DNA from: Candidatus Palauibacter sp.
Lineage (GTDB): Bacteria > Gemmatimonadota > Gemmatimonadetes > Palauibacterales > Palauibacteraceae
Length of the DNA stretch: 64,000 nt
Direction: 5' to 3' (one strand)
Assembly (NCBI RefSeq): GCF_965221685.1
Contig: NZ_OZ244907.1
Part shown: in pieces, positions 1 to 64,000 of the stretch
Position numbering within the stretch: position 1 is the stretch's first letter
Layout of the letters: every line of letters begins with the position of its first letter
The notes under the pieces: generated by a model
What the model was told of the DNA's origin: nothing
What the model saw: the letters and a program-made list of their open reading frames with translations, nothing else
The model's database searches: none
Position numbers and translations under genes: made by a program

Positions 1-1991
1 ACGAAGCCGCCGGCGTCGGAGAAGAACACCTGTCTCGTCCCGCGTTGCGCGTCGGCCACGCCCTTCCCGTTCGAGCCGATCCTCGGGAGGCGCGGCCGGG
101 CGATCCGACCGATGGCCGTGACCGTGAAGTTCACGAGTTCGACCGGCTCTTCCGGATACCCGTGTCCATAGGCTCGCTCGTGCTCCGCGTGGAAACGGCG
201 TACCGCGTCGGCTAGCGCGGGGGCGTCCAATCCGCCGCCCGCCCCGTCGCCGGCCGCTTCACCCGGCAGCGTCACGGCCACCTCGGACGACTGCCCGGCA
301 TACCGCATCTCGATTCCGCGCCGGAACTCCATGTCCGCGGCAGCCACGCCCTCGCGCCGGAGCGTGCGTCGACCCTCCTCCTCCATCGCCTCGAAGAGCT
401 CCCGTATCCGCGCGGTGAGCCCGCCCCCCGCAACGTCCGCGTCATCGGCGGCCATGACCCGGGTGCGTGAGAACTCGTGGCGGAGGTCCGTCACGAGAAG
501 GCCGAGGGCGGACGCCGTCCCGGGGCTCGGAGGCACCACGAGCGTCGGAATCTGCATCTCCATGCACAGCCGGTTCGCGTGGAGCGGCCCGGCCCCGCCG
601 AAGGCGACCATGGTCAGCTCCCGCGGGTCGTTGCCCCGGCGCACGGTTACGAGGCGCAGCGCGTTGATCATCGTCGCGTTCGCGATCTCAATGATCCCGT
701 TGGCCGCCTCGATCGGGTCCAGCCCGAGCGGCTCGGCGCAGCGCTCCCGGATCCCGGCCGCGGCCGCCTCCACGTCGAGCGGCATCTCGCCGCCCAGGAA
801 GTATTCGGGGTTCAGCCGGCCGAGTACGAGGTTCGCGTCCGTAATCGTCGGCTCGGTCCCGCCTCGCCCGTAGCAGATGGGTCCCGGGTCCGCGCCCGCG
901 CTCCGGGGCCCCACGCGAAGCCCTCCTCCGGCGTCCACCCAGGCGAGGCTCCCCCCACCCGCGCCCACCTCCACGAGATCGATGACCGGCGTGCGGATCG
1001 GATAGCCGGCCGCCCGCGTCATCCCCTGCCCCGGCTGCGCCTGCGCGCCGACCTCGTATTCCTTCGTGACCCGGGGACGTCCGTCGAGGACCAGGCCGGC
1101 CTTCGCCGTCGTCCCTCCCATGTCGAACGAAATCAGGTCTGCGTGACCGAGCCGCCCCGCGATGAAGTTGGCGGAGACCACGCCCGCCGCCGGACCCGAC
1201 TCGACCATGAACACCGGCTTGCTCGCCGCCTGTTCCGCGGTCAGCACCCCGCCGTTCGACTGCATGACGAGAAGCTCGGCCTCGAGACCGGCCCGACCCA
1301 GCCCCTCCTCGATCCCCGCGAGATAGCGCGCGACGACGGGGACGATGCAGGCGTTGATCACGCACGTGCTGGCCCGGAAATACTCCCGGAATTCCGGACA
1401 AACGCTCGATGAGAGGGAGATGAGAAGCTCCGGATCCTCTTCCCGAAGGACTTCGGCCACCCGCTCTTCGTGAACGGGATTCGCGTAGCCGTGCAGGAGG
1501 CACACGGCGACGGACCGGACCTCGTGCGCCCGCAGCGCCGCGGCGATCTCCTGGACAGCGCCCTCATCGAGCGCCTTGAGCACGTTACCCGCCGCGTCCA
1601 GCCGCTCCGGCACCTCGAAGCACAGGTCGCGCGGCACGAGCGGGCGGAGCTTCTCGAAGTGTACGTCGTAGAGGGAAGGCCTGACCTGGCGGGCGATCTC
1701 GAGCATGTCGCCGAAGCCCTCGGTCGTTACGAAGGCCGTCTTCGGCGTCTTCCCCTCGATGAGGGAGTTGGTGGCGACCGTCGTGCCGTGGACCAGGTGG
1801 GAGATGGCGCCGGGATCGACCGCGCCGGCTTCGAGCGCGCGCGCCACCGCCGCCATGAAGCCGATGGAGGGATCCGCGGGCGTGGAAGGGACCTTCGCCG
1901 TATCGATGCGCCCCGTCTCTTCACAGATCAGAACCGCGTCCGTGAAGGTGCCGCCCACATCTATCCCGAGGTGGAACCGGTTGCCCGTCAT
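1..1991 (-). CDS. hyuA: Hydantoinase A / N-methylhydantoinase A (hydantoinase-oxoprolinase family), 3' end truncated by window start
   Basis: Reverse-strand translation from ATG at 1991..1989 gives MTGNRFHLGIDVGGTFTDAVL...HGTTVATNSLIEG...ISFDMGGTTAK, the typical HyuA ATPase-fold N-terminus. Open to position 1. Absent from the ORF track because it is edge-truncated. Confidence 0.8.
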   Translation of the reverse strand, partial: MTGNRFHLGIDVGGTFTDAVLICEETGRIDTAKVPSTPADPSIGFMAAVARALEAGAVDPGAISHLVHGTTVATNSLIEGKTPKTAFVTTEGFGDMLEIARQVRPSLYDVHFEKLRPLVPRDLCFEVPERLDAAGNVLKALDEGAVQEIAAALRAHEVRSVAVCLLHGYANPVHEERVAEVLREEDPELLISLSSSVCPEFREYFRASTCVINACIVPVVARYLAGIEEGLGRAGLEAELLVMQSNGGVLTAEQAASKPVFMVESGPAAGVVSANFIAGRLGHADLISFDMGGTTAKAGLVLDGRPRVTKEYEVGAQAQPGQGMTRAAGYPIRTPVIDLVEVGAGGGSLAWVDAGGGLRVGPRSAGADPGPICYGRGGTEPTITDANLVLGRLNPEYFLGGEMPLDVEAAAAGIRERCAEPLGLDPIEAANGIIEIANATMINALRLVTVRRGNDPRELTMVAFGGAGPLHANRLCMEMQIPTLVVPPSPGTASALGLLVTDLRHEFSRTRVMAADDADVAGGGLTARIRELFEAMEEEGRRTLRREGVAAADMEFRRGIEMRYAGQSSEVAVTLPGEAAGDGAGGGLDAPALADAVRRFHAEHERAYGHGYPEEPVELVNFTVTAIGRIARPRLPRIGSNGKGVADAQRGTRQVFFSDAGGF

Positions 1992-2159
1992 CGCGCCTCC
2001 AACGTTCGACGCGGGTGTTTCCCGTGACAAGGCACCCTCGTGCGCGACCCGGTGCGCCGCCGCATGCCACGTCTGGACGCTGTGGTCGGCGTCCGTAGGT
2101 TGGGAATCGTGGAGATCTTGCCGTGGATCATCCCCTCGTCACCCACCGGAGGAGGCCTC

Positions 2160-4106
2160 ATGGACCGCAGATCGTTCGTTCGAGCCGGACTGGCGGGAGC
2201 GGGCATGGCCGGACTCGGCTCCGCGTTCGACCCGGAGCGGCTGGCCGGAAGCGACGAGGCAGCCAGCCGCGGGCTCTCCGCGGAGACGGAGGGGGATGTC
2301 GTCATCGTGAAGGACGTGCCCGTCCCCATGCGGGACGGCCTCGACCTCATGACGGATCTCTACCTGCCGGCCGTGGACGGCGTCCCGCTGGAGGAACCCC
2401 TCCCCGCCGTCCTCGCGCGGACTCCGTACGACAAAATGCGCCCGATCTCCATCGACCACGCGATGTTCTTCGCGCGGAACGGGTACGTCTCCGTCGTCCA
2501 GGACTGCCGCGGGCGCTTCAACTCGGGGGGTGACTTCTTCCCCTTCGTGCAGGAGCCGGAGGACGGCTACGACACGGTCGAGTGGGTCGCCCGGCACCCC
2601 TCCTGCGACGGCCAGGTGGGGACGTACGGCGTGTCTTACCAGGCGTGGGTCCAGTTCGAGACCGCGACGCTGAACCCGCCCAGCCTCAAGACGATGATCC
2701 CCTACGAGGGGCCGACGAACGCCTACACCTACAGCATGAAGTGCGGCGGCGCCCTGGGTCTGGGGTTGCTGCAGTGGATTCTGTCCGTCGCGTCGAACGG
2801 GAACGAGGCGCGGGCGAACCCGCAGATCACCGAGGCGATCAACGAGATGCGGACCGGGCAGACCTTCCTCGACTGGGCCTCGCGCATCCCGTGGCGGCGC
2901 GGAGAGACGCCGCTCAGCCTCGCGCCGACCTACGAGGAAGCCGCCTTCCAGCTCTACTTCGACAACTACGACTACGGCGACTTCTGGCGGCAGCCGGGGC
3001 TGGGCATGGACGAGCACTTCGAGTCGTACCCGGATATGCCGATCCTGTGGGTCGTGGGCTGGTTCGACTGGTACCCGCGCACGATCAGCGACGGATACCA
3101 GGCGATGGAGCGCATGGGGCGGGAGAACCAGCACATCCTCATCGGCCCCTGGACGCACAACAACTTCGCCTCGTCGATCGGAGACGTGAACTTCGGCACG
3201 GAGGGCGCCCGGGTCGTCACCTACGACGACTACCTGAACCTCGAACTCCGCTGGTTCGACCGCTGGCTGAAGGGCGACGAGAGCGCCGACGTGTGGGCCC
3301 CCGCGAAGTACTTCATCATGGGCGGCGGAGACGGGCGGAAGGCGGAAAACGGGCGCCTGAATCAGGGCGGCGAGTGGCGGTACGAGGAGCACTGGCCCCC
3401 GGCCGCGGCCCGGGCCACCGAGTTCCACCTCCACGAGGGCGGAGGGCTCGCCCCGGAGGCACCCTCCGCGCGCGCCTCATCGACGACCTATACGTACGAC
3501 CCGCGCAATTCGGTCTCCAGCAACGGCCGCTGCATCGTGGCCTACGGACCCGCGCTCGAGTTCGGGTTCCAGGGGATGGGCCCGCGCGACCAGATCGAGA
3601 TGGAGACGCTGCCCGGCCACGGGATCCCCGGCATGCCCATTGCCTCCCGCCCGGACGTGCTCGTGTTCCAAACCGATCCGCTCCCCGATGACCTGACGAT
3701 CGCCGGAGACATCACGGCAGTCCTCTTCGTCTCATCGGACGCGCCGGACACCGACTTCTACGTGAAGCTCCTCGATGTCCACCCGACGAGCCCGGACTAC
3801 CCGAGCGGCTACGCCTTCCCGGTCTCCGAGGGGATCCTCCGAGCACGCTACCGGGACGGGTTCGAGCAGTCCGTGCTCATGGAGGAGGGGGAGGTCTACC
3901 GCCTCGAGTTCCCGCTCGAACCCGCGGCGAACCTCTTCAAGGCGGGACACCGCATCCGGGTCGACGTCTACAGCAGCAGCTTCCCCAACTTCGACATCAA
4001 CCGAAACACGGGAAATCCGCGCGACCGCACGTGGCGCGTCGCGAACAACACCGTCCACCACGAGGCCGCCCACGCCTCACACGTGCTGCTGCCCCTGATG
4101 CCCTGA
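2160..4106 (+). CDS. CocE/NonD family hydrolase (X-Pro dipeptidyl-peptidase S15-like) with twin-arginine signal peptide
   Basis: MDRRSFVRAGLAGAGMAGL TAT motif follows a GGAGGA RBS at 2148-2153. Internal TPYDK...GYVSVVQDCRGRFNSGG...GVSYQAW is characteristic of the CocE/NonD alpha/beta hydrolase family. Start trimmed from ORF-track 2040 to 2160. Confidence 0.8.
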   Translation: MDRRSFVRAGLAGAGMAGLGSAFDPERLAGSDEAASRGLSAETEGDVVIVKDVPVPMRDGLDLMTDLYLPAVDGVPLEEPLPAVLARTPYDKMRPISIDHAMFFARNGYVSVVQDCRGRFNSGGDFFPFVQEPEDGYDTVEWVARHPSCDGQVGTYGVSYQAWVQFETATLNPPSLKTMIPYEGPTNAYTYSMKCGGALGLGLLQWILSVASNGNEARANPQITEAINEMRTGQTFLDWASRIPWRRGETPLSLAPTYEEAAFQLYFDNYDYGDFWRQPGLGMDEHFESYPDMPILWVVGWFDWYPRTISDGYQAMERMGRENQHILIGPWTHNNFASSIGDVNFGTEGARVVTYDDYLNLELRWFDRWLKGDESADVWAPAKYFIMGGGDGRKAENGRLNQGGEWRYEEHWPPAAARATEFHLHEGGGLAPEAPSARASSTTYTYDPRNSVSSNGRCIVAYGPALEFGFQGMGPRDQIEMETLPGHGIPGMPIASRPDVLVFQTDPLPDDLTIAGDITAVLFVSSDAPDTDFYVKLLDVHPTSPDYPSGYAFPVSEGILRARYRDGFEQSVLMEEGEVYRLEFPLEPAANLFKAGHRIRVDVYSSSFPNFDINRNTGNPRDRTWRVANNTVHHEAAHASHVLLPLMP

Positions 4107-4127
4107 CGCGGATCGCACGGCGTGGCG

Positions 4128-5735
4128 CTACTGCTTCGGCGTGCCGGTGGCCCAGTCGAGGGCGATGGGGTTCGTGGGGAGCGCGTCGATGTCGACGACC
4201 CGGCCACCCCTGATGACCGTCGATAGTTGCCGGATGTTCGCGATGTCGGTGAGCGGGTCCGCGTCGAGGACCAGGACGTCCGCCGCCTTTCCCGCCTCGA
4301 GCGTGCCGTACTCGTCGAGCGCCTTGCTCGCGATGGCGCCGTTCTTCGTCGCGGCCGTGATCGCCTCCATGGGCGTCATGCCGAGTTCGACCAGCCCCTC
4401 GATCGCGAAGATCGTGCCCAGGCCGGGCAGCTGGTGCTCCATGTTCTCGGGTTCCTCGCGCAGGAAGTCCGCGGCCACGCCGCCGCGTCCGAACAGGGTG
4501 TTGTCCGTGCCGACCGTCACGATGCAGCCGGCCTCGATGAGCTTCTTCGAGTTCGTCCGCTTCGTCGTCCAGCGTCCCTCCATCACGGATCCCGGCTGCG
4601 GGAGGCCGGTGTCCTGGACACGGCGGCGGATCTCCGCGGTCGTCGGGGGGATGCGTCGGTGGCGCTCACCGGCCTGGGCCTCGGCGAGTTCCTCCCGGGC
4701 GCGCTCCATGTTGCGGACGTGGAACTGCCAGCTGGGGCCCGTGAACTGGTTGATGAGCATCGAGCACACGATGTCGCGCTCCACGATCATGTCAACGAGT
4801 TCATCGGTGATCGTGCGGTTCCCGACGTTGTCCGGGTGCTGGATGAGGTCGATCCCCGCGAGAATCGAGAGACGGAGGCCCTCCAGGCTTGTGGCGTGGG
4901 TCTCGGCCACGAGGCCGCGCTTGTGCGTCTCCTCGACGATCACCCGCTGGGCGCGCGGTGAGAACGAGATCCCCGCCGGATAGTTGAAGTGGTGCGTGGC
5001 GCCGTACTTGATGAAGTCGGGCCCGTGGTCGAGGTAGGCATTGATCGCGGCCCGCAGTTCGTCCGGCGTCATGTGCATCATTTCCTCGCCGCTTCCGAGC
5101 GTGACTTCATCGTTCATCTGCTCGGCGAAGAAGCTGATCTCCGACTCGGGAAGCCCGGCGAAGGTCTCCGAGGCGGGCCCGCCCCAGCCCACGATGTTGC
5201 CGGCGAGGTAGGTGCGCGGGCCCACCTCCTCCCCGGAGTCGATCTTCTTCTTGACCCGCTGCATGGGCCGCAGCACGCCGTAGCTGTCGCGGACGGTCGT
5301 CACGCCGTGCTTGAGGTGGAGCTGAAGCCCCTGCACGATGAGTTGCTCGTGGTGGGGCCAGTACGCCGCGTGCTCCTCGACGCGCGCGCCGCGCCCGAAG
5401 GCGAGCGACATGTGGACGTTGGTGTCCACGAACCCCGGCGTGACGAACTTCCCGCTCCCGTCGATCACTTCGGCGCCCTCAGGGACGGCCACCGACGCGC
5501 GCGGACCGACGGCGGAGATCCGGTCGCCTTCGATGACGATCGTCCCGTCGGCGATGGGGACGCCCCCGTGTCCGTCGATGATCGTCGCCCCGACGATGGC
5601 GAGGCGCGCCGGGGATTCCTGTGCGACAGCGCAAGCGGGGACTAACGTGCTGGTCAATACTGCAAGGAGACCTGTGCGAGCGAACGCACCGACCTTTGAC
5701 GAATGACCCCTCTTTCCATCCGGTCGTGCTTGCAT
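4128..5735 (-). CDS. Amidohydrolase family metal-dependent hydrolase, secreted (signal peptide)
   Basis: 570-aa ORF. Signal-like MQARPDGKRGHSSKVGAFARTGLLAVLTSTLVPACAVAQ chosen as start (alternative upstream Met at 5840). Core IVGATIIDGHGG...VDTNVHM and C-terminal GTD...HAL motifs are typical of the amidohydrolase superfamily. Ends with TAG. Confidence 0.7.
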   Translation of the reverse strand: MQARPDGKRGHSSKVGAFARTGLLAVLTSTLVPACAVAQESPARLAIVGATIIDGHGGVPIADGTIVIEGDRISAVGPRASVAVPEGAEVIDGSGKFVTPGFVDTNVHMSLAFGRGARVEEHAAYWPHHEQLIVQGLQLHLKHGVTTVRDSYGVLRPMQRVKKKIDSGEEVGPRTYLAGNIVGWGGPASETFAGLPESEISFFAEQMNDEVTLGSGEEMMHMTPDELRAAINAYLDHGPDFIKYGATHHFNYPAGISFSPRAQRVIVEETHKRGLVAETHATSLEGLRLSILAGIDLIQHPDNVGNRTITDELVDMIVERDIVCSMLINQFTGPSWQFHVRNMERAREELAEAQAGERHRRIPPTTAEIRRRVQDTGLPQPGSVMEGRWTTKRTNSKKLIEAGCIVTVGTDNTLFGRGGVAADFLREEPENMEHQLPGLGTIFAIEGLVELGMTPMEAITAATKNGAIASKALDEYGTLEAGKAADVLVLDADPLTDIANIRQLSTVIRGGRVVDIDALPTNPIALDWATGTPKQ

Positions 5736-5902
5736 GGTTTTCTCAACTCCGGTCGGTACCGTCCATTGGCGTGTGCGGGCGAAGCCCGGACGAGCGCTCG
5801 CGATGCTTCTTACGTTGAGCCCAGCAGCCGAGATTGCCAAGAAGGGCGATCGTTCAAGGGAAGGATGTCGTCGTCGGCAGGCGACAGCGGAAAGGCCGGT
5901 TC

Positions 5903-6325
5903 TTACGTCAACCGCTCGAACTTGCCTCGGTCCGAGATGCCGAAGATAAACGGCCGCTCGGTCTTGGCGGCTAGCTCCTTGATCCTTTGAAGGTGCTTGA
6001 GGATCAGGATGGCTAGTTCATCCGTGGACCTCTCTGCGCGACCGGTGAACACGAAGGCTCCCACGCCCGCCCCCAACAGGGCGCGACGCTCATGTGGACG
6101 GGAGCGAATGCGTTTGTCTTGAGTAACGAGGAACCAGCCTTTGTCGCCGATGGCAGGCAGGAATCGCACGTCCGGCGTCCCTCGCTCGAATTCGTCGAGC
6201 AGATGAACCACATCGTGTTCAAGTGCCCGGAGGGCTCGCACGATGCGGTCACTGACGTTCTCGTCAAAGAATAGAGTGGGCTCCGACGGCGTGATGCCGC
6301 TAGGCGGCACGGAGGATTCGTTCAA
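5903..6325 (-). CDS. DUF5615-family PIN-like protein (putative toxin of a DUF433/DUF5615 pair)
   Basis: LFFDENVSDRIVRALRALEHDVVHL...FLVTQDKRI matches the DUF5615 consensus (FLADENIS..LV..LR..GHDV.HV). Overlaps the upstream DUF433 gene by about 26 nt on the same strand. Confidence 0.55.
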   Translation of the reverse strand: MNESSVPPSGITPSEPTLFFDENVSDRIVRALRALEHDVVHLLDEFERGTPDVRFLPAIGDKGWFLVTQDKRIRSRPHERRALLGAGVGAFVFTGRAERSTDELAILILKHLQRIKELAAKTERPFIFGISDRGKFERLT

Positions 6326-6908
6326 ATCTCAAGGCTGCGCGCGCCGGTTCCGAATCAAGGCGGTAGGCGTCGGCCGCGTCCGCGACGGACGTGCGCGTTG
6401 CAAGTGCCGCGATCACGTCCGTGCGAACCCCCGTGCCTTCGACCACTGGGGCTCCAAAGGCGACGGCGGGGTCCAGGGTGACGGGGAATGCTCGTCCCAG
6501 CGGCCACCATTTGTGAGCGAGGGACCTCTTGTCGTCAAACGCCACTTCGTCCAGGAATCCCTCAACCAATCCACCCGCTTGGATTTGGAGATGGCCTCGG
6601 TGCGTCAATTCGAGGAAGTCAGGTGCTCCGTCCGAAGACAAGAACTCGATGAACACGTTCCTGTCCGCCGTGTAGACCCGACGAGAGGCAAAAGGATGCG
6701 CAACGGGGTAGTGCTGCTGCGCATATCGACGTGCCTTCCTGATTCGCTGTAGGGAGAGGCCGCGATCGATCAGAACCTTCACCACCCGCAGTTCAATCAG
6801 ATCAACAAAGGAAAGGGCAACCAGCCCCCGCCTCTCCGGAAGCGATGGCGGGATCAGCGCGGGGCGTCGAACCGGAGTGACTTCACCACGTCGGTAGGTG
6901 TACCCCAT
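6300..6908 (-). CDS. HTH plus DUF433 domain protein (putative antitoxin partner of DUF5615)
   Basis: C-terminus VTLDPAVAFGAPVVEGTGVRTDVIAALATRTSVADAADAYRLDSEPARAALRFE matches DUF433. An upstream YTRAEAARLLGVHATRLNRWV segment is HTH-like. The ORF-track start (7256) overlaps tRNA-Pro, so the start was trimmed to the internal Met at 6908. The true start may lie between 6908 and about 6980 with a non-ATG codon. Confidence 0.45.
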   Translation of the reverse strand: MGYTYRRGEVTPVRRPALIPPSLPERRGLVALSFVDLIELRVVKVLIDRGLSLQRIRKARRYAQQHYPVAHPFASRRVYTADRNVFIEFLSSDGAPDFLELTHRGHLQIQAGGLVEGFLDEVAFDDKRSLAHKWWPLGRAFPVTLDPAVAFGAPVVEGTGVRTDVIAALATRTSVADAADAYRLDSEPARAALRFERILRAA

Positions 6909-7214
6909 AACCCAACGGTTGAGCCTGGTTGCGTGGACGCCCAGGAGTCGCGCGGCCTCGGCACGCGTGTAGAAGCCGACGCCGAGTCCGATCTCTCTAC
7001 TAGCCTTCGTCACCTCCGGCTTTCGCGATGACTGCAACCGCTGACTCCTCCTTGTGAACGCTGAACGTGGCGCCAGGGCAGCGGCCACCAACGGCGGCCC
7101 CGACCGAGGCTGCCGACTCTCCAGATTGAAGCAGCAACGCCCAAGCAAGAGCACGGCGTCGACCACGTCATTGTAATGTGGGCAGCTGGAAGCTGCTGCG
7201 ATGAAGCGGAAAAA

Positions 7215-7288
7215 TCGGGGCGGCGAGATTTGAACTCGCGACCTCCTGAACCCCATTCAGGCGCGCTACCGGGCTGCGCCACGCCCCG
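7215..7288 (-). tRNA. tRNA-Pro (anticodon GGG)
   Basis: Reverse complement folds as CGGGGCG/TG/GCGC-AGCCCGGTA-GCGC/G/CCTGA-ATGGGGT-TCAGG/AGGTC/GCGAG-TTCAAAT-CTCGC/CGCCCCG/A. 74 nt. Anticodon loop AUGGGGU. Confidence 0.85.
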
Positions 7289-7436
7289 ATGTGGAGCGTG
7301 AAGCTAGCTTGTACCGTGATAGGGTCAAGCTGACGGCCGAACGGCTCGACGCTCCCACAGCCGACATCGACGACATGATTGCTGAGATCGCCGCTGGCAG
7401 GGCTTGAAGCACTGAGCCTAGCGCCGACATCGTCAT

Positions 7437-7460
7437 ATCCATATATTAGGATTTATGGAT
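7437..7460. promoter_or_regulatory. AT-rich inverted repeat ATCCATA-N10-TATGGAT overlapping the sahR start codon; candidate operator/promoter element
   Basis: 7-nt arms at 7437-7443 and 7454-7460 are exact reverse complements within a locally AT-rich stretch (catatccatatattaggatttatggatacg) in an otherwise GC-rich genome. Confidence 0.3.
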
Positions 7461-8432
7461 ACGATGACCCTCCGGGCGCCGGCCCCGACGCGGGATCTTC
7501 TCTCACGCTTCGAATCCCTCGGGGACGAGAACCGTCTCAGGATCCTCACACTCCTGAACCGGAACGAGTTCACGGTGTCCGAACTCGTCTCCGTTCTGCA
7601 GCTCCCGCAGTCCACCGTCTCGCGCCACCTGAAGGTGCTCGCGGATGACGGTTGGGTGCGCCGACGGCAGGAGGGGAAGACTCGGTACTACCGGATGGAA
7701 GGCGACCTCGAGCCGGAAGCGCGGGAGCTGTGGCGGCTGGCAGAGGGGAGCCTCGCAGGCGCCCGCTGGATCGCGGACGACGCCGAGCGGGCCGAGAGCG
7801 TGCTCGCCGAGCGCCGGGACCGGGCCGCGGCCTTCTTCTCGGAGTCGGCGGCGAGATGGGACACGCTGCGGGACGAGTTGTTCGGGCGCGACGCGCGGTT
7901 CGCGGCGCTGTTCGGCCTGCTCGATCCGGAGTGGGTCGTGGGAGACCTGGGCGCGGGCACCGGAACGCTCGCGAACATGGTCGCCCCCTTCGTGAAGCGC
8001 GTCATTGCGGTCGACCGCTCGCCGGAAATGCTCGAAGCGGCAGCCGTCCGGCTGGGCGACTGCGGTAACGTCGATGTCCGTCAGGGCGAGTTGGAGTCGC
8101 TCCCCGTCGGCGACGGGGAACTCGACCTCGCCGTGCTGATGTTCGTCCTCCATTTCACCGTGGAACCCGGACGGGCGCTGGCGGAGGCCGCGAGGACCTT
8201 GGCCCCCGGCGGCAGACTCCTCGTGCTCGACATGCGCGCGCACGCGCGGGAGGAGTATCGCGAGACCATGGGCCACCTTTGGCCCGGCTTCACGGAGGAG
8301 CAGATGCGGGACTGGACGGGTCTCGCCGGCCTCACAGCGTACCGTCACATTCCGCTCGCCCCGGATCCCGAGGCGTCCGGACCGGCCCTCTTCGCGGCCA
8401 CCGCCAGGAAAGCTGCCTGCAACGCTGGCTAG
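7455..8432 (+). CDS. sahR: SahR-like transcriptional regulator: ArsR-family HTH fused to a SAM-dependent methyltransferase-like domain
   Basis: N-terminus LGDENRLRILTLLNRNEFTVSELVSVLQLPQSTVSRHLKVLADDGWV is an ArsR/SmtB winged HTH. C-terminal VGDLGAGTGTLANMV...AVD...LDLAVLMFVLHF is a class I MTase fold. It lies directly upstream of ahcY, as described for SahR. Confidence 0.8.
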   Translation: MDTMTLRAPAPTRDLLSRFESLGDENRLRILTLLNRNEFTVSELVSVLQLPQSTVSRHLKVLADDGWVRRRQEGKTRYYRMEGDLEPEARELWRLAEGSLAGARWIADDAERAESVLAERRDRAAAFFSESAARWDTLRDELFGRDARFAALFGLLDPEWVVGDLGAGTGTLANMVAPFVKRVIAVDRSPEMLEAAAVRLGDCGNVDVRQGELESLPVGDGELDLAVLMFVLHFTVEPGRALAEAARTLAPGGRLLVLDMRAHAREEYRETMGHLWPGFTEEQMRDWTGLAGLTAYRHIPLAPDPEASGPALFAATARKAACNAG

Positions 8433-8471
8433 AACCCCTTAACGACGACTGAACACCGAAGGAGATAGACG

Positions 8472-9965
<1,494 letters not shown>

Positions 9966-9984
9966 CACGAAACGGAGCAGGAGA

Positions 9985-10815
9985 ATGTCCCCAGGAGTGT
10001 CGACGACGGGTTTGCTTGGCTGCCTGGTGTTGGCGGCGTTCGGAGCGCCGGCGGGTCTCGCCGCCCAGGCGGACGAAGGCACGGCCGGGGACGGCGGCTT
10101 CTACCTCGGTCTGGCGTTTCCGCTCGGGCAGATGAGCGCGACGATGGAGAAGTCGGTGGACAACACGGCGCCCAACACGCTGGTGCCGGAGCCCAGGCGA
10201 GGGCAGGTCTTCGAAGACGAGGCCTCCGGGGACGGTCTCTCGTATGGGGTCGGTGTGGTCGCAGGGTACCGGCTGCCGTTCTCCGGTGGGGCCTATTTCC
10301 TGGATGCGGCCGCTGAATTGGAGACGCACGGCGGCGAGGTGGAGGCGCGGTTCGCGGGCGTGGGGGTGTCGCCGGAACGGAAACAGCTCGGAGAGAGTTG
10401 GCCGGACCGGTGGACCCTCGGGAAGGAAACGAGCTACGGGATGACGCTGAGGCTCGGCGGCAGTCCGGGAGGGCTGCGAACGCGGGGCATCAGCCTGCAC
10501 GTCCTCGCCGGCGTCCGCTTTGCCGGTGCGCGGTTCACCAACTACTCCGACGGTTGTTTCACGACCGAACCCTGCGATCCCTCTCAGTTCGTGTCCGGTC
10601 AGGAGGACCGCGACATGGACTTCACGGTCTGGAAGTCCGGGATCGGACTGGAAAAGACCTTGAGCGAGCGCGTCGCGTTCCGGATCGAGGCCAGCTATTC
10701 GGTTTACGCCGAGGAAGATTGGATCACGGAGTTCAACGATGTGGTCGTCACGGTCCGTTCGAGCATGAAGGCAAGCGAAGCGGGACTGACCGCAGGCCTG
10801 CTCCTGCGCCCCTGA
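9985..10815 (+). CDS. Outer-membrane beta-barrel protein (OmpA-like/porin-family beta-barrel domain), signal peptide
   Basis: N-terminal signal LLGCLVLAAFGAPAGLAAQA. Alternating hydrophobic/aromatic beta-strand pattern (GVVAGYRLPF, VLAGVRFAGARF, FRIEASYSVYA). AGGAG RBS. Confidence 0.5.
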   Translation: MSPGVSTTGLLGCLVLAAFGAPAGLAAQADEGTAGDGGFYLGLAFPLGQMSATMEKSVDNTAPNTLVPEPRRGQVFEDEASGDGLSYGVGVVAGYRLPFSGGAYFLDAAAELETHGGEVEARFAGVGVSPERKQLGESWPDRWTLGKETSYGMTLRLGGSPGGLRTRGISLHVLAGVRFAGARFTNYSDGCFTTEPCDPSQFVSGQEDRDMDFTVWKSGIGLEKTLSERVAFRIEASYSVYAEEDWITEFNDVVVTVRSSMKASEAGLTAGLLLRP

Positions 10816-10936
10816 AGTCGGGCGCCAGTGTGGTGTCGCGAGAGTAACGCGTCACTCGACCCTTTGAGTTGCGAGGATGCGCGGAAGTGTGTAATCGTTA
10901 CACACCACGCCCCGACGTATCCCGGAGGAGAACGAC

Positions 10937-11170
10937 GTGGCTCGACGGGTCAACATCATGATGGACGAGGACTCGTGGCGTGTGCTGCAAGGGCTCCCGC
11001 GCGGCACTCGCAGTCGCGCCGTCAACGAAGCCATCCGCGCGTGGTCGGACGCTTCCAGGAAGCGGGACGCCTCCGCCCGGATGGACGCATTGCGCGCGCG
11101 GTTGCCCGCAGTCGAGACCGATCGAATCGTCCGCTGGATCCGTGAGGAGCGGGAGCAACGGCTGCCGTGA
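10937..11170 (+). CDS. vapB: VapB-type antitoxin (ribbon-helix-helix/CopG-like)
   Basis: 77-aa protein; GTG start after a GGAGGAG RBS. Its stop overlaps the GTG start of the downstream PIN gene (GTGA at 11167-11170). Confidence 0.6.
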   Translation: MARRVNIMMDEDSWRVLQGLPRGTRSRAVNEAIRAWSDASRKRDASARMDALRARLPAVETDRIVRWIREEREQRLP

Positions 11171-11589
11171 TCGTCACGCCGGACGCGTCGGTTCTTCTAA
11201 AATGGGTTCTTCCGGGCGACGACGAGCAGGACACGGACGCGGCGCTCGCGCTGCGTGACGAGGCGGTGGCGGGAACCCTCGATCTGGTCGTTCCTCAACT
11301 CTGGATTCACGAGGTGGGAAACACGCTGGCGAGGCGGTTCCCCGATGACGCCGACGCGCTACTGGCATCCCTGGCCGACTTCGGCCTGGCGGAGGCGCGG
11401 CTCGACTCAAACTGGAGACGGCGCGCCGTGTCTCTGGCCGTAACGTACGGAGTCGCATTCTACGACGCGGCATACCACGCCGTGGCGCTCGGCCTTGGGG
11501 GTGTGTTCGTGACGGCAGACGAGCGATATGTCCGTCGCGCCTCGAGCGCCGGGGGCATCTCCTCGCTACGGCTCTGGCAAACCCGCTGA
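11167..11589 (+). CDS. vapC: VapC PIN-domain ribonuclease toxin
   Basis: IVTPDASVLLKW (first acidic residue), HEVGN, and C-terminal YDAAYHAVALGLGGVFVTADERY match the PIN catalytic-residue layout. 4-nt overlap with vapB. Confidence 0.75.
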   Translation: MIVTPDASVLLKWVLPGDDEQDTDAALALRDEAVAGTLDLVVPQLWIHEVGNTLARRFPDDADALLASLADFGLAEARLDSNWRRRAVSLAVTYGVAFYDAAYHAVALGLGGVFVTADERYVRRASSAGGISSLRLWQTR

Positions 11590-12708
11590 GGCATACGGCT
11601 CCACGGACCTCGTCGAGGAGTCCCGCGACGCCTCCCGGCTGGCGGGAAAGAACGGTCGGTACCAATCCCGCAGACGCATCACCGGCCCGTCGTCGCGGCA
11701 GAGCATCGGGGGAGCCGTGAAGCCTTTTTCTTCCCAGATGCGGACATCGTTGCGCCACTGGGAGACCCAGCCTCCGACCGCCCCCCGGACCAGAAGCCGC
11801 GGGACGCTGCGCTCGGCGAACCAGTGAAAGACGACCTGCTGGTCGAGTGGTGAGATCGGCAGATAGGTCTGTACGATCTCCACGACGCCCACCTTCGGCA
11901 ACTTGATCGTCAGGTTCATGATGCTGCCGACTCCCGTGAACATGACTCGGGTCTTTGTCCGGGTAATTTCCATGCGACGGCCGCCGACGTTGAACACGGT
12001 CTCGACGAGGAGCGGCATGCGGTAGCTCCCACGGGCAGCGTCAAAGTCCAGGCGCGACGTGTATTCGATGGCCGTGCGGGGAATCGGGAATCGCGTCCAG
12101 GGCACCGTCAGTCGGTTATGGAGGTGTCCGAAGTGCGCCGAGTCGACCGCGTTCTCGATGGGCTCGACGATGTGCATCCGGCTGCGACCGGCGTCGTAAT
12201 GTCCGCGATAGACGAAGGTGCCGTCATCGACTCCGGGGATGCGGGGGACCGGGTACGGAACCTCTTCGCCCGCCTGCTGCGGGGCTCCGCCACTCCGGTG
12301 ATACATGAAGATCTGCCCGTGCACCTCCTGTACGGGGAAGCTTTCGGTCGCCACGCGGGTGGGCACGGTGTCGCTGTAGGGCACGTGGGCCGCTCGTCCG
12401 TCGCCCGTGAATTGCCAGCCGTGAAAGGGACACTCGATGCGATCCTTGCACACGCGGCCGCCCGCGAGGTTCGCGCCCAGGTGAGGGCAGAACGCCGACA
12501 TCGCGAATACGTCGTCCGCGGTCTCGCTGCGCCAGACGACCAGTGCGCGGCCCAGGCACTCCAGGTAGCGCACTTCCCCGCGCCGCAGCGACTTCGAGCG
12601 GAGCAGCCGGTACCAGCCGTCGGGATAGGGATGGGGATAGTTGGCGAGACGCAGATCGTCGGAGTATTGCGGCTCCCGGCGCTTCGAGCGGCGAGTCAGG
12701 AAGCTCAT
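11566..12708 (-). CDS. Rieske [2Fe-2S] non-heme iron oxygenase, KshA/Neverland-like (sterol-ring desaturase/hydroxylase family)
   Basis: Rieske CPHLGANL...CPFHGWQF (CxH-X17-CxxH). Mononuclear iron site ENAVDSAHFGHLH (E/DxxxDxxHxxxxH). N-terminal YPDGWYRLLRSKSL resembles Neverland/KshA. Start trimmed to Met at 12708, preceded by an AGGGGAA RBS; the 500-aa ORF start at 13068 was rejected. Confidence 0.75.
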   Translation of the reverse strand: MSFLTRRSKRREPQYSDDLRLANYPHPYPDGWYRLLRSKSLRRGEVRYLECLGRALVVWRSETADDVFAMSAFCPHLGANLAGGRVCKDRIECPFHGWQFTGDGRAAHVPYSDTVPTRVATESFPVQEVHGQIFMYHRSGGAPQQAGEEVPYPVPRIPGVDDGTFVYRGHYDAGRSRMHIVEPIENAVDSAHFGHLHNRLTVPWTRFPIPRTAIEYTSRLDFDAARGSYRMPLLVETVFNVGGRRMEITRTKTRVMFTGVGSIMNLTIKLPKVGVVEIVQTYLPISPLDQQVVFHWFAERSVPRLLVRGAVGGWVSQWRNDVRIWEEKGFTAPPMLCRDDGPVMRLRDWYRPFFPASREASRDSSTRSVEPYASAGLPEP

Positions 12709-12728
12709 TGGCCGCCGGCGCGGTTCCC

Positions 12729-13862
12729 CTAACGTTCCTCTGACGAGGGACTGGCCAGAGAACTCGTCACCGCGAGAGCCATCACCGGGTAGAGCGTCCC
12801 GGTATACGTGATGAAGTGCCACGTCTCCGTGTTGAGTGACTTCGTCCACCAGCGGCCCGATTCTCTCTGGTTCCGCCTGAGCCACTCGACGCCTCGCTGC
12901 ACGGCCGGGTGCGTCGGCGGCACCCCCGCGGACGACAGCACGACAACCGCCAGACCGGTCTGGTGGCCATCGCTCGCGGGATCGCCGAAGTCCGCCTCGG
13001 CTCGCAGGCGTTCCGCGCGGTTGCCCCGGCCCCACTCCTCGGGCTGAGCGAAGGAGCGAATCGACCATCCTCCGTCCGGGCGCTGCCGGTCCAGGATCAT
13101 CCTGACGATGTCCTGCTTCCGGTCGGCGCTGATCACGCCCGGCAGATGCTGCTCCGCCCAGAGCAATGCCACCCGGGCGTAGTCATGGGGAGGAGGAACC
13201 CGCTGCAGATACTCCCGGAGACTGGCCACCTGGCCCTGCAACTCGGGAGAGGCTGACTGCTCGAGCCATCCCGGAGCCAGGCCCACACCCATGGCCGCGA
13301 CGGTCGCGACCTGAAACGCGTCGGACTCGAAGGGCGGCCATGTGTCCGGGGAGTGCCAGGCCCCGTCGTCGCGCTGAAGGCGAAACATGAGATGAAGCGC
13401 CTGCTCGGTTTCGGGAGACAGCCGCTGGTCCACGTACGCATCCCAGGATGCGAGAGACGCGGCCATGTGCACGACTTCTGCGGGGTCCACTCCCTCTTGG
13501 AGCTCTTCGGGGTCCTTGGCGAGCCTGTCCTGAAGACGCTCCTCGAGAAAGGCCCGGAAGGTTGCATCGGGCTGACCCAGGCTCCCGGCGAGCTGCGGAC
13601 GAAGGATCCCGTACCACCCCGTGGTGTGACACGAGACGCAGCCGCGGTTGTTTACCCAGGCCCTGGCTCCACCCTCCAGGTAGGCGACCGCCCGCTCGAT
13701 GGACAGATTCTCCGCAACGGGTTCATCCCCCGACGCCGGCGGGATGGCGATCTCTCCGAAGTGATACTGGTGGAGGCGGTGGTCGGGCTCCTGCTGGGCG
13801 TGAAGCCCGGAGCCGAGAAGCGAAATCCCGACCGACAGTCCGATTGCGGCATGCATGAATTT
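12729..13862 (-). CDS. Secreted prenyltransferase/squalene-cyclase-like (alpha-alpha toroid, QW-repeat) protein carrying a c-type heme-binding CxxCH motif
   Basis: Signal peptide MKFMHAAIGLSVGISLLGSGLHAQ. Three QxxDGGW-type repeats (LQRDDGAWHS, RQRPDGGWS, NQRESGRWW). NRGCVSCHTTGW heme c site. Lies 20 nt upstream of the Rieske oxygenase on the same strand. Confidence 0.5.
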   Translation of the reverse strand, partial: KFMHAAIGLSVGISLLGSGLHAQQEPDHRLHQYHFGEIAIPPASGDEPVAENLSIERAVAYLEGGARAWVNNRGCVSCHTTGWYGILRPQLAGSLGQPDATFRAFLEERLQDRLAKDPEELQEGVDPAEVVHMAASLASWDAYVDQRLSPETEQALHLMFRLQRDDGAWHSPDTWPPFESDAFQVATVAAMGVGLAPGWLEQSASPELQGQVASLREYLQRVPPPHDYARVALLWAEQHLPGVISADRKQDIVRMILDRQRPDGGWSIRSFAQPEEWGRGNRAERLRAEADFGDPASDGHQTGLAVVVLSSAGVPPTHPAVQRGVEWLRRNQRESGRWWTKSLNTETWHFITYTGTLYPVMALAVTSSLASPSSEER

Positions 13863-14016
13863 CATGGCCGAACGCAGTCCCAGGAGGTTCCCGTGTTGGG
13901 GCTGCATCCATCGTAAACGCCGGTTCGCCGCCATGTAAAGGCACGCGCGAGACCGGAGGCTAGCGGGGCGCCTCGATGCCGATCTCGGGTGCGGCGGCGG
14001 CGAAGTGGCGGACGTT

Positions 14017-14391
14017 CTAGGTGATGATCGTCGAGGCGCGGGCCTTCAGCGCGCATGCCGCGATGAGCATGTCGTACGTCTGTCCGCCGATCACTCTTCT
14101 TCGCTGCGCTCTGCGTAGCGCGCGCCAGGTTTCGGCCGCCGTAAGGTGGATGGTGGGAGTTTCGCCCCAGTTCGCCTCGAGCAGTGCGATGGCGTCCCCG
14201 GATCGCAGTCGATGAGGTCCTGGTAGCCGGGTGAGGACCGCATACGTCTCCGCCAGCGAATGAGCGGCAAGCACAAGCTCTTCGCCGGTCCGCTCGCGTC
14301 GCGCGAGTTCGGCACGGGTTCTCGCGTGGTGTTCGTGCCAGGAGCAGACGGTCGCGACCAGGGCGCTTGTGTCGCAGAGGTAACGGGTCAA
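14017..14391 (-). CDS. vapC: VapC PIN-domain toxin, C-terminally truncated by an in-frame TAG (see findings)
   Basis: LCDTSALV...YDMLIAACALKARASTIIT then TAG at 14017-14019. Reading on in frame gives NVRHFAAAAPEIGIEAPR before the next TAG at 13963-13965, which is the normal VapC C-terminus. Confidence 0.6.
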   Translation of the reverse strand: MTRYLCDTSALVATVCSWHEHHARTRAELARRERTGEELVLAAHSLAETYAVLTRLPGPHRLRSGDAIALLEANWGETPTIHLTAAETWRALRRAQRRRVIGGQTYDMLIAACALKARASTIIT

Positions 14392-14633
14392 GAGCGGAGG
14401 TCGGCCGTCGTCTCCTCGACCTCCGCCGCCGTCAACACCGGACGGCCCTCGCGCGGCACCGCGACCACGGCAGCGCCACGCCGTTCGAGTGAGACGTCCA
14501 GCGGTACCGGCTCAATCTCGACGCGGCCGTCCCGAACCCGGAACCGGACGCGGGTTCCGGGACGCAGCCGGCTCGCTTCCCGAACCGCCTTGGGCACAAC
14601 CAAGCGGCCGGCCTTATCGATGGTAGTTTCCAT
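14388..14633 (-). CDS. AbrB/MazE/SpoVT-family antitoxin paired with the VapC at 14017-14391
   Basis: METTIDKAGRLVVPKAVREASRL is a swapped-hairpin AbrB/SpoVT motif. 4-nt overlap with the downstream toxin. Start trimmed to the Met at 14633. Confidence 0.6.
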   Translation of the reverse strand: METTIDKAGRLVVPKAVREASRLRPGTRVRFRVRDGRVEIEPVPLDVSLERRGAAVVAVPREGRPVLTAAEVEETTADLRS

Positions 14634-14813
14634 GGTAATAATCATGCCACGTCAGGTGCCATCGATCAAGATCTCAAGGCCCGGGCTGCGCCTTCAGCCG
14701 AGTACCCGAGGCGTAATTCCGGAACTCTCACTGCGACGCGCCACTATACTATGGTCACTGCGCCTTGAGCCGGGCGCCGACACGGGACCGCATGCGGAAG
14801 GTGGGCCGACGCC

Positions 14814-15728
14814 ATGCTCGAGATCCGGAACCTCGTCAAGGTCTATCCCGGGCCCGTCGCGGCCCTGCAGGGCGTGTCGCTCGATGTGCCCAAGGGGATG
14901 TTCGGGCTCCTTGGCCCCAACGGGGCGGGGAAAACGACCCTCATGCGCATCGTGGCCGGCCTCCTCGAGCCGACCTCCGGCACCGTCCACTTCGGTGGCG
15001 AGGACATCGTCGCCGACCCGCGCCGAATCCGGCGGCAACTCGGCTATCTGCCGCAGGACTTTGGCTTCTATCCCCACCTCACGGGCGAGTCGATGCTCCG
15101 CTTCCTGCTCCTGCTCAAGGGGGTGGAGGCGCCGCAGGGGGTGAAGCGGCTCGCCGCTGAACTGCTCGACCGCGTGAACCTCTCCCACGCCGCGAAGCGC
15201 AAAGTGAAGGGTTACTCGGGCGGCATGCGGCAGCGGCTGGGGATCGCGCAGGCGCTGGCGGGCGACCCCCGGATCCTGATCGTCGATGAGCCCACGGCGG
15301 GCCTGGACCCGGAGGAGCGGCTCCGCTTCTACCGCCTGCTCGCGGAACTCGCCGAGGACCGCACCGTCCTCCTCTCCACGCACATCGTGGATGACATCTC
15401 CGTGCTCTGCCCCCGCGTCGCGATCATGTACGATGGCCGCTTCGTGGCGAACACGACCCCCGCCGAGGCCCGGGGCCGCCTCGCGGGCGAGATCTACCAG
15501 GGCGCCGTGGAGAAGAAGGACCTCGCCTCGGTCGACCGCGAGTACCGGGTCACGCAGGCGATCCTCATCGAGGGCCGCAACCAGGTTCGCATCCACCTCC
15601 CGGAGGGTGCGCCGCCCGAGGGCTTCGAGGCGGCCGAACCCACGCTGGAGGATGCGTACCTGCTCCTCGCTCAGGCGAATGGCGCCCAGCCCGACCGCGT
15701 GGCAGCCGACGGCGAGGCCGCCTCTTGA
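14814..15728 (+). CDS. ABC transporter ATP-binding protein
   Basis: Walker A GPNGAGKTT, signature YSGGMRQRLGIAQAL, Walker B ILIVDEPTAGLD. Confidence 0.9.
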   Translation: MLEIRNLVKVYPGPVAALQGVSLDVPKGMFGLLGPNGAGKTTLMRIVAGLLEPTSGTVHFGGEDIVADPRRIRRQLGYLPQDFGFYPHLTGESMLRFLLLLKGVEAPQGVKRLAAELLDRVNLSHAAKRKVKGYSGGMRQRLGIAQALAGDPRILIVDEPTAGLDPEERLRFYRLLAELAEDRTVLLSTHIVDDISVLCPRVAIMYDGRFVANTTPAEARGRLAGEIYQGAVEKKDLASVDREYRVTQAILIEGRNQVRIHLPEGAPPEGFEAAEPTLEDAYLLLAQANGAQPDRVAADGEAAS

Positions 15729-18700
15729 ACAGCTTTGCGCGGTCGTGGGAGGTCACTCGAAGGGAGTTCCGCGCGGGGTTCCGGCGGCCGGCCACCTGGG
15801 TGCTGGTCGTGGTCCTGGCCTGGCTGGCGTTGGCCGCGGCTTCGGGCGGCTTCCGCATTTCCACGGGCGCTGGCGGGATCGGCGGCGAGCGGGCCTTCAT
15901 CACCTCGGTCTACACGCAGAGCATGGTCCAGGGCATGGTCATGCTCGCGGTCGCGGCCTGGTTCCTGTCCATCTCGTGCGGGATGGTCGTGATTCGGGAC
16001 CTCGAACTGCAGGTGTCGGAACTCTTCCACTCGACCCGGCTCACGCCGCGGGAGTACGCGTGGGGCAAGTTCTGCGGGGCGGTCGGCGTCTTCGCGGTCG
16101 CGTGGCTCGTCTTCCTGGTGTTCCTGATCTTCTTCGCACACTTCGTGAGGGACCTCGCCGGATCCCGCCTCATCGGCCCCTTCTCCGCCTGGAACTACCT
16201 CTTCCCGACGCTCCTCTTCGGGGTGCCGCAGATGCTCCTCTTCGGAGGCGTCGCCTTCTTCCTCGGCACGTGGACGCGCCGTCCGATCATCGTCTTCGTC
16301 TTTCCTCTGGCGGCGACCCTCGTCACGCTGACCTTCCTGATCGACTGGTCGCCCTCCTGGCTCGCTCCGGAGGTCACCCGGCGGCTCATGCTCATCGACC
16401 CCTCGGGGTATCGCTGGCTGGACGAGACCTTCCTCACGGTCGACCGGGGCGTGGCGTTCTACAACACGCAGCCGCTGCGGCCCGACGCGGGGTTCGTCAT
16501 CAGCCGGGTGGTCGTCGCCCTGCTGGGACTCGGAGCCGTGGCGGTCGCGGCACGCAGCTACGCCCGAAGGATGCTGGCTGGCGGCTGGGAGCCCCGCCTC
16601 CTGAGCGGACTGCGGCGCAGAAAGACCCGGGGCGCCGCCACCGACGCCCCTACGGGGACCGCCATCGACGCCGCCCCCCTGCCGACCCCGCGCCGGGTGG
16701 CCGCGACGACCACCCTCGCCAGCCTCGGGATGAGGACCCGGCCCCTCGGTTTCTGGCGGAGCGCCGGCGTCATCGCGCGCGGCGAGATCCGGGACCTCGT
16801 GGTGCGGCCGGGGATGTATCTCTTCGTCCCCCTCATCCTGTTCATGGCGTTCGAGACATCGGTCGGGATCGGTCCCCTCGATTCCCGCCTTCTGCACACG
16901 CCGGGCGAGATGGCGGAGGGCCAGTACAACACGCTGAACACTTTCCTCTGCTTCCTGCTCCTCTTCTACACCGTCGAGTCGCTCCACAGGGAACGCAGCA
17001 GCCGCCTGCACGAGATCTTCGGCGCGATGCCGGTCGGCACCGGAGCCGTCCTCCTCGGGAAGACGCTGGGGAACAGCGTGATGGCGAGCTTCATCCTGCT
17101 CGTGACGCTCGTCGCCGACGCGGCCTTTCTCCTCTACGAGCGGTTCATCGGCGGGAGCCCGGTGGAGTTCGACCTCTTCCCCTTCGTGGCCGTGTGGGGG
17201 GTCGTGCTCGTCCCCACATTCATCTTCTGGACGGCGTTGATCACCGCCCTTTTCTCCCTCCTCCGAAGCCGGTACGCGGTGTACGGACTCGGGGTCGGTC
17301 TCGTGATCTTCACGGTGTACAGACTGCAGGTGGGCGCGGGGGTGACCTGGGTGTACAACTGGCTCGGCTGGGGCGTGGTGTACTGGAGCGACATGGGCAC
17401 CTTCACCCTGCATGGCACGCCGCTGCTGCTCAACCGGCTCCTCTACCTGAGCCTGGTGCCGCTCCTCGTCGTACTCTCGGTGAAGTGGTACGGCCGGCAG
17501 GACTTCGACGCGGCCGGGATCATCCACCGCCTCCGTCCGAAACCGCTGCTCCTCGGCGCCGCGCGGCTGCTGCCGCTGGGCGTCCCCGCAATCGTCCTCG
17601 CCGCGATCCTCGCCGTCGGGGGCGCGCGGGGCTACCAGGGAGATGCGGCGGACAGGTGGACGAAGGCCTACTGGCGGCAGAACTCCGAGACCTGGAGAGA
17701 CTTCCGCATGCCGTCGGTCTCGCGCGTCGAGGTCGATCTCGACTTCGAGCCGAGCGAGCGTTCGGTGGCCGTGAAGGGGGAATACACCTTTTCCAACCAC
17801 CGTGACCATGCGTACGACCGATTCCCGCTCACGACGGGCCCGTGGGCTCCGATCACCTGGACGCTGGGCGGGGAACCGTACGAACCCGAGGACCGCTCGA
17901 ACCTGTTCATCTTCACCCCGCGCACACCGCTGGAGCCCGGGGACACGCTCACGGTCGGCTTCGAGTACGACTTCGTGTTCATGGAGGGGATGAGCCGGGG
18001 TCCCGGCGAGGCGCTGGAGTTCATCCTTGAATCGGGGATCGTGCTCACCTCCTTCGGGCCGAACTTCGTCCCGGTGCCGGGCTATCTGTCGGGGATCGGC
18101 GTGGACGGGGACAACTCGGCCGAACCCCGCGAGGTCCCGGACGACTTCCACGCAGGCGAGACGGAGCCGTTGTTCGGCTGGGGCGGCGGGGGCTTCGCCG
18201 TGCGTACCCGCATCACGACCCCCGAGGCGTACACGGCCAACGGCGTCGGCCGACTCGTGAGCAGCGAGGTCGCCGGCGGCCGCCGCACCGTGGTTTGGGA
18301 GACGGACCATCCCGTGCGGCTGTTCAACGTCATCGCCGGCAAGTACGCGGTGATCGAGGGGGACGGCACCGCGATCTACTATCACCCGGAGCACGACTAC
18401 AACGTCGAGGAGATGTCCGCCGCGCTCGACGCCGCGCTCAGATACTACTCCGAGTGGTTCCATCCCTTCCCGTGGGATTTGCTCAAGATCTCCGAGTTCC
18501 CCCATCAGATGGGTGCCCAGGGCTTTCCCACGAACATTTCGTTCGGCGAAGGGATCGGGTTCCTGACGAGGAGCGACCCGCGTTCGCACGCGGCGTTCGC
18601 GGTCGTCGCGCACGAAGCCGCGCACCAGTGGTGGGGGAGTTTCCTCATGCCCGGCGACGGCCCCGGCGGCAACATCCTCTCCGAGGGCATGGCCCACTAC

Positions 18701-19441
18701 GCGACGATGCTCCTGCACGAGCAGGTGTACGGCGACCGCTACCGCATGGAGTTCGGCAAGCGGATCGAATCGCAGTACGGCATGGCCCGCTTCGTGGACT
18801 CGGAGCGTCCGCTCGTGAGGACGGACGGGACCCGCCGCGGCGATGGCACTGTCACCTACGATAAGAGCTCGTGGGTGATGTGGATGCTCCAGCGGGAAAT
18901 GGGCCGCGAGAACCTGCTCGCCGGCTTGCGCGCCTTCATCGCGAAGTACAACGCTGACCCGGACTTCCCGGTTCTCCTGGACATGCTCCCGGTGCTGCGC
19001 GGCTTCGCCCCGGACTCGGCGAGATTCGGCTCATTCGTCCACCAGTGGTTCGAGGACGTCGTCGTGCCGGAATACCGGCTCTCGGGTGTAACGAAGACCT
19101 CCGAGCCGGGCGACGCGGCGGAGGCCGGGGCTTCCGGCGTCGGGGAGGCGGGTGCCGCTGACACGTGGGTCGTGCGCGGAACGATCGAGAACGTGGGTAC
19201 GAGCTACATGACCGTGGAAGTGGCGGCGACTACGGGCGATCGCTGGTCCGACGAGGGGGACGACGCCGAGCGGTCGGTCGTGGCCGAGGGATACCGCGAC
19301 GCGCGCACGACGGTGGCCCTGGGCCATGGGCAATCGATCGAGTTCGAGATCCGCGCCCCGTTCGACCCCGACCGGGTTCTGGTCGACCCGGACGTGCTCG
19401 TCCTCCAACTGAATCGGGACGCCGCCGTCTTCGACTTCTGA
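15725..19441 (+). CDS. ABC-2-type permease fused to an M1-family (aminopeptidase N-like) zinc metallopeptidase domain
   Basis: N-terminal about 600 aa hold multiple hydrophobic TM segments. C-terminal HEAAHQWWG...x18...E (HExxH-18-E gluzincin motif) and an M1-like GAMEN-region context. ATGA start overlaps the ATPase stop. Confidence 0.8.
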   Translation: MNSFARSWEVTRREFRAGFRRPATWVLVVVLAWLALAAASGGFRISTGAGGIGGERAFITSVYTQSMVQGMVMLAVAAWFLSISCGMVVIRDLELQVSELFHSTRLTPREYAWGKFCGAVGVFAVAWLVFLVFLIFFAHFVRDLAGSRLIGPFSAWNYLFPTLLFGVPQMLLFGGVAFFLGTWTRRPIIVFVFPLAATLVTLTFLIDWSPSWLAPEVTRRLMLIDPSGYRWLDETFLTVDRGVAFYNTQPLRPDAGFVISRVVVALLGLGAVAVAARSYARRMLAGGWEPRLLSGLRRRKTRGAATDAPTGTAIDAAPLPTPRRVAATTTLASLGMRTRPLGFWRSAGVIARGEIRDLVVRPGMYLFVPLILFMAFETSVGIGPLDSRLLHTPGEMAEGQYNTLNTFLCFLLLFYTVESLHRERSSRLHEIFGAMPVGTGAVLLGKTLGNSVMASFILLVTLVADAAFLLYERFIGGSPVEFDLFPFVAVWGVVLVPTFIFWTALITALFSLLRSRYAVYGLGVGLVIFTVYRLQVGAGVTWVYNWLGWGVVYWSDMGTFTLHGTPLLLNRLLYLSLVPLLVVLSVKWYGRQDFDAAGIIHRLRPKPLLLGAARLLPLGVPAIVLAAILAVGGARGYQGDAADRWTKAYWRQNSETWRDFRMPSVSRVEVDLDFEPSERSVAVKGEYTFSNHRDHAYDRFPLTTGPWAPITWTLGGEPYEPEDRSNLFIFTPRTPLEPGDTLTVGFEYDFVFMEGMSRGPGEALEFILESGIVLTSFGPNFVPVPGYLSGIGVDGDNSAEPREVPDDFHAGETEPLFGWGGGGFAVRTRITTPEAYTANGVGRLVSSEVAGGRRTVVWETDHPVRLFNVIAGKYAVIEGDGTAIYYHPEHDYNVEEMSAALDAALRYYSEWFHPFPWDLLKISEFPHQMGAQGFPTNISFGEGIGFLTRSDPRSHAAFAVVAHEAAHQWWGSFLMPGDGPGGNILSEGMAHYATMLLHEQVYGDRYRMEFGKRIESQYGMARFVDSERPLVRTDGTRRGDGTVTYDKSSWVMWMLQREMGRENLLAGLRAFIAKYNADPDFPVLLDMLPVLRGFAPDSARFGSFVHQWFEDVVVPEYRLSGVTKTSEPGDAAEAGASGVGEAGAADTWVVRGTIENVGTSYMTVEVAATTGDRWSDEGDDAERSVVAEGYRDARTTVALGHGQSIEFEIRAPFDPDRVLVDPDVLVLQLNRDAAVFDF

Positions 19442-19464
19442 GCCGGCCCGTCCGTTCACGCTGC

Positions 19465-19575
19465 CGGCGGGCTGCAAGCCGTCAGTTGACAGACGACGCT
19501 CTACCGTCGAGCCCTACAGGTTCGAGGACGGCTTTCCCTCTACACCGCCATGCGGCGGTTCGGAAGCTCCTGAGC
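19465..19575 (+). repeat. Degenerate copy of sequence found at 24287-24360 plus 24955-24995 (a HigB 3' remnant fused to the 3' end of a HicB-like gene)
   Basis: gcaagccgtcagttgacagacgacgctctaccgtcgagccctacaggttcgaggacggc parallels gcaagttgtcacttgacaggcgacgctccaccgtcgagcccttcagcttcgaggacggc. ctacaccgccatgcggcggttcggaagctcctga parallels ctacactgccatgcgacggttcggaagctcctga (encodes LYTAMRRFGSS*). Confidence 0.55.
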
Positions 19576-19657
19576 AGGACGCAACTTTCCGTCGTCCTTC
19601 GGTTGTCGACCTGTTGTCGAATGAACCGATGCAGGTCAACCAGATGGAGGTCTGTAC

Positions 19658-20356
19658 GTGCAAGCGGAAATGCAGCAGGTGAAACGGACGATCCGTTGGC
19701 TGCAGGGCTACGCCGTCCTGGCCAGCATTGCACTCGTCGTGCTGTTCGTCAGGAATGGGTCCGCGGAGGAGGATGTCCTGCGGGCGCGAGGGTTGATCAT
19801 CGAGGACGCGGCCGGCCGTGAACGGATCCTCCTCGGGGCGCCGATTCCCGAGGCGGTGAACCGCGTTCGCACCGATACGGCTCGACTGCGCGAGTTGTGG
19901 GGGGCGCAGCATCCGGACATAGAAGCGTACATGGACTCCTACGAGGAATATAACCATGGGACCAACGGGCTGGTGATCCTCAACGAGGACGGTTTTGACC
20001 GGCTTGTCCTCGGCGAAGAAACCCCCGACCCACACGTAGGCAAACGTATCGCGCCGTCCTCAGGTCTGGTGGTCCATGATCGCATCGGATTCGAACGGGG
20101 AGGGTTTGGCGTGCTTAGCCGCGAGGACAGCGATTACGTCGCTTTGGGCCTCGATTCAAGTCGCGGCGAGGCCATTTCCCTGATCGCGTTCGACGCAGGC
20201 ATGATCGGTGCCTACCTGAACGACGGGGGAGATTTCATGTTTCTCGGTAAGGGACCTGAGGGCTCCATGCCATACCACGACGAACCGTTCCTTGGTCTGA
20301 CGTTTTGGCGCGATGGAGAGGTCATTCACGATCTGAATGTCGACGAGGGCAACTGA
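19658..20356 (+). CDS. Paralog 1 of an uncharacterised 232-aa N-terminally membrane-anchored protein family
   Basis: MQAEMQQVKRTIRWLQGYAVLASIALVVLFV (TM anchor), then conserved LRARGLIIED..GRERIL.GAP.PEA.NRVRTD core shared with 20544..21242 and 22851..23549. Confidence 0.6.
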   Translation: MQAEMQQVKRTIRWLQGYAVLASIALVVLFVRNGSAEEDVLRARGLIIEDAAGRERILLGAPIPEAVNRVRTDTARLRELWGAQHPDIEAYMDSYEEYNHGTNGLVILNEDGFDRLVLGEETPDPHVGKRIAPSSGLVVHDRIGFERGGFGVLSREDSDYVALGLDSSRGEAISLIAFDAGMIGAYLNDGGDFMFLGKGPEGSMPYHDEPFLGLTFWRDGEVIHDLNVDEGN

Positions 20357-20543
20357 GTTCGCCGACCCGATCCCAAGAGCCGCTTGCAACTCTCCCCTGA
20401 CGTTCCGCTGTCGAAAGCGTGTCGGCAGCCTGGGGTCCGGTCCGAGGTCCCCTCGAGACGGAGCGTCGCGCACCACATCGACTTCTTCCGCCGCGGCGTA
20501 GACTCGTCCGTGTTGCCAGATACCATCGTTAAGGAGGATTCAG

Positions 20544-21242
20544 GTGACTACGGGCGCCGAACGATTGACGCGGACGATTCGTTGGCTCCAGGTCTACGCT
20601 GCATTGCTGACTATCGCAGTGGCCGTGCTCTTCGTAAGGAGCGGGACGGCTACGGACGGTGTGCTCAGAGCACGGGGGCTGATCATCGAGGACGAGGTCG
20701 GGCGCGAGAGGATTCTCATCGGCGCGCCCGTCCCCGAGGCTACCAACCGCGTACGGACTGATGAGGCTCGCGTGCGGGAGGTCTGGGCACCCCAGTTTCC
20801 CGAGGCCTACATGGATTACTACCAGGACTACAGCCACGACACCAACGGGATGCTGATCCTCAGCGAGGACGGATTCGATCGCCTCGTCGTCGGGGATCCC
20901 ACGCCCGATCCGAACATCGGCAGGCGCATCGCGCCGAGTACGGGCATGGTGATCAACGACACCGAAGGATTCGAGCGGATGGGGTACGGCGTGAAGCCCA
21001 TGGACGGCCGCTATCGCGTCAGTCTGGGCCTCGACACGGATCGCATCGAAGAGGGTCTCATATTGATGCTGGACGATGGTGGCCCACGCGGCGTTCTAGT
21101 GGGCACCGCGGGGGACAGGATCTTTCTCGGTAGCGCGCCCGCGGGACACGGGTGGACCGGCCTTGCAGAGGAATTCCAGGGACTCCTGGTCCGGCGAGAT
21201 GGCGAGACGGTGTACCAACTGAATCTGGCGGCCGGCAACTGA
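20544..21242 (+). CDS. Paralog 2 of the 232-aa membrane-anchored family
   Basis: About 85% aa identity to paralog 3, with long identical nucleotide runs (for example gggctgatcatcgaggacgaggtcgggcgcgagaggattctcatcggcgc in both). AAGGAGGA RBS. Confidence 0.65.
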   Translation: MTTGAERLTRTIRWLQVYAALLTIAVAVLFVRSGTATDGVLRARGLIIEDEVGRERILIGAPVPEATNRVRTDEARVREVWAPQFPEAYMDYYQDYSHDTNGMLILSEDGFDRLVVGDPTPDPNIGRRIAPSTGMVINDTEGFERMGYGVKPMDGRYRVSLGLDTDRIEEGLILMLDDGGPRGVLVGTAGDRIFLGSAPAGHGWTGLAEEFQGLLVRRDGETVYQLNLAAGN

Positions 21243-21419
21243 CGCGGTCTGACTGACCGGCCAAGGCATACCTCGACGACATCCTCGCTGCGGGCGCATC
21301 CGTTCACTTCTCCCGCGTCGCACTTGGACTCGAGGACGGATAGCGCAGTCGGGCAACCCTGATGTTAGTGGAAACGGTCCTATCCGTGGTCGAGTCCAAA
21401 CTCCACGCGAGGGACTGCA

Positions 21420-22757
21420 ATGAACGCCAGCCAGCCCGCCCGGATCCGCTCGTTGCTGCTCGTGGTCGCCATGGTCGCGGCCCCCGCTCTCCAGGCTCAG
21501 GAAGTGATCGAAATCCCGGCGCGGGACAGTCGGATCGACGTCGAGTTCGAGGAGGTCTACCGCGTCGGCGTCCTCGAAGGCGAGGACTGGGAGATGTTCG
21601 CCCGGGTTGCCAGGGTGGCGTTCGACGCGGCGGGGAATCTGTACGTGTTCGACGAGACTCCCGGCTCAACTCGTTCCGGGGAGGTACGGGTCCTGGTGTT
21701 CGACGCCGCGGGACGCTTCCTGCGCGAGTTCGGTTCTCCTGGCGGCGGGCCTGGCGAGTTCAACCGCCCCGTGGACTTCGCGGTGCTCCGGGACGGAACC
21801 GTGGTGGTGAGCGACGCCGGCCACAGCGGCTATCAGCTGTTTGACCGTTCCGGCAGCTTCGAGCGCATGGTCCGAGCCGGCGGCGAGCCCGGCGACCGGC
21901 CGGCGTTGGGGCAGAGCCTTCGGGCCGATCCTCGCGGCGACGCCGTCTTCGCTTTCGCCGGGGGTCGGCTCGGCGTCATGACCCACAGTCTGGTGGAAGG
22001 ACTCCGCAGCCTCATGGGGGGAGGTTCAACGGTCCAGCCGATGTCGCGCCCGGTCGTGCGGATTGGACTCGACGGCGAGGCCGTCCGCGCGGACACCGTG
22101 GTCACGGGCTGGCTGCCCCTGGGAGGCGATCCGGATGACCGGGTACCGGATGGCGCCCCCGCCCAGGTGCGAGAAATACTGGGAGGCATGACGGGGCCCA
22201 CGGTCTTCGAGCCCCCGCTCCTCGTGGGCGTCCTCCCGGATGGCGGCATCGTTCATTCGGATTCTTCCGCGTACGCATTGAAGGTGACGCCGCCCGGCGC
22301 GCGGCAGGTCTCGCGAATCATCCGGCGGCCGTTTGTGCCCGAGCCTGTGACGCCCGCGATCGAGAGGGAGTACCAACGACGCGCCGCCAACGCCCGCGGG
22401 GGACTCGGCGCAGGGCTCAGGATGCTGGAATTCCGCCAGCGAGGGGGCGGAAACAGACCGGCGGCGACGACCAACGTCGAGTTGGAAACGACGTACTACC
22501 ACGAACTCTCGGTGCTCCGCGGTCTCCGTACTACATGGAATAGCCGCATCTGGGTGCAACGCCGGGGAGACGAGCCGAACAGCGACGGATCCATTGATGT
22601 CCTGACGGCCGACGGGGAGTACGTGGGCACCTACGCGACCGGCGCGACGGCGTTGCCCGACGCCTTCGGTCCGGATGGGATGGCCGCGTTCATCGAGTTC
22701 GACGAATTGGACGTGGCCCGCGTGGTCGTGAGGAGGCTGCCGTCCGAGGTTCGGTGA
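21420..22757 (+). CDS. Secreted NHL-repeat/six-bladed beta-propeller-like protein
   Basis: Signal peptide [16 protein letters not shown]. Repeated [10 protein letters not shown] / [18 protein letters not shown] strand motifs are typical of NHL/YVTN propellers. The domain call is tentative. Confidence 0.5.
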
Positions 22758-22850
22758 CATGTCGACTTGTCCGGCCGGGCCCCGCGAGTCCGCATGACAT
22801 GTACGTCAACCCGATGAACCGATGCAGGTCAACCAGATGGAGGTGTCTAC

Positions 22851-23549
22851 GTGCAAGCGGAAATGCAGCAGGTGATGCGGACGATCCGTTGGCTGCAGGG
22901 CTACGCCATCCTGGCCAGCATCGCCCTCGTCGTGCTGTTCGTCAGGAATGGGGTGGAGGAGGAGGATGTCCTGCGGGCGCGAGGGCTGATCATCGAGGAT
23001 GAGGTCGGGCGCGAGAGGATTCTCATCGGCGCTCCGGTCCCCGAGGCCGCGAACCGCGTTCGGACCGATGACGCTCGCGTGCGGGAGGTCTGGGCACCCC
23101 GGTTTCCCGAGGCGTACATGGACTACTACCAGGACTACAGCCACGACACCAACGGGATGTTGATCCTCAGCGAGGACGGATTCGATCGCCTCGTCGTCGG
23201 GGATCCCACGCCCGATCCGAACATAGGCAGGCGTATCGCGCCGGCTACCGGCATGGTGATCAACGACGACCAGGGGTTCGAGCGCTCCGGGTACGGCGTA
23301 TTGGCCGTGAATGGGGGCTATAACGTCGGTTTGGGCCTCGACACGGATCGTATCGCAGAGGGGCTCAGCCTGGTCCTGCAGGATGATGGCCCTCACGGCA
23401 TTCTGGTCGGCACGCCGGCGGACGGGATCTTTCTTGGCACCGCGCCCGCCGGACACGCCTGGACGGGCCTTGAGGAGGAATTTTCGGGGCTGCTGGCCCG
23501 GCGAGATGGCGAGATCGTGCACCAACTGAATCTCGCGGCCGGCAATTGA
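22851..23549 (+). CDS. Paralog 3 of the 232-aa membrane-anchored family (mosaic: leader and N-terminus like paralog 1, core like paralog 2)
   Basis: 5' leader gaaccgatgcaggtcaaccagatggaggt... and first about 35 codons are near-identical to paralog 1. The remainder is near-identical to paralog 2. Confidence 0.65.
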   Translation: MQAEMQQVMRTIRWLQGYAILASIALVVLFVRNGVEEEDVLRARGLIIEDEVGRERILIGAPVPEAANRVRTDDARVREVWAPRFPEAYMDYYQDYSHDTNGMLILSEDGFDRLVVGDPTPDPNIGRRIAPATGMVINDDQGFERSGYGVLAVNGGYNVGLGLDTDRIAEGLSLVLQDDGPHGILVGTPADGIFLGTAPAGHAWTGLEEEFSGLLARRDGEIVHQLNLAAGN

Positions 23550-23619
23550 GGCGGTCTGACTCACCGGCCAGCCCGTGAGCCTGCATGATGTTGTACGTCA
23601 ACCCGAAACACGGATGCCG

Positions 23620-23883
23620 CACATGCCGAACCAGCTCGTCCAGGCCCGCATCGACACAGCCGTGAAGGAGGGGGCGGCCACGGTGCTGGCGGCCATGGGC
23701 CTGACCGCCTCCGACGCCTTGCGCCTCCTTCTGATCAAGGTCGCCCAGGAGAAAGCGCTGCCGTTCGCGCCGCTGGTTCCCAACGCCGCCACGATTGAAG
23801 CGATGAGAGAGGCCCGCCGGGGCGACCTCCGGCAGGCGGCCAGCGTAGAGGACCTCTTCAACGATCTGCGCGCGGACGATTGA
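23620..23883 (+). CDS. RelB/DinJ-family antitoxin (apparently orphan)
   Basis: MPNQLVQARIDTAVKEGAATVLAAMGLTASDALRLLLIKVAQEKALPF matches DinJ. C-terminal PNAATIEAMREARRGDL...EDLF matches the DinJ tail. No RelE/YafQ ORF follows. Confidence 0.65.
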   Translation, partial: HMPNQLVQARIDTAVKEGAATVLAAMGLTASDALRLLLIKVAQEKALPFAPLVPNAATIEAMREARRGDLRQAASVEDLFNDLRADD

Positions 23884-23902
23884 GCGGACCAGGCGCGTCG
23901 GC

Positions 23903-24223
23903 TTACTGGTCGTCGGCCCCTTCGAGCTCCGCGAACAGCTCTTCCGCGCTTGCGAATCGAGCCGTTCCCTGCCTCATCATCTCCTCGCTCTCGGCCATGG
24001 CTCTACGGGTCTCAGCGTTCGGCACCTTGAGAGTGCTGCGGGCCGCCTGACGCGCGGTCGTCGTTTCGCCCTCGACGTCGGTGACGGGGTGCAACTCTCC
24101 CCGGTTGAACTTCTCCAGGATCTCCCGTTCTTCCCGGTCCAACTGATCGTTCACGGCGATTGCCTCCTCTGACGTTCCCGCGTCGCGTTCATCCGCATCT
24201 CCTTGATCTGGATCGTGATACAC
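23903..24223 (-). CDS. Putative antitoxin-like addiction-module component (acidic; DinJ-type C-terminal segment)
   Basis: LDREEREILEKFNRGELHPVTDVEGE resembles addiction-module antidote components. C-terminal VPNAETRRAMAESEEMMRQG...EELFAELE parallels the DinJ tail of the adjacent gene. No toxin partner seen. Confidence 0.35.
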   Translation of the reverse strand: MYHDPDQGDADERDAGTSEEAIAVNDQLDREEREILEKFNRGELHPVTDVEGETTTARQAARSTLKVPNAETRRAMAESEEMMRQGTARFASAEELFAELEGADDQ

Positions 24224-24286
24224 CGTGTTGGGCGGTTGTTTCCCCGTAGGCCAGGCCCCACTTGGACGCCAAACCGTCCGTTCGCG

Positions 24287-24394
24287 CCGGCGGCAGCCTG
24301 CAAGTTGTCACTTGACAGGCGACGCTCCACCGTCGAGCCCTTCAGCTTCGAGGACGGCACGGCGGCCGATGTGGACTACGTGGACTACCACTGA
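24287..24394 (+). pseudogene. Remnant of a HigB (RelE-like killer protein) toxin gene: only the C-terminal about 20 codons retained
   Basis: ...TVEPFSFEDGTAADVDYVDYH* matches the conserved HigB_toxin C-terminus (...FRWEDGDAYDVEIVDYH). Upstream part of the ORF (24203..) has no HigB similarity. Sits immediately 5' of the higA gene. Confidence 0.45.
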
Positions 24395-24409
24395 AGGGGA
24401 GGACCGACC

Positions 24410-24697
24410 ATGGCCATGCACGACCCGCCGCATCCGGGCGGCATCGTGAGGCGGCAGTGCCTTGAACCGTTGGGTCTGACCGTGACGCGGGCGGCGGAGG
24501 GCCTGGGCGTCACTCGGCAGGCGCTTTCGGAGTTGTTGAACGGGCATACCGGAGTGTCGGTCGAGATGGCGATCCGGCTGTCGAAGGCCTTCGGCTCGAC
24601 GCCCGAGACGTGGCTGGGGATGCAGATAGCGTACGATCTCTGGCAGGCGCGCGGTCACGCCCGGGAGATGACGGTGGAACGCTTTGCGGCGATCTGA
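24410..24697 (+). CDS. higA: HigA-family antitoxin (XRE-type HTH)
   Basis: HPGGIVRRQCLEPLGLTVTRAAEGLGVTRQALSELLNGHTGVSVEMAIRLSKAFGSTPETWLGMQ is the canonical HigA HTH region. Confidence 0.7.
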   Translation: MAMHDPPHPGGIVRRQCLEPLGLTVTRAAEGLGVTRQALSELLNGHTGVSVEMAIRLSKAFGSTPETWLGMQIAYDLWQARGHAREMTVERFAAI

Positions 24698-24709
24698 GGA
24701 GGATTCCTG

Positions 24710-24994
24710 ATGCGATACGCTTACCCGTGCGAACTGACGCCCGAGAAGAACGGTGGCTACTCGGTGTCCTTCCCGAATGTGCCGGAGGCGTTGACGTGCG
24801 GCGACGACCGGGACGAGGCCCTGGCGATGGCCGAGGACGCTCTGACCGTGGCGCTCGGCTCGTACATGCGGTGTCGCGAGGACATCCCGGTGCCAGACTC
24901 CGTGGCGGACCAGCAGGAGGTGGTCGCGGTTCCGCGGGTGGTTGCGGCGAAGCTCGCGCTCTACACTGCCATGCGACGGTTCGGAAGCTCCTGA
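24710..24994 (+). CDS. HicB-like (UPF0150) antitoxin-fold protein
   Basis: MRYAYPCELTPEKNGGYSVSFPNVPEALTCGDDRDEALAMAEDAL matches the HicB N-terminal RNase-H-like fold consensus (YPVILEKDEDGGYVVTFPDLPGCITQGDTLEEAL). Confidence 0.55.
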   Translation: MRYAYPCELTPEKNGGYSVSFPNVPEALTCGDDRDEALAMAEDALTVALGSYMRCREDIPVPDSVADQQEVVAVPRVVAAKLALYTAMRRFGSS

Positions 24995-25028
24995 ACCTGA
25001 ATCACCTCACGCATCGAGTCGAAGGGCC

Positions 25029-25229
25029 ATGAGCATCAAGGCGGAATACCGGGATGGAGTCTTCGCGCCCCTGCATGAGGTCGAGGAGCCCACGGCCGGA
25101 GAGGTCTACGAAGTCTTCTCCGAGGGCGAACTAAAACGGCTCGCGGCGAACCTTCCGTGGCTGAAAGACTCGGAGCGCAGCTTCGAGTTCTGGGAGAACG
25201 AGGAGGATGCCGTCTACGATAGCCTATAG
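25029..25229 (+). CDS. DUF104-type small antitoxin-like protein
   Basis: MSIKAEYRDGVFAPLHEVEEPTAGEVYEV matches the DUF104 pattern (M.I.A.YENGVLKPLE.LDL.EGE.V.V). GAAGGG RBS. Start trimmed from 24942. Confidence 0.45.
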   Translation: MSIKAEYRDGVFAPLHEVEEPTAGEVYEVFSEGELKRLAANLPWLKDSERSFEFWENEEDAVYDSL

Positions 25230-25286
25230 GCGGGACGACATCGTTCTCGTTTCCTTCCCCTTCACCGATCTCAAGGTGCCGCTGTT

Positions 25287-25601
25287 TCATGCTCCGCAGT
25301 TCCGCGCGAACCACTCGACGCCTTCGTCGCGAATATGCTCCAGCAGCGTTCTGTCGCGAACCGAGTCGTACAGGATCAGATCGACCGACTGCGCCATCGG
25401 AATCTCTTCGACCGCTGCGGCGAGACGCGCCTGGTCCGTCAACGTCAGCCGGTCACCGAACCGCGCGATGTCCACGTCGGAGGTTGTGGTGTTCGTCCCG
25501 GTCGCCCTGGATCCGAACAGGACGGCTCGTTCCACGCGGCCATTGGCCGCGATCACGGCGATGATCGCCTCGCGGTGCGCGTCCTTGAGGCCATCCGTCA
25601 T
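25287..25601 (-). CDS. Minimal nucleotidyltransferase (MNT; HI0073-like) of a HEPN/MNT toxin-antitoxin pair
   Basis: LFGSRATGTNTTTSDVDIA carries the GSx9-13DxD polymerase-beta-type NTase motif. 4-nt overlap with the upstream HEPN gene. Confidence 0.7.
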   Translation of the reverse strand: MTDGLKDAHREAIIAVIAANGRVERAVLFGSRATGTNTTTSDVDIARFGDRLTLTDQARLAAAVEEIPMAQSVDLILYDSVRDRTLLEHIRDEGVEWFARNCGA

Positions 25602-26011
25602 GGCGATCGCTTGGCGTCCAGAGTCCAGTAGAGCCGCAGCAGGACGGGGTGGTAGCGTTCCTTGATCAGCGCTTCCGCCTCCTCGGCCACATCGAGCACG
25701 TAGGCGTGGCTCAAGAGGTTGCGCTTGTCCAGCGCGTCGAGCAGGGTCTCGCAGTCGCTCTCCCCGATGTAGCCCGCCTCGAAGCTGTTGCGAATCGCCG
25801 CGCGCGGGACCTTCACGTCATGACCGTCATAGAAGAGGAGGTCCTTGAGCACCTTCCAGGACAGCTCGAAGCTGAACTCGAACGTCTTGATCAGCCCAGC
25901 CAGTTCCAGGTAGTCACACCGTTCCCTGTCGCAGGCTTTCGTGAGTTGCGCGAGCACCGTTCCGAAAGTGTCGAGCCGCTGCTGCCAGCGCCGTTCATCC
26001 GAACTGCTCAT
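25598..26011 (-). CDS. HEPN-domain protein (HI0074 / nucleotidyltransferase-substrate-binding family)
   Basis: Conserved Rx4-6H motif RNLLSHAY near the C-terminus. WQQRLDTF...ELAGLIKTFEF pattern of the HI0074 family. Start taken at the second Met (alternative 26047). Confidence 0.65.
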   Translation of the reverse strand: MSSSDERRWQQRLDTFGTVLAQLTKACDRERCDYLELAGLIKTFEFSFELSWKVLKDLLFYDGHDVKVPRAAIRNSFEAGYIGESDCETLLDALDKRNLLSHAYVLDVAEEAEALIKERYHPVLLRLYWTLDAKRSP

Positions 26012-26185
26012 CCTTCCCCGCCTCCGAATCCCGAGGCCGGACGTCATCGTTCGTCATCGCTGTAGGGCAACTCCGGGAGCCGGAGTCGTGAGATAGAATA
26101 AGCCATGTGTCCCACCGCCGTATACCTTGCCGGAGCAGGGGTGCCCAGAGTTGACCGATCGGGCCAGAGTAGCCATTGAGTCCAC

Positions 26186-26437
26186 ATGCGAGAAATCACG
26201 GCCGGAGAGGCGAAGGACCGGTTCGACCAACTGCTTCGGTCCGCCCAGCAGGGGCCCGTGCGGGTCACGCAGAACGGCACGCCGGTGGGCGTGATGCTGT
26301 CGGTGGAGCAGTTCGAACGACTGCTCGGAACTGCCCGGGACCGGTTGGCGGCCACGATGGACGCCATGAGCCGGGAGGCAGCCGCCAACGACCTGACGCC
26401 AGCGGCGCTGGAGTCCCTGCTCTCCGATGAAGGCTGA
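26186..26437 (+). CDS. Phd/YefM-family antitoxin (apparently orphan)
   Basis: MREITAGEAKDRFDQLLRSAQQGPVRVTQNGTPVGVMLSVEQFERL matches the Phd/YefM N-terminal fold. No Doc/YoeB ORF downstream. Confidence 0.7.
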   Translation: MREITAGEAKDRFDQLLRSAQQGPVRVTQNGTPVGVMLSVEQFERLLGTARDRLAATMDAMSREAAANDLTPAALESLLSDEG

Positions 26438-26445
26438 CAGGGTCG

Positions 26446-26676
26446 TTACGCTCCGCTGCGGGCGACAGCTGCGTCGGCGGCTTCGGCCACGGAGCGGTAG
26501 CCGTCCCATTGCCGATGCGCGGCCTCGTCCTCGGGGTTCGCGTCGGAAGGCACGAGATACCAGCGGTCGGCCCGGTCGGATTCCCCGTCCATGAAGTGAC
26601 CGCGCACGAGGCGATACCCGGCCATCTCGGCCCGGAACCTATGGGCGCGGATGATGACGTTTGGATCAAACCTCAT
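26446..26676 (-). CDS. Small hypothetical protein, third gene of the RelE-like/XRE operon
   Basis: MRFDPNVIIRAHRFRAEMAGYRLVRGHFMDGESDRADRWYLVPSDANPEDEAAHRQWDGYRSV. Start overlaps the stop of the XRE gene by 4 nt (26673-26676). No recognisable family. Confidence 0.35.
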   Translation of the reverse strand: MRFDPNVIIRAHRFRAEMAGYRLVRGHFMDGESDRADRWYLVPSDANPEDEAAHRQWDGYRSVAEAADAAVARSGA

Positions 26677-26957
26677 GGCGATGGCACCAGTGCATGCCTC
26701 ACTGCGTTGGGATCGTGCTTGATGATGCGCAGAAGAGCTACCGCCGGGCCGCTGACACGTCGTCTCCCCTGCTCCCACTTTCGGTAGCCGGACAGACTCA
26801 TTCCCATCAGGGCCGCCATTTGAATCTGCGTCAGCTTCGCCTCCATCCGAACCTCGCGGGGGGAGATCGGGGCGTGAACGATGGCGGGACCCTCCCCCTT
26901 GGCATGGTCCAAGGCCTCGTTCAAGGACTGGATCAGGTCTTCTCCGAACGTACTCAT
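26673..26957 (-). CDS. XRE-family HTH antitoxin (HigA-2-like) partner of the RelE-family toxin
   Basis: EDLIQSLNEALDHAKGE...KLTQIQMAALMGMSLSGYRKWEQGRRRVSGPAVALLRIIKHDPNAV matches the antitoxin family that pairs with HigB-2/RelE-like toxins. Confidence 0.65.
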   Translation of the reverse strand: MSTFGEDLIQSLNEALDHAKGEGPAIVHAPISPREVRMEAKLTQIQMAALMGMSLSGYRKWEQGRRRVSGPAVALLRIIKHDPNAVRHALVPSP

Positions 26958-27295
26958 TCCCTCCCCCGCTTTCCTTGAAGTTTGATGGCGGCTACGAGCG
27001 CAGCCACCGCTCGGCGCTCGCCAGGGTTCAGATCGGTCTTGCCGGACTTCGAGTAGGCGAGAAGCGCGTAGATTGGCATTTCCTCGCCCCCGAAGAAATA
27101 AACTACGCGGACACCACCCCGCTTACCGCGCCCGGAGGCTCCGAATCGCATCTTTCGGACCCCGCCGGTGCCGGGAATCTCGGACCCCGCCAAGGGGTGA
27201 TCGGCCAAGTAGTCGATCAGTTCGCGTCTCTCGTCCTCGTTGAACAGCTTGTCGGCCTGGCGGGAGAAGGTTGGAGTTTCGGCAACGGTCTGCAT
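26954..27295 (-). CDS. RelE/ParE-superfamily toxin (HigB-2-like)
   Basis: IPGTGGVRKMRFGASGRGKRGGVRVVYFFGGEEMPIYALLAYSKSGKTDL is the signature core of this toxin family. Start set at Met 27295 (the ORF-track start 27502 adds an Arg/Pro-rich, unlikely extension). Confidence 0.65.
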   Translation of the reverse strand: MQTVAETPTFSRQADKLFNEDERRELIDYLADHPLAGSEIPGTGGVRKMRFGASGRGKRGGVRVVYFFGGEEMPIYALLAYSKSGKTDLNPGERRAVAALVAAIKLQGKRGRE

Positions 27296-27351
27296 GGGAC
27301 CATGGTAACCCAGTGGGGTACACACGGCAATTCCGGAATGCTCGGTCACAC

Positions 27352-27888
27352 ATGCAGACCGAACCGGTCGAGGCCGCGTTCCTCGGGCCACCGGCTGAGA
27401 TGGCACGATTGCCTCCGGCGGCGATCCAGCACATCGCGGCCAGGTACGGCGGGGACTCCTCGCGCATCTGGGCCGACGGGAGCAGCGGCGCTGCCGTGGC
27501 AAGACGGTTCCTGGCTTTTGACGGTGTTGGCCGGAAGATCGCCAACATGGCCGTGAACATCCTGATTCGCGATTTCCACATCGGACTCACGACGCCCATG
27601 CCCGACATTGCGGTCGACACTCACGTGCTGCGGGTGTTCGAGCGGCTGGGCCTCCTCGACAGGCTCGAACACAGCCAGCTACGCTCGACCAGGGACAAGC
27701 AGGGACTCCGGCTCCAGCTGCGCGCTCGCGAGCTCAGCCCGGAGTGGCCGGGGGAACTCGACTGGCCGGCATGGCACCTCGGGACGAAGTGGTGTCACGC
27801 CGGGCGGGCGCCGGAGTGTGGGGAGTGCTACATGAGGGACGTGTGTCCGAGGGTTGGAGTGGGTTCGAGGTCGACGGCTGGATCGTGA
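27352..27888 (+). CDS. HhH-GPD base-excision-repair family protein with endonuclease III-type [4Fe-4S] cluster loop (short form)
   Basis: Helix-hairpin-helix FDGVGRKIANMAVNIL followed by catalytic-Asp region IAVDTHVLRVFERLGL. C-terminal CHAGRAPECGECYMRDVC is the Cx6Cx2Cx5C EndoIII cluster. N-terminal domain is shorter than canonical Nth. Confidence 0.55.
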   Translation: MQTEPVEAAFLGPPAEMARLPPAAIQHIAARYGGDSSRIWADGSSGAAVARRFLAFDGVGRKIANMAVNILIRDFHIGLTTPMPDIAVDTHVLRVFERLGLLDRLEHSQLRSTRDKQGLRLQLRARELSPEWPGELDWPAWHLGTKWCHAGRAPECGECYMRDVCPRVGVGSRSTAGS

Positions 27889-28260
27889 ACTTGGGCGCAG
27901 TTGCGCGGTCCGTCCGGCGGGCCTGCGTGGCACCCGAGGCAGCGTGAGACCCGGTCTCGGTGAGGCCGCGCGTCACGTGAAGCTACTTCGCAAGGTGTGG
28001 CGGATCGACGAGGGGGCCGGCACGACCTTTTTCATGGACGGCAAGGAGGTGTACTATTGATCACGCACGGTGACCGCTGAGCCCCAGCCGAGACGGACTC
28101 AGCGGCGCTGAAGGATCATGATGTCGGATGAGGGAGGGGGTGGTGATGGTCCGCTTTCGTTCAACTCGCCGTAGCTCCGAATCCGGGGCGACGCCTTTTG
28201 TATTCCCACGAGGGCCCTCGCTCGACCGATTCTCAACAGCCTATGAGATGATACCTACAT

Positions 28261-29787
28261 ATGTCTGACATCCCAGCAAACTCCATCCCGGCCCTGAAGG
28301 TCAACCAATGGCTATCCCACTGGGATGACATCAGTTGGAAACCGGAAGAACACCGATCAAAGCCGCCGCGGTCGTTCTATCAGTTCAACGTTTCCGCTCA
28401 CGTGCTGCGTCGCCTTAGTGGAGTCTATAGGAGAACCACCGACCGAGATCGCGGGACTTCCGATCTGGGCATTCAGCGCCGCCACGAGCCCAAACGATCC
28501 GAGGAAATCGCTCGGTTCGTCAAGTACGGATATCCCTGGTCGGTTCTCAGTGCGACTAAGCGTCAACAACCTGACTTCGCAGACTTGCGCCAACCCGGTT
28601 GGCTTCCGACAGCAATCCTCATCAACATTCTCACCGCTGACGATGAACGCCAGGGTAATGGCGTCGCAAAGGGCGATCTCGTTGAGATCCGCGAAGATGG
28701 CGATATGCACCACGTCGTTCTCCCCCACGGCCTAGATTCAGGGGACTGGGAATACAAGACCGTACCACCAATTGAAGTAATCGACGGACAGCACCGGCTT
28801 TGGGCGTTCGATGACACCGCTCTCAATGGCAGTTTTGAGCTACCTGTTGTTGCGTTCTTTGGCTTAGATCGGAGTTGGCAGGCATACCTGTTCTACACAA
28901 TCAACATAAAGCCAAAGAAGATAAATCCGAGTCTGGCTTTCGACCTCTACCCTTTGCTGCGTACTGCGACTTGGCTCGAGAAACTTGAAGGCCCCAAGGT
29001 GTACCGCGAATCGCGAGCCCAGGAGATTGTAGACATCCTATGGGCTCATCCGGAGAGCCCGTGGTATCGTCGCATCAACATGCTCGGCGAACCCGGGCAC
29101 CGGGGCTTGATGGTGACGCAGGCGGGCTGGATTAGATCTCTCCTGGCGTCCTTTGTGAAGAGGTGGGAAGCGCGCACTGCTCCGGGCGGCCTTTTCGGCA
29201 GTCCAATGGGCAGCCATGAGACGGTTCTCCCGTGGACTCTGGAGCAGCAGGCGGCCTTCCTGATCTTCCTCGGACAGCGGTTGCGTGCGACCGTCGAGGA
29301 GTCCGACGATGAATGGATGTCCGCTCTACGGCAGCGATGGTCTGATCCCGAGGACGAAGGTGATCCAGCGTTCGTTGGGCGCCACAACCTGCTAAATCAA
29401 GACCAGGGCTTACGAGCATTCCTCCAAGTGTCCAACGACGTTTGCTACGTGGCCCCAGAGCACTGGCTACAAGAAGAAGAACTTGTTTCTGTTCCGTCAG
29501 ATCCCGATGAGTCCGATGGCGTGGCCGCCGCCCTGCGACACTTTGAGAAGAACGAGCTGCTTTGCACACACATCGACGAGTTGAGTCAAACTCTCGCGGA
29601 GTTCGACTGGCGATCTTCGGATGCGTCTGACTTGACTCCAGATGAGCATCTGCGGAAGTCCGCTTTTCGGGGCAGCGGTGGATATCGCATGCTTCGCGAG
29701 GAGCTGCTTCGTCACCTCTCCGATGACGAGTCGACTGTCGGGTTGGCTGCCGAGGAGGTTCTCAGAATGCTCGGTGTGGCCGAATGA
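28261..29787 (+). CDS. DGQHR-domain protein (DndB/DpdB-like, ParB/Srx-fold)
   Basis: Exact DGQHR motif in PIEVIDGQHRLWAFDD. 508 aa. Lower-GC gene preceded by an AT-rich intergenic region. First gene of a 3-gene operon (ATGA overlap with the next gene at 29784-29787). Confidence 0.8.
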   Translation: MSDIPANSIPALKVNQWLSHWDDISWKPEEHRSKPPRSFYQFNVSAHVLRRLSGVYRRTTDRDRGTSDLGIQRRHEPKRSEEIARFVKYGYPWSVLSATKRQQPDFADLRQPGWLPTAILINILTADDERQGNGVAKGDLVEIREDGDMHHVVLPHGLDSGDWEYKTVPPIEVIDGQHRLWAFDDTALNGSFELPVVAFFGLDRSWQAYLFYTINIKPKKINPSLAFDLYPLLRTATWLEKLEGPKVYRESRAQEIVDILWAHPESPWYRRINMLGEPGHRGLMVTQAGWIRSLLASFVKRWEARTAPGGLFGSPMGSHETVLPWTLEQQAAFLIFLGQRLRATVEESDDEWMSALRQRWSDPEDEGDPAFVGRHNLLNQDQGLRAFLQVSNDVCYVAPEHWLQEEELVSVPSDPDESDGVAAALRHFEKNELLCTHIDELSQTLAEFDWRSSDASDLTPDEHLRKSAFRGSGGYRMLREELLRHLSDDESTVGLAAEEVLRMLGVAE

Positions 29788-31085
29788 CACCAGTAAATGT
29801 CGGCTCGGCGGATCGACGTTTGGTGCGGGCCGCGATGGAGCGTCTGACGCCGCACCTTGCGGCCGGACAGGGGTTGCCTCCGGGCCACCGCTACGCCGAT
29901 GGCAGGCCCGGGCGCCAGCCGGTCAATGACTCGGCGCTGGCCGAATACATCGCTCTGTCCGCAGTTCAGCATGCGTTCGACGGGTGGGCGTACTGGGGAC
30001 GAGCGGTTGCCGCGGAGATCAGCGGAGATTCCAACGTCGCGAGCCATCTGGGGTACTACGCAGAGCTTCGCGCCGCCAAGGCGATCCTAGCTTCCGAGGG
30101 CATTGGGTTGTTCGCCAACCAAGTGGCTGTCGTGCACGGCAATGGTCGGTGCGTCCTGGAAACAGGGCAAGGCAGTTCTCATAAGGTGCTGTGGGAAGCT
30201 CTCGAGGAATGGAGCAAAGGCAAGGCCCAGGGCATTGTCTTTCGTCTCTTGGGGCCGTTTGGCCACTCGATTTCGGATTGGCTCCAGCACTTTTCCAGAT
30301 CTTCCAACGCGGTCGCTGAAGACTGGTTGCGTGCGTGGGGTCTGGACTTGCAGGAGTTGGCGAAAGGCGAGAGCGGCCGACGCAACGTAGCCAGCTACGA
30401 GCCCAGCGGGTGTCCTCAAACCGAAAGGGAGCAATCGGAGAAGGCGCTCGACCACATCACGAGGTTGTGGCGATCATGCCAGCCGACGGGCACGGGGGTT
30501 AATCTCGCCTTGGACAGGCTGGTCCTTCGGGCTACGCTGGAATCCGTTTTTCAAGCTGGCGATGCTGAGGAGCGATCTGCCAGCGAAGCGCGTGACCAGT
30601 ACTGCGCGAAGGTGCGCCATACGGTGGAGTCTCTCTCCTTGGGACAATCGATCGGCCAGGCAATCCTCAGATTCCTTGATCCGCAGGAGATTCCGGAAGG
30701 CATGGACATCTTCGAGATCGCTAAACGGACGAGCGACGCGCGTACCAGGACGCATGTGACCGAGGTGCTTTCTCGAGCGGTGCTGCTTCTCCGGCTGGCT
30801 ACCGCATGTGCGCATGACTTGCTGGGCGAACTCGGCACCGACCCAAGGGCCGCCACCCAGCACTGGTGGGAGAGTCGACACGTTCGACGTGGCCTTTGGC
30901 CCGTTGGCCATACCTTGGATTCGTTCTCAGACCTCTGGGACGAGGCGGACGAAGCGCTTGACACTTTGGCAAACCAGCCCAATGGAGGGTCTACGTTCGG
31001 ACTTCGGAGCTCGGATTGCGCCAGTTCGGTAGCGACACTTGCGACGGCCGAGCGGATCTTTTTCTGGGGTAGCTTTGCAGCATGA
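29784..31085 (+). CDS. Hypothetical 433-aa protein with no recognisable domain, middle gene of the DGQHR-MTase operon
   Basis: Continuous ORF with coding-like composition. Translationally coupled at both ends (ATGA overlaps at 29784-29787 and 31082-31085). No motifs recognised by eye. Confidence 0.55.
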   Translation: MTPVNVGSADRRLVRAAMERLTPHLAAGQGLPPGHRYADGRPGRQPVNDSALAEYIALSAVQHAFDGWAYWGRAVAAEISGDSNVASHLGYYAELRAAKAILASEGIGLFANQVAVVHGNGRCVLETGQGSSHKVLWEALEEWSKGKAQGIVFRLLGPFGHSISDWLQHFSRSSNAVAEDWLRAWGLDLQELAKGESGRRNVASYEPSGCPQTEREQSEKALDHITRLWRSCQPTGTGVNLALDRLVLRATLESVFQAGDAEERSASEARDQYCAKVRHTVESLSLGQSIGQAILRFLDPQEIPEGMDIFEIAKRTSDARTRTHVTEVLSRAVLLLRLATACAHDLLGELGTDPRAATQHWWESRHVRRGLWPVGHTLDSFSDLWDEADEALDTLANQPNGGSTFGLRSSDCASSVATLATAERIFFWGSFAA

Positions 31086-32233
31086 CGCTACGGAGCATGA
31101 AGTACATGGGCTCCAAGCGAGTGATGCTTGCCAACGGCCTAGGTGACGTGTTGGCCGAGGAGTCGAAGTCGGCAGCTCGGTTTGTCGATCTCTTCTGTGG
31201 TACCGGAGTCGTATCGTGGTTCATGGCGACGAGGAGCGAACTCCCCGTACTGTCCTGCGATCTGCAGAGTTTTGCGACGACCATGGCGGCATCGGTTGTC
31301 AAACGTACGGACAATAGCGGACTGGATCAGGAGATCGATTCTTGGCTGCGTCGTGTCCGTGAAACCCGGGAGGAACGGCCTGGTTGGTCGGAGGCCGCGG
31401 AGCTGGATGGTTCCAAGGTGCCGATTGCCGTTTGGTGGAAGGAGGCCCGCGAGCTATGCGGTGAGGCGGGGTCCGAGGGATGTGGCCTAGTGTGGCGCAA
31501 CTACGGCGGTCATTACTTCAGCCCTACTCAAGCGGCATCCCTGGACGCAATGATGGAGACTTTGCCAGCCGAGGGGAGGGCAAGGGACGTTTGTTTGGCG
31601 GCGACCATAACGACCGCCAGCCAATGTGCGGCGGCGCCGGGCCACACAGCCCAACCCTTCAAGGCCACAACCACCGCTGGGCCCTACCTGCGTGAGGCGT
31701 GGTGCAGGGATCCCCTCTCCCGCGTTCGCGAAGCAGCGGAGATTCTAGTTTCCATGTGCGCGCTTCGGCGAGGAGACACGAAGACGGGCGACGCCAATGA
31801 GATCGCGCGCGAGGTCACGGAAGAGGACCTGGTCTTCGTCGATCCGCCGTACTCCGATGTTCAATACAGCCGGTTCTACCACGTCCTCGAAACGATCGCA
31901 CGTGGCGAGTGCGGCGTGGTGTCCGGTGTCGGAAGGTACCCTCCCTTCACCGAGAGGCCCGCCTCGGACTACAGTCGGGTCAAGGCTTCTGCCACGGCGA
32001 TGGCGAATCTTCTGGAGATTCTTGCCAGCACGGGTGCCGCAGTAGTGGTCACTTTCCCGGAGCAGCAGTGCAGCAACGGCCTCTCTGGGCTGCGCATCGA
32101 GGAAATGGCCAAGCAGCACTTCCAAGTGGTAAAGCGAACGGTTACGTCGAGGTTCAGCACACTGGGTGGCAACACCCGGAATCGGGACGCACGCAGCATC
32201 CGAAACGAACTGATTCTTGTGATGAGGACGTGA
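31082..32233 (+). CDS. Dam-like D12-class N6-adenine DNA methyltransferase (extended, 383 aa)
   Basis: N-terminal KYMGSKR (Dam motif I, Y-x-GSK) and VFVDPPYSDVQYSRFYH (motif IV DPPY). About 100 aa longer than E. coli Dam. Confidence 0.8.
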   Translation: MTLRSMKYMGSKRVMLANGLGDVLAEESKSAARFVDLFCGTGVVSWFMATRSELPVLSCDLQSFATTMAASVVKRTDNSGLDQEIDSWLRRVRETREERPGWSEAAELDGSKVPIAVWWKEARELCGEAGSEGCGLVWRNYGGHYFSPTQAASLDAMMETLPAEGRARDVCLAATITTASQCAAAPGHTAQPFKATTTAGPYLREAWCRDPLSRVREAAEILVSMCALRRGDTKTGDANEIAREVTEEDLVFVDPPYSDVQYSRFYHVLETIARGECGVVSGVGRYPPFTERPASDYSRVKASATAMANLLEILASTGAAVVVTFPEQQCSNGLSGLRIEEMAKQHFQVVKRTVTSRFSTLGGNTRNRDARSIRNELILVMRT

Positions 32234-32427
32234 CGTAAGCCGCATGTAGAGTCCCATCGAGGACTCGTTGCCGATCCGGACGGTCGCGCGTCGAGCGCAC
32301 TCCCTTGCCCCTACTTCCTCAAGGTGTAGCGTAGCGTCGTGGAGCTTGCGCGCAGAGTTACTGCCGCTGGCGAGACGGTCTCCCGCCGACCGCATCCCAT
32401 GATTTGTAGGACGAGGAGAGAAGCCTG

Positions 32428-35205
32428 ATGCGCTTGTCGTGGAACGAGGTGCGCGTGCGCGCCGCGAAGTTCGCTGAGGAATGGCGGGACGCGGCATACG
32501 AGAAGGGCGAGACGCAGAGCTTCTACAACGAGTTCTTCGAGGTGTTCGACGTGCGCCGTCGATCCGTCGCACGCTACGAGGAGCACGTTGCCAAGCTCGA
32601 CGACCGTTCGGGCTTCATCGATTTGTTCTGGCCGGGCGTGCTGATCGTCGAGCAGAAGAGCGCCGGTCGCGATCTCGCTAAAGCGTATGGGCAAGCCGGG
32701 GATTATTTCGACGCGCTGCCAGAACGCGACCGCCCTCGCTACATCCTGGTGAGCGATTTCCAGACCTTCGAGCTTCACGACCTCTCCGAGCGGCGGAAGC
32801 TGGCCTTCCCTCTCGCCGAACTGCCCGCCCATGTCGAGGCGTTCGGCTTCATCCTCGGCGTTCAGCGCCGGACGTTTCGGGACCAAGATCCGGCGAACGT
32901 CGAGGCCGCCGAACTGGTTGGACGCCTCCACGATGCGCTCGAAGCCGCAGGCTACCGAGGCCACGACCTGGAGCGGTTCCTGGTGCGCATTGTCTTCTGC
33001 CTCTTCGCCGACGATACGGGCGTCTTCGAGCCGCGCGACATCCTGTTCGACTTCCTGGAGTCACGCACGCGCGAGGACGGGACCGACCTCGGGGCGATGC
33101 TTGCCCAACTCTTCCAAGTCCTCGATACGCCGGAAGAGGACCGAACGGCGACACTCGATGAGGATTTGGCCCGGTTTCCGTACGTCAATGGCGACCTGTT
33201 CGACGGGCCGCTGCGTATTCCGGCGTTCGACGCGTCCATGCGGGAAAAGCTCCTCGACGCATCCCGGTTCGACTGGTCCAACATCTCGCCTGCCATCTTC
33301 GGAGCGCTCTTTCAGTCGGTCATGGATCCGGCGGAGCGGCGGGCCCAGGGGGCGCACTACACCACCGAAAAGAACATCCTCAAGGTGATCGAGCCGCTGT
33401 TCCTCGATGACTTGCGGGCTGAGTTCGAGCGCCTGAAGCGCCGCAAGGACAGCCGTCGTCGTGCCGATCTGCGACGCTTTCAGGAGAAGCTTGGCAGCAT
33501 GACGTTCTTCGATCCGGCATGCGGGTGTGGCAACTTCCTCATCATCGCCTATCGTGAGCTACGGGAACTGGAGATCGAAGTCCTCAAGGAGATCCATCCC
33601 GACAAACAGCTCGACGTCTTGGCGGAGACGCTGTCGGGCGTGGATGTGGACCAGTTCTACGGAATCGAGTTGGGCGAGTTCCCGGCCCGCATCGCCGAAA
33701 CGGCGCTGTGGATGATGGACCACATCATGAACAACCGGCTGAGTTTGGAGTTCGGTGAGACATACGCCCGAATTCCTCTCACGTCCTCACCCCATATCAC
33801 TCACGGCGACGCGCTGGAGATGGATTGGGCCGAGTTGTTGCCCCGGGAGGAGTGCTCCTTCGTGTTCGGTAATCCGCCGTTCGGGGGCGCGAAGTTCCAG
33901 AGTTCGGCCCAGCGCGCGCAGGTCCAGAGAATCGCCAACCTTGGCGGGACGGGAGGTACGCTCGACTACGTGACCGCGTGGTTCATCAAAGCTGGGGAAT
34001 ACGCGCGTGGAACCCGGATCCGGATCGGATTCGTTGCGACCAATTCTATCACTCAAGGAGAGCAGGTGGCCCAGCTCTGGCCGATTCTCTTCAACCGCTG
34101 CGGGCTCGCGATCGCCTTCGCGCACCGGACTTTTGCGTGGGGCTCGGACGCGCGCGGAAGGGCCCATGTGCATGTGGTCATCATCGGGCTGGACGGCCAG
34201 CACGCAGTGCCGTCGGTGAAGCGGCTGTTCAGCTATCCGGACATCAACGGCGAGCCGGAGGAAACCGAACACGAGGTGCTTTCGCCGTACCTGTTCGACG
34301 CCAGCGGTCTCGCCGACCCCCACCTGACGGTTCGGGAGGAGAGCGCTCCGGTGAACGGGTTGCCGAGGCTAATCATCGGGTCCAAGCCGATCGATGGTGG
34401 CCACTACATCTTCAGAACGGCAGAGAAACGCGCCGAGTTCGTCGCGGCGGAACCGGCGGCGGAGCCGTATGTGCGCCCCTACATCGGCGCGCGCGAATAC
34501 TTGCAGGGTGGCGGCAGGTGGATTCTCGCCTTGCACGATGTCCCGCCGAACGTCTTAGCGGGGATGCCGGTCGCGCGGGAACGGATCGTGGCGGTGCGTG
34601 CGCACCGCGAGGCCAGCCGGAGTGCGTCTACGAGGAGGCTGGCGGAGACCCCCACTCTCTATCATGTCAACGTCATCCCAGACGCGCCCTTCCTCGTCGT
34701 CCCCGAGGTAAGTTCGTAGCGGCGGGAGTACGTTCCGATTGGCTGGCTCGAACCCCCTGTGATCCCGAGCAATAAGCTTCGATTACTCGCCGACGCGAAC
34801 CTCTCGCATTTCGCTGTTCTTACGTCCGCCATGCACATGGCGTGGCTGCGCTACGTGGGTGGGCGCTTGGAGAGCCGCTACAGTTACGGGATCGGCATGG
34901 TATACAACACCTTTCCGATGCCCCCCGCCACATCTGATGTCTCGAAGCTGGAATCCTTAGCTAAGGCCGTAATCGACACTCGCGCCGCCTATCCTGACGC
35001 GACGCTGGCGGATCTCTACGACCCGGACTTGATGCCGCCCGACCTACGCCGCGCACACCAAGCGATTGACCGCGCCGTGGATCGGCTCTATCGCCGGACG
35101 GGATTCGCCTCGGAGCGTGAACGCGCCGAGCATCTCTTCATGCTGTACGAGAAGATGAGCGCTCCCCTAGGCATCGGGATCAAGAAACCGAAGCGTCGGC
35201 GATGA
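32428..35205 (+). pseudogene. MmeI-family Type IIL (Type IIG-like) restriction-modification enzyme gene interrupted by a single in-frame TAG at 34717-34719
   Basis: N-terminus MRLSWNEVRVRAAKFAEEWRD...GFIDLFWPGVLIVEQKSAGRDLAKAYGQAGDYF parallels the MmeI N-terminus. MTase motif I FFDPACGCGNFL and motif IV NPPFGG. C-terminal ORF (34759-35205) ...HMAWLRYVGGRLESRYSYGIGMVYNTFP parallels the MmeI C-terminal domain. Both ORFs share one frame separated only by TAG (…VPEVSS*RREYVPIGW…). Combined length about 925 aa. Confidence 0.75.
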
Positions 35206-35290
35206 GATCTGGACCCGGATCACAGCGCGCGCGTTTGAACGATCGGGGCGAGCCTAACATGACGCCCCGCCCAGAGGACCTAACCAACAA

Positions 35291-35494
35291 GTGAGAGAAC
35301 CGATGACCGAGATCGATACTCTGCTCGACGAAGTACACAAGCCACTTGAGGGTCTGCAAGAATTCGAGGAGGAGGAGTCGATCCAGAAGGAAGACTTGGG
35401 CGAACGACTCGCGTTTACCGACATCGTCGAGCCATTGGTTCCAACCGAGTTGGGAGCGACAACGACTCGCCTGCACCGCCTGTTGAAGGTCTGA
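35291..35494 (+). CDS. Small acidic hypothetical protein (67 aa)
   Basis: MREPMTEIDTLLDEVHKPLEGLQEFEEEESIQKEDLGERLAFTDIVEPL. Sits inside the lower-GC island 40 nt upstream of the 601-aa ORF. Weak call. Confidence 0.3.
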   Translation: MREPMTEIDTLLDEVHKPLEGLQEFEEEESIQKEDLGERLAFTDIVEPLVPTELGATTTRLHRLLKV

Positions 35495-35533
35495 CCGCCG
35501 GATGCTTACGGGGCGAGCAGTGAGGCAAGACAC

Positions 35534-37339
35534 ATGAAGATGACCGAACAGACTAACCGCTCTACGTTCGCCAATGCGCAGATAGAATACGAAGGGTCGT
35601 TCGCGACGCCGCAGCGTAACGTGGTCCAGACCATCTACGTCGACTTGACCGGCAAGCTTTCACGCGAAGCGCTATGCCTAGCCAAGGTCTCCGAGCCCCA
35701 GTTCGAGCTCAGAACGGCGGACACAACTCGTCTCTCGCGGCCAGGCGTCTTCCGGAAGACGGGCGAAGTACTCATTAAGGACGAACAGGAGGGGCGCGCT
35801 CAGACATCGACACGCGAAACGATTGAGGGTCCGACAAGCGCGACAACGGAGTTGGACCGGCGCGTGCGTGCGATCAACGCTGGTCTCCGGCTGTCTGACA
35901 CAAAGCTGACTGTGCGCAGCAGTAGGAGGCAGCAGACGAGGCATACGTCCACGTCAGCATTGACGTTTGGTAAGGACTGGCTCATCTACTGCACTTCGCT
36001 CTGGCCGGCAGCTGACGAAAAGGACGCTTGGCACCGCGCGTTCCCCGGAAACTACACGAGCGTGGTTCGCATCCATCGGCCCACGCAGTTCGCGCAGGCC
36101 TTAGGGTTGGGGGTGTGCGAGCATATCGGCGCGAACGGGAAGCCGTCCTCAATGAAGGCGACCTTTCACGGATTTCAGACAGTCGAGGTGCAGCGCGCAA
36201 TGCAGATCGTGCTGCACGGCCCTGTCCTTTACGTCGACGACCCCTATCGCTGCATCGACGAGGCTGACGACGGATGGGCAAAGACCTGTTCGATGATCTT
36301 CGTGAAGTCGTCCGAATACGCGGCGCAGAAGGAGTACCGATTCGCCATGTTGTCGATCTCCCCGGACGTGGGAGAGGTGTTCGACCTGCCCGTCTCGGGG
36401 ATGCTCAGGGACTGCCTGTTGCCGGTGAACGTACCGCTTGGCGCGGCCAACGGCCCTGTGACGCTGGCCTGCGACGAACGGGAACCCGGCGAGCCGCGCG
36501 AGACGCACCGGGGGTACACTTACCGGCGACGCCGGGTGCGGCGGGAGAGCGGGAGCTGGAGCGATGGCGAGCCGGGCGACGAACGGGCCAGGGAAGAGAT
36601 CATCGAGGAGACAGTAACGTCACCGGAAGAGATCCCGGAGCCATTTCCCGAGGAGGCGGAGCAACCCGACATCATCATGTTTGAGTTGGTCGGGGGTCAA
36701 CTGCGTTTCAATCACCGTGTCTACCGGGACGAAGAGACGCACCGCATACGCATCGAGACGCTGCCGATGAATCCGGTGATCATCGACAATCCAAGTCCGG
36801 GCGGTCTGCCGCACGGACTCGAGGTATCGCCGGAGGACCGATTCGAAGCGCTGGACGGAGGGCCAACGGATCCGAGAATCGTGCTCAACTTATTCATTAA
36901 CCCGAGCACACCGAGGCCGCCGGGGCGCTACGAGGTCCTCGAGCAGTGCAGCCGGTCCGACTTGGAACACGCTTTGGCGTGTTGGCGCTCCCTAGGAGCG
37001 GCGGTGAACCTGCTCGAACACGAGGACCGGGAACGGGCGGCGGCGGCGGCCTGGTACGCTGCCGAGTTCATTGTGGACTTGGTGAGCCAGTTCGGACCCA
37101 TCGTTAAGAGCGTATGCGTGATCCGGGAGTGTGTTGTGGTCGTAGAATTCGAGCGCGCGCCGATTTCTGCGGCTGTAGGTTGGGCGACGTTTTCCGGGAC
37201 CGAGACATACACTCTGTGCATACAGCAGGAGAACGTAGAAGAGATCGTGTACCCCTGTCGCGGGCGAATTGGACGGATGAGACCAAGCATCTACGCGGAA
37301 ACCTTGAAGAAGTATGGCTGGCCACCCAAGACACCTTGA
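35534..37339 (+). CDS. Hypothetical 601-aa protein, no recognisable domain; last gene of the island before the tRNA array
   Basis: Long ORF with lower GC than flanks. No nucleotide-binding, nuclease or integrase motifs recognised by eye. Confidence 0.5.
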   Translation: MKMTEQTNRSTFANAQIEYEGSFATPQRNVVQTIYVDLTGKLSREALCLAKVSEPQFELRTADTTRLSRPGVFRKTGEVLIKDEQEGRAQTSTRETIEGPTSATTELDRRVRAINAGLRLSDTKLTVRSSRRQQTRHTSTSALTFGKDWLIYCTSLWPAADEKDAWHRAFPGNYTSVVRIHRPTQFAQALGLGVCEHIGANGKPSSMKATFHGFQTVEVQRAMQIVLHGPVLYVDDPYRCIDEADDGWAKTCSMIFVKSSEYAAQKEYRFAMLSISPDVGEVFDLPVSGMLRDCLLPVNVPLGAANGPVTLACDEREPGEPRETHRGYTYRRRRVRRESGSWSDGEPGDERAREEIIEETVTSPEEIPEPFPEEAEQPDIIMFELVGGQLRFNHRVYRDEETHRIRIETLPMNPVIIDNPSPGGLPHGLEVSPEDRFEALDGGPTDPRIVLNLFINPSTPRPPGRYEVLEQCSRSDLEHALACWRSLGAAVNLLEHEDRERAAAAAWYAAEFIVDLVSQFGPIVKSVCVIRECVVVVEFERAPISAAVGWATFSGTETYTLCIQQENVEEIVYPCRGRIGRMRPSIYAETLKKYGWPPKTP

Positions 37340-37556
37340 TCCGGGAGGCGAATGGCGCCCGGAGGGGGCGGGGTGCATGGGCGCGTGCCAAGCCGGGGAT
37401 CGCGCCGTCCGTTGACGACTCATCGACGCCAAGGACATCCGTCTTGACTCGGTGGAATAACGGTGTGGATGCTGCCAGCACGAAACACGCAAAGCAGTTG
37501 TAGTGATTGGGGTGCGGTGCTGTTAAGCCTGCCAACACGGCATGTTGACCGGGCCG

Positions 37557-37571
37557 AGGCGCCCGGATTTC
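37557..37571. repeat. Direct repeat of the 3' end of tRNA-Pro(CGG) (ggcgcccggattt), candidate att-site remnant
   Basis: gaggcgcccggatttcg at 37555-37571 versus ggggcgcccggatttga at 37672-37688 (plus-strand complement of the tRNA 3' end), same orientation, about 115 nt apart. Confidence 0.3.
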
Positions 37572-37670
37572 GCTACGACCGCCTTCGGCGGCCCGCGTAA
37601 TCCGGGGGGTGACCTTGGCAGCCCGGGCGGGCGGAACAGTACGCCGAACCTGTTGCCCGGGGAATTTTAG

Positions 37671-37744
37671 TCGGGGCGCCCGGATTTGAACCGGGGACCT
37701 CTGCGTCCCGAACGCAGCGCTCTACCGGACTGAGCCACGCCCCG
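37671..37744 (-). tRNA. tRNA-Pro (anticodon CGG)
   Basis: RC: CGGGGCG/TG/GCTC-AGTCCGGTA-GAGC/G/CTGCG-TTCGGGA-CGCAG/AGGTC/CCCGG-TTCAAAT-CCGGG/CGCCCCG/A. 74 nt. Confidence 0.85.
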
Positions 37745-37818
37745 AGGGGTACTGCGGACCGCGCGTGAAGGCGCGGGGCCGGGGTCGCGCTCGCAAACGG
37801 AGCGGCGAACCGGCTGAG

Positions 37819-37891
37819 AGCGGGTGACCGGATTCGAACCGGCGACCTCAACCTTGGCAAGGTTGCGCTCTACCAACTGAGCTACACCCGC
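37819..37891 (-). tRNA. tRNA-Gly (anticodon GCC)
   Basis: RC: GCGGGTG/TA/GCTC-AGTTGGTA-GAGC/G/CAACC-TTGCCAA-GGTTG/AGGTC/GCCGG-TTCGAAT-CCGGT/CACCCGC/U. Discriminator U73 typical for Gly. Confidence 0.85.
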
Positions 37892-37958
37892 GTGTGCTGC
37901 TCCCTCCAGCTGCCGGCGTGGCCCGCCTGCGAGCCGCGGCCGAGAGGGGTGCTGCCAG

Positions 37959-38030
37959 AGCCACCGGTCGGATTTGAACCGACGACCGCCGCATTACGAA
38001 TGCGGTGCTCTACCCCTGAGCTACGGTGGC
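37959..38030 (-). tRNA. tRNA-Thr (anticodon CGT)
   Basis: RC: GCCACCG/TA/GCTC-AGGGGTA-GAGC/A/CCGCA-TTCGTAA-TGCGG/CGGTC/GTCGG-TTCAAAT-CCGAC/CGGTGGC/U. 72 nt. Confidence 0.85.
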
Positions 38031-38109
38031 GAGCCGTCGGACGCTACCCGGGGCGAACCCGTGCGAGAAGACTCGCGGGGGTGCCGGGGGTGGACGCGAC
38101 GACGGAAAA

Positions 38110-38183
38110 TGGAGCCGGCGGGATTTGAACCCGCGACCTCTTGAGTGCGATTCAAGCGCTCTCCCAAACTGAGCTACGGCCCC
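38110..38183 (-). tRNA. tRNA-Ala (anticodon CGC)
   Basis: RC: GGGGCCG/TA/GCTC-AGTTTGGGA-GAGC/G/CTTGA-ATCGCAC-TCAAG/AGGTC/GCGGG-TTCAAAT-CCCGC/CGGCTCC/A. G3:U70 alanine identity pair present. Confidence 0.85.
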
Positions 38184-38212
38184 TCGCTCGACTCCCTCTT
38201 GTCCTCTGGGGA

Positions 38213-38287
38213 CGGGGCTGACGGGATTTGAACCCGCGACCTCCGGTGTGACAGACCGGCACTCTAACCAGACTGAGCTACAGCCCC
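38213..38287 (-). tRNA. tRNA-Asp (anticodon GTC)
   Basis: RC: GGGGCTG/TA/GCTC-AGTCTGGTTA-GAGT/G/CCGGT-CTGTCAC-ACCGG/AGGTC/GCGGG-TTCAAAT-CCCGT/CAGCCCC/G. Discriminator G73 typical for Asp. Confidence 0.85.
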
Positions 38288-38304
38288 CTGCAGCGGCGTT
38301 TCGA

Positions 38305-38378
<74 letters not shown>

Positions 38379-38608
38379 CCCGAAGACAAGACGAGCGGAC
38401 CCCGGGTGGGAGCCCGCTCGGACGACACAATGCTAAAGGAACGAGCCGAATCGGTCAACCTCCGGGGGTGCTCCGGCGGGTGCCGGTTCGGGGGTTCGCG
38501 GCTACGGTTGCATCCACCGGGGCGGGGTTTACCTTGTTCGCGACCCGCGCTTCCGACGGCGGAAGCGGCCGGGCGTTTCACATCGTCGATTCCCCCTCAG
38601 AGAGGCGG

Positions 38609-39418
38609 ATGAAGATAAGCTCTCGCGCGGCCGCGGGCGTCCTCGCTGCGGCCCTCGGCGCCACCGCTCTGGCGCTGTACCGGCCTTCAACCGGCGAACT
38701 CGAGATCGCTGTCGCGAGCCTCGATCCGTCCTCCTTCCTGCATGTCCAGGAGAGCGCGGATCCGCAGGCGGCGGGCGAGGGCGAGACGGCCGCGGCGGCC
38801 GCGCAGTTCGCCGAAGAGCAGGATCTCGCGACGATGCCGGCGCAGTGGCGCGCGATCTACGACCACGAGAACGCGAGCCGCGGACCCGAGCAGCCGATCC
38901 CGTTCAACCACCGCTTCCACGTGACGGACCTCCAGATCGACTGCATGTACTGCCATGTGGGGACGGAGGAGTCGGTGTCGGGCGTCGTTCCGACGCTCGA
39001 GGTGTGCATGGGGTGCCACCGCATCGCGGGGACGGGGCTGCCGCCGGTCGAGGAGCTGCGCCAGTACGAGGCGCGCGGCGAGCCCATCGAATGGGAGTGG
39101 GTGTACAAGCTGCCGGAGTTCGTGCAGTTCAGCCACAAGGCCCACGTGCGGAACCTCGAGTGCCAGGACTGCCATGGCCCGGTCGAGGAGATGGACCGGG
39201 TCTACCAGTGGGCGCCGCTCACGATGGGCTGGTGCCTCGATTGCCACCGGCAGGCTCCCTACGAGGGCGATTTCGCGACGGACCACACCCTGGCGCGGGA
39301 CAACCCGCCGCCGCTGGCGCCGGCGCCTCGTCAGCCGGAAGGGTTCTACCCGAGGGACATCAACACGGACTACGGCCGGACCCGGGCTCCCACGGATTGC
39401 GCGGCATGTCACTACTAA
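38609..39418 (+). CDS. actA: Alternative complex III subunit ActA (pentaheme cytochrome c)
   Basis: Five CxxCH motifs (CMYCH, CMGCH, CQDCH, CLDCH, CAACH). Signal/anchor MKISSRAAAGVLAAALGATALAL after a GAGAGG RBS. Start trimmed from 38468. Confidence 0.8.
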   Translation: MKISSRAAAGVLAAALGATALALYRPSTGELEIAVASLDPSSFLHVQESADPQAAGEGETAAAAAQFAEEQDLATMPAQWRAIYDHENASRGPEQPIPFNHRFHVTDLQIDCMYCHVGTEESVSGVVPTLEVCMGCHRIAGTGLPPVEELRQYEARGEPIEWEWVYKLPEFVQFSHKAHVRNLECQDCHGPVEEMDRVYQWAPLTMGWCLDCHRQAPYEGDFATDHTLARDNPPPLAPAPRQPEGFYPRDINTDYGRTRAPTDCAACHY

Positions 39419-42400
39419 ACGGGAGCTGCGGCGACTGCGGCTGTGGCGGGACCGGTGCCGGCGGCGCCACGCCGGAGCCGGAGGCCCTGAACGGCGCGGC
39501 GGCGAACGGCACGGGGCCTTCCCGCCGGCGCTTCCTGAAGGTGCTGGGGACGTCCGGGGCCGGAGCCGCGACGCTGGCAGCGTGCGGGCCGCCGAACTTC
39601 GGGGACAAGCTCATCCCCAGCCTCGTCGAGGAAGAGGGGATCACGCCGGGCGTCTCCGAGACTTACGCGACGGTGCTGCCGGATGCGGGGCCGGAGCCGG
39701 TCGCCGTGCATGCGCAGGTGCGTGACGGCCGCGTCCTCGGCCTGAGCCCCAACGACCGGTTCGGGGGCGGCACGAGCGGCCTTTCGTCGCTCACGCACTC
39801 CACGCTGCAGGATCTCTACGATCCGGATCGCGTGAGCCAGCCGCTCCAGCGGAATCCGTCGACGGAGGAAGGGGCGCCTCCCTTCCAGTACGCGAACTGG
39901 GAGGATGCGACGGCCGCGCTCACGAATGCGGTGCGCGTCGGCGGTGGGGTGCTCCTGACGGGCCGGGTCACGGGCACGACGGGCCGTTTCATCGCGGACT
40001 GGGCTCGCGTGATGGGGGTCGAACACATCGCCTGGGAACCGTTCTCGAACGACGCGCTGGCGACGGGAACCGCGGACGTGAGCGGCGGCGCGGGCATGCC
40101 GCGCTTCGATCTCTCCTCGGCGGACCGAATCGCCTGCTTCGGGGCCGACTTCCTCGGCACATGGCTCGCACCGACGCAGATTTCCGCAAGTTTCGCGGCT
40201 GCGAGGGACATCGACGCCCACCACCACGCGAAGTTCACCTTCGTCGGGCCGCGCCTCTCGCTCACCGGCGCGAATGCGGATGAGTGGGTCGAAGCGCGCG
40301 CGGGCACCGAGGGCGCCGTAGCGCTCGCGGTCGCCGGCGTCGTGGCCGCGTCACGCGGCGCCGAGCTTCCCGCCGGACTGCTCGGCGTGTCGCCGGAGTC
40401 GGCGGCGGAGGTCGCCGGCGTCTCGGCCGACGCGATCCGCGCGCTCGGAGAGGAACTTGCCGCCGCGGAGAACGCGGTCGCGATTCCGCCGGGGATCGAG
40501 TCGCAGGGAGCCGACGCCCGTCAGGCGCAGCAGGCGGTGGCGGCGCTCAACGAGCTTCTGGGCGCGACAGGCCGCTCGGTCTTCCCGGGAGACGGCGCGC
40601 CCGAGGGCACGACGGCGAGCTTCGCCGACATGCAGGCCCTGATCGGGCGCATGCGGGCCGGCCAGGTGCGGACGCTCATCGTGTCCGGGTGCAATCCCGC
40701 CTACGCGCTCCCGGCGGCCGCGGGGTTCGGCGAGGCGCTCGCCAACGTGGCGAACACGGTCGCGGTCACGCCGCAACTCGACGAGACGGCGTCGGCCTGC
40801 GGCTGGGTGCTCCCGTGCCACCACGCGCTCGAGTCGTGGTGCGACGCCGAACTGGCGGGCGGCGCGATGGCGCTCGGACAGCCGCTCATGCACCCGGTGT
40901 TCGACACGCGGCAGCGCGAGGATCTGCTGCTGGACGTCGCGAATGCGGCGGGACAGGGCGGCGCCTTCAGCGGGACGGATTACGCCACCGTGCTGCGGAA
41001 CACCTGGACCGAGCGGCTCGGCGACCACGCCGCGTGGCTCGACGCGCTCCGGCGCGGCGGTGCCTCGGCGGCGGCATGGGCGGGCGACGGTGACGCGGAG
41101 GCCGGCGAGGGCGTCGCTCCCGCGAGCGGCGATGGCGGCGGCTTCGCGCTCCCGCAGGCACCCGCAGGCACCCAACTCGTCGTCTACCCGACGGCCCAGT
41201 TCTACGACGGCCGGGGCGCGAACCGTTCCTGGATGCAGGAGCAGCCCGACGCGATCACCAAGGTCGTGTGGAACTCCTGGGTCGAGATGCACCCGGACAT
41301 GGCGGAGTCCCTCGGCGTCGACCGCGGCGACGTCGTCCGCGTGGAGTCCGACCAGGGCGCCATCGAGGCGCCGGTCTACGTCTACCGCGGCATCCGCCCC
41401 GATACGGTGGCGATCCCGCTCGGACAGGGACACACGGAATACGGCCGCCACGCGCGGAACCGCGGCGTGAACCCGCTGGACCTCCTCGCGGCGAACGCGG
41501 ACCCCGGCTCCGGCGCGCTGGCGTACGCCGGGACGGCGGTCACCGTCACGGCCACGGAGGAGACCGCGCGCCTCGTCGTCACGCAGGGGTCCACCGACGA
41601 CCTCGACCGCGAAATCGTCCATGCCATGAACGTCGAGGACGCGCTCCACGAGGTCGAGGCGCACGAGATCGACCTCGTCGAGATGGTCGAGGCCGCGTGG
41701 GACTCGGATCCGAACAGCCCGTACCGCTGGGGGATGGTCATCGACCTCAACTCCTGCACCGGCTGCGGCGCCTGCGTCACGTCGTGCTACTCGGAGAACA
41801 ACATCCCCACCGTGGGCGAGGAGCAGGCCGCGCTGCGACGGGAGATGTCGTGGATGCGGATCCACCGCTTCGAGGAGGAGACGGAAGACGGCGGGTTCCA
41901 GACCGTCCAGCAGCCGATGCTCTGCCAGCACTGCGGCGACGCGCCGTGCGAGCCGGTGTGTCCGGTCTACGCGACGTATCACAGCCCGGAGGGGCTCAAC
42001 GTCCAGGTCTACAACCGCTGCGTCGGCACGCGGTACTGCGCGAACAACTGTCCCTACAAGGTCCGGCGCTTCAACTGGTTCAACCACGACAACGAGCGCG
42101 GCCGCGAAGGCGGCGCCTTCCCCTGGCCCCTGAACCTCCAGCTCAATCCGGACATCACCGTCCGCGAGGTGGGGGTGATGGAGAAGTGCACGATGTGCGT
42201 GCACCGGATCAACAAGGCGAAGATCGACGCCAAGGAGGAGGACCGGCTGGTCGCGGACGGCGAGGTGATGACCGCCTGCCAGTCCAGCTGTCCGTCGAAC
42301 GCGATCACGTTCGGCAATCTCAAGGACCCGGAGAGCGAGGTCTCCCGCAAGGCGAAGAGCGCCCGCGGCTACCACGCGCTCGGAGAACTCGGCGTGCGGC

Positions 42401-42498
42401 CGGCGATCACCTATCTCGAGGACGTCACGCACAAGCACATGGCAGCCGGCGGGCACGGTGAACCGGCCGCGGCCGGTGAAGGCGAAGAGGCGCACTGA
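39406..42498 (+). CDS. actB: Alternative complex III subunit ActB (molybdopterin-oxidoreductase-like domain plus 4Fe-4S ferredoxin domain), TAT signal
   Basis: SRRRFLKVLGTSGAGAATLAAC twin-arginine signal. C-terminal Cys clusters CTGCGACVTSC, CQHCGDAPCEPVCP, CVGTRYCANNCP, CTMCVHR, CQSSCP. Start 39406 overlaps the actA stop; the ORF-track start 38845 was rejected. Confidence 0.85.
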   Translation: MSLLNGSCGDCGCGGTGAGGATPEPEALNGAAANGTGPSRRRFLKVLGTSGAGAATLAACGPPNFGDKLIPSLVEEEGITPGVSETYATVLPDAGPEPVAVHAQVRDGRVLGLSPNDRFGGGTSGLSSLTHSTLQDLYDPDRVSQPLQRNPSTEEGAPPFQYANWEDATAALTNAVRVGGGVLLTGRVTGTTGRFIADWARVMGVEHIAWEPFSNDALATGTADVSGGAGMPRFDLSSADRIACFGADFLGTWLAPTQISASFAAARDIDAHHHAKFTFVGPRLSLTGANADEWVEARAGTEGAVALAVAGVVAASRGAELPAGLLGVSPESAAEVAGVSADAIRALGEELAAAENAVAIPPGIESQGADARQAQQAVAALNELLGATGRSVFPGDGAPEGTTASFADMQALIGRMRAGQVRTLIVSGCNPAYALPAAAGFGEALANVANTVAVTPQLDETASACGWVLPCHHALESWCDAELAGGAMALGQPLMHPVFDTRQREDLLLDVANAAGQGGAFSGTDYATVLRNTWTERLGDHAAWLDALRRGGASAAAWAGDGDAEAGEGVAPASGDGGGFALPQAPAGTQLVVYPTAQFYDGRGANRSWMQEQPDAITKVVWNSWVEMHPDMAESLGVDRGDVVRVESDQGAIEAPVYVYRGIRPDTVAIPLGQGHTEYGRHARNRGVNPLDLLAANADPGSGALAYAGTAVTVTATEETARLVVTQGSTDDLDREIVHAMNVEDALHEVEAHEIDLVEMVEAAWDSDPNSPYRWGMVIDLNSCTGCGACVTSCYSENNIPTVGEEQAALRREMSWMRIHRFEEETEDGGFQTVQQPMLCQHCGDAPCEPVCPVYATYHSPEGLNVQVYNRCVGTRYCANNCPYKVRRFNWFNHDNERGREGGAFPWPLNLQLNPDITVREVGVMEKCTMCVHRINKAKIDAKEEDRLVADGEVMTACQSSCPSNAITFGNLKDPESEVSRKAKSARGYHALGELGVRPAITYLEDVTHKHMAAGGHGEPAAAGEGEEAH

Positions 42499-43853
42499 TG
42501 GCGACCGCGGAGGCGAAGGTGCCCGCCCACCCGACGCTGGCCGACGCGAACCGCGACATCACGCGGCCCATCGCGATGCCCGAGAAGCGCTTCTATCTCG
42601 TGCTCGGGGTCGCGGCCGCGGGCCTCGCCCTCATGTTCGGGGCGTGGTTCTACCAGATCGGGGCCGGCATCGGCGTCGCGGGCATCACGCACCCCGTTTT
42701 CTGGGGCGTGTACATCACGACCTTCGTCTTCTGGGTCGGGATCGCCCACTCCGGGACGCTGATCTCGGCGATCCTCTACCTCTTCCGCTCCGGGTGGCGC
42801 ACGACGATCAACCGCACCGCGGAGGCGATGACGATCTTCGCGGTGATGACGGCCGGGCTCTTCCCCCTCATCCACCTCGGTCGCGTCTGGTACTTCTACT
42901 ACCTGATGCCGTACCCGTCGCAGCGGCAGATCTGGCCGGACTTCCGCTCGCCGCTCGTGATGGACGTGTTCGCGGTCTCGACGTACCTCATCATCTCCGC
43001 GCTCTTCTGGTACACCGGGCTCATTCCCGATTTCGCGATCCTGCGCGACCGGGCGAAGGGCTGGATGTACAAGATCTACGGCGCGTTCTCGCTCGGGTGG
43101 CAGGGGACGGTGAGCGAGTGGCGGCACTACCGCCGGATCTACCTCTACATGGCGGGGATCGCGACGCCGCTGGTGCTGTCGGTGCACTCCGTGGTCTCGT
43201 GGGACTTCGCCCTCTCGATCGTGCCCGGGTGGCACTCGACGATCTTCGCCCCGTACTTCGTGGCCGGCGCGATCTTCAGCGGCGTCGCCCTCGTGATCAC
43301 GATCATGATCCCGCTGCGCTGGGCGTTCGGGCTCGAGGCCTACATCACCGAGAAGCACTTCGAGAACATGGCGAAGCTGGTCCTCCTCACGTCGCTCATC
43401 GTCGGCTTCTCGTACGGGACGGAGTTCTTCCTCGCCTACTACTCGGCGGACCCGATCGAGATCGAGAGCTTCCGCTGGCGGGCGCTGGGGGCCTACGCGC
43501 TCCCGTTCTGGGTCATGGTGTTCTGCAACGTGGTCGTGCCGCAGGCGCTGTGGTTCAAGAAGGTCCGCACGAGCCTGCCGGCGCTGTTCGCGCTCACGAT
43601 CTTCGTCAACATCGGGATGTGGTACGAGCGGTTCGTCATCATCGTGACCTCGCTCGCCCACGAGTACGAGCCGGGCGGCTGGGGCCTGTACACGCCGAGC
43701 TGGGTGGAGATGTCGATTCTCGTCGGCAGCTTCTGCTGGTTCTTCTTCTGGTTCCTGCTCTTCTCGCGCAGCCTGCCGGTGATCTCGATCGCCGAGGTGA
43801 AGGAACATCTCGCGCACGAACACGCGCACGCCCACGGGGATGACGATGAATAG
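42498..43853 (+). CDS. actC: Alternative complex III subunit ActC (NrfD/PsrC-like polytopic membrane quinol-interacting subunit)
   Basis: About 10 predicted TM helices, NrfD-family pattern. ATG overlaps the actB TGA (TGATG at 42496-42500). Confidence 0.85.
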   Translation: MATAEAKVPAHPTLADANRDITRPIAMPEKRFYLVLGVAAAGLALMFGAWFYQIGAGIGVAGITHPVFWGVYITTFVFWVGIAHSGTLISAILYLFRSGWRTTINRTAEAMTIFAVMTAGLFPLIHLGRVWYFYYLMPYPSQRQIWPDFRSPLVMDVFAVSTYLIISALFWYTGLIPDFAILRDRAKGWMYKIYGAFSLGWQGTVSEWRHYRRIYLYMAGIATPLVLSVHSVVSWDFALSIVPGWHSTIFAPYFVAGAIFSGVALVITIMIPLRWAFGLEAYITEKHFENMAKLVLLTSLIVGFSYGTEFFLAYYSADPIEIESFRWRALGAYALPFWVMVFCNVVVPQALWFKKVRTSLPALFALTIFVNIGMWYERFVIIVTSLAHEYEPGGWGLYTPSWVEMSILVGSFCWFFFWFLLFSRSLPVISIAEVKEHLAHEHAHAHGDDDE

Positions 43854-44349
43854 CGGCGTCCTGGGGCAGTACGACACGCTGCCCGGCACGCTCGACGCGA
43901 TCGCGCGGCTGCGGGACGCGGGACACCGCGACATCGAGGTTTTCTCGCCGATTCCGTCGCCGGAGATCGAGGAGGCGATGGACATCCACTCCTCGCCGGT
44001 GCGCGTGTGGGCGCTGACGGGCGCGATCACCGGGTGCACGCTCGGGGTGCTGCTCACGGCGGGCACGTCGCTGGCCTACCCGCTCGTCACGCAGGGCAAG
44101 CCGCTCGTGTCGCTGCCTCCGTTCGTCGTGTTCATGTTCGAACTCACGGTGCTGCTCACGGGGATCTTCGGGCTCGTCGCGCTGCTCGTGCACACGAAGC
44201 GGCCGGTGATCAACCTCGACCCGGCCTATCGGACATCGTTCTCGGTCGACCGCTGGGGCATCTTCGTCCCGGCGAACGGCGAGGGCACGGCCGACGCCGA
44301 GGCGCTCGTGCGTGAGACGGCCGCGGTGGACGTGGAGGTGCAGGGATGA
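43840..44349 (+). CDS. actD: Alternative complex III subunit ActD
   Basis: 169-aa protein with two TM helices at the position and size expected for ActD (DUF3341-like). Overlaps the actC end. Confidence 0.65.
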   Translation: MTMNSGVLGQYDTLPGTLDAIARLRDAGHRDIEVFSPIPSPEIEEAMDIHSSPVRVWALTGAITGCTLGVLLTAGTSLAYPLVTQGKPLVSLPPFVVFMFELTVLLTGIFGLVALLVHTKRPVINLDPAYRTSFSVDRWGIFVPANGEGTADAEALVRETAAVDVEVQG

Positions 44350-45008
44350 CCGCCCGGACCGCCGCCACCGTGATCCTCGCCGCCTTCGCGCTCGGCGCCT
44401 GCGACGACCAGATCAAGCACCTGGAGCAGCGGACGCCGTTCTTCAACACGATGTCCTGGCAGCCTTCGGTGGAGGCCTTCGAGGAGCGTGCGCGGCTGCC
44501 GGTGCCCGGCACGATGCCGATCGACGGCGAGCGGACGTACGACCTGATGGCGGCCGATACCATGCTCGTCAGCCCGATCTCCGGCACCGAAGCCGACCTC
44601 GCCCGGGGGGCGGAACTGTACAGCCAGTTCTGCACGCCCTGCCACGGCGTGACGGGGGCGGGCGACGGCTCCGTCGTGGGACAGAACCGGATTCCCGACA
44701 TCCCGCTTCTCAACATCCGCGGCGAACTCACGCGTGGCTACACGGACGGCTACATCTGGGGCATGATCGGGAACGGACGCGGGCTGATGCCGGCCTACCG
44801 GCGCATCCCGGCCATGGACCGCTGGTACCTGGTCGCGTACGTGCGGCAACTGCAGGCCGAGGCGATGGCCGAGGAAGCGGAAGCGGCGGCGGCCGAGGCG
44901 GCGGCCGAGGCGGCAGCTGAAGCGGCGGCAGCTGAAGCGGCGGCGGCTGAAGCGGCGGCAGCCGATACGGCCGGAGCCGAGATCCCCGGGACGGGAGGCG
45001 GACAGTGA
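44346..45008 (+). CDS. actE: Alternative complex III subunit ActE (monoheme cytochrome c lipoprotein) with Ala/Glu-rich C-terminal tail
   Basis: Lipobox LAAFALGAC. Single heme site CTPCH. C-terminal (AEAAAAE)n low-complexity repeat encoded by gcggcggc[ct]ga[ag]gcg tandem units at 44875-44960. Confidence 0.75.
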   Translation: MTARTAATVILAAFALGACDDQIKHLEQRTPFFNTMSWQPSVEAFEERARLPVPGTMPIDGERTYDLMAADTMLVSPISGTEADLARGAELYSQFCTPCHGVTGAGDGSVVGQNRIPDIPLLNIRGELTRGYTDGYIWGMIGNGRGLMPAYRRIPAMDRWYLVAYVRQLQAEAMAEEAEAAAAEAAAEAAAEAAAAEAAAAEAAAADTAGAEIPGTGGGQ

Positions 45009-46285
45009 GCGGCGGCGGCGACCGCCCGGTCCTCACCACGGGAGAGGCGCTGAAGACGATCAGCGGCCGCATTCCGACGGTGTGGCTCGGGGTATGGCTG
45101 GCGGCGGTCGCGATCGGGGCCGTGGGCTTCGCGACGACGGTCGGCGGGGACGCGCAGCGCGCCTGGATGAGCGTGTGGTCGAACTTCCTCTTCTGGACGG
45201 CGATCTCGATGGCGGGCGTCGTCTTCGGGGCCGTCCTCCAGGTCGCGAAGGGGCACTGGGGCAAGAGTTTCCGCAGGCTGGCCGAGGCCGCGGGCGCCTT
45301 CCTCCCCGTCTCCTTCGCCCTCTTCTTCACGCTCCGGCTCGGCGCCGAACACGTCTTCCCCTGGATCGGGCCCGTGGAGACGGAACACCTGAACCGCGAC
45401 TGGCTCACGCTCGAGGGCGTCTTCCTGCGGAACGGGGTCCTGCTCGCGGTGCTCTACCTGCTCGGCTTCGTGTGGCTCTTCTACTCGATCCGGGCGGACG
45501 CGCCGCTCGTCGCCGCGGAGAGCCGGGGCTGGCGCAAGGCCGTCGTTTCGCTCTTCGCCCGGGGCTGGCGCGGAGACGACGTGGAGGTGGAGCGCTGCCG
45601 AAGCCGGATCGGGCGGCTGTCCGCCGTGCTGATCCTGAGTTGGGCCGTCATCTTCTCGCTGCTGGCGTTCGATTTCGGGATGTCGCTCACGCCGGGCTTC
45701 ATGAGCATGGTGTGGGGGCCGTACTACTTCATCGGCGGCTGGCTCGGCCTGCTCGCGCTCGTCGCGGTCATGGCCCACCGCTACAACGGGGGGACCGGCG
45801 GGATCCGGCTTTGGGGGAAGTACGACTTCCACGATCTCGGCAAGCTGACGTTCGCCTTCGTCGCGTTCTGGACCTACCTCTGGTTCGCCCAGTATCTCGT
45901 GATCTGGTACGGCAACATCCCGCGCGAGACGAACTTCTTCATGCCGCGTTCGACGGGTGCCTTCGGCTGGATGTTCTGGCTCCAGATGGTGCTCATCTTC
46001 GCCCTCCCCTTCCCCTTCCTCCTGGGGCGGAGCCCGAAGATGAGTTCGCGCTGGCTGGCGTTCGTGGGGCTGCTGATCCTGATCGGCTTCTGGGTCGAGC
46101 GCTGGAACATGGTGGCGCCGTCGATCTGGCACGGGGAGGGACTGCCGCTCGGCGTGCCGGAAGCGATGATCTCGGTCGGTTTCGTCGGCCTGTTCGCCCT
46201 CGCGTACGGCGCCTATTCGACGACCTTCCCGAAGGTTCCGATGCGCGAGACGATCGCGCTGGGGAGTCCCGGCCGCGGCCCGTAG
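45005..46285 (+). CDS. actF: Alternative complex III subunit ActF (NrfD-like membrane subunit)
   Basis: 426-aa polytopic membrane protein paralogous in pattern to ActC. ATGA-type overlap with actE. Confidence 0.8.
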   Translation: MSGGGDRPVLTTGEALKTISGRIPTVWLGVWLAAVAIGAVGFATTVGGDAQRAWMSVWSNFLFWTAISMAGVVFGAVLQVAKGHWGKSFRRLAEAAGAFLPVSFALFFTLRLGAEHVFPWIGPVETEHLNRDWLTLEGVFLRNGVLLAVLYLLGFVWLFYSIRADAPLVAAESRGWRKAVVSLFARGWRGDDVEVERCRSRIGRLSAVLILSWAVIFSLLAFDFGMSLTPGFMSMVWGPYYFIGGWLGLLALVAVMAHRYNGGTGGIRLWGKYDFHDLGKLTFAFVAFWTYLWFAQYLVIWYGNIPRETNFFMPRSTGAFGWMFWLQMVLIFALPFPFLLGRSPKMSSRWLAFVGLLILIGFWVERWNMVAPSIWHGEGLPLGVPEAMISVGFVGLFALAYGAYSTTFPKVPMRETIALGSPGRGP

Positions 46286-46434
46286 GCCTCCGCCGGTCGC
46301 CGCCCCGCAAACGAGGGGGTGCCCCGGCTGGCCTTCGGCGTCTACTTTCAACGCTGGCCGTATGACGTGATGGTGCGAACCATGCCGATGTGGCGTGGCC
46401 TCGTGCCGCGAAGTTCTTGACCGAGGCGGTTTGG

Positions 46435-46734
46435 ATGGAGCTTTCCGACAACTACGAGCAGTTGCTGCAGCGGACGACCGCGACGGTCGAGAAGTACCGT
46501 GAGGGGGCCGAGGAGCTGAGGGTGAAGCTCCGCGAGGCCCGCGCCGGCCGGAAGGTTCAGATCATGGCCATGATCGACCGGCTGGAGCGCAAGTACGACG
46601 GGGCGAAGACGCGCCTCGAGGAGCTTTCGGACTCCGAGGAAGACGGCAACAGCCAAGCGCTCGGCGTCCTCCACCAGAAGGTGGTCTCCGAACTCTCGGA
46701 CATGAAGCGGACGATCCAGACCCGAATCCGCTAG
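46435..46734 (+). CDS. Hypothetical coiled-coil protein
   Basis: MELSDNYEQLLQRTTATVEKYREGAEELRVKLREARAG... heptad-like charged pattern. Start ambiguous (ORF from 46390). Confidence 0.3.
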   Translation: MELSDNYEQLLQRTTATVEKYREGAEELRVKLREARAGRKVQIMAMIDRLERKYDGAKTRLEELSDSEEDGNSQALGVLHQKVVSELSDMKRTIQTRIR

Positions 46735-47795
46735 AAGCGCCTGAACGCGCGGTCGGGAATCAGGGGTTCACCTGCTTCCAGCTTCCGCGCGATCTCGAGG
46801 TGGACCTCCTCGAGGAAGAGGAAACGCTCCGGATAGGCGGGGTGCGTGGCGTCCCCGCGGTCCCGGATCCCGGCGGCATCTTCCGCCGCCATGCGCCGCC
46901 AGAAGCGAGCCACGCCGCGCGTGTCGATGCCGGCCCTGGCGAGGTAGTACATGCCCACGTAGTCGGCCTCGCGCTCCTGGGCCCGGCTGAACTCCCCTGG
47001 CGGTGCGACGCCGCCCGCCGCGGCCGCGGCGGCATCGCGAACGGCGCCGCGCATGCCCCGCAGCCTGTCGTACTCGCGGTCCTGCGCGGAGTGGCCGATG
47101 GTGTTGTGCGCCATCTCGTGGGCGATGACGAGCTGCAACTCCTCGTCCGATTCCAGGAACCGCAGCAGGCCTGCGTTCACCTCGATCCAGCGGCCGTCGG
47201 CGGAGGCGTTGATCTCGTCGCTCGGCGACAGGTGGATGGGGAAGTCGCAGCCTCGCTGCGCGGTGATCTCCAGCGTCACGCTTTCCCGGCCCCGGCGCAC
47301 GACCACGGGCACAGGCTCGCCCGCCCGCCGCCGAACGAGTTGAAAGGCGATCTCGACGGACCCCTGCGCGCCGGACGGCACTTCAACGCCGCCCAGTTCG
47401 ATGATCGCGTCACCGGGGACGAGGCCGGCCCGCTGTGCTGCGCCGCCCCGCGTCACGCCGATGATCGTGGGCCGCTCTCCGACGCCGAACAGTTCACGAT
47501 ACGCGTCGCGTTCCGCCTCGTCCTCGACCTCCTCCAGCGCGAGGTATCGAAATCCGAAGTGGCTCACCTCGTGGCCACACAGGGCCGGTCCCTGCCGGAG
47601 AAGCGGGAGCGAGACGTCGTCAAGCCTCTGGAGGCGCGCCTCGCGGGTCCGAACGGCGGCCTCCGTCTGCAACGCCCGCTCGCCGGCGACTGAAGGGATG
47701 CCGTCCGGCGAGGGATCCGAGGCCACCGTGGAGGGCTTGGCGCAGGCGGCGATGGCCGCAAGGAAGATGAACCCCGGGATCAACGAATCTCTCAT
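46731..47795 (-). CDS. M48-family zinc metallopeptidase with PDZ domain, lipoprotein
   Basis: Lipobox FLAAIAAC. PDZ-like GLVPGDAIIELGGVEV. HEMAHN (HExxH). Downstream EREADYVG (third zinc ligand region of M48). Confidence 0.75.
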   Translation of the reverse strand: MRDSLIPGFIFLAAIAACAKPSTVASDPSPDGIPSVAGERALQTEAAVRTREARLQRLDDVSLPLLRQGPALCGHEVSHFGFRYLALEEVEDEAERDAYRELFGVGERPTIIGVTRGGAAQRAGLVPGDAIIELGGVEVPSGAQGSVEIAFQLVRRRAGEPVPVVVRRGRESVTLEITAQRGCDFPIHLSPSDEINASADGRWIEVNAGLLRFLESDEELQLVIAHEMAHNTIGHSAQDREYDRLRGMRGAVRDAAAAAAGGVAPPGEFSRAQEREADYVGMYYLARAGIDTRGVARFWRRMAAEDAAGIRDRGDATHPAYPERFLFLEEVHLEIARKLEAGEPLIPDRAFRRF

Positions 47796-47929
47796 GGACG
47801 CCCCCTCGACACCGCCCCACGCGCCGACACCGGTCTCCCGGAGACGGCTTCGCAGTACCTTAGCGTGTGCTCATCGGGGTCGAAAGCGACCGAGCGCGCG
47901 GATTCGTCGAGGAGGTTGGGGAGTGGAGA

Positions 47930-49009
47930 GTGAGTGAAGGCCTGTTGCGCGCCCGTGTCGCGGCGGCGCTCCTGCTGGTCCTGGCCGCCACCTCGTGCGA
48001 CCGCTCCCCACCACCCTTCCACGAAACCCTCCGGCAGCGGGCGGGTGCGGGGGACGCGGAGGCTCTGTCGTGGCTGGTCAGTGCGGCGAAACAAGACCAC
48101 GCAGGGGCCCAGACGAGTCTCGGCCTGCTGTACCTCGGAGGCGAGGGCGTCGAGAAGGACGCGCTGGCGGCCGCACGCTGGCTGTGCGCGGCCGCCGGGC
48201 GGGGTAGCGGCGAGGCGCTGGCGGCGATCACCGGCGGCGCAGAGTCCGGCGATCCCGGCTTGCAGAACACGCTGGGCCTGATGCACCTGCACAGGTACGG
48301 CGTTCCGCGGAACACGGCGGTCGCGGTGAGATGGATCGATGCCGCCGCGACCCTGGGTCACCCGGATGCTCAATACAACCTGGCCCTCCTCTACGGCGAA
48401 GGCCGCGGCGTCGCCAGGAACGACTCGGCGGCCGTCGCGTGGCTCAAGACGGCGGCGCGGGCGGGACACCCGGGGGCCCGAAACGCGCTCGGCCTGCGCC
48501 ACCTCGACGGAAACGCCGTGGAGCGAGACGCTGACGCGGCCATCCGCTGGTTTCGGGCCGCCGCCGATCAGGGCCACCCCGGGGCGCAGAACCACCTCGG
48601 CCAGGCCTATGCGCTGGGGCTGGGCGTGATCCCGGACGACATGGAGGCCATGTACTGGTTCCGGGCGGCGGCGGAACAGGGCGATCCCGTCGCGCAGTAC
48701 AACCTGAGTTTCCTGTACGACCGGTACGGCAATACGGCCGAGGCCGTGCGGTGGATGCGCGCGGCCGCCGAGCGCGGCTACGCGGACGCGCAGTTCTCCC
48801 TCGCAACCGAGTACATGTCACGCGATATGCACGCCTACGCCTGGCTGCACCTCGCCGCCGAACAGGGACACGAGGAGGCAGACCGGCGCCGGCAGGCCCT
48901 CTGGGAGTACATGACGCACGACGACGTGTCGCTGGCCGAGGAACTGAGCACCGACCTCACGCGCGGGACCGGCGACCCCAACCCTGAACGAGTGGTGTGC
49001 GGGCGTTGA
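47930..49009 (+). CDS. Sel1-repeat (TPR-like) lipoprotein
   Basis: At least 7 tandem 36-aa Sel1-like units (AQxxLGxxYxxGxGVxxDxxxAxxWxxxAAxxG). GTG start at 47930 after GGAG; lipobox LVLAATSC. Confidence 0.7.
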   Translation: MSEGLLRARVAAALLLVLAATSCDRSPPPFHETLRQRAGAGDAEALSWLVSAAKQDHAGAQTSLGLLYLGGEGVEKDALAAARWLCAAAGRGSGEALAAITGGAESGDPGLQNTLGLMHLHRYGVPRNTAVAVRWIDAAATLGHPDAQYNLALLYGEGRGVARNDSAAVAWLKTAARAGHPGARNALGLRHLDGNAVERDADAAIRWFRAAADQGHPGAQNHLGQAYALGLGVIPDDMEAMYWFRAAAEQGDPVAQYNLSFLYDRYGNTAEAVRWMRAAAERGYADAQFSLATEYMSRDMHAYAWLHLAAEQGHEEADRRRQALWEYMTHDDVSLAEELSTDLTRGTGDPNPERVVCGR

Positions 49010-49021
49010 CCCCGGCCTTGG

Positions 49022-49492
49022 TCAGGCGGCGTCCGTGGCCGCTTCCACTGCGGTGTCCGGCCGCGGGACTCCCAGCACATGTCCCTCGAGCCTGGCCACG
49101 GCCATGCGTGTCTTCGTCAGTTCAGCCGCGACTACGTCGATGCGACCGCCGAGTTCGACCCGCACGCCAGCGATATCGCCCCGAAGCTCGTCGCGTAGGC
49201 CCTTGATATCGCCTCGAAGCTCGTCGCGTAGGCCCTTGATGTCGCCTCGAAGCTCGTCGCGTAGGCCCTTGATGTCGCCCTGAAGACCATCGCGCACACC
49301 CTCCACCTGACCCCGTAGGCCCGTGAGGTCGCCCCGAAGCTCAACACCCAGGTTCGTGATGTCGCTCTGAAGACCGTCGCGTACGCCATCGACTTTGTCC
49401 TCGAGCTTCCCCGTGAGCTTGATCAGCGCCACGCCCAAGCCGACGATGCCCAGGAATATGGTGACAAGTCCGACGATCACTTCCAGCCCCAT
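49022..49492 (-). CDS. Membrane-anchored tandem-repeat protein (11-aa GLRDELRGDIK-type repeats)
   Basis: N-terminal TM helix MGLEVIVGLVTIFLGIVGLGVALI, followed by repeated (D/E)xLxGDIxGLR units in a charged coiled-coil. Confidence 0.5.
   Translation of the reverse strand: MGLEVIVGLVTIFLGIVGLGVALIKLTGKLEDKVDGVRDGLQSDITNLGVELRGDLTGLRGQVEGVRDGLQGDIKGLRDELRGDIKGLRDELRGDIKGLRDELRGDIAGVRVELGGRIDVVAAELTKTRMAVARLEGHVLGVPRPDTAVEAATDAA
49171..49390. repeat. Tandem array of 33-nt repeats (3 near-perfect plus about 3 degenerate copies) inside the gene at 49022..49492
   Basis: atatcgcctcgaagctcgtcgcgtaggcccttg repeated at about 49205, 49238 and (with 1-2 mismatches) 49172. Further degenerate units continue to about 49390. 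Confidence 0.7.
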
Positions 49493-49664
49493 CTCTGACG
49501 GCTCCCGTTGGAGGTTCGATGCGGTGCCAGCCCACCGGCCAGCCCCCGACGTACACGAACCTCCGCGACTCGATCAAGGTGGTATCAAGCGGCCTGCGCC
49601 TCAAGCCGGGGCCGCCGAGCGTATGGTACTCTGCGGCTGTCGGTGTGCGAACTCTGGAGCGTCG

Positions 49665-52493
49665 TCAGTCCAGGCGGAGGGCGGCGCGGAGGAGGCGGCG
49701 CTGTCGGCGGACGTGCCTGCCGAAGTAGCCCTCTGCCGGACTCGCCCGCTCGGGGCGGCCGATGTATACGGGCTCTCGGCCGATGAGTTCTCGCAGGTGG
49801 GGGCGCATGAACGTCCAGGCGCCCATGTTTTCGGGTTCTTCCTGCACCCAGCAAATCTCCGCCTCGCGGGGATACGGGGCGAGGGCCGCAGCCAGTTCCT
49901 CTGCCGGGAACGGGTAGGGCTGTTCCACGCGCAGGATCGGGATGTCGTGCGCCGGCGGAGCTTCCGCGAGCAGGTCGAAGTAGACCTTCCCGCTGCAGAC
50001 GATGACCCGGTTCACGCGGGACGGATCGGCCCGGAAGTCGGGGTCCGGGAGCACGGGACGGAAGGCGCCGCCGGTGAGGTCGCCGATCGTCGAGCGGGCG
50101 CGCGGATGGCGCAGCAGACTCTTCGGCGTCATCACGATCAGGGGACGGCAGGTCGCGCGCAGCGCCTGCCAGCGCAGGGCGTGAAAGTACTGCGCGGGCG
50201 TCGTGCAGTTCACGATGCGGATGTTGCCTTCGGCCGCGAGTTGCAGGAAGCGCTCCAGCCGGGCGCTCGAGTGTTCCGGACCCTGTCCCTCGTAGCCGTG
50301 CGGAAGGAGCAGGACGAGCCGCGACTCCAGGCCCCACTTCGTGCGGCCCGACACGATGAACTGGTCGATGATCGCCTGTCCGACGTTGGCGAAGTCGCCG
50401 AACTGCCCCTCCCACATGACGAGCGCGTTGGCGGCGATCGTGGAGAAGCCGTACTCGAAGCCCAGCGTGGCGATCTCGGACAGGGGGCTGTTCGCGATCC
50501 GGAAGGCCGCCTGTCCCTGCTCGAGGTGGGCCATGGGGGTGTACGGACGCCCATCCTCGGCGTCGTGCAGCACGAGATGGCGGTGGCTGAACGTGCCGCG
50601 CTCAGTGTCCTCGCCGGTGAGGCGCACCGGCACGCCCTGCGTGAGAAGGCCCGCGAGCGCCAACCCTTCCGCGTGGCCCCAGTCGATCCCCTCGTCGAGC
50701 GCCGTGCGACGGCGTTCCAGCTGTCGCCCGAGCTTGTGGAACGGCTTGAAGTCTCGGGGCCAACGGTGGATCGCCTCGTTCAGTTCCCGCAGCCGCGCCT
50801 CCGGGATGCCGGTCGGCCGCGCCGGTTCCGCCGGATCCAGCAGACGCTTCGGGTCCGGCGCCGCGCCCGTCCGTTCGTCCGCTGCCTTGTGCGCGGCGAT
50901 CGCCCCCCTCGCCGCGTCGAGTTCCGCCTCCACATCCGCGACCATGTCGTCGGCCTCCTCGCGGGAGATGAGCCCCCGCTCGACGACAGCCTCCGCGAAC
51001 TGCGCGCGGACCCGGGGGTGCGAGGCGATCCGCTCGTACATCATGGGCTGGGTGTACGAGGGTTCATCCCCCTCGTTGTGCCCGTAGCGCCGGTAGCCGA
51101 CGAGGTCGATCACCAGGTCCTCCCCGAACTCGAACCGGTAGTCGATGGCGAGCCGCACGGCGGCCATGCACGCCTCCGGGTCGTCGGCGTTCACATGCAC
51201 GACGGGGAGCCGGAAGCCGAGCGCCAGGTCGCTCGCATACCGCGTGGAGCGGCTGTCGCCGGGAAGGGTCGTGAAGCCGAGCTGGTTGTTCGTGATGATG
51301 TGAAGCGTGCCGCCCGTCTCGTAGGCATGCAGCCGGCACAGGTTCAGCGTTTCTGCCACGACGCCCTGCCCCGCGAAGGAGGCGTCGCCGTGGATGATGA
51401 TGGGGAGAATCGCTGAGGAGTCGGAGGCCTCGCCGGTGAAGCGCGCCGCCCGGGCCATGCCGAGGACGACGGGGTTCACGTGCTCGAGGTGGCTCGGGTT
51501 GGGGGCGAGCCGCACGTCCAGCTCGACCTCGTCCTCCGCGACCTGCGACCGCCCTCCGACGTGGTACTTGACGTCGCCGGAGCCGTGCTCCGGCAGCGCG
51601 GTCATGATGCCACGCGCGGCCTGCTCCTCGAATTCGGCCACGATCGACTCGTAGGACAGTCCCATGACGTGGGCCAGCACGTTCAGGCGCCCGCGGTGCG
51701 CCATCCCCACGAACACCTGTCGCGCTCCGCGCCGCCCCGCGCTCCCGATGATCCCCCGCATCATCGGCACGAGCATGTCGAGTCCCTCGACGGAGAACCG
51801 CTTCTTCCCGAGGTAGGTGCGGTGCAGGAACGTCTCGAGCCCCTCCACGCGGGTCAGCCACTCGAGGCACGCCTTCGCCCGCGCGCGGCTCATCAGGAGC
51901 CGGTGGCGGTGCGACTCGATGTAGTCCACGAGCCAGTCGCGCTGGGTCGGATTCTCCACCTGGTCGAGTTCGTAGCCGATCGGGCCGCAGTAGATCTCCT
52001 CGAGGCGATCCACGACCTCGGCCGCGTTGTCGCCGAGGTGTTTGAGCCAGACGGCGGAGGCAGGCACGCGCGCGAGTTCCTCGCGGCGGATGCCGTGATA
52101 TTCGGGTTCCAGCAGCGGGTGCCTCGGAGGCTCCGAGCCGAGCGGGTCGATGCGCGCCCCCAGGTGTCCGTACGCGCGGTAGGCCTCGACGAGGGCCCCG
52201 GCGATGGCGGCGAGCCGCAGATCCTCCGTCGCCACGACCTCCGCCTCGGCGGGCGTGGGCGCGGGCGGAGGAGGAGCGGGGGGAGCGGGAGGGACGACGG
52301 TCCTCGGTGGCGCTTCGAAGACCGCCTCCGCGGATGGGTCCCAGCCCGCCAGCGGGGGAGGGATCACACCCCGGTCGCGCAGCGCCCGTTCGACCAGCCC
52401 CTCGGCATACCCCGCGTTGTAGCCGTCAGCGACCCAGCCGTGGTCGGCGGGGGCGCGGCTCCCGTCGGCGGGGCGGTTTCCGTCGTCGCTCAC
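49665..52493 (-). CDS. sucA: 2-oxoglutarate dehydrogenase E1 component
   Basis: 942 aa. N-terminal ...NAGYAEGLVERALRD..., ThDP-binding and transketolase-like regions (GQGVVAETLNL..., HGDASFAGQG) characteristic of SucA/OdhA. Confidence 0.9.
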   Translation of the reverse strand: MSDDGNRPADGSRAPADHGWVADGYNAGYAEGLVERALRDRGVIPPPLAGWDPSAEAVFEAPPRTVVPPAPPAPPPPAPTPAEAEVVATEDLRLAAIAGALVEAYRAYGHLGARIDPLGSEPPRHPLLEPEYHGIRREELARVPASAVWLKHLGDNAAEVVDRLEEIYCGPIGYELDQVENPTQRDWLVDYIESHRHRLLMSRARAKACLEWLTRVEGLETFLHRTYLGKKRFSVEGLDMLVPMMRGIIGSAGRRGARQVFVGMAHRGRLNVLAHVMGLSYESIVAEFEEQAARGIMTALPEHGSGDVKYHVGGRSQVAEDEVELDVRLAPNPSHLEHVNPVVLGMARAARFTGEASDSSAILPIIIHGDASFAGQGVVAETLNLCRLHAYETGGTLHIITNNQLGFTTLPGDSRSTRYASDLALGFRLPVVHVNADDPEACMAAVRLAIDYRFEFGEDLVIDLVGYRRYGHNEGDEPSYTQPMMYERIASHPRVRAQFAEAVVERGLISREEADDMVADVEAELDAARGAIAAHKAADERTGAAPDPKRLLDPAEPARPTGIPEARLRELNEAIHRWPRDFKPFHKLGRQLERRRTALDEGIDWGHAEGLALAGLLTQGVPVRLTGEDTERGTFSHRHLVLHDAEDGRPYTPMAHLEQGQAAFRIANSPLSEIATLGFEYGFSTIAANALVMWEGQFGDFANVGQAIIDQFIVSGRTKWGLESRLVLLLPHGYEGQGPEHSSARLERFLQLAAEGNIRIVNCTTPAQYFHALRWQALRATCRPLIVMTPKSLLRHPRARSTIGDLTGGAFRPVLPDPDFRADPSRVNRVIVCSGKVYFDLLAEAPPAHDIPILRVEQPYPFPAEELAAALAPYPREAEICWVQEEPENMGAWTFMRPHLRELIGREPVYIGRPERASPAEGYFGRHVRRQRRLLRAALRLD

Positions 52494-52508
52494 CCGGTCG
52501 TCGGTCGC

Positions 52509-53429
52509 CTAGTGGTGGCCGTGGCCGTGGCCGTGTTCGACGTTCTCGGCGCCCGCGGCTCCGGAAAGGCTGCGGTGCACGGTGTCGAGCCAGCGTTCCG
52601 TCGAGATGAACCCGGTGCCCCAGCCGTCCCACTCCTCGGAGACGCCTTCGCCCTGAATCTCCTCGCTGCTCATCCCGGCTTCGATCTTCCTGCGGACCAT
52701 CTCGATCGTCTCGTTGATCATGCGGTGGTACGTCCTCAGGTCGTCCACGGACGAGAGCGGTCCGTGCCCGGGTATGATGTGGATATCGTCGGGCACGTTG
52801 GCCAACACCTCCGAGATCCCTTTCGAGAGCCCCTCCACGTCCCCGCCGCTGTCGATGTCGACGAAGGGGAAGCGGCCGGAGAAGAAATCGTCTCCCATGT
52901 GGAGGACGTTCGAGCCGGTGAAGTGGATGAGCGCGTCCCCGTCCGTGTGTCCGTGCGGGATGTGGAACGCGCGGATCTCCTCGCCGTTGAAGTGGATGGA
53001 GAGGGCGTCGTCGAAGGTGACGACGGGCAGGGCCACGTCGGGCGATCCGCCCGCCTGGAGCCTCGAGCGCACGTTCGTGTGCGCGACGATCGTGGAGGCG
53101 TCCCCGAACTCGGCGTTGCCGCCCGTGTGGTCGCCGTGGAAATGGGTGTTGAGGATGAACTGCGGCTGCGCCGCCTCCTCCGACTGTCCCACCTCGCGCA
53201 GCGCGTCACGGATCTTGTCCGCCAGCGGCGCGAACTGGTCGTCGACCATCACGACGCCGTCGGGGCCCGAGGACACGCCGATGTTGCCGCCGCTCCCCAC
53301 CAGCATCCAGACGCTGCCGGCGACGTGCGTCGCTTCGATCTGGACGGCCGAGAAGTCACGCTGCGCGAGGACGGGGGCGGAGAAGAGAACCGCGAAAATG
53401 GCTGCAAGGAACAACGATCGAGTTTTCAT
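52509..53429 (-). CDS. MBL-fold metallo-hydrolase, secreted, His-rich C-terminus
   Basis: HxHxDH motif THFHGDHTGG. Signal peptide MKTRSLFLAAIFAVLFSAPVLAQ after a perfect AAGGAGT RBS. C-terminal EHGHGHGHH. Start trimmed from 53588. Confidence 0.75.
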   Translation of the reverse strand: MKTRSLFLAAIFAVLFSAPVLAQRDFSAVQIEATHVAGSVWMLVGSGGNIGVSSGPDGVVMVDDQFAPLADKIRDALREVGQSEEAAQPQFILNTHFHGDHTGGNAEFGDASTIVAHTNVRSRLQAGGSPDVALPVVTFDDALSIHFNGEEIRAFHIPHGHTDGDALIHFTGSNVLHMGDDFFSGRFPFVDIDSGGDVEGLSKGISEVLANVPDDIHIIPGHGPLSSVDDLRTYHRMINETIEMVRRKIEAGMSSEEIQGEGVSEEWDGWGTGFISTERWLDTVHRSLSGAAGAENVEHGHGHGHH

Positions 53430-53589
53430 GGAATTTACTCCTTGACTACGGACGACGTGTAGCGCCGGACGGGTACCGCCGGGCGCCCGAAGATGGGGCA
53501 GGGCCCGGGCCAATGCCAACCTTGGCCTCCCCCGGCCGAAGCGCCGGAACTCTTGACCTCCCTGCAATGCCTGAGGCACACTGCGCAAA

Positions 53590-54279
53590 ATGCGCAGCTA
53601 TATCGTCTTTCTTCTTCTCTTTTCGATCAAGGTCGCGGCGAAGGCACTCTGCCGGGTGCGGCTGGAGTGGCTCCGCGAAGACGACGACCCCTGGGCGGAT
53701 CTGCGCGTGCTCGCCCTGCTCAATCACACGAGCCTCTTCGAACCGCTCTTCCTCGCCGCGGTGCCCGGCCGCGTGCTCTGGCAACTCGCGACGCACGGTG
53801 TCGTGCCGCTCGCGGACAAGACGGCGGCTCGACCGATTCTGGGGCGGCTCTTCCTGCTCCTCGCCAAGCACGTGGTGCCGGTGACGCGCGAGAAGGATGA
53901 CACCTGGGAGGAAGTGCTCCGGCAGGTCGAGGACCCGGAGGCCGTGCTCCTCATCCTGCCGGAAGGGCGGATGATGCGTCGCACGGGTCTCGATCTCCAA
54001 GGGAATCCCATGACGATCCGCGGGGGGATCGCGGACATCCTCAACGCGATGCCGGACGGCCGGCTGTTCATCGCCTACAGCGGCGGGCTGCATCACATCC
54101 AGGCGCCCGGCGAACGCTTCCCGCGACCCTTTCGGAGCGCCTGGCTGGGAGCCGAAGTCGTGGACATTCCGACGTACCGGGGCCGACTCGCCCGAGGGCG
54201 TGACCCCGACGCCTTCAAGGCCGCGGTCATCGAGGACCTCACCCGGCGACGCGACGCCTACTGCTACCGCGAAAGGTGA
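53590..54279 (+). CDS. Lysophospholipid acyltransferase (PlsC/LPLAT-family) protein
   Basis: NHTSLFEP (HxxxxD/E-type acyltransferase block I variant) and LILPEGRM (PEG block III). N-terminal hydrophobic anchor. Confidence 0.55.
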   Translation: MRSYIVFLLLFSIKVAAKALCRVRLEWLREDDDPWADLRVLALLNHTSLFEPLFLAAVPGRVLWQLATHGVVPLADKTAARPILGRLFLLLAKHVVPVTREKDDTWEEVLRQVEDPEAVLLILPEGRMMRRTGLDLQGNPMTIRGGIADILNAMPDGRLFIAYSGGLHHIQAPGERFPRPFRSAWLGAEVVDIPTYRGRLARGRDPDAFKAAVIEDLTRRRDAYCYRER

Positions 54280-54485
54280 AGCCGGACGGGCGGATCGCAT
54301 GAGGCCGGAATCACGGCAGAAGATCGTCTAACTGTATACGGGACTGCACGATCTGCGCTTTCTGCCGTTGTACCGGACCCTGCTGGACCGTGCCGCGAAA
54401 GCGGGGAAAGCATACCTGATTGGCGGGATTCCTTCCAGTCGTTTGGGATGGCATATCGTTGTCCTTTCGCGGTGCCTCCGATGGT

Positions 54486-57400
54486 TCAGAAGTTGAAGTC
54501 GAGCGCAAGTCTGAGTCCGAGGTCGGGTTGTTGACCGGGCATTTGGCTGCGCGAACCCTCGAACCCGAGTCTGAGCGTCTGGCCGACTTGGTATCCTGCC
54601 CCGAGCGACCATGCCCGGTCCCCGCCGTGGGCTGACAGCCGGGTATAGCTGTCGAGTGCGCCGCCGCCCGAGGGCGTCTTGAGCGCGTATCCGGCCTCGG
54701 CGTCGAGACGCCATTGTCCGTGCGCGGCGGCCGGCATGCTCCGGAGCGCGTTGCCGTCCATGAGCCCGTGGACGCCGCTCCGGTCGTGGCCCTGGCTGGG
54801 GCTGACCGCGAGGCGGAACCCTTCGCCCTTCGTACCGGGATCGAACGCGAGCCGTAGCGCGGCGCCCCATTCGCGGTGCCGGCCGGACCCGAGCGCGAGC
54901 CTTCCCCTGACGTCGAGGTCGAGCCCGCGGCCCGCATAGCCGACCGAGGCGCCGGTCTCGGCTCCGCCGCCGGTGTCGGCGTCGCCGCCGTCGTATCGGG
55001 CTCCGGCCTCGGTGGCGAGCCTGAGTCCTCCGGCCGTCCACGACGCTTCGAGCAGGGCGCGTGCGCGCGAGGCCATGCCCTCGCGCCGGCCGTCGTCGGC
55101 GCGCATGCCGACGGTGAACGCGTCGCCCTTGAGCGCGAGTCCGAACGCGCCCCGTCGCGCGAGCGGCGCGTTGACGCCGCCTGAGAGCATCCGGAGCGAC
55201 GCGTCGCCGGTGTCCCCTCGGTGGTCGTCGCCACCGACCTCTCCGCCGCCGTAGCCCGCCATGGCCCAGAGCCCGATCCCGGCGGAAGGCTGGACGAACA
55301 GATAGGGATGCACGCTGTTCATGGCGTGTCCGAGCGATCCGTCCACGGACCGGTGGCCGTAATCGAGGTCGCCGTCGCTCCGCATGAGCGAGACTCCGAA
55401 CAGCGTGGACGAACCGATGCGGGCGTCGGCTCCGACGGTGAGCGCGCGCAGGCCGCCGTCGTATTCGACGCCCGGCTCGCCGCGGAACGATTGGGCGGAG
55501 CCTTCGGCCCAGAGCCCGAACCGTGGCAGCCCTTGGGTGGACTGCGGCCCGAGTCCGGTGGCGAACGAGACGCTCGGCAGCAGGCGGGCGGCGGCCTCGC
55601 GCCCCGTGGGCAGTTCGGGCGACCCGGAGCGGCGTCCGGTCTCGGCGGCCGAGGACGGGTTGAGCGAAACGCCCGCGAGCGAGGCGAGCGTTCCCGCGGC
55701 GCGGCCGGCCCAACCGGAGGGCGATCCGGACGCGGCGGAGCCGTCCGGCGAGGGCCGCATGACGGCGTCGATGCGCGCGCCGACTGCCTGTCGCGCACCC
55801 TCGGCCACCGCGCGTCCGAAGACGGCGAGGCCGACATCGAAGGCCTCGTCCCGGAGCGCGCCGTCGTCGCGCGCCGCGATCCGGACCGTGGCGGAGGCGG
55901 CCGTGCCCGCACTGACGGCTTCGGGCAGCGTGCCGAACCCGAGCGCCAGGAGGCCGGACGGAGGCTCGGCCGGGATGTCGAGCGTGAACGCCGCGAGCGA
56001 GTCGCCGGGCTGGAAGACGACCGGCTCCGAGACTATGGGCGCGGTCATCCCCCGGTCCATGACCGCCGTGAGAGGCACGGCCACCCGCCGGTCGGCCGCG
56101 GGACTGATCCGCAGCGTGACTTCGGTCCCCCGCGCTCCGGCCGTTGCGGTGTACGTCGCTGCGGCAAACTCGACTTCGAGTTCGGTGGGCGCGCCGTCGA
56201 CGGCCACCGCGGCGGCGGCCCTGTCGCCCGCAACCGCCGCGACGACGACTCGCGTGGTCGCAGGCACTCCCACCGCAACGCCATCGGGCAGGTCGCCGAA
56301 CCGGACCTCGACGGTGTCGGACGCCGAGAGTCCCGCCGTGCCGACCGCGACGTTTGCCGTGCCCGCTCCGGCTTGGAACGTGACGGTGTGCTTGGCGTCG
56401 CCCGCAACGACCTCGATCGAGAGCGCCGCCGAGCCCGCCGGAGACAGGAGCACCGCGACATCGACCGATGCGCCTTGGGTGGCGGTGTAGGAGTCCGCGC
56501 CGAAGGAGACCACCGGCGTGTCGGCTCCGACGACCGCCACCGCCGCGCTCTCGGCCCGCTTGCCGGGTCCGTGGCCGTCGGCGTAGGTGAACACGGCGCG
56601 CAGATGATTGCCCCGATCCGCCGCGACCGGCGTGTAGAACCGGGTTCTCGCGCCCGCGATGTTCGTCCACGACGCGCCGCCGTCGCCCGAGCGCTGCCAG
56701 CGCCTAGTCTTGCCCGCCTCCTTCGAGCCGTCCTGGTCCATGAGCGTCGCGGCCAGCCGCTCGCCCACCCGCGCCACGTCCGCGCTCAGCGCGATCTTGC
56801 CCGGATCGTCCGCGTTCGTGACCCGGATCCTGACCGAGGCGGTGTCGGCAAGCTCGCCGTCGCTCGCCTCGACCTTGACGGTGTACAACGTTGTCCCGCT
56901 CTCGAAGTCCAGCACCGTGCCCTCGGCCACCGTGATCTGGCCCGTCGAGCCGTCGATATCGAACAGCGCCTCGTCCCCGCCGGGCACGAAGGCGTAGGAA
57001 AGCGACGCGCCGTCGTCCGGATCGGTCGCCGCCACCGGCGCGCCGACCGCCGTGCCGCCCGGCGAGTTCTCCGGCACCTCGCGGTCGTGCGCCGCGGGGA
57101 ACTTCGGCGCCGTGTTCGCGGGCAGCACCTCGACCGCCTCGCTCGACGCCCGCTTGCCCCGCCCGTGGCCGTCGTCGTAGGTGAACACCGCGCGCAGCCA
57201 CCGGCCCTCATCGTTCGTGCCGGGCGTGTACTTGCGGCCCGATGCAATGTCGTTCCAGGAGTTGCCGTCGCGCGACCGCTGCCACTTGCGCGTCCTGCCC
57301 GCGCTCAGCGCGCCGTCCTCGTCGGTCAGCATGGCGGTCAACTCGACGCCCACGCGCGCCACCGCGGGGCTCAGCGTCACCACGCCCGGATCGTCCGCGT

Positions 57401-60400
57401 CGGTCACTCGGATCGTCACCGAGGCGGTGTCGGCCAATTCGCCGTCGCTCGCCTCGACCCCGACCACATAGAGCGTGTCGCCGCTCTCGTAGTTCAGCAC
57501 CGCGCCGTCGGCCACCGTGATCTGGCCCGTCGCCGCGTCGATCCCGAAAAGCCCGTCCTCGTTCCCGGAGGCCAGGCTGTAGGACGGCGGCGTGCCGTCC
57601 GGGTCGGTCGCCGCCACTGGCGCGCCGACGGCCGTGCCGCCCGGCGAGTTCTCCGGCACCTCGCGCTCGTACACGGCGGGGAACTTGGGCGCCGCGTTCG
57701 CGGGCAGCACCTTGACCGCGTCGCTCGACGCCCGCTTGTTCGGCCCGTGGCGGTCGGCGTACGTGAAGACCATGCGCAGCCACCGGCCCTCGTCGGCGGT
57801 CACGGGGTTGTACATCCGGCCCGTGCCGATGTCGTTCCACGAGTTGCCGTCGCGCGACCGCTGCCACTTCCGCGTCCTGCCCGCGCTCTTCACGCCGTCC
57901 TCGTCGGCCAGCATCGCGGTCAGCTCGACGCCCACGCGCGCCACCGCGGGGCTCAGCGTGACCACGCCCGGATCGTCCGCGTTCGTCACGCGGATCGTGA
58001 CCGACGTAGTGTCGGCAAGTTCGCCGTCGCTCGCGGAGACATTGACCGTGTAGAGCGTGTCCGCGCTCTCGTAGTTCAGCGCCGTGCCCCCGGCCACCGC
58101 GATCCGGGCCGTCGCCGCGTCGATCTCGAACAGGGTTGCGTCTCCGCCGGTCGTGAAGCTGTAGGCCAGATCGTCCGCGTCCGCGTCGGTGGCCGTCACG
58201 GGCGCGCCCACCGCCGTGCCGGCCGCCGAGTTCTCCGGCACCTCGCGCTCGTAGGCGTCCGCGCCGAACGCCGGTGCCCGGTTGGCCGCCTCCGTCGTCC
58301 CCTCGCCGGACTCCGACCACTCGCCCGCGCCCTCCGAACTCTCGGCGCGCACCTGCACGAAGTACGCCGGGCCCGCGTCGAGCCCGGTGATCTTGTGGGC
58401 CAGCGCCGCTCCCAGCCCCGACACGTCGGTCCAATCGTTGTCCTGGTTCGCGCGGTAGCGAAGGTCGTAGTTCGTGATCGCGGGTCCCTCGTTGGACGGC
58501 GCGCTCCACGACACCGACACCTCGCCCTCGCCGCCCGTCACCGTCGGCGCGTCCGGCTTGCCCGGCGCGGGAACGTCCGTCAGCCGGATCTTCACCTCGG
58601 TCGCATCCACAAGCTGCCCGTCACTCGCCTGGAGATGGACCGTGTACACGTTCTTCCCGCCCTCGAAGTCGAGCGCCGCACCGGCGGCCACCGTGATCTG
58701 GCCGCTCTCCTCTTCGATCGCGAAGGAGGTCTCGTCTCCACTGGGGATGAAGGCGTAGGTCAGGTCGTCACCGTCTTCGTCGGTGGCCGTCACGGGCTCG
58801 CCAACCGGCGTGCCGGGCGCCGAGTTCTCCGCGACCTCGCGCTCGTGAATGTGCGAGCCGAACGCCGGCGCGTGGTTGACCGCGTCCTCCGTCGTCCCTT
58901 CGCCGGACTTCGACCACTTGCCCGCGCCCTCCGAACTCTCCGCGCGCACCTGCACGAAGTACGCCGTTCCCGCATCGAGTCCCGTGATCTTATGGACCGA
59001 CACGGCTCCCAGCGCCGCAAGCTTCGTCCACTCGTTGTCCTGGTTCGCACGGTAGCGCAGGTCGTAGCTCGTGATCGCGGGTCCCTCGTTGGGCGGCGCG
59101 CTCCACGACACCGACACCTCGCCCTCACCGCCCGTCACAGTCGGCGCGTCCGGCCGACCCGGCGCGGGAACATCCGTCAGCCGGATCGTCACCGACGCCC
59201 GGTCCGCGAGCGTGCCGTCGCTCGCCTCGACATGGACCGTGTAGACCTTCTTTTCGCTCTCGTAGTCGAGCGCCGCGCCCTCGGCCACCGTGATCCGGCC
59301 GCTCCTCGCGTCGATCTCGAAGGAGGCTTCGTCGCTGCCCGCGATGAAGGCGTACTCTAAATCGTCCCCGTCCTTGTCGGTGGCCGTCACGGGCTCGCCC
59401 ACCGCCGTGCCGGCCGCCGAGTTTTCGGGCACCTCGCGCTCGTAGGCGTCCGCGCCGAACACCGGCGCATGGTTGGACGCCTCCGTCGTCCCCTCGCCGG
59501 ACTCCGACCACTCGCCCGCGCCCTCCGAACTCTCCGCGCGCACCTGCACCGAGTACGTTGTGCCCGCATCGAGTCCGGTGATCGTTTGGGCCAGCACCGC
59601 GCCCAGCGCCGCCACGTCCGTCCACTCGTTGTCCGGGTTCGCACGGTAGCGCAAGTAGTAGCTCGTGATCGCCGGTCCCTCGTTCGACGGCGCGCTCCAC
59701 GACACCGACACCTGTTCCGTTCCGCCCGTCACCACCGGCGCGTCCGGCCTGCCCGGAGCCGGGACGTCCGTCACCCGGATCGTCACCTCGACCCTGGCCG
59801 CCAGCTTCCCGTCGCTCGCCTCGACATGGACCGTGTAGACCTTCTTCTCGCTCTCGTAGTCGAACGCAGCACCGGCGGCCACCGTGATCTGGCCGCTCGT
59901 CTCGTCGATCTCGAACAGCGCCTCGTCCCCGCCCGCCACGAACGCGTGCGTCACCGCGTCGCCGTCCGCGTCCGATGCCGCCACCGGATCGCCCACCGCC
60001 GTGCCGGCCGCCGAGTTCTCCGCCACCTCGCGCTCGAATCCGTCCGCCCCGAACGACGGCGCGCCGTTCGTCACCGTCAACCCGAAATACTGCTTCGCGC
60101 TTCCGCCGTGCCCGTCGCTCGCCAGCACATCGACACGGGTGCTTCCCTTCTTCACGCCCGTCACCGTCAACTCCGCGCCCTCGACCGAAAAGCTCGCGAA
60201 CCCCTTGGAAACTGCGGTCGCCGTGTATGTAAGCTTGTCCAGGTCGAAGTCCCGGAAATATTCCGCCAGCCCCACCTTGAAGCTCTCGCCCCGCGCGACC
60301 GTCCGATCCTTGATCCCACCGAGGCTGATAGGCTCCCGGTTCGGAACCTCGACCTCGAACTCCTGCTCGGCCGTCCCGCCGTATCCGTCGTCCGCCGTCA

Positions 60401-63400
60401 CGGTAACCGTCGCCGAGCCTCGCGACACCGTGCGAATCTCGACCACGTTCCGGGCCATCTCGACCGTCACGACGCCCTCGTCCGACGAGGACGGCCGATA
60501 AGTGAGCTTGTCCCCGTCCGGGTCCCGGAACGCGCCCGACACCCCGACCGTCACCCGTCCATGCATGTACGTCGTCACCGGTCCGATCGAACCCACGGCC
60601 TTCGGTGCCCGGTTCGGAACCGTTACCGCGAAGTCCTGCGGCACCGACCCGCCGCGCCCGTCCAGGGCCGTGACCGTTACCCGTGCATCGCCACGCGACA
60701 CGCCCGTCACCGTCACCTCGCTCCCGCTTACCGCCACCTTCGCGACCGCTTCGTCCGACGACGACGCCTCATAGCTCAGCGCGTCCCCGTCCGGGTCACG
60801 GAAGTGGGGCGCCGCGTCCACCACCGCCATCGAGTCCGCCTCGACCGTGATCGCCGCCATCGCGCGCACGATCACCGGCGCGGCGTTCTCGGGCTTGACC
60901 GTCACCCCGAACTCCTGATCGGCCGTCCCGCCGTGCCCGTCGTCGGCCGTCACCGTGACCTTGGACGTGCCGACCTTGAGCGCCTCGTAGCTCACATGCT
61001 CCCCGGCCACCGTCACCGACAGCACGCCGGCGTTCGACGAGGACGCCCTGTACGTCAGCGGGTCGGACTCCACGTCCGAAAAGTGCGCCGACACCCGCAC
61101 GCTCCCCGTGTCGCCCTTCGACAAGGTCAGGTCCGCGATCGCGCCCACTCGCTCCGGCGCTTCGTTGGGCACCGTCACCAGGAAGCTCTGGGATGCCTCC
61201 GCGCCTTGCGGGTCGCGCGCCGTCACCGTCACCCGCGACTCGCCGCGGAGCACGCCCGTCACCTTCAACTCGCTCCCCTCCACTCCCACCGTCGCCGCCG
61301 CCTCGTTCGACGAGGACGCCTCGTACTCCAGCGCGTCGCCGTCCGGGTCGCGGAAGTGCGCGGACACGTCCACCGTCTTCGATTCGCCAGCCGCGACCGT
61401 CATCGCCGGAATCTCGCTCGCCGCCACCGGCGCGGCGTTCGCCGGCTTCACCGTCACGCTGAACCGCTGCGAGATCTCCTCGGCGTGCGGATCCCGGGCC
61501 GTCACCTCCACCTCCACGCTCCCCTTCGCCACGCCCCGGACCACCACCTTGTCGCCGTTCACGGAAACCGTCGCCACGGTCTCGTCCAGGGACTCGGCCA
61601 GGTATGTCAATACGTCGTTGTCCGGGTCGCTGAAATGCGACGACACCGCGACCGTAACCGACTCTCCGGCCACCACCTCCTGCGCCGGAATCGCGCTCTC
61701 GATCTTGGGAGCACCGTTCGTCGGCGGCGGATCCGTCACCGTGACGCTGAACGCCTGCTTTGCTTCCAACCCGCTCGGGTCGCGGGCCGTCACCGTGACC
61801 TCCGCGCTCCCCTTCGCCACGCCCCGGACCACCACCGTGGCGCCGTTCACCGAAACCGCCGCCACGTTCCGGGTCGACGACGACGCCAGATACGTCAGGT
61901 CGTCGCCGTCCGGATCGCTGAAGTGCGACGACACCACCACCGACTCCGACTTGCCCGTCACCACCCCCTGGGCCGGGATCGCGCTATCGATCTCCGGCGC
62001 CTCGTTCACGTCCGTCACCGTGATGCTTACGTCGCCTTCGGCGCTCACCGTCCCCGAGCTCACCCTCAGCTTCAGCGCGTACGACGCCGTCGTCTCGTGG
62101 TCCAGCGTCCCGGCCACCTTGAGCTTCGCGTCGTCGTCGCCCGAACCCGCAGCAGCCACCGTGAAGTTCCCGGACCCGGTGCCCGAGAGCGCGTAGCTCA
62201 GCGTGCCGCAAGCTCCCGTCGCCGTCACTCCCACCTTGCCGTCCACCCCGTCGCCCCTGCCCGCGTCCTCCGGCACCGAAAGAGCCCCCTTCGACACCGT
62301 GATCGCGCACTCGGTCGTCCTCGGCACGACCGTAACCGAAAACGTCTGCGTCGCCGTCAGGCCCCCGCGGTCCTCCGCCGTCACCGTAACCGTCGCGCTT
62401 CCCGCCGCAACGCCCGTCAACGTCACGGGGCTCCCTTTCGCGTTCACCGTCAGCCGGCCCGTCGCCGACGACTTCGACTCGAACGTCAGCCGGTCCCCCG
62501 CGTCCTCGTCCGTGAAGTAACCCGTCACGTTCACCGAGATAGGATCCCCGACTTGGACCCTCTGCTCGCTGATCGTGCCAATCGGCTGCGGCGCCTCGTT
62601 CACGTCCGTCACCGAGATGTCCACGTCGGCGGCGTCGCTCGCCGTGCCGCCGACCTCGCTCACCGTCAGCGTGAGGTCGTACGCGTCACGGCCCTCGTGG
62701 TTCAGCGGCGCGGCCACCTTGACCTTCGCGTCTTTATCGCTCGCGCTCACGGCCGACACCGAGAAATCGCCCGAGCCCGAGCCCGAAAGCGAATAGCTCA
62801 GCGTCCCGCAACTCCCCGTCGTCGTCACTCCCAGCTTGCCGTCCACCCCGTCCCCGGTATCCGCATCCTCGGGCACCGAAAGACCTCCGTCCGACACCGT
62901 GATCCCACACTGGGTCGTCGTCGCACGCTTGACCGTCACCGAAAACGTCTGCGTCGCCGTCAGACCCCCGCGGTCCCGCGCCGTTACCGTGACCACCGCG
63001 CTTCCCGCCGCAACGCCCGTCAACCGCACCGGACTCCCGCTCGCGTTCACCGTCAATCTGCCAGTCGCCGACGACTTCGACTCGAACGTAAGCCGGTCCC
63101 CGGCGTCCTCGTCCGTGAAGTAGCCCGTGACGTTCACCGAGACCGGCTGCCCGACCCAGACCGTCTGGGCGCGGATCGTCTGGACTGACTGTGGCGCCTC
63201 GTTCACGTCAATGACCGAGATGTCCACGTCGCGCGTGTCGCTCACCGATCCCGAGCTCACCGTCAGCTTCAGCGAGTACGAATCCCGCGCCTCGTGGTTC
63301 GGCACCCGACTTACCTTGATCCTCGCGTTGTCGTCGCCAGCGCCCGCCGCCGACACCGAGAAATCGGCCGATCCCGTGCCCTTCAGCGCATAGCGCAGCG

Positions 63401-64000
63401 TTCCGCAGTCCGACGCCGTCACGCTCACGTCGCGGTTCATCGCCGTGCCCACGCGCGCATTCTCGGCCACCGACAACGCGGCAGCCGAAACCCTGATCTT
63501 GCAAGGCCGCGTCGGTTCGTACACCTCGACGTCGAACCGCTGCGTCGCCGTCATTCCCCCAGTGTCTTCGGCCGTCACGGTCACCGTCGCGCTCCCCGCC
63601 TTCAGCCCCTCGTACGTCACCTTGCTGCCGCTCACGCTCACGCCCAGCACGGTCTTGTTCGACGAGACGGCCGAAAAATCGAGATCATCGCCGTCCGGGT
63701 CCTCGAACTTCGACAGCACGTCCACCGACCCGCTCTCGCCGACATCGATCGCGTCGTCTGGAATCGTCCCCTTCGGCTTCGGTTTCCGGTTCGGAACACG
63801 CACCTCGAACACATCCTCCGTAATCCCGCCCATCCGGTCGTCCGCCGTTACCGTCACCCGCGCACGCCCCTTGCCCGTCGCCGTCACCGTCAGCTTCGTT
63901 CCGCTCACCGTCGCCGTCGCCACGGTAGGATCGGAGGACTTGGCCGTGTAGCCGAGCTTGTCGCCGTCGGGATCGCCGAACACCTCCGAGAGCTCGATAT
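54486..64000 (-). CDS. Giant repetitive surface adhesin (cadherin-like, Big/PKD-like and fibronectin-III repeats) with C-terminal autotransporter-type beta-barrel; N-terminus beyond window end
   Basis: More than 3165 aa. Repeated cadherin-like units (EREVPENSAAGTAVG.PV.A.D.DGD...F.IDA.TG.ITVA.GA.LDYES). FN3-like units (PAPGRPDAP.VTGG...VSVSWSAP.NEGPAITSY.LRYRA). C-terminus ...RLALDFNF ends in an aromatic residue typical of outer-membrane beta-barrels. ORF open to the window edge. Confidence 0.8.
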   Translation of the reverse strand, partial: IELSEVFGDPDGDKLGYTAKSSDPTVATATVSGTKLTVTATGKGRARVTVTADDRMGGITEDVFEVRVPNRKPKPKGTIPDDAIDVGESGSVDVLSKFEDPDGDDLDFSAVSSNKTVLGVSVSGSKVTYEGLKAGSATVTVTAEDTGGMTATQRFDVEVYEPTRPCKIRVSAAALSVAENARVGTAMNRDVSVTASDCGTLRYALKGTGSADFSVSAAGAGDDNARIKVSRVPNHEARDSYSLKLTVSSGSVSDTRDVDISVIDVNEAPQSVQTIRAQTVWVGQPVSVNVTGYFTDEDAGDRLTFESKSSATGRLTVNASGSPVRLTGVAAGSAVVTVTARDRGGLTATQTFSVTVKRATTTQCGITVSDGGLSVPEDADTGDGVDGKLGVTTTGSCGTLSYSLSGSGSGDFSVSAVSASDKDAKVKVAAPLNHEGRDAYDLTLTVSEVGGTASDAADVDISVTDVNEAPQPIGTISEQRVQVGDPISVNVTGYFTDEDAGDRLTFESKSSATGRLTVNAKGSPVTLTGVAAGSATVTVTAEDRGGLTATQTFSVTVVPRTTECAITVSKGALSVPEDAGRGDGVDGKVGVTATGACGTLSYALSGTGSGNFTVAAAGSGDDDAKLKVAGTLDHETTASYALKLRVSSGTVSAEGDVSITVTDVNEAPEIDSAIPAQGVVTGKSESVVVSSHFSDPDGDDLTYLASSSTRNVAAVSVNGATVVVRGVAKGSAEVTVTARDPSGLEAKQAFSVTVTDPPPTNGAPKIESAIPAQEVVAGESVTVAVSSHFSDPDNDVLTYLAESLDETVATVSVNGDKVVVRGVAKGSVEVEVTARDPHAEEISQRFSVTVKPANAAPVAASEIPAMTVAAGESKTVDVSAHFRDPDGDALEYEASSSNEAAATVGVEGSELKVTGVLRGESRVTVTARDPQGAEASQSFLVTVPNEAPERVGAIADLTLSKGDTGSVRVSAHFSDVESDPLTYRASSSNAGVLSVTVAGEHVSYEALKVGTSKVTVTADDGHGGTADQEFGVTVKPENAAPVIVRAMAAITVEADSMAVVDAAPHFRDPDGDALSYEASSSDEAVAKVAVSGSEVTVTGVSRGDARVTVTALDGRGGSVPQDFAVTVPNRAPKAVGSIGPVTTYMHGRVTVGVSGAFRDPDGDKLTYRPSSSDEGVVTVEMARNVVEIRTVSRGSATVTVTADDGYGGTAEQEFEVEVPNREPISLGGIKDRTVARGESFKVGLAEYFRDFDLDKLTYTATAVSKGFASFSVEGAELTVTGVKKGSTRVDVLASDGHGGSAKQYFGLTVTNGAPSFGADGFEREVAENSAAGTAVGDPVAASDADGDAVTHAFVAGGDEALFEIDETSGQITVAAGAAFDYESEKKVYTVHVEASDGKLAARVEVTIRVTDVPAPGRPDAPVVTGGTEQVSVSWSAPSNEGPAITSYYLRYRANPDNEWTDVAALGAVLAQTITGLDAGTTYSVQVRAESSEGAGEWSESGEGTTEASNHAPVFGADAYEREVPENSAAGTAVGEPVTATDKDGDDLEYAFIAGSDEASFEIDARSGRITVAEGAALDYESEKKVYTVHVEASDGTLADRASVTIRLTDVPAPGRPDAPTVTGGEGEVSVSWSAPPNEGPAITSYDLRYRANQDNEWTKLAALGAVSVHKITGLDAGTAYFVQVRAESSEGAGKWSKSGEGTTEDAVNHAPAFGSHIHEREVAENSAPGTPVGEPVTATDEDGDDLTYAFIPSGDETSFAIEEESGQITVAAGAALDFEGGKNVYTVHLQASDGQLVDATEVKIRLTDVPAPGKPDAPTVTGGEGEVSVSWSAPSNEGPAITNYDLRYRANQDNDWTDVSGLGAALAHKITGLDAGPAYFVQVRAESSEGAGEWSESGEGTTEAANRAPAFGADAYEREVPENSAAGTAVGAPVTATDADADDLAYSFTTGGDATLFEIDAATARIAVAGGTALNYESADTLYTVNVSASDGELADTTSVTIRVTNADDPGVVTLSPAVARVGVELTAMLADEDGVKSAGRTRKWQRSRDGNSWNDIGTGRMYNPVTADEGRWLRMVFTYADRHGPNKRASSDAVKVLPANAAPKFPAVYEREVPENSPGGTAVGAPVAATDPDGTPPSYSLASGNEDGLFGIDAATGQITVADGAVLNYESGDTLYVVGVEASDGELADTASVTIRVTDADDPGVVTLSPAVARVGVELTAMLTDEDGALSAGRTRKWQRSRDGNSWNDIASGRKYTPGTNDEGRWLRAVFTYDDGHGRGKRASSEAVEVLPANTAPKFPAAHDREVPENSPGGTAVGAPVAATDPDDGASLSYAFVPGGDEALFDIDGSTGQITVAEGTVLDFESGTTLYTVKVEASDGELADTASVRIRVTNADDPGKIALSADVARVGERLAATLMDQDGSKEAGKTRRWQRSGDGGASWTNIAGARTRFYTPVAADRGNHLRAVFTYADGHGPGKRAESAAVAVVGADTPVVSFGADSYTATQGASVDVAVLLSPAGSAALSIEVVAGDAKHTVTFQAGAGTANVAVGTAGLSASDTVEVRFGDLPDGVAVGVPATTRVVVAAVAGDRAAAAVAVDGAPTELEVEFAAATYTATAGARGTEVTLRISPAADRRVAVPLTAVMDRGMTAPIVSEPVVFQPGDSLAAFTLDIPAEPPSGLLALGFGTLPEAVSAGTAASATVRIAARDDGALRDEAFDVGLAVFGRAVAEGARQAVGARIDAVMRPSPDGSAASGSPSGWAGRAAGTLASLAGVSLNPSSAAETGRRSGSPELPTGREAAARLLPSVSFATGLGPQSTQGLPRFGLWAEGSAQSFRGEPGVEYDGGLRALTVGADARIGSSTLFGVSLMRSDGDLDYGHRSVDGSLGHAMNSVHPYLFVQPSAGIGLWAMAGYGGGEVGGDDHRGDTGDASLRMLSGGVNAPLARRGAFGLALKGDAFTVGMRADDGRREGMASRARALLEASWTAGGLRLATEAGARYDGGDADTGGGAETGASVGYAGRGLDLDVRGRLALGSGRHREWGAALRLAFDPGTKGEGFRLAVSPSQGHDRSGVHGLMDGNALRSMPAAAHGQWRLDAEAGYALKTPSGGGALDSYTRLSAHGGDRAWSLGAGYQVGQTLRLGFEGSRSQMPGQQPDLGLRLALDFNF

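Follow-up and report, generated by a model that had tools for sequence, protein, structure and literature searches.

Organization of the locus

We analyzed a window of 64,000 nucleotides (the whole stretch of DNA presented here, from contig NZ_OZ244907.1 of Candidatus Palauibacter sp.). A preliminary description had placed three 232-aa proteins of one family in it, and at these positions we found three intact ORFs of exactly 232 aa (copies 1, 2 and 3) carrying the sequence motifs quoted for them. A tblastn search identified no fourth copy in the 64-kb window. The genes and features of the locus are as follows.

14017..14645, minus strand: PIN toxin gene (14017-14391) with a MazE-type antitoxin gene (14388-14645); relatives have this backbone marker too
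14673..21318, no strand assigned: 6,646-bp block (ABC ATPase, permease-M1 peptidase, copies 1 and 2), delimited by its junction sequences
14814..15728, plus strand: ABC transporter ATPase (PF00005, E 8.7e-33)
15725..19441, plus strand: 1238-aa fusion of an ABC-2 permease with an M1 peptidase domain (PF12698, PF12679, PF01433)
19448..19586, plus strand: putative toxin-antitoxin gene debris upstream of copy 1, from its resemblance to downstream segments
19658..20356, plus strand: copy 1, a 232-aa member of the c1-type subfamily, with GGAGG 7 nt ahead of its GTG start
20544..21242, plus strand: copy 2, a 232-aa member of the c2-type subfamily, with AGGAGG 6 nt ahead of its GTG start
21420..22757, plus strand: secreted 6-bladed beta-propeller (PF17170/NHL, by Pfam), 445 aa
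22814..22982, plus strand: copy-1-like conversion tract in copy 3 (88-96% to copy 1 versus 37-72% to copy 2)
22851..23549, plus strand: copy 3, 232 aa, a chimera of a c1-type head and a c2-derived (c3-type) body
22986..23235, plus strand: copy-2-like core of copy 3, spanning the first two hairpins and the loop of the second, with high identity (92-100% nt)
23575..23883, plus strand: RelB antitoxin gene (PF04221, E 4e-19), 25 nt downstream of copy 3
24410..24994, plus strand: HTH_3 (HigA-like, 24410-24697) and HicB-like (24710-24994) antitoxin genes

The permease-M1 peptidase gene lay directly upstream of copy 1. The 6,646-bp block that holds it was absent at this site from a closely related locus (L001) and from six other related loci; none of the relatives examined had it. 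The window's third copy would have arrived with this block, which carries copies 1 and 2. The family had been described as locally expanded, and this holds modestly: there are three copies here versus one or two per related locus. A metagenome scan for copy-1 orthologues returned only two distant loci, which shed no light on where the block came from.

The flanks of the HTH_3/HicB-like genes were duplicated upstream of copy 1, where 19448-19532 resembled 24274-24358 (86%) and 19538-19573 resembled the stretch at which the HicB-like gene ends, 24959-24994 (94%; 3' end). The 85-nt repeat upstream of copy 1 was also considered as an RNA or attC-like element. This reading was rejected because the repeat folded unremarkably (z-scores of -0.5 to -2.0), and we read the repeat as gene debris. 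In L001 the RelB gene comes after the copy-2 orthologue instead of copy 3. The genes lie in a toxin-antitoxin-rich island, or rearrangement hotspot, whose modules are reshuffled between relatives, and the case shows such islands of uncultured marine Palauibacterales in the course of reshuffling. A small ORF at 24203-24391 (a HigB candidate) had no Pfam match, Rfam gave no real match over 19000-25000, no sigma-70 promoter was found, and the one terminator-like site was weak and lay inside the NHL gene.

The NHL-like secreted protein reported between the copies was also recovered. The ORF at 21420-22757 had a signal-peptide-like N-terminus, scored 28.0 bits against PF17170 (gathering cut-off 22.9) and matched one NHL repeat, and its close homologues carry precomputed PF17170 assignments and the NCBI name '6-bladed beta-propeller'. 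It fell far under the cut-off of the ScyF equivalog (40.7 bits versus 350).

The three copies belong to an undescribed family

Strong Shine-Dalgarno sites preceded the starts of the copies. Together with the intact ORFs and a dN/dS of 0.16-0.35 in every region, these sites indicate that all three are real, functional genes. At the protein level copies 1 and 2 were 56% identical, copies 1 and 3 were 62% identical and copies 2 and 3 were 78% identical. The C-terminal thirds diverged most, as had been noted, with amino acid identities there of 41% between copies 1 and 2 and 72% between copies 2 and 3. Copy 2 corresponds to database protein P0001 (100% identity), and its c2-type subfamily is the commonest in the clade. 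Copy 1 (GC3 of 0.72) and copy 3 correspond to P0117 and P0041, respectively, each sequence-identical in all three compared regions.

A search with copy 2 returned 465 homologue matches, and the family comprised 681 representatives at 50% clustering, distributed over Gemmatimonadota, Acidobacteriota and Bacteroidota. About 20 residues were nearly invariant across the three phyla. The three copies matched nothing in Pfam or NCBIfam at E-values up to 1. When 85 diverse members were compared with Pfam, NCBIfam and PHROGs, just scattered single matches at noise level were obtained (E of at least 0.0016), and PADLOC matched 0 of the 85. Sequence searches of the PDB yielded nothing significant (best E-value 0.9), and the literature offered background on the organism only. 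The three paralogues are thus members of an undescribed, unnamed but widespread bacterial protein family.

Copy 3 is a mosaic of copies 1 and 2

Formal breakpoint analysis confirmed the reported mosaic, with copy 3 copy-1-like from 22814 to 22982 and copy-2-like thereafter. Among 241 informative sites, copy 1 was favored at 67 of the 70 before the breakpoint and copy 2 at 146 of the 171 after it. The maximum chi-square was 138, with the breakpoint at 22982/22986, a value that 0 of 10,000 permutations reached (highest permuted value 22.7). The first part had been said to cover a leader and about 35 codons; we found that the tract begins ~37 nt upstream of the copy 3 GTG, includes the quoted leader with its ribosome-binding site, and runs through the cytoplasmic tail and the TM helix to codon 44. 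The remainder had been said to match copy 2 nearly nucleotide-for-nucleotide, and this was true only of ~22986-23235. The last third was 67-83% identical to copy 2 along its length (~78% overall, dS 0.48).

Synonymous sites gave the same picture. In the head, dS was about 0.10-0.11 between copies 1 and 3 versus 1.22 between copies 2 and 3, and in the core it was 0.24 between copies 2 and 3 versus 0.91 between copies 1 and 3. Selection alone is ruled out as the cause of the mosaic by this region-specific synonymous divergence. Gene conversion between paralogues is expected to leave a supported breakpoint and a synonymous identity that is high within the tract but low elsewhere, and copy 3 had both.

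Recurrence and direction of the exchange

The orthologue of copy 3 in L001, a close relative, was the same chimera with a common breakpoint at nt 129-136, so the chimera is not strain-specific. The tract extended from -37 to +132 in the window and in L001, and from -78 to +200 in the orthologue of another related locus (L011), where this longer, fresher tract was 95-100% identical to the window's copy 1. The different tract of L011 indicates that conversion recurs, with events that have different ends in different lineages. Among 100 close homologues, c3-type bodies occurred with either head type and c1-type bodies often had c2-type heads.

The conversion had been called recent. Recombination between paralogues is supported and is recurrent, but recency is not, as the chimera is common to L001 and the dS of the copy 3 tract (~0.11; core 0.24) was about equal to the dS between orthologues (0.12-0.31). 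Since paralogue dS was equal within and between the genomes of the window and L001, no conversion is visible since their split.

Copies 1 and 2 belong to two subfamilies that separated long ago (dS above 1), and copy 3 stems from a later duplication within the copy-2 type. The 5' module, which consists of the leader with its ribosome-binding site, the tail and the TM helix, would have been copied repeatedly from c1-type into c3-type genes, with tract ends that differ from genome to genome. The direction of donation, c1 to c3, is inferred from the nested tracts. The near-invariant 'LRARGLIIED...' core supplies enough nucleotide identity for homologous exchange and could so have allowed the module to be copied; the case illustrates the exchange of whole 5' modules between paralogues by way of an extremely conserved core. 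We hold this evolutionary account, taken as a whole, with high confidence. It resembles gene conversion among tandem or dispersed bacterial paralogues in its significant breakpoint, low tract dS, lineage-specific nested tracts and anchoring in a conserved segment. It gave no sign of programmed or diversity-generating variation: only two head types occurred among the homologues, a silent cassette array was absent and purifying selection acted throughout. A model in which copy 3 arose as a deletion hybrid, by unequal crossing-over of c3 with a downstream c2, was rejected because the L001 c3 orthologue is already chimeric yet retains the downstream c2.

The mosaics might alternatively stem from homologous recombination between strains, by lateral transfer of alleles in a shared island, and not from conversion within one genome. 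The equality of paralogue dS within and between genomes is consistent with such transfer. So are the L011 sequences, as the head and leader match the window's copy 1 at the level given above while the rest of the gene and its flanks are only ~90% identical, and the locus itself is an island with shuffled content and lower GC3, as is typical of DNA that is exchanged horizontally. We nevertheless consider this origin rather unlikely, because the window's own genome has genes of the donor and the recipient type no more than 3.2 kb apart and nested tracts that end inside a conserved core are classic for paralogue conversion; the two processes are not mutually exclusive. That the mosaic is an artefact, either an assembly chimera (the related records are metagenome-assembled genomes, the window's genome is probably one also, and paralogues are a known cause of misassembly) or a similarity due solely to purifying selection on the core, is scarcely credible and has been largely refuted, as assemblies made independently contain the same chimera (L001, P0028, P0032, P0035, P0036, P0042 and P0045), the synonymous-site pattern switches at the breakpoint and the copy-1 likeness of copy 3 reaches into the non-coding leader.

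Predicted structure and topology

An AlphaFold model was built from copy 2 and had a pLDDT of 95.1 and a pTM of 0.79, with a helix at residues 2-32 followed by six beta-hairpins. A first model, made from a shallow alignment (52 sequences, at least 51% identity), had a pLDDT of 62 and was discarded. Hairpins 1 and 2 aligned with each other as an internal repeat (HHalign probability 96.5%, E 8e-10) and thus represent an ancient duplication inside the protein. Conservation fell steadily from 0.66 at the membrane-proximal hairpins to 0.23 at the C-terminal tip.

Each copy had one hydrophobic segment and an acidic ectodomain, and none of the three contained a cysteine. The single hydrophobic segment was preceded by a short, basic tail of ~11-16 residues (about 14 of them cytoplasmic). 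From these features the hydrophobic helix is most likely an inner-membrane anchor with the N-terminus inside, although the topology of the window's copies is weakly predicted, with nearly balanced flanking charges. The remaining ~190 residues, a cysteine-free domain of six hairpins, are probably located in the periplasm. Some members had AxA-like motifs, detected by eye, after the hydrophobic segment, so the domain may not stay tethered but be released.

Foldseek returned no structure match at an E-value of 1e-3 or below. The best match among solved structures was Borrelia OspA (E 7.6e-3, TM 0.37 over 176 columns, rmsd 5.7 A, 10% identity), and a profile alignment with OspA over residues 146-230 was not significant (E 3.4). 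OspA is a single-layer sheet of consecutive hairpins, and the resemblance to it is weak. The anchor of OspA, a lipoprotein, is a lipidated cysteine; that of the three copies is a helix, and none of them has a lipobox cysteine. The best fold matches in the viral library were of MORN type, including 'YwqK antitoxin' entries, and were likewise weak (E 2e-3 to 1e-1, TM 0.3-0.4). The family shares tandem beta-hairpins with MORN-repeat proteins, including the bacterial MORN-variant/YwqK-type, but its motif differs, with G-h-h-h-x-D-x-x-G-x-x-R-h-x-h-G and then proline-rich loops. MORN proteins typically reside in the cytosol, in contrast to the family proteins with their N-terminal membrane helix, and no MORN or MORN_2 profile was among the listed Pfam matches of the 85 members at E-values up to 1. 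The work adds a confidently modelled family that is absent from the four profile libraries checked and has no solved relative.

Possible functions

The explanation that best accommodates all the observations is that the genes are recombining functional paralogues encoding membrane-anchored periplasmic hairpin proteins that may act as a binding scaffold, to which we assign a probability of roughly 0.6. The specific role, a membrane-tethered periplasmic binding or scaffold module, is suggested by the architecture alone and is put forward tentatively, with chances clearly below even. The conserved base of the hairpins would bind a conserved envelope component and the variable tip would tune a second contact; secreted beta-propellers or zinc peptidases, which are often nearby, are possible clients. 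No partner was conserved across genomic contexts in the loci sampled.

The preliminary description had likened the family to variable surface proteins, periplasmic sensors or immunity proteins, and our data speak against this. Median dN/dS values were 0.16 for the core and 0.31 for the C-terminal region. In pairwise estimates, omega had a median of 0.31 over residues 136-232 (0 of 186 pairs above 1) and 0.30 over residues 179-232 (0 of 182). No neighbor with a toxin domain recurred in the window, the 21 related loci or the distant loci sampled. No domain matches, and thus no cytoplasmic output domain, were found in the copies, and a tail of only ~14 cytoplasmic residues leaves no signalling output domain. 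Purifying selection, the want of a toxin partner and the want of a signalling domain together argue against a variable-surface, immunity or sensor role.

The family might instead serve the adjacent NHL propeller as a dedicated partner in the membrane (as tether, chaperone or regulator), the two genes forming a module. In 12 of 21 Longimicrobiales loci an NHL-like gene was found no more than 6 kb from the family gene, in several directly next to it; a propeller gene is interleaved in both the window and L001, and a PQQ propeller lies near the family gene in L029. This partnership is unlikely, however, as the position, distance and orientation of the gene all vary, the neighboring NHL genes are merely 32-43% identical to that of the window, and no propeller neighbor was seen in six loci (L021, L022, L023, L026, L031 and L033). 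Because NHL genes form a very large, multi-copy family (over 1,770 matches) and the related loci are not independent of one another, chance could account for the adjacency.

A broader proposal, that this is a new periplasmic beta-hairpin-repeat family of at least three diderm phyla serving as tether or adaptor for beta-propellers or zinc peptidases, with the head module as a functional cassette, is similarly doubtful. If true, the exchangeable head would re-assign expression control or membrane partnering among paralogues and would not be a neutral by-product of homology.

Very unlikely is a role in immunity or defence, either as orphan immunity proteins against periplasm-acting toxins or as a phage-exclusion membrane protein. 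Such a role would account for the arrays, for the recombination and for the siting in an island. The copies sit among toxin-antitoxin and restriction-modification genes in the window, the L021 homologue adjoins McrBC, the Winogradskyella homologue adjoins TIR and AAA_15/21 genes in an integrase-bearing element, and 'YwqK antitoxin' entries are among the weak fold matches. Against it stand the PADLOC result, the irregular presence of toxin genes and the absence of any C-terminal pair with omega above 1. The residues that are near-invariant across three phyla are unlike those of fast-evolving immunity or surface proteins. In addition, tblastn with the window's copy and a Bacteroidota homologue gave no match in phage and plasmid collections, IMG/VR (2.9 million viral contigs) held no relative, and the other genomic contexts were ordinary chromosomal regions.

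For now the biological importance of the family is modest and uncertain. A member, P0322, occurs in the cultured species Winogradskyella tangerina, which makes its function open to experimental test. Other neighbors observed at family loci were a PQQ propeller with a MacB-type permease, pairs of M16 peptidases and, in the window, the M1 peptidase.

Mosaic structure of copy 3

The preliminary description had reported three genes for a 232-aa membrane-anchored protein, and all three were found intact:

19658-20356, + strand, copy 1, exactly 232 aa
20544-21242, + strand, copy 2, exactly 232 aa
22851-23549, + strand, copy 3, exactly 232 aa

Each copy began with a GTG codon with GGAGG 6-7 nt before it, and tblastn detected no fourth copy in the 64-kb window. 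Protein identity was 56% between copies 1 and 2, 62% between copies 1 and 3, and 78% between copies 2 and 3. The window is of high GC content, and the GC3 of the copies (0.72-0.81) was lower than that of core genes (0.87-0.95). The host genome belongs to the Palauibacter/Longimicrobiales group of the Gemmatimonadota; copy 2 was 100% identical to one database protein, and the nearest named relatives are Candidatus Palauibacter. The order Palauibacterales is marine and uncultured (PMC10469786).

Sliding-window comparison indicated that copy 3 resembled copy 1 (88-96%) from 22814 to ~22982 and copy 2 thereafter, the likeness to copy 1 reaching 37 nt into the non-coding leader. At 241 informative sites, copy 3 agreed with copy 1 at 67 of 70 before the breakpoint and with copy 2 at 146 of 171 after it. 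Breakpoint analysis confirmed the proposed mosaic, with a maximum chi-square of 138 at 22982/22986, while the highest value among 10,000 permutations was 22.7. The match to copy 2, which had been described as nearly nucleotide-for-nucleotide, held over about 22986-23235 (92-100%) but not in the C-terminal third (67-83%). Purifying selection as the sole cause of the mosaic was excluded since dS also switched between regions: the c1-c3 and c2-c3 values were 0.10 and 1.22 in the head, 0.91 and 0.24 in the core, and 1.41 and 0.48 in the C-terminal third. Both the original sequence observation and the inference of recombination are sound.

Age and recurrence of conversion

The copy-3 orthologue at L001, a family locus in another genome with flanking DNA 92-98% identical to the window, was the same chimera. 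Ortholog dS between the window and L001 was 0.12-0.31 (0.16 for the interleaved NHL propeller gene, 21420-22757), similar to dS within the exchanged tracts, and paralog dS was equal within and between the two genomes. Since the chimera is also common to both, it was formed at about the time of the window/L001 split or earlier, and the paralog dS comparison revealed no conversion later than this split. The suggestion of recent gene conversion was right as to conversion, which is recurrent, but needs qualifying as to the age of this chimera. At another locus, L011, the c1-like tract of a c3-type gene ran from -78 to +200 (breakpoint 200/201; 95-100% identical to window copy 1), and in the window and L001 it ran from -37 to +132. 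Among 100 close homologues, c3-type bodies carried c1-type heads (P0028, P0032, P0035, P0036, P0042, P0045) or c2-type heads (P0005, P0009, P0017, P0019), and c2-type heads were frequent on c1-type bodies (P0098, P0099, P0111, P0113). The homology for exchange comes from the 'LRARGLIIED...' core, which is almost invariant, and every exchange terminated within or beside it. Gene conversion is itself well known; what is new here is the substrate.

Protein family and predicted structure

This protein family has not been described before, and its structure is distinctive. Neither the three copies nor any of 85 diverse members was matched by a model from Pfam, NCBIfam, PADLOC or PHROGs; no related PDB sequence was found. 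Copy 2 had 465 database matches, and clustering at 50% gave 681 representatives (317 at E ≤ 1e-10), almost all 230-250 aa long, with a range that includes Acidobacteriota and Bacteroidota such as Winogradskyella tangerina. The protein has a single hydrophobic segment and is otherwise acidic and cysteine-free. AlphaFold with a deep alignment (pLDDT 95.1, pTM 0.79) predicted the following:

residues 2-32, helix
residues 45-60, 102-117, 133-153, 156-177, 182-198 and 211-227, hairpins
residues 74-93, helical insert, missing from many distant members

Hairpin 1 plus its loop and hairpin 2 plus its loop form an internal duplication (HHalign probability 96.5%, E 8e-10). The model had weak fold matches to OspA (E 7.6e-3, TM 0.37) and to MORN-repeat proteins. 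Conservation, 0.66 in hairpin 1, fell along the protein to 0.23 at the C-terminal end. The Palauibacter branch, like some others, has the two-helix insert (copy 2 residues 74-97, window 20763-20834) between hairpins 1 and 2, while many distant members passed from '...R.R.D' directly to hairpin 2.

Genomic context and proposed function

Neighbours of the family genes differed between loci. An NHL propeller lay within 6 kb at 12 of 21 Longimicrobiales loci, and this adjacency is only suggestive because the NHL family is huge and multi-copy. Other loci had M16 zinc peptidase gene pairs beside two different distant members (L026 4326-8741; L031 6001-9483), McrBC (L021) or ordinary chromosomal genes (L023, L033). 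In W. tangerina (L022, QERF01000008.1, 3022-15276) the homologue lay within an apparent integrative element with a tyrosine integrase, primase and HTH_17. Searches of phage, plasmid and viral-contig collections found no family relatives. In all regions dN/dS stayed under 1, and among C-terminal pairs none had a value above 1. We tentatively favor a periplasmic protein that is tethered to the membrane and serves in binding or as a scaffold (probability roughly 0.3). The analogy to variable surface, periplasmic sensor or immunity proteins was not supported, and these roles appear unlikely.

The sole operon-like arrangement seen was in a Gemmatimonadetes locus (L029 3542-6714), where a PQQ beta-propeller gene was followed by a duplicated MacB_PCD/FtsX permease and, 30 nt further on, by the family gene. 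The M16 pairs were divergent at one locus and convergent at the other. The L022 homologue neighboured a TIR-domain gene, an AAA_15/AAA_21 ATPase and a DUF6547 gene.

Locus rearrangement

L001 aligned to window 11060-14672 and next directly to 21319, and thus lacked a 6,646-bp block (14673-21318) with an ABC ATPase, an ABC-2 permease fused to an M1 peptidase, and copies 1 and 2; no direct repeat was obvious at the junction. The L001 copy-2 orthologue was placed between copy 3 and relB. The ABC/M1 block was also missing from six further relatives, which had the same modules (VapBC-type PIN/MazE, RelB, HTH_3, HicB, family copies) in differing order. Local expansion had been proposed; the window has three copies, as compared to one, or two in tandem, per related locus.

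Some related loci had damaged copies. At L006 (5421-6117) the upstream tandem copy was split into two overlapping matches, which suggests a frameshift, and at L019 (6001-6897) the C-terminal part (query residues 173-232) preceded the N-terminal part (residues 1-182), suggesting rearrangement between tandem copies. In the unusual 1238-aa fusion (15725-19441), the M1 metallopeptidase domain lies C-terminal to an ABC-2 type permease, and the stop of the upstream ABC ATPase gene (14814-15728) overlaps the start of the fusion gene.

Surrounding region

Toxin-antitoxin and restriction-modification genes were abundant around the copies. Debris 5' of copy 1 (19448-19586) was homologous to two pieces (24274-24358 and 24952-25007) that flank HTH_3 and HicB genes located 5 kb downstream; it resembles an 'empty site' or a decayed copy of the HTH_3/HicB cassette. 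The first piece falls in a 63-aa ORF ending VDYVDYH, possibly HigB-like, which had no Pfam match. Toxin-antitoxin parts were packed into 23575-27000 (RelB, HTH_3, HicB-like, a Polbeta nucleotidyltransferase and its substrate-binding partner as an MNT/HEPN-type pair, Phd/YefM, an MqsA/HTH_3 protein), several apparently without an obvious partner toxin. The stretch 28000-38000 had a GC of 0.585-0.64 as compared to 0.66-0.73 over most of the remaining window, and probably represents a defence island gained by horizontal transfer. It contains:

29784-31085 and 35534-37339, large ORFs without Pfam match
31082-32233, D12 adenine methyltransferase
32428-34719, MmeI-type restriction-modification enzyme

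A giant 3165-aa ORF (54486-63983, - strand) consists of cadherin, Big_9, fn3, He_PIG and Big_2 repeats; its product is most likely a huge surface adhesin.

Follow-up and report, generated by a model that had tools for sequence, protein, structure and literature searches.

Toxin remnants and orphan antitoxins in a dense toxin-antitoxin locus of a Candidatus Palauibacter-like genome, a probable hot spot of toxin-first decay

Defence islands, as characterized by Makarova and colleagues, are reportedly enriched in toxin-antitoxin (TA) and abortive-infection genes. Sedentary chromosomal integrons, such as the Vibrio superintegron, carry TA cassettes. The chromosomal ccd system of Erwinia chrysanthemi is said to protect against the ccd of the F plasmid, in work from 2008 attributed to Saavedra De Bast, and antitoxins are reportedly modular, mixing and matching a DNA-binding domain with a toxin-binding tail, in work from 2011 attributed to Leplae. 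Abundant orphan antitoxins and degraded type II TA loci have been documented in a population survey of Klebsiella pneumoniae, where degrading pairs were proposed as their origin, and anti-addiction or cross-interaction as their roles (PMC7192599).

The sequence analysed here, referred to as the window, is a 64-kb stretch of the genome of a marine Gemmatimonadota of an uncultured, Candidatus Palauibacter-like lineage. Between positions 23575 and 27300, six genes of antitoxin type lack a functional toxin, and two pairs (HEPN/MNT and RelE-like/XRE) are intact. A preliminary description had reported a dense TA island there, and all the genes that it named were located as described, with eight modules in 3.7 kb compared to two TA pairs (10937-11589 and 14017-14645) across the remaining 60 kb. 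Most of its family calls also passed HMM annotation, with the RelE-like gene just under the cut-off, the DUF104-like gene weak and the acidic gene without any family-model match. The TA stretch maps to the left margin of a variable defence island, in a region flanked by tandem copies of a gene for a 232-aa membrane protein and by a cluster of tRNA genes. The defence genes adjoining the TA modules in the window are a DGQHR/DndB-like gene, a D12 methyltransferase and a MmeI-type IIG enzyme, the last with an in-frame stop, and a TIR-like gene is present at this variable region in sister genomes.

Of three toxin genes (HigB, PemK/MazF and PIN) deletions have left 7-22 codons, whereas the corresponding antitoxins persist, as seen directly in the remnants, in intact relatives, in independent PIN breakpoints and in contrasting selection. 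The HigB remnant, already recognized in the preliminary description, consists of the 3'-terminal 17 codons and the stop codon (24341-24394, plus strand). In tblastn searches with intact HigB (L001, L031), 14-17 of the 17 residues at 24341-24391 matched (71-82% identity, E 2e-5 to 4e-6), and at the DNA level the window resembles the intact HigBA of L031 from precisely 24341 onwards. A leftover higBA promoter/operator motif (CTGCAAGTTGTCACTTGACAGGCGAC, 24296-24325, plus strand) is now almost directly joined to HigB codon 79, and the same motif, TTGTCA-N17-TAGAAT, is found immediately 5' of intact HigB in L032, L034, L037, L038, L045 and L049. The -10 position in the window reads CACCGT, and since the -10 box of the retained promoter looks degenerate, expression of HigA is only putative. 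HigA itself is an intact orphan antitoxin of 95 aa (24410-24697, plus strand; TIGR02607, E 3e-32), which is strongly constrained by purifying selection in six genomes, all without HigB (dN/dS = 0.03-0.32; for this and the other dN/dS values given here each genome pair contributes 15-30 substitutions). The flanking HhH-GPD gene has the same dS as HigA (0.34, L003 vs L007). Across six genomes, the length of the HigB stub varies between 17 and 1-2 codons. Among 70 related HigA loci, a full HigB is located upstream in 50, a partial one in 11 and none in 9. In a second, more decayed copy of the locus (19448-19586, plus strand; direct repeats D5, 86%, and D7, 80%), the promoter motif and the first part of the HigB stub are joined to the 3' end of HicB, with HigA, most of HicB and the remainder of the HigB stub deleted.

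For two other orphans a toxin had indeed been lost, but not the one initially proposed. The 66-aa antitoxin at 25029-25229 (plus strand), weakly AF2212/DUF104-like (PF01954, E 0.02, 17 residues covered), had been assigned a PIN partner. However, the first 22 codons of a PemK/MazF toxin follow it (25207-25272, plus strand), cut by the 3' end of the MNT gene, and in 10 of 10 metagenome places its homologue P0203 precedes a 116-aa PemK gene, with an identical 23-nt overlap; the partner in this family is PemK/MazF, not PIN. The PemK of L019 matches the stub at 19 of 22 residues (tblastn, E 2e-7), the stub also matches the N-termini of plasmid PemK/MazF genes, and in L002 and L003 it is 28-29 codons long. 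Similarly, the orphan Phd/YefM antitoxin (26186-26437, plus strand; PF02604, E 3e-12) had been regarded as lacking Doc, a partner ruled out by a PIN stub consisting of the first 7 codons (MKADRVV; 26427-26447, plus strand) and by the intact 158-aa PIN gene that occupies the same position in the sister chromosome L003 (PF13470, E 6e-18; TIGR00305, E 1e-22), where the Phd-PIN pair is intact. Alignment to L003 revealed a PIN deletion of ~470 bp in the window and a different one in L002; because the breakpoints differ between sister lineages, PIN loss is recurrent. Phd evolves neutrally, without detectable constraint (dN/dS = 0.73-1.3).

For the RelB/DinJ antitoxin, the acidic gene and HicB no toxin remnant was found, and their history of toxin loss is therefore drawn by analogy. 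The RelB/DinJ gene (23623-23883, plus strand; TIGR02384, E 1e-19; PF04221, E 4e-19) has an ORF that opens with a GTG at 23575 and a likely start at ATG 23623, giving 86 aa, with a dN/dS of 0.40 against L002; there is no toxin gene, as previously described, and no toxin remnant downstream. The acidic gene (23903-24154, minus strand; GTG start at 24154, ORF reaching 24223) likewise has no toxin, but it is an 83-aa two-part chimera (the length at which its homologues are also called) and not an intact antitoxin. Its first 43 aa derive from a CopG-type antitoxin family (65% identity to antitoxin P0119, E 1e-12) and its C-terminal ~40 aa correspond to the RelB/DinJ toxin-binding tail, being 86% identical to the tail of a 93-aa YafQ-pairing RelB; it has no DNA-binding domain. 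This type of tail occurs on several unrelated N-terminal parts, with some relatives carrying two tails. An exact-sequence look-up of RelB93 is blind to alleles with a broken antitoxin and hence, taken alone, shows no asymmetry of loss. HicA is absent, as had been stated, but HicB is itself truncated to its N-terminal domain (24710-24994, plus strand, 94 aa; PF15919, E 6e-9, profile positions 1-66 of 123), a truncation shared with L007. A frame-shifted remnant of its C-terminal helix-turn-helix tail lies at 24976-25016 (plus strand; blastn 90% identity to L005 14082-14123, E 8e-8), where tblastn gave a weak match (9 of 13 residues, E 0.09).

Family models agreed with the two pairs described as intact. 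The HEPN/MNT pair is composed of an MNT nucleotidyltransferase antitoxin (25287-25601, minus strand; PF18765, E 4e-14), which scored 43.7 bits with the MntA model, below the cut-off of 60, and a HI0074-type HEPN toxin (25598-26047, minus strand; PF08780, E 3e-25; TIGR01987, 63.9 bits, cut-off 55.8) with a likely start at ATG 26011; the two overlap by 4 nt. The second pair contains a XRE/NadS-like antitoxin (26673-26957, minus strand; HTH_3, E 4e-8; NadS model, E 2.5e-9, below the cut-off), with seven synonymous and no nonsynonymous changes against L002, and a 113-aa RelE-like toxin of the PF06296 type (26954-27295, minus strand; E 1.3e-5), marginal with 25.8 bits where the cut-off is 27. At the right edge of the TA stretch, a 5'-truncated HhH-GPD glycosylase gene (27352-27888, plus strand) corresponds to residues 115-276 of a 276-aa L003 protein (91% identity), and the truncation was seen only in genomes with RelE/XRE present. 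Equivalent slots are filled by HEPN/MNT, RelE/XRE or RelB-YafQ depending on the genome, indicating cassette swapping. One deletion has a 7-bp microhomology (GCGGCGA). Between 19 and 28 kb, nothing was found that would account for the landing of modules here: no recombinase, attachment site or repeat.

We consider it probable that this region is a toxin-first birth-and-death TA hot spot on the margin of a defence island, in which at least HigA has been co-opted. TA modules would arrive and be exchanged, and toxin genes would then be lost, either through small deletions or when the next module arrives. Loss of the toxin could be survived, whereas loss of the antitoxin first would kill the cell, and because only the former is survivable, orphan antitoxins should accumulate as the expected intermediate of decay. 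The fates of the orphans would then diverge, some being kept, others drifting, fused, truncated or gone. HigA, kept under purifying selection, would presumably serve as an orphan regulator or spare neutralizer, roles that presumably extend to the other kept orphans; the truncated HicB domain (dN/dS 0.22, with L007) and the 83-aa chimera (0.35 against L003) are probably also maintained by purifying selection. Phd would represent neutral drift, other genes would end as fused or truncated ORFs, and the 19448-19586 scar would exemplify complete disappearance. We infer that survivorship is the simpler cause covering most of the pattern. The earlier suggestion that toxins were lost and antitoxins kept stands for HigB, PemK and PIN, whose stubs all lie in canonical position and geometry, the first two recovered by tblastn, and sister genomes agree, with intact Phd-PIN and RelB-YafQ pairs in L003.

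Alternatively, the orphans could be retained mainly to neutralize toxins from elsewhere in the genome, mobile elements or phages, by anti-addiction or cross-neutralization, which we regard as unlikely as the main cause. The conservation of HigA (dN/dS about 0.1) in six genomes without HigB and the low dN/dS of the HicB domain and the chimera are consistent with selective keeping, as is the literature, in which the same idea was raised for orphan antitoxins (PMC7192599). The sole hint toward anti-addiction or cross-regulation is the chimera tail, which so closely resembles that of the YafQ-pairing RelB, a gene less than 3 kb away in L003; the tail is found on many ORFs of Palauibacter metagenomes, and the chimera might then serve as a sponge for YafQ without binding DNA. 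However, selective keeping does not extend to Phd, which is neutral, nor to HicB, which has lost its DNA-binding part; sister genomes contain fused ORFs, HigA has gone from the second copy, and a plain regulator role explains its purifying selection equally well. Moreover, the window shows no toxins that would match them, although, with 64 kb of the genome in view, partners may lie elsewhere.

Much less probable still is that small or non-canonical toxin genes, or toxins of new families, were overlooked beside the orphans. YafQ genes, intact in related loci, were missed by gene callers, and small toxins are therefore easy to miss. A candidate would be the conserved 76-aa gene at 26446-26676 (minus strand; dN/dS = 0.20-0.36), whose ATG overlaps the XRE stop codon (ATGA), which in several contexts shows translational coupling to small genes upstream of it and which has no Pfam match among 17 homologues. 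In L003, however, it is located downstream of RelB-YafQ, beside complete pairs and outside them. Six-frame Pfam scans of 23401-27420 detected no toxin domain beyond HEPN and RelE-like, the gaps are too small for a gene (19 nt between DinJ and its convergent neighbour, 12 nt before HicB and 8 nt after Phd), and the HigB, PemK and PIN stubs mark the true partner sites. A mosaic of mis-joined repeated TA genes is hardly credible: all the relatives compared are metagenome-assembled genomes and repeated tail segments could mislead assemblers, but the same junctions (HigB stub, PemK stub, Phd promoter edge and RelE/HhH-GPD joint) recur at 88-95% identity in independent assemblies, including the complete chromosome NZ_OZ253465, making artefactual stubs unlikely.

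The toxin-first hot spot that we favour can be set against the described systems. Compared with the K. pneumoniae orphans, the orphans here number six within 3.7 kb, the remains of three toxins are resolved to the codon, and independent PIN deletions are seen across sister species of an uncultured Gemmatimonadota. As in the defence islands mentioned above, the TA modules have restriction-modification and further defence genes as neighbours, in a variable stretch next to tRNA genes, but since most modules are wholly or partly defunct and an in-frame stop interrupts the IIG enzyme, the island looks to be eroding and not an active arsenal. The dense, side-by-side small modules, with content varying between close relatives, resemble the Vibrio superintegron, whereas no integrase was seen, orientations are mixed, no repeated attC-like element occurs between modules, and the boundaries are deletions and truncations instead of recombination sites. 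As with the Erwinia ccd, a chromosomal antitoxin here could neutralize a related incoming toxin, although that system is a complete pair with tested cross-neutralization, while these antitoxins are solitary. The RelB/DinJ tail on unrelated N-terminal parts recalls modular antitoxins, but the 83-aa protein joins two parts that do not bind DNA, and tails may be doubled. The locus is a clear example of a known pattern of decay and not a new kind of system.

The toxin-antitoxin (TA) cluster at 23575-27300 is a dense island dominated by orphan antitoxins, as the preliminary description had proposed, and family models recovered most of the genes named there (RelB/DinJ, HigA, the N-terminal domain of HicB, MNT, HEPN, Phd and XRE). 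Two partner assignments and the state of two of the supposed orphans were corrected. The other 60 kb of the window contain only two TA pairs, both intact and of the VapBC type, so the clustering of modules is not due to chance. Overlooked toxin ORFs were sought by six-frame Pfam scans of 23401-27420, which showed no further toxin domain. Only tblastn with intact relatives as queries revealed the stubs left by deleted toxin genes; they gave no match in HMM scans, nor did phmmer searches of the PDB with the HigB and MazF stubs at E values up to 10.

The VapBC-type pairs outside the cluster (10937-11589, and 14017-14645 on the minus strand) appear intact, each with 4-nt overlaps. One composition is a 77-aa gene with PIN, the other an AbrB/MazE-type gene with PIN, and the C-terminal tail of the AbrB antitoxin (AVVAVPREGRPVLTAAEVEE…) recurs inside chimeric ORFs elsewhere.

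The HigA gene (24410-24697; TIGR02607 110.2 bits, cut-off 47.7) is intact and is preceded, as first described, by a HigB remnant, of which only the last 17 codons are left from a PF05015 gene of about 92 aa. The remnant at 24341-24391 (FSFEDGTAADVDYVDYH) aligns with an intact HigB that lies beside HigA on a plasmid of Desulfosarcina (E 2e-5), and the DNA match between the window and the closest intact HigBA found (locus L031; HigA 91% identical, HigB PF05015 E 5e-19) begins exactly at 24341. Just upstream of the stub, at 24296-24325, is the motif CTGCAAGTTGTCACTTGACAGGCGAC, which in six intact loci directly precedes HigB as TTGTCA-N17-TAGAAT; HigB codons ~1-78 were therefore excised between the promoter/operator and codon 79. 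The -10 position of this motif in the window is CACCGT, so the putative promoter may no longer be active. The HigB stub shrinks from 17 codons in the window to ~8, 4 and 1-2 in the sister genomes L005, L007 and L004, respectively, while the ribosome-binding site and start of HigA are unchanged across them. HigB was full in 50 of the 70 metagenomic loci whose related HigA had sufficient sequence upstream, partial or disrupted in 11 and absent in nine.

The window also contains a second copy of the locus in a more advanced state of decay, a 139-bp scar at 19448-19586, directly after the gene for a 1238-aa protein. There the higBA promoter motif, with the first part of the HigB stub, runs straight into the final codons of a truncated HicB (86% identity to 24274-24358 and 80% to 24952-25007); HigA has been lost together with most of HicB and the remainder of the stub, and no convincing microhomology was found at the junction.

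The gene at 25029-25229 belongs to a widespread family of 66-aa proteins. Its assignment to DUF104/AF2212 with a PIN partner was rejected, since PF01954 scored 15.8 bits (cut-off 21.6; E 0.02, 17 residues covered) and the partner of the family is PemK: a member with 79% identity (P0203) has a 116-aa PemK (PF02452) directly downstream in 10 of 10 places, with a 23-nt overlap. In the window, an ORF at 25207 starts with the same overlap on the 66-aa gene and encodes PemK codons 1-22 of 116 (19/22 identical, E 2e-7), beyond which it meets the 3' end of the MNT gene. The gene thus has no intact toxin partner, as first stated. Plasmid tblastn searches with this antitoxin and with the acidic protein at 23903-24154 gave no match.

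A third stub follows Phd (26186-26437; PF02604 46.8 bits against 29.8, TIGR01552 44 against 20.8), previously described as lacking Doc. In L003 (NZ_OZ253465), a sister genome, an intact PIN gene of 158 aa comes next after Phd, its start overlapping the stop codon of Phd (PF13470 E 6e-18; TIGR00305 E 1e-22), indicating that the lost partner is PIN and not Doc. Only the first seven codons of PIN, MKADRVV (26427-26447), are left in the window, where the sequence jumps to the stop codon of a 76-aa gene, a deletion of ~470 bp. Another sister genome, L002, keeps ~20 codons and has a breakpoint unlike that of the window.

The RelB/DinJ gene (23575-23883; TIGR02384 70.4 bits, cut-off 45.65) looks intact and, in agreement with its first reading, has no toxin: no YafQ/RelE gene is adjacent, the gap to the convergent acidic gene is 19 nt, and the best YafQ match in the window had an E value of 0.15. 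For HicB (24710-24994), the absence of HicA held, with a 12-nt gap to the upstream HigA and no HicA domain in a six-frame scan, but HicB itself is not complete. It ends at 94 aa and covers only positions 1-66 of 123 in PF15919; a frame-shifted and truncated piece of its helix-turn-helix tail is located at 24976-25016, with 90% DNA identity to L005, where the tail is kept. The HicB gene of L007 has the same truncation as the window.

The acidic gene (23903-24154, minus strand), listed at first as an antitoxin-like gene without a toxin, matches no family model. GTG 24154 is its most likely start, and the resulting length of 83 aa matches the database calls of relatives. Residues 1-43 share 65% identity with the N-terminal part of a CopG-type antitoxin (E 1e-12), and the last 37-40 share 86% with the C-terminal tail of a RelB of 93 aa (RelB93), which has a YafQ toxin (TIGR02385 E 2e-20) directly downstream. 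The acidic protein is a chimera of two antitoxin parts, in which the DNA-binding domains of both parent proteins are absent; the RelB tail is presumably the toxin-binding part, by analogy with E. coli DinJ-YafQ. Many chimeric small ORFs carrying this tail of ~40 aa (KVPNAETRRAMAE…FAELE) were seen in Palauibacter metagenomes (P0011-P0018, P0118, and L002 at 11849-12178), joined to a CopG-type N-terminus, an XRE-antitoxin N-terminus, DUF433 or a VapB tail, sometimes with two tails.

The RelB93-YafQ loci beside a sulfate transporter gene (L009-L018) all share one identical antitoxin protein, and YafQ is intact in seven of ten and broken in three by three different lesions (L012, L013 and L017); the look-up used the exact antitoxin sequence and cannot reveal loss on the antitoxin side. 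An absence of YafQ from 6/10 places in the gene-call table was dropped after the DNA was read. Several intact YafQ genes with a GTG start had been missed by gene callers.

The type VII HEPN/MNT pair is intact, as described before. MNT (25287-25601) and HEPN (25598-26047), both on the minus strand, overlap by 4 nt; HEPN matched PF08780 (E 3e-25) and TIGR01987 above cut-off, and MNT matched PF18765 (E 4e-14) and scored below the MntA equivalog cut-off (43.7 vs 60). The translations contain putative catalytic motifs, Rx4-6H in HEPN (KRNLLSH) and GSx10DxD in MNT (FGSRATGTNTTTSDVDIA). In the RelE-like/XRE pair, also described as intact, XRE (26673-26957, minus strand) passes HTH_3 and overlaps its neighbor by 4 nt; the RelE-like toxin (26954-27295, minus strand) reached 25.8 bits with PF06296, 1.2 bits under the gathering score of 27.

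Comparison with sister genomes showed the same backbone with differing contents. A deletion common to L002 and L003, with 7 bp of microhomology (GCGGCGA) where its ends meet, fused HigA to the 66-aa gene, of which the C-terminal half is left. What lies to the right of the PemK stub is HEPN/MNT in the window, a second HigA-like gene with a DUF433 fragment in L002, and an unrelated 120-aa gene in L003. The slot upstream of the 76-aa gene contains RelE/XRE in the window and L002, and an intact RelB-YafQ pair in L003. The 76-aa ORF (26446-26676, minus strand), which has no family assignment and 17 lineage-restricted homologues, lies downstream of different modules, and its 4-nt overlaps (translational coupling) are with different small genes in different contexts. 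At the right edge, the HhH-GPD glycosylase gene (27352-27888) is full length in L003 (276 aa) and L007 (269 aa), whereas the window gene retains only residues 115-276, without the first 114 codons, and starts at a new in-frame ATG from sequence brought in with the RelE/XRE module. The L002 ORF (178 aa) is similarly truncated, these two being the genomes where RelE/XRE abuts; a dN/dS of 0.73 between L002 and L003 suggests that HhH-GPD is decaying.

To the left, the cluster is bordered by three tandem genes for 232-aa membrane proteins (19658-20356, 20544-21242 and 22851-23549), with a single N-terminal hydrophobic segment, 88% DNA identity between copies B and C, and no Pfam or NCBIfam match. 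As a query, this protein retrieved seven loci; each belongs to a Gemmatimonadota MAG named Candidatus Palauibacter or Longimicrobiales, and among them are the near relative L002 (93% protein identity) and the complete chromosome of L003 (90%). The copies are also in tandem in the sister genomes, and the TA cluster always begins directly after the last one.

To the right, a stretch of lower G+C (0.56-0.64; ~67% for the window) extends over 28-38 kb, up to a cluster of six tRNA genes (37670-38378, minus strand). Since this stretch bears defence genes, the TA cluster forms the left boundary of a variable defence island. Three genes joined by 4-nt overlaps (28261-32233) encode a DGQHR/DndB-like protein (508 aa), a protein of 433 aa without a family match and a D12-class adenine methyltransferase (383 aa); this set may represent an uncharacterised defence system based on DNA modification. 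A single in-frame stop (…PEVSS*RREYVPIG…) splits an MmeI-type IIG restriction-modification gene (32428-34719 and 34759-35205), which is probably a recent pseudogene, and a 601-aa ORF adjoining the tRNA cluster (35534-37339) had no Pfam, NCBIfam or PADLOC match. A TIR-like gene (FFSFHY motif, read by eye) was seen directly after HhH-GPD in L003 (17090-17587) and L007 (17595-18095), in the slot taken in the window by the DGQHR set; island content has therefore been swapped between species. No copy of the tRNA-Pro 3' end marking the far island edge was found in a repeat search of 19-38.5 kb, and no recombinase, attachment site or boundary repeat accounting for module arrival was found in 19-28 kb. 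An Rfam scan of 19-28.5 kb gave no match, and the promoter/terminator scan was at background level.

Selection was estimated by the Nei-Gojobori method from small counts (15-30 changes per pair). The dN/dS values were 0.03-0.32 for HigA (15 pairs, six genomes), 0.22 for the HicB N-terminal domain (window vs L007), 0.20-0.36 for the 76-aa gene (window, L002 and L003), 0.35 for the 106-codon acidic ORF that includes the 83-aa gene (window vs L003), 0.40 for DinJ (window vs L002) and 0.73-1.3 for Phd (window, L002 and L003); XRE showed 0 nonsynonymous and 7 synonymous changes (window vs L002). Despite the small counts, the contrast between constrained HigA and drifting Phd is clear. The synonymous divergence of HigA equals that of the flanking HhH-GPD (0.34, L003 vs L007), which argues for vertical descent and not recent transfer.

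These observations are most simply explained by a hot spot in a defence island where TA modules undergo birth and death, with the toxin decaying first. Loss of a toxin by deletion or insertion would be tolerated and antitoxin-first removal would not, and for this reason orphan antitoxins would accumulate. Their later fates differ: HigA may have been co-opted, Phd drifts, HicB is broken, HigA and the 66-aa gene are fused in sister genomes, and from the 19.4-kb scar HigA has vanished. The preliminary interpretation, that toxins were lost and antitoxins kept, is partly supported: three stubs and their intact relatives show the first half directly, but Phd is drifting, HicB is truncated and HigA is gone from the 19.4-kb copy.

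The same three points count against the reading of the cluster as an antitoxin bank under selection, which we consider unlikely. HigA would have been retained beyond the divergence of several Palauibacter species, its toxin excised between promoter and codon 79, and the 83-aa chimera, without a DNA-binding domain, would neutralise in trans toxins such as YafQ and HigB, encoded elsewhere or borne by mobile elements; this would make the cluster a dedicated anti-addiction or anti-TA immunity locus. Hints toward anti-addiction or cross-regulation come from the long-term constraint on HigA and the YafQ-type tail of the 83-aa protein, and both proteins could be regarded as candidate trans-acting neutralisers. 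A chromosomal integron cassette array was rejected, because integrons have IntI and co-oriented cassettes separated by attC, unlike the mixed orientations found here, with no integrase among the ORFs examined and no repeats at module boundaries.

Orphan antitoxins are common and their origin is usually guessed, whereas here the steps of toxin-first decay can be read: toxin stubs defined to the codon, intact pairs in sister genomes, different PIN breakpoints, and constrained and drifting orphans. The locus is thus a concrete, testable case of such decay in an uncultured marine lineage. In K. pneumoniae, a median of nine orphan antitoxins per strain was found, many of them in the same context as valid pairs, and degradation, anti-addiction or cross-interaction were proposed in explanation (PMC7192599). 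The cluster studied here is not a new type of system, and is a well-resolved case of this known phenomenon in a little-studied lineage.

Follow-up and report, generated by a model that had tools for sequence, protein, structure and literature searches.

The DNA considered here is a 64,000-nucleotide stretch (hereafter the window) from Candidatus Palauibacter, an uncultured sponge/marine genus of Gemmatimonadota. It carries a variable slot flanked by a conserved HhH-GPD-like gene on the left and by a short conserved block and six tRNA genes on the right. An earlier note on this DNA had listed the gene content of the interval correctly and had interpreted it as a single island inserted at tRNA-Pro(CGG). 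The features are the following, with positions numbered along the window.

27,271-27,888, plus strand: HhH-GPD/endonuclease-III-like gene, conserved left anchor, with weak NCBIfam nth/HhH-GPD matches
27,935-37,536, no strand: variable slot (the island proper), 9.6 kb, 61.1% GC and 89% coding, from blastn, junction alignments and composition
27,978-32,269, plus strand: Module 1, three-gene DGQHR cassette with a 283-nt conserved leader
28,261-29,787, plus strand: DGQHR-domain protein (DndB-like, ParB/Srx-fold; TIGR03187), 508 aa
29,784-31,085, plus strand: mostly alpha-helical 433-aa protein, no family or fold match
31,082-32,233, plus strand: D12-class (Dam-like) N6-adenine DNA methyltransferase, 383 aa (PF02086, 9.4e-14; PADLOC MTase_II, 3.7e-20)
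32,343-35,201, plus strand: Module 2, shared with related locus L001 at 86.7% nucleotide identity
32,428-35,205, plus strand: MmeI-family Type IIG restriction-modification gene with an in-frame TAG at 34,717-34,719
35,474-37,540, plus strand: Module 3, a 601-aa gene with conserved flanks, 84.4% identical to L043, where the context is unrelated
35,534-37,339, plus strand: 601-aa protein, no family match
37,537-37,669, minus strand: 133-nt block downstream of tRNA-Pro, genus-wide right anchor (alignment of 15-16 genomes)
37,558-37,570, plus strand: left copy of a 13-nt repeat, forming the 3' arm of a conserved hairpin
37,562-37,606, minus strand: conserved hairpin, CCCGGATT...AATCCGGG around GACCGCC-TTCG-GGCGGCC
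37,675-37,687, plus strand: second, right-hand copy of this repeat, within tRNA-Pro(CGG), from the acceptor arm through the T-stem into the T-loop
37,670-38,378, minus strand: six tRNA genes, Val, Asp, Ala, Thr, Gly and Pro(CGG) (ARAGORN, Rfam)

The lower GC content that first drew attention to the interval is confirmed by windowed GC, GC3 and tetranucleotide distance. GC amounts to 61.1% across 28,080-37,540, the same value as for the slot, versus 69.7% at 37,541-64,000; left of the slot it is 67.2% at 1-9,966 and 66.2% at 9,967-27,929, and the minimum in 1-kb windows (55.7-56.4%) falls at 28-29.5 kb. Island genes have GC3 values of 0.63-0.80 versus 0.88-0.97 for core genes, and the tetranucleotide distance to the core reaches a maximum of 0.041 at 28-31 kb, about twice the background, versus 0.015-0.020 in the core. 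Some of the values estimated by eye need adjustment. Mean GC, put at 55-60% for the coding sequence, is about 61%, and of the flanks, both put at about 68%, the right one is indeed GC-richer but the left one reaches only 62-66%. Of two intergenic regions called AT-rich, 28,200-28,260 has 52% GC, but 32,240-32,420 has 64% and is therefore not AT-rich.

The limits of the slot were determined by blastn against 30 related loci and by junction alignments. Among about 15 related Palauibacter genomes, homology breaks off at about 27,931, past the HhH-GPD-like gene, and conservation restarts at about 37,537 (range 37,534-37,555), 133 nt short of tRNA-Pro. The left boundary, formerly estimated at about 28.08-28.26 kb, is thus placed by the junction alignments at about 27,935, and the right one lies at about 37,537 rather than at the tRNA. 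The distance of 230 nt given between the island end and tRNA-Pro does not hold either: from the end of the last gene it is 331 nt to the tRNA and about 220 nt to the repeat copy. The HhH-GPD-like gene is 78-90% identical at the amino acid level in L001, L004, L006, L007 and L012, where it lies 3.3-8.3 kb away from the tRNA block; it is kept in these five species loci and in L031, and the right anchor is present in about 15 genomes. The predicted fold of the 133-nt block has an energy of -64.1 kcal/mol (z = -2.0), and the block corresponds to no Rfam family.

Between these constant anchors, the cargo differs in every related Palauibacter genome of the approximately 15 compared. It comprises a ThiF/E2 operon, an HTH-M78 gene and an intact MmeI-like gene in L001, type I HsdS/HsdM genes and a DprA-like gene in L002, an Eco57I-like gene with SNF2/PLD in L026, and a C5 methyltransferase in L015, while distant Type IIG genes are found in L006, L007, L010, L013 and L015. 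Slot cargo is thus enriched in defence genes, including Type I, Type IIG, C5 and D12 methyltransferases, the Eco57I-like gene with SNF2/PLD and ThiF/E2. Aligning related genomes, as the earlier note had recommended, has also revealed that the three-gene cassette and the 601-aa gene are absent from all 30 related loci. The interval 27,935-37,536 is horizontally acquired, foreign and variable DNA. A toxin-antitoxin cluster is found at 23.5-26.8 kb, left of the slot, and a DDE transposase adjoins the anchor in L014. L011 has about 480 bp in place of the entire 9,966-37,555, which means that plasticity extends beyond the present slot.

Module 1 is 94.7% identical to L031 across 27,707-32,269, and 82.4% identical to L033/L034 across 27,978-32,233, in an unrelated context; L031 joins it to an L026-like module (88.9%). 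The first protein of the triad matches TIGR03187 with 73.5 bits (cut-off 58.85) and has more than 3,000 homologues, and an exact-protein look-up returned no record for it. The 433-aa protein belongs to a family of 1,231 cluster representatives (about 1,200 clusters at 50% identity), in which the invariant residues include H63, D66, H88, E94, R96, H133, D188, R200 and N201. It has no match in Pfam, PADLOC, NCBIfam or PHROGs, and although its AF2 model is good (pLDDT 87.4, pTM 0.91), no match was found in the PDB by Foldseek or profile sequence search, or in BFVD. The third protein has intact FCGTG and DPPY motifs, as expected for a Type II methyltransferase. The three genes are kept together in 9 of the 9 contexts examined, from Gemmatimonadota to P. 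aeruginosa, Mesorhizobium and a Zymomonas plasmid, and their neighbors are usually restriction-modification, toxin-antitoxin or DarTG genes. They are carried in a P4-integrase island in L036/L037, and on plasmid pZZM405 as well as in three other Zymomonas plasmid records. The HhH-GPD gene, which lies upstream of the triad in L045 too, was considered as a further member and rejected, because it is conserved in triad-less Palauibacter genomes and missing from seven other triad contexts.

The gene of Module 2 was correctly assigned to the MmeI type in the earlier note, but its interruption by the in-frame TAG had been missed. It matches PADLOC REase_MTase_IIG at 2.4e-285, and all five MmeI Pfam domains (N-terminal, helicase-spacer, methyltransferase, target-recognition and C-terminal) are found in canonical order. 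They are spread over two ORF halves rather than contained in one polypeptide, since the TAG, codon 764, falls inside the target-recognition domain (SS*RREY). In contrast, the L001 orthologue is an uninterrupted ORF of 926 aa with GAA at that codon. Given this split, the gene is a homologue of MmeI that has probably become a pseudogene.

The homology of Module 3 with L043 stops at 37,540, exactly at the start of the block conserved in Palauibacter. Its 601-aa product has no match in Pfam, PADLOC, NCBIfam or PHROGs, and 164 homologues at 47-87% identity, some of them about 960 aa long, one of which has a recorded N-terminal HTH_3/HTH_31 match. The gene stands alone, in varied contexts. No PDB match was found by profile sequence search or by Foldseek with an AF2 model of poor quality (pLDDT 61). 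As for the cryptic recombinase folds for which the earlier note had proposed to search the 601-aa and 433-aa proteins, no recombinase family or fold was detected in either; for the 601-aa protein the negative fold result is weak because of the poor model. The description of the cargo as all defence-like is overstated, since only the two methyltransferase-containing units are recognizably of that type, one of them being the probable pseudogene.

The tRNA array beside the island was correctly reported; it recurs in all 16 related loci scanned, and Rfam detects only these six tRNAs in 27-39 kb. The direct repeat reported for the tRNA-Pro 3' end is also real, as GGCGCCCGGATTT occurs exactly twice in direct orientation, although it represents nucleotides 6-18 from the tRNA 3' end and not the terminal 13. 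In a shuffle control, at least two matches were obtained in 1 of 100 shuffles. Both copies are found beyond the junction, towards the tRNA, and enclose about 104 nt, and the left one is located within the conserved 133-nt block in 15 of 15 Palauibacter genomes, regardless of cargo. Beyond the 13 nt, the left copy and the tRNA trailer remain significantly similar in three sequences (the window, L002 and L008), L011 has a perfect duplication of at least 52 nt, and 11 other genomes show no significant extended similarity. The hairpin of which the left copy forms one arm has 25 nearly invariant pairs according to RNAalifold, one of them compensatory (CG>GC) in 4 of 15 genomes, and is possibly the terminator of the tRNA operon. 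The 13-nt repeat would be the best-preserved core of an ancient, pre-genus duplication of the tRNA-Pro 3' end and its trailer, and may be a relic of some past integration, but it has no visible role in bounding the present cargo. One edge of the variable region falls on the outer limit of this old copy.

The absence of an integrase gene, already noted from the sequence, is borne out by Pfam, PADLOC and NCBIfam scans of every ORF of at least 80 aa in the island and by tblastn with a P4-type integrase. As 89% of the island is coding, there is no room for another gene. Similarly, no integrase was found among the slot ORFs scanned in 10 relatives (about 30 of about 100 ORFs). Longer imperfect att repeats, proposed earlier as something to look for, were sought between the two island ends, and the tRNA end and the 13-mer were sought across 1-37,300, including 27.7-28.4 kb; both searches yielded only chance 9-12-mers and no further copy.

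The segment at about 27,935-37,536 is likely to be what currently fills a long-lived hot spot of accessory defence genes, with a mosaic of three modules turned over by homologous recombination and not by integration into tRNA-Pro. Each module has a distribution of its own and recurs elsewhere at 82-95% identity, and the junctions between modules are sharp. The slot is framed by the HhH-GPD-like gene on the left and the 133-nt hairpin block that follows the six-tRNA operon on the right, and its cargo, namely the triad, the nonsense-inactivated MmeI-type Type IIG gene and the stand-alone 601-aa gene, would consist of units that travel independently. DNA received from related strains or from co-resident bacteria would be exchanged within the conserved anchors or shared neighboring modules; this mode of turnover is suggested by the breakpoint patterns. 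Defence hot spots of the core genome are known from Pseudomonas aeruginosa, as are integration hot spots from E. coli. Defence islands are treated in Makarova et al. (2013; PMC3632139). The Palauibacter slot resembles such loci in its conserved anchors, its genome-specific cargo rich in restriction-modification, toxin-antitoxin and other defence genes, the many occupants devoid of a dedicated recombinase, and the tRNA locus at one edge. It differs from them in its host, in that one anchor is a hairpin block with an old tRNA 3' copy, and in that the cargo is visibly modular, with modules common to several strains and other genomes.

The coincidence between the variable edge and the old repeat copy is also compatible with insertions made repeatedly, by a site-specific route, at a secondary att site. 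Small elements would have inserted one after the other into that copy (37,541-37,570), used as a secondary attB, and stacked leftwards, their integrases and distal att sites being lost thereafter. The variable region begins directly outside the left copy in about 15 genomes, Module 3 ends exactly at its edge, and elements are well known to accumulate in tandem at tRNA sites. Nevertheless, att copies are missing at 27.9 kb and at both internal module junctions (32.27-32.34 and 35.2-35.47 kb), no integrase turned up among the ORFs scanned in the slots of 10 relatives, and Modules 1 and 3 occur in other genomes without such sites, which makes this scenario unlikely.

Slightly less probable again is the proposal that a tyrosine integrase, later lost, inserted one island of about 9.5 kb into the tRNA-Pro(CGG) 3' end with the 13-nt repeat as att core. 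The locus does resemble a tRNA-integrated island in its tRNA adjacency, in its atypical composition combined with absence from relatives, and in the direct repeat, whose identity ends in the T-loop, the classic crossover position; moreover, this repeat is at least 52 nt long in L011, and the triad rides an integrase-bearing island elsewhere. However, both repeat copies are off the island, to its right, with the left one conserved whatever the cargo, and the left island end has no repeat, so no att pair brackets the island. Neither an integrase nor a remnant of one is present, and the content is mosaic, three modules with distributions of their own. For the present cargo, the single-island proposal is largely refuted. 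Finally, the idea that the region is native and owes its lower GC to local function or selection, to which the somewhat GC-poorer adjoining 19.5-28 kb (64.8%) might lend color, is refuted by the locus comparison (triad and 601-aa gene in 0 of 30 related loci), the recurrence of the modules in unrelated contexts and the island GC3 far under that of core genes.

Within the mosaic hot spot, a defence role for the triad and the 601-aa gene is suggested by their association with defence genes. For the triad, the likeliest function would be that of a restriction-modification-like self/non-self module, in which the methyltransferase would mark host DNA and the DGQHR protein, as an NTP-binding ParB-fold protein, would act jointly with the 433-aa protein to sense or attack unmarked DNA. 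Neither of these two proteins yielded a recognizable nuclease family or fold (Pfam and PADLOC for both, PDB fold and sequence searches also for the 433-aa protein), and the methyltransferase and the 601-aa protein likewise have no recognized nuclease domain; ParB-fold nucleases do exist, so a nuclease role is conceivable. The DGQHR protein resembles DndB and DpdB in its DGQHR/ParB-fold domain, whose DGQHR motif is invariant in the homologue alignment, and in the pairing of its gene with that of a DNA-modification enzyme. In addition, a conserved C-terminal GSGGY...Rx4-5H motif in the same alignment is reminiscent of the HEPN fusion reported for DndB (PMC3632139). In contrast to Dnd and Dpd systems, it scores far under the equivalog cut-offs (DpdB, 22.7 vs 300; DGQHR_dnd_1, 63 vs 450) and under that of Pfam DndB (23.7 vs 29.1), dndACDE and dpdA/dpdC are missing, and the constant partners in all nine contexts are the 433-aa protein and the Dam-like methyltransferase. 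As a possible pointer to the motif of the triad methyltransferase, the methylome of Z. mobilis ZM4 was consulted; it reports only two type I motifs and GANTC (PMC8432527), in a sequenced strain that may not carry the triad. No model of PADLOC 2.0, Pfam, NCBIfam or PHROGs corresponds to the triad, and no description of it was found in the literature on DGQHR and DndB-like proteins. We put forward, as a tentative proposal, that it represents an undescribed, widespread three-gene self/non-self defence system whose 433-aa component has a confidently predicted fold unmatched among solved structures and predicted viral ones, and that the modules move as integrase-free cassettes among Palauibacter and other genomes.

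As a genomic island the locus is ordinary, since defence hot spots next to tRNA genes are well known. What it adds is a set of base-level limits for such a hot spot in an uncultured sponge-associated member of the Gemmatimonadota, together with cassette-like shuffling devoid of a recombinase. The nonsense-inactivated MmeI-type enzyme and its intact, 87%-identical orthologue in a sister genome provide a snapshot of defence-gene decay, and the triad, which matches no named system, is a concrete candidate for experimental testing of defence activity.

The stretch belongs to a high-GC genome, and the compositional break of the island is genuine, since GC, GC3 and tetranucleotide usage all depart from the core. 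GC content is 61.1% at 28,080-37,540, against 69.7% in the right flank, 67.2% at 1-9,966 and 66.2% at 9,967-27,929. GC3 ranges from 0.63 to 0.80 in the island genes versus 0.88-0.97 in core genes, the DGQHR gene being the most deviant (GC 56.9%, GC3 0.63), and the tetranucleotide distance from the core reaches its maximum, 0.041, at 28-31 kb, compared with 0.015-0.020 within core sequence. The earlier note needs correcting on two points: the mean is about 61% rather than 55-60%, and the supposedly AT-rich region 32,240-32,420 has 64% GC. The six-tRNA array was confirmed, and ActA/ActB/ActC of alternative complex III adjoin it on its right. A very long minus-strand ORF (3,165 aa, 54,486-63,983) with a GC3 of 0.90 occupies the rightmost part of the window.

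Species-representative genomes were scanned with ActA, which yielded 30 related loci, the nearest of them from Candidatus Palauibacter (Gemmatimonadota) MAGs with 98% amino-acid and approximately 95% nucleotide identity. Right-hand synteny begins at 37,534-37,555 in about 15 Palauibacter genomes, that is, 115-135 nt past the 3' end of tRNA-Pro, and in the multiple alignment the conserved block opens at GCAYGTTGACCGGGCCG-GGCGCCCGGATTT. On the left side, homology with relatives stops at about 27,931. These limits therefore define a variable slot at approximately 27,935-37,536; in relatives, the distance from the HhH-GPD-like gene to the tRNA block is 3.3-8.3 kb. The island coordinates first proposed were near these, except that the tRNA and the adjoining 133 nt fall outside the slot, and the final gene stops 331 nt from tRNA-Pro, not 230 nt.

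Left anchor and modules of the slot
27,271-27,888: HhH-GPD-like gene, left anchor, conserved in loci L001, L004, L006, L007 and L012 and in metagenome scaffold L031
27,978-32,269: Module 1 (DGQHR, 433-aa and D12 methyltransferase genes), 94.7% identical to scaffold L031 and 82.4% to L033 (4.7-Mb genome)
32,343-35,201: Module 2 (MmeI-like gene), common to L001 only, 86.7% identity
35,474-37,540: Module 3 (601-aa gene), 84.4% identical to L043 (4.4-Mb genome), in an unrelated context

At the same locus the relatives carry different cargo, and neither the three genes of Module 1 nor the 601-aa gene is present in any of the 30 loci.

Cargo of the slot in related loci
L001: ThiF/prokaryotic-E2 operon; HTH and M78 peptidase pair; intact MmeI-like gene
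L002: type I HsdS/HsdM; DprA-like gene
L026: Eco57I-like methylase with SNF2/PLD helicase
L015: C5 methyltransferase
L014: DDE transposase
L006, L007, L010, L013, L015: distant Type IIG genes

The slot is a defence hot spot, and composition together with the differing cargo of relatives bears out the view of a horizontally acquired, defence-type segment. The place of the triad is occupied in L001 (910-3,422) by ThiF (E1-like), prokaryotic E2 family E and an unknown 203-aa gene. In P. poriticola (L011), about 480 bp stands in place of the whole of 9,966-37,555; the plastic region is therefore nested within a larger one, to which a toxin-antitoxin cluster at 23.5-26.8 kb belongs. This cluster, to the left of the HhH-GPD anchor, comprises RelB, HTH_3, HicB-like, HEPN/NTase-substrate-binding and Phd/YefM genes (23,560-26,790); L004 and L008 have parts of it (hicB, HTH) in a rearranged order. 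Three 232-aa paralogues without a family assignment (19,658-20,356; 20,544-21,242; 22,851-23,549) all match one ORF fragment, L008:3-272. A 1.6-kb insert of lower GC (0.61-0.63) at 5,625-7,194, with a PIN_10 toxin and a DUF433/HTH_66 gene, lies directly downstream of a second tRNA-Pro, (GGG) 7,214-7,289, where L011 has about 100 bp, and reproduces in miniature the geometry of the main slot. A second variable segment (46,732-49,670), missing or replaced in L004, L008, L010 and others, codes for a PDZ-containing M48 peptidase and a Sel1-repeat protein; within a coiled-coil ORF, a unit of 33 nt is tandemly repeated at 49,172-49,279 (3.3 copies, 97% matches).

All three modules of the island have sharp ends. 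Scaffold L031 carries the same HhH-GPD gene followed by Module 1, joined there to an Eco57I/SNF2-PLD module 88.9% identical to that of L026, and the context differs in L033, where Module 1 adjoins a type I R-M system. The identity of Module 2 to L001 is lower than the approximately 95% of the flanks, and homology between Module 3 and L043 ends precisely at the start of the Palauibacter anchor. From these separate distributions and sharp ends, it follows that the island is a mosaic in which three units are each distributed independently. A 283-nt leader upstream of the DGQHR gene (27,978-28,260) moves with the cassette and is about 82% conserved with L033, as is its AT-richer stretch just before the DGQHR ATG; it may contain the promoter or some regulatory element. 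The 200 nt 3' of the 601-aa gene (37,340-37,540) are as conserved with L043 as the gene itself, and could represent a 3' element, small RNA or small ORF of Module 3.

The 13-nt repeat was confirmed as exact and direct (37,558-37,570 and 37,675-37,687), but it spans nt 6-18 from the tRNA 3' end and not the terminal 13. Both copies lie on the tRNA side of the slot junction, so that the pair fails to enclose the present cargo, and neither the left boundary nor the internal module junctions have a copy of it or another significant repeat. The left copy, kept in 15 of 15 genomes regardless of cargo, makes up the 3' side of a conserved hairpin (37,562-37,606) of 25 predicted pairs, nearly all of them invariant; four of the 15 show a single compensatory CG>GC change, and no Rfam family matches the 133-nt block. 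In L011 the duplicated stretch is perfect over at least 52 nt (L011:9,083-9,250), taking in the trailer and the final ~14 nt of tRNA-Pro, with identity stopping in the T-loop; other genomes keep only 13-18 nt, which points to recent duplication or gene conversion at this site in L011. Elsewhere, similarity beyond the 13-mer is marginal in three genomes (p = 0.006-0.024) and not significant in eleven. The repeat is thus real and old, and is compatible with a scar left when tRNA-Pro underwent an ancient integration or tandem duplication; for the present cargo, the reading as a tRNA att site finds no support.

The reported absence of a recognised integrase held after family scans of all island ORFs (coding density 89%) and a tblastn search with a P4-type integrase. 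The suggestion of a cryptic recombinase fold was not borne out, as no recombinase signature was found in the 433-aa and 601-aa proteins with four family libraries, PDB profile sequence searches and Foldseek, none of which gave a match; for the 601-aa protein this negative is weak because its structure model is poor (pLDDT 61). Acquisition as a single integrase-mediated island is unlikely, and serial insertion at a secondary att site is equally improbable; both retain some small credit mainly because the start of the variable region coincides with the old repeat copy's outer edge. More probably, cargo is swapped once DNA has been taken up, through homologous recombination within the anchors or between shared modules, and the hairpin block might be retained as a terminator or insulator of the tRNA operon.

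All five family domains are present in order in the MmeI-type gene, which is cut by an in-frame TAG at 34,717-34,719 (VVPEVSS*RREY). In L001 the orthologous ORF runs for 926 aa without interruption and has GAA at this codon, and the stop appears to stem from one G>T nonsense change within the target-recognition domain. Since enzymes of this family combine restriction and modification in a single polypeptide, the gene is likely to be inactive. The stand-alone 601-aa gene has 164 family matches (47-87% identity), mostly from metagenome assemblies including Chloroflexi and Rhodospirillaceae MAGs; some members reach ~960 aa, and an N-terminal HTH match was recorded for one.

In the triad, a DGQHR protein (~500 aa), an unknown protein (~420-455 aa) and a D12 methyltransferase follow one another in the same order in nine of nine contexts inspected.

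Contexts of the triad
Two Gemmatimonadota-like scaffolds and genomes
P. aeruginosa, within a P4-integrase/AlpA island
A 2-Mb metagenomic genome; Mesorhizobium; two distant metagenome contigs
Zymomonas mobilis plasmid pZZM405, adjoining DarT/DarG-like (DUF4433 and macro-domain) genes

In the distant context L045, where the 433-aa protein is 26% identical, an HhH-GPD/endonuclease III gene (L045:3,720-4,376) directly precedes the DGQHR gene, as in the window; this was judged a coincidence, as seven other contexts lack it. The DGQHR protein scores above the TIGR03187 domain cut-off and below the cut-offs of the DndB and DpdB family models, and its invariant C-terminal GSGGY...Rx4-5H motif is reminiscent of a reported HEPN fusion of DndB (PMC3632139). 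The 433-aa protein matches no family in four libraries, and its confident AlphaFold2 model (pLDDT 87.4, pTM 0.91) has no structural neighbour in PDB or BFVD. Its family (1,231 representatives at 50% identity) is uniform in length throughout, with certain His, Asp, Glu and Arg residues invariant. The methyltransferase retains the FxGxG and DPPY motifs. NTP binding has been described for DGQHR/ParB-fold proteins (bioRxiv 10.1101/2025.10.10.680097). The triad may work as an R-M-like module, in which the methyltransferase would mark DNA as self and its two partners, the DGQHR NTPase and the 433-aa protein, would act on DNA that lacks the mark.

The segment represents genuine horizontally acquired defence genes in a conserved hot spot, of a kind already known. 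Its value lies in an uncharacterised yet widely conserved triad, and in a clean view of module shuffling free of an integrase.

Follow-up and report, generated by a model that had tools for sequence, protein, structure and literature searches.

The locus lies at positions 32428-35205, on the plus strand, of a window of 64,000 nucleotides, which is the whole stretch of DNA that was analysed. Translation of this interval gives 926 codons, among them an internal stop at codon 764 as well as the terminal stop. With the amber codon read through, the ancestral gene is a single frame of 925 codons, compared with homologs of 924 to 938 aa. The DNA around codon 764 reads GAG GTA AGT TCG TAG CGG CGG GAG TAC and, apart from this codon, the translation of the frame from 32428 to 35205 is without a second stop or a frameshift. 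The open reading frame list presents the same frame as two entries, 32428..34719 (763 aa, starting at ATG) and 34759..35205 (148 aa, starting at GTG). The coordinates, motifs, and local peptide reported for this interval in the original prediction are all correct when compared to the translation and the open reading frame list. The features of the locus are as follows.

28000..37600, no strand assigned: lower-GC stretch containing the gene, from the composition profile
32413..32418, plus strand: Shine-Dalgarno-like GAGGAG, read from the sequence, 9 nt 5' of the ATG at 32428
32428..34716, plus strand: 5' part of the MmeI-family gene, codons 1-763, identified by Pfam, alignment to PDB 5hr4, PADLOC, and motifs
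34717..34719, plus strand: premature amber TAG, codon 764, equivalent to MmeI Glu755, from translation and alignment
34720..34926, plus strand: in-frame remainder of TRD-C, absent from the 763-aa product, matching MmeI_TRD profile positions 138-206
34936..35163, plus strand: MmeI C-terminal helical-bundle domain, in frame 3' of the amber (Pfam MmeI_C, 3.7e-27)
35203..35205, plus strand: natural stop of the ancestral 925-codon gene, from the open reading frame list and translation

The GAGGAG before the ATG at 32428 suggests that the translation start of the gene may still be working. The 5' part encodes the nuclease, the helical spacer, the methyltransferase, TRD-N, and the initial residues of TRD-C.

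Enzymes of the MmeI family methylate one strand and cleave approximately 20/18 nt from an asymmetric site. All five of the MmeI Pfam domains are present when the amber is read through. Three are complete 5' of it: MmeI_N (1e-45, aa 11-173), MmeI_hel (2e-25, aa 179-258), which is the helical spacer that separates the nuclease from the methyltransferase, and MmeI_Mtase (1.5e-84, aa 343-601). The MmeI_TRD domain is interrupted, with profile positions 3-136 at aa 631-763 before the amber and the remaining match after it, the amber occupying exactly the site of position 137 in the 207-position profile. MmeI_C is found 3' of the amber. The MmeI-type PADLOC model REase_MTase_IIG matches at 2.4e-285, whereas the PglX and other IIG models of PADLOC and NCBIfam match at E = 1e-3 to 1e-74. 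With Glu placed at the amber, residues 1-914 of 925 align to MmeI (PDB 5HR4) with E = 3.6e-269. The PD-ExK motif, D65...E75-Q-K77, is intact and corresponds column for column with the MmeI segment FVDLFWPGILLIEMKS in both the PDB alignment and the MAFFT alignment. The motifs of the gamma-class N6-adenine methyltransferase are also intact, motif I being FFDPACGCGNFL and motif IV being NPPF, within GNPPFGG.

Pfam, the alignment to PDB 5HR4, and PADLOC thus agree with the original assignment of the gene to the MmeI-family Type IIL enzymes, and the motifs quoted there (FFDPACGCGNFL, NPPFGG, and HMAWLRYVGGRLESRYSYG...VYNTFP) are found in the translation. Its assignment of the 148-aa open reading frame to the MmeI C-terminal domain was partly right, in that the helical bundle is there, but the sequence past the amber also includes the final third of the target recognition domain. 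Members of the family carry TRD-N, TRD-C, and the bundle on a single polypeptide, and the 763-aa product, ending at the TAG of codon 764, does not. Judged from its sequence, the gene is a member of the MmeI family by descent, the product of which would be without TRD-C and the bundle on the same chain. The architecture of a gamma-class methyltransferase plus a TRD is common to Type IIG R-M enzymes, such as BpuSI, and to PglX of BREX systems. No BREX partner genes are present near the MmeI-family gene.

The gene and MmeI of Methylophilus methylotrophus are collinear, sharing the five domains, the PD-ExK motif, and motifs I and IV, but here the gene is broken by TAG at the Glu755 equivalent. In the structure of MmeI with DNA, TRD-N (residues 621-745) contacts base pairs 1-2, TRD-C (746-825) reads base pairs 3-6 via E751, T752, N773, L805, E806, R808, and R810, and the C-terminal helical bundle spans residues 826-919 (PMC4833311). 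TRD-C gives most of the base contacts and the clamp on the DNA, and the same recognition domain is shared by the nuclease and the methyltransferase (PMC4833311). The amber aligns with the Glu of MmeI ...PETSSENRQFIPIGF, being in the PDB 5HR4 alignment Glu755, four residues past the equivalent of Glu751 and at the start of TRD-C. The 763-aa product retains TRD-N and about 18 residues of TRD-C, with the whole bundle gone. MmeI residues N773, A774, L805, E806, R808, and R810 correspond here to N782, K783, L814, E815, R817, and S819, all of which are past the amber. By analogy with MmeI, a product without the readers of target base pairs 3-6 would be unable to clamp or recognise its site. Since both activities use one recognition domain, cleavage and methylation would be lost together. 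The loss is likely to be tolerated, or harmless, because with one polypeptide and one recognition domain no unprotected restriction would remain.

The residues that would have determined the specificity of the ancestral enzyme can be compared with those of engineered MmeI, in which C is specified at position 3 by E751/N773, at position 4 by A774K/R810S, and at position 6 by E806/R808 (PMC2731914). The equivalents of E806/R808 are identical here (E815/R817). The position-4 residues are K783/S819, rather than the A774/R810 of MmeI, and those for positions 1 and 2 differ as well (I650, S732, H746, V747). As the residues for positions 1, 2, and 4 differ, a different target from that of MmeI is expected. 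From E760/N782, K783/S819, and E815/R817, positions 3-6 of the ancestral target are predicted to be ...CCAC.

The stop was originally proposed to stand in for a Glu codon, and the relatives bear this out. The interrupted column is E in 119 of 119 BLASTP alignments and in 118 of 118 full-length homologs in the MAFFT alignment, none of which has a stop there. Among related loci the codon at this column is GAG in 37 and GAA in 35. With relatives using GAG or GAA at this column, one G-to-T change from GAG suffices to generate the TAG.

The sequence 3' of the amber is as well preserved as that before it. Against ten intact relatives, dN/dS is 0.05-0.18 3' of the amber and 0.06-0.14 5' of it. Departures from near-invariant family columns in the MAFFT alignment number 1 of 71 after the amber, compared to 3 of 407 before. 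Nothing after the amber has decayed, therefore the lesion is likely to be recent. The timescale for this nonsense mutation is a coarse one, as even the closest relative with an intact gene shares no more than 89% identity. The description of a fresh nonsense inactivation in the original prediction therefore holds, there being no decay after the amber and no other lesion.

The same preservation bears on whether the 763-aa protein now serves a different function, such as relaxed-specificity methylation or nuclease activity, and has been kept for it. Its catalytic motifs and good ribosome-binding site are intact, as would be expected of a retained protein. However, a 3' region that had become dispensable should decay and it has not, which points to a recent event instead. 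Amongst the best 120 matches there is no other member of about 760 aa, bar the sequence itself, and in MmeI it is TRD-C that supplies most of the base contacts and the DNA clamp (PMC4833311). Retention of the truncated protein is therefore extremely unlikely.

It had also been suggested that the stop might be phase-variable or suppressed. TAG is a genuine terminator in this DNA, as was claimed from two genes. Both of these, with their ends at 4128 (minus strand) and 8432, indeed terminate in TAG, and 8 more bring the number to 10 of the window's 31 other probable genes. In 6 of these 10 the TAG is followed by C, as at codon 764, this being the commonest TAG context there. The window has 7 tRNAs, six of them in an array at 37670-38378, and none carries the CUA anticodon of a suppressor. 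With TAG a common terminator and no suppressor among these 7 tRNAs, suppression or recoding of the TAG was rejected. Phase variation at the amber was rejected because no simple repeats were found at or near it by TRF, the only repeat being a 2-copy 12-mer at 34444-34467, far from the amber, and no invertible segment is present at or near it, such inverted repeats as there are being short, imperfect, and far apart. The suggestion of a phase-variable or suppressed stop is thus not sustained by the window, and the TAG-C context is an ordinary one. Restart or split-protein expression was likewise discarded, as neither the GTG at 34759 nor any later in-frame start is preceded by a Shine-Dalgarno-like sequence, in contrast to the GAGGAG at the true start.

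It is very improbable, then, that the stop is bypassed or compensated, whether by readthrough, by phase-variable reversion, or by the 148-aa open reading frame reassembling with the 763-aa fragment. Such a bypass would agree with the undecayed, in-frame sequence 3' of the amber and with the GTG in frame at 34759. A split at this site would, however, cut a folded subdomain, and the GTG open reading frame would miss residues 765-777. The Glu that has been replaced is invariant, so a misread residue there might harm function, and a stop at the codon 764 column is seen in 0 of about 118 full-length homologs.

Disruption of genes of this family is not rare amongst the relatives. A set of 80 related loci from reference genomes was gathered by searching with aa 1-763, a query under which insertions and frameshifts further upstream go unseen. 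In this set 69 are intact and 9 are disrupted, about 11% of these close relatives. The disrupted loci are as follows.

L011: nonsense, W551*
L048: nonsense, W571*
L058: nonsense, W518*
L024: nonsense, R889*
L062: nonsense, E159* plus R647*
L047: 1-base deletion (frameshift) at about aa 760
L012: IS21-type insertion between aa 758 and 759
L031: 6.4-kb IS insertion at about aa 753/754
L004: unrelated sequence replaces the gene after aa 814

An independent set of 80 loci from metagenomes, found with the C-terminal 161 aa as the query, contains 46 that are intact and 13 that are cut by a contig end. At least 12 of the other 21 have stops or frameshifts; set against the roughly 58 genes that could be evaluated, this is at least about 20%, in what are more distant relatives. 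The lesions in this set are at aa 30, 55, 162, 306, 375, 380, 454, 495, 501, 528, 560, 579, 619, 693-695, and 740. No clear event is seen in this set at aa 753-764, although for one locus, L093, which is on a short contig, the match starts at aa 758, 123 nt into the contig. A mutational or selective hotspot at the boundary between TRD-N and TRD-C was considered, since the lesions of L012, L031, and L047, none of them a nonsense codon, cluster near the amber. This was dropped because the lesions in the independent metagenome set are scattered along the gene, and the clustering is probably due to ascertainment and chance.

There are published precedents for such lesions. The native hosts of NmeAIII, DraRI, and ApyPI carry these genes in disrupted form (Morgan et al. 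2009, NAR 37:5208; PMC2731913), with TAG at codon 32 in NmeAIII, TAA at codon 841 in DraRI, and a frameshift in ApyPI (PMC2731913). Re-sequencing demonstrated that these lesions are real and repairing each of them gave an active enzyme, the TAA of DraRI having been repaired to GAA (PMC2731913). It was proposed that natural populations hold active forms together with inactive, readily repaired forms (PMC2731913). As in all three, the gene described here is a full-length MmeI-family gene with one lesion and no other degeneration and, as in DraRI, a Glu codon has become a stop through a first-base G-to-T change. It differs from the three in having a marine or sponge-type Gemmatimonadota host, in having the stop at the start of TRD-C, and in being known from sequence alone. 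Stop-disrupted MmeI-family genes are therefore already documented, as an ordinary fate of the family, and the present gene is a further instance.

It is unlikely that the TAG instead reflects a mistake in the assembly or consensus, or a minority variant that has entered the consensus, with the organism having GAG and an active enzyme. An error would leave the same signature, that is, a gene that is otherwise perfectly preserved. The sequence also appears to derive from a single assembly. No independent copy was found: in the protein collection the 763-aa product is matched exactly only by P0062, which has a single member and is presumably from the same assembly, exact look-ups of the product, of P0062, and of the neighbouring methyltransferase turned up no record, and the exact DNA pattern around codon 764, with NNN at the codon itself, has no match in the metagenome contigs. 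However, just 3.2% of the possible single-base substitutions in the gene make a stop, thus an error would have to strike this gene and also fall in that small stop-making class, while genuine disruptions are present in about 10-20% of family members. Very long open reading frames, of 3165, 1238, and 1217 aa, run uninterrupted in the window, arguing for a low error rate, and published lesions of the same kind have been proven real by re-sequencing (PMC2731913).

The gene is within a stretch at 28000..37600 that has a GC content of about 0.56-0.65, compared to 0.65-0.73 in the flanks, and that abuts the six-tRNA array. Nucleotide similarity to the relatives is confined to the open reading frame (32415-35213), and the relatives are found, at 72-87% protein identity, across many phyla. 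No homologs of ten neighbouring proteins are present beside the 80 related genome loci. The gene thus stands alone, with similarity limited to the open reading frame and no neighbour common to the 80 loci, and this absence of shared neighbours is in keeping with Type IIL genes being solitary and self-sufficient. The dip in GC, the similarity limited to the open reading frame, the lack of shared neighbours, and the spread of relatives over many phyla suggest that the lower-GC stretch carrying the gene is probably horizontally acquired DNA.

A functional link to the upstream cluster of DGQHR, unknown, and D12-methyltransferase-like genes was rejected, there being no co-occurrence in the 80 related loci. 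The idea that a neighbouring methyltransferase system compensates for the inactivation is likewise without support, as its homologs are not found beside these loci, and a cell that loses a single-polypeptide R-M enzyme has nothing to compensate for. The adenosylhomocysteinase of the host shares 92-97% identity with proteins from Candidatus Palauibacter and related MAGs. The Candidatus Palauibacter group is marine and sponge-associated (PMC10469786).

The locus is, with good confidence, best read as a recent nonsense inactivation, GAG to TAG at codon 764, of a horizontally acquired solitary MmeI-family (Type IIL) gene. The course of events may have begun with the arrival of a solitary Type IIL gene by horizontal transfer in a genome of the Candidatus Palauibacter group, where a single G-to-T change would then have turned the GAG (Glu) of codon 764 into TAG. 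By analogy with MmeI, the resulting 763-aa product would have lost target recognition, with cleavage and methylation vanishing together. The cell would tolerate this loss, being left with no restriction activity that lacks matching methylation. A lone back-mutation would probably restore the enzyme, as the NmeAIII and DraRI experiments did.

The last step raises an improbable extension of the recent inactivation, in which the amber allele is one state of a standing on/off polymorphism. The gene would then be an inactive but readily repaired reserve copy in a symbiont population, reactivated by back-mutation or by recombination with near-identical community paralogs. All that bears on this is the undecayed gene and the similar disruption of about 10-20% of its relatives, neither of which excludes it or supports it further. 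Were it true, the gene lineage across phyla would be a community-level pool of swappable restriction specificities.

For annotation, the recent inactivation of a solitary gene means that this is one Type IIL R-M pseudogene, rather than two genes, and beyond annotation it matters little. The host is expected to be without the corresponding m6A motif or restriction barrier. Changing the TAG to GAG would probably give an active enzyme, possibly with a new specificity, for which ...CCAC is predicted at positions 3-6. The relatives form a single MmeI lineage with 72-87% identity over many phyla, in which variation is concentrated at the known specificity residues. This pattern of an MmeI lineage across phyla is more interesting than the amber codon itself.

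The MmeI lineage to which the pseudogene of the window (32428-35205, plus strand) belongs is found, at 72-87% protein identity, across the 80 related reference-genome loci (L001-L080), which come from metagenome-assembled genomes labelled as many phyla. These labels include Gemmatimonadota, Alpha- and Gammaproteobacteria, Binatia, Rhodothermales, Nitrospirales, Cyanobacteria including Ca. Synechococcus spongiarum, Chloroflexota, Acidobacteriota, Thermodesulfobacteriota, Latescibacterota and Ca. Poriferihabitaceae. Many of the genome names indicate sponge symbionts, and several of the genomes hold two copies of the lineage. Similarity between the window gene and these loci does not extend past the ends of the ORF (window 32415-35213). 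JGI-type metagenome loci are further off, with 58-73% identity in the C-terminal part. This looks like the horizontal spread of one restriction gene through a whole community.

Three of the related genes carry independent lesions other than nonsense codons within approximately 10 codons of the position of the window's TAG, and a fourth is truncated:

L012, 12271-15007: IS21-type IstA/IstB insertion with a GTCATC duplication
L031, 12277-18698: 6.4-kb IS256/IS66-type insertion with a CGACCGCT duplication
L047, approximately 12307: 1-base deletion, AAGGTT to AAGTT
L004, after 12439: truncation at aa 814

Clustering near the window's stop was not reproduced in the second, independently collected set of 80 metagenome loci, and therefore the cluster is probably the result of ascertainment and chance.

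The pseudogene is within a low-GC island (approximately 28000-37600), and other features of the window are as follows:

25598-26047, minus strand: 149-aa protein with a match to TIGR01987 (1.3e-17), the substrate-binding subunit of HI0074 family nucleotidyltransferases
within 28261-32233, plus strand: 508-aa DGQHR-domain protein (TIGR03187, 2.3e-20; weak matches to DndB/DpdB)
within 28261-32233, plus strand: 383-aa D12-class adenine methyltransferase-like protein containing a DPPY motif
37670-38378, minus strand: tRNA array
54486-63983, minus strand: 3165-aa ORF reaching near the end of the window

The 508-aa and 383-aa proteins are encoded in a three-gene cluster with overlapping stop and start codons at 29784-29787 and 31082-31085. 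The 433-aa product of its other gene has no matches in Pfam, PADLOC or NCBIfam, and no relatives of the three genes are near the 80 MmeI-family loci. Together the three genes may make up a modification or defence module of an uncharacterised kind. The HI0074 family gene, a toxin-antitoxin-type component, is directly upstream of the low-GC stretch, a position consistent with a defence-gene neighbourhood. Around the 3165-aa ORF the GC skew is strongly negative (-0.18 to -0.24).

A 601-aa ORF (35534-37339, plus strand) separates the MmeI pseudogene from the tRNA array; Pfam, PADLOC and NCBIfam likewise give no matches for it. The 3' end of tRNA-Pro(CGG) is copied on the island side, 117 nt past the tRNA, as 16 nt with 15 identical (37555-37570 versus 37672-37687), and this may be the scar of integration at the tRNA. 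No integrase was found in the examined parts of the island. A weak, GC-rich 18-nt repeat brackets the low-GC stretch (27793-27810 and 37616-37633), although this pair may be due to chance.

In a 118-homolog alignment, the close homologs differ chiefly at the specificity positions published for MmeI (window codons 650, 653, 732, 746, 760, 782, 783, 815, 817 and 819). For position 6 of the target site, E (14) or K (104) is paired in matching numbers with R (14) or D (104); for position 4, L (62) or K (56) is paired with R (62) or with M, S or Q (56). The residues reading position 3 (E/Q/K with N/E/D), position 2 (K/Q with I/S/T) and position 1 (S/R with H/N/G) vary likewise. This variation in matching numbers suggests, from the alignment, that a single recently spread MmeI lineage holds several target specificities.
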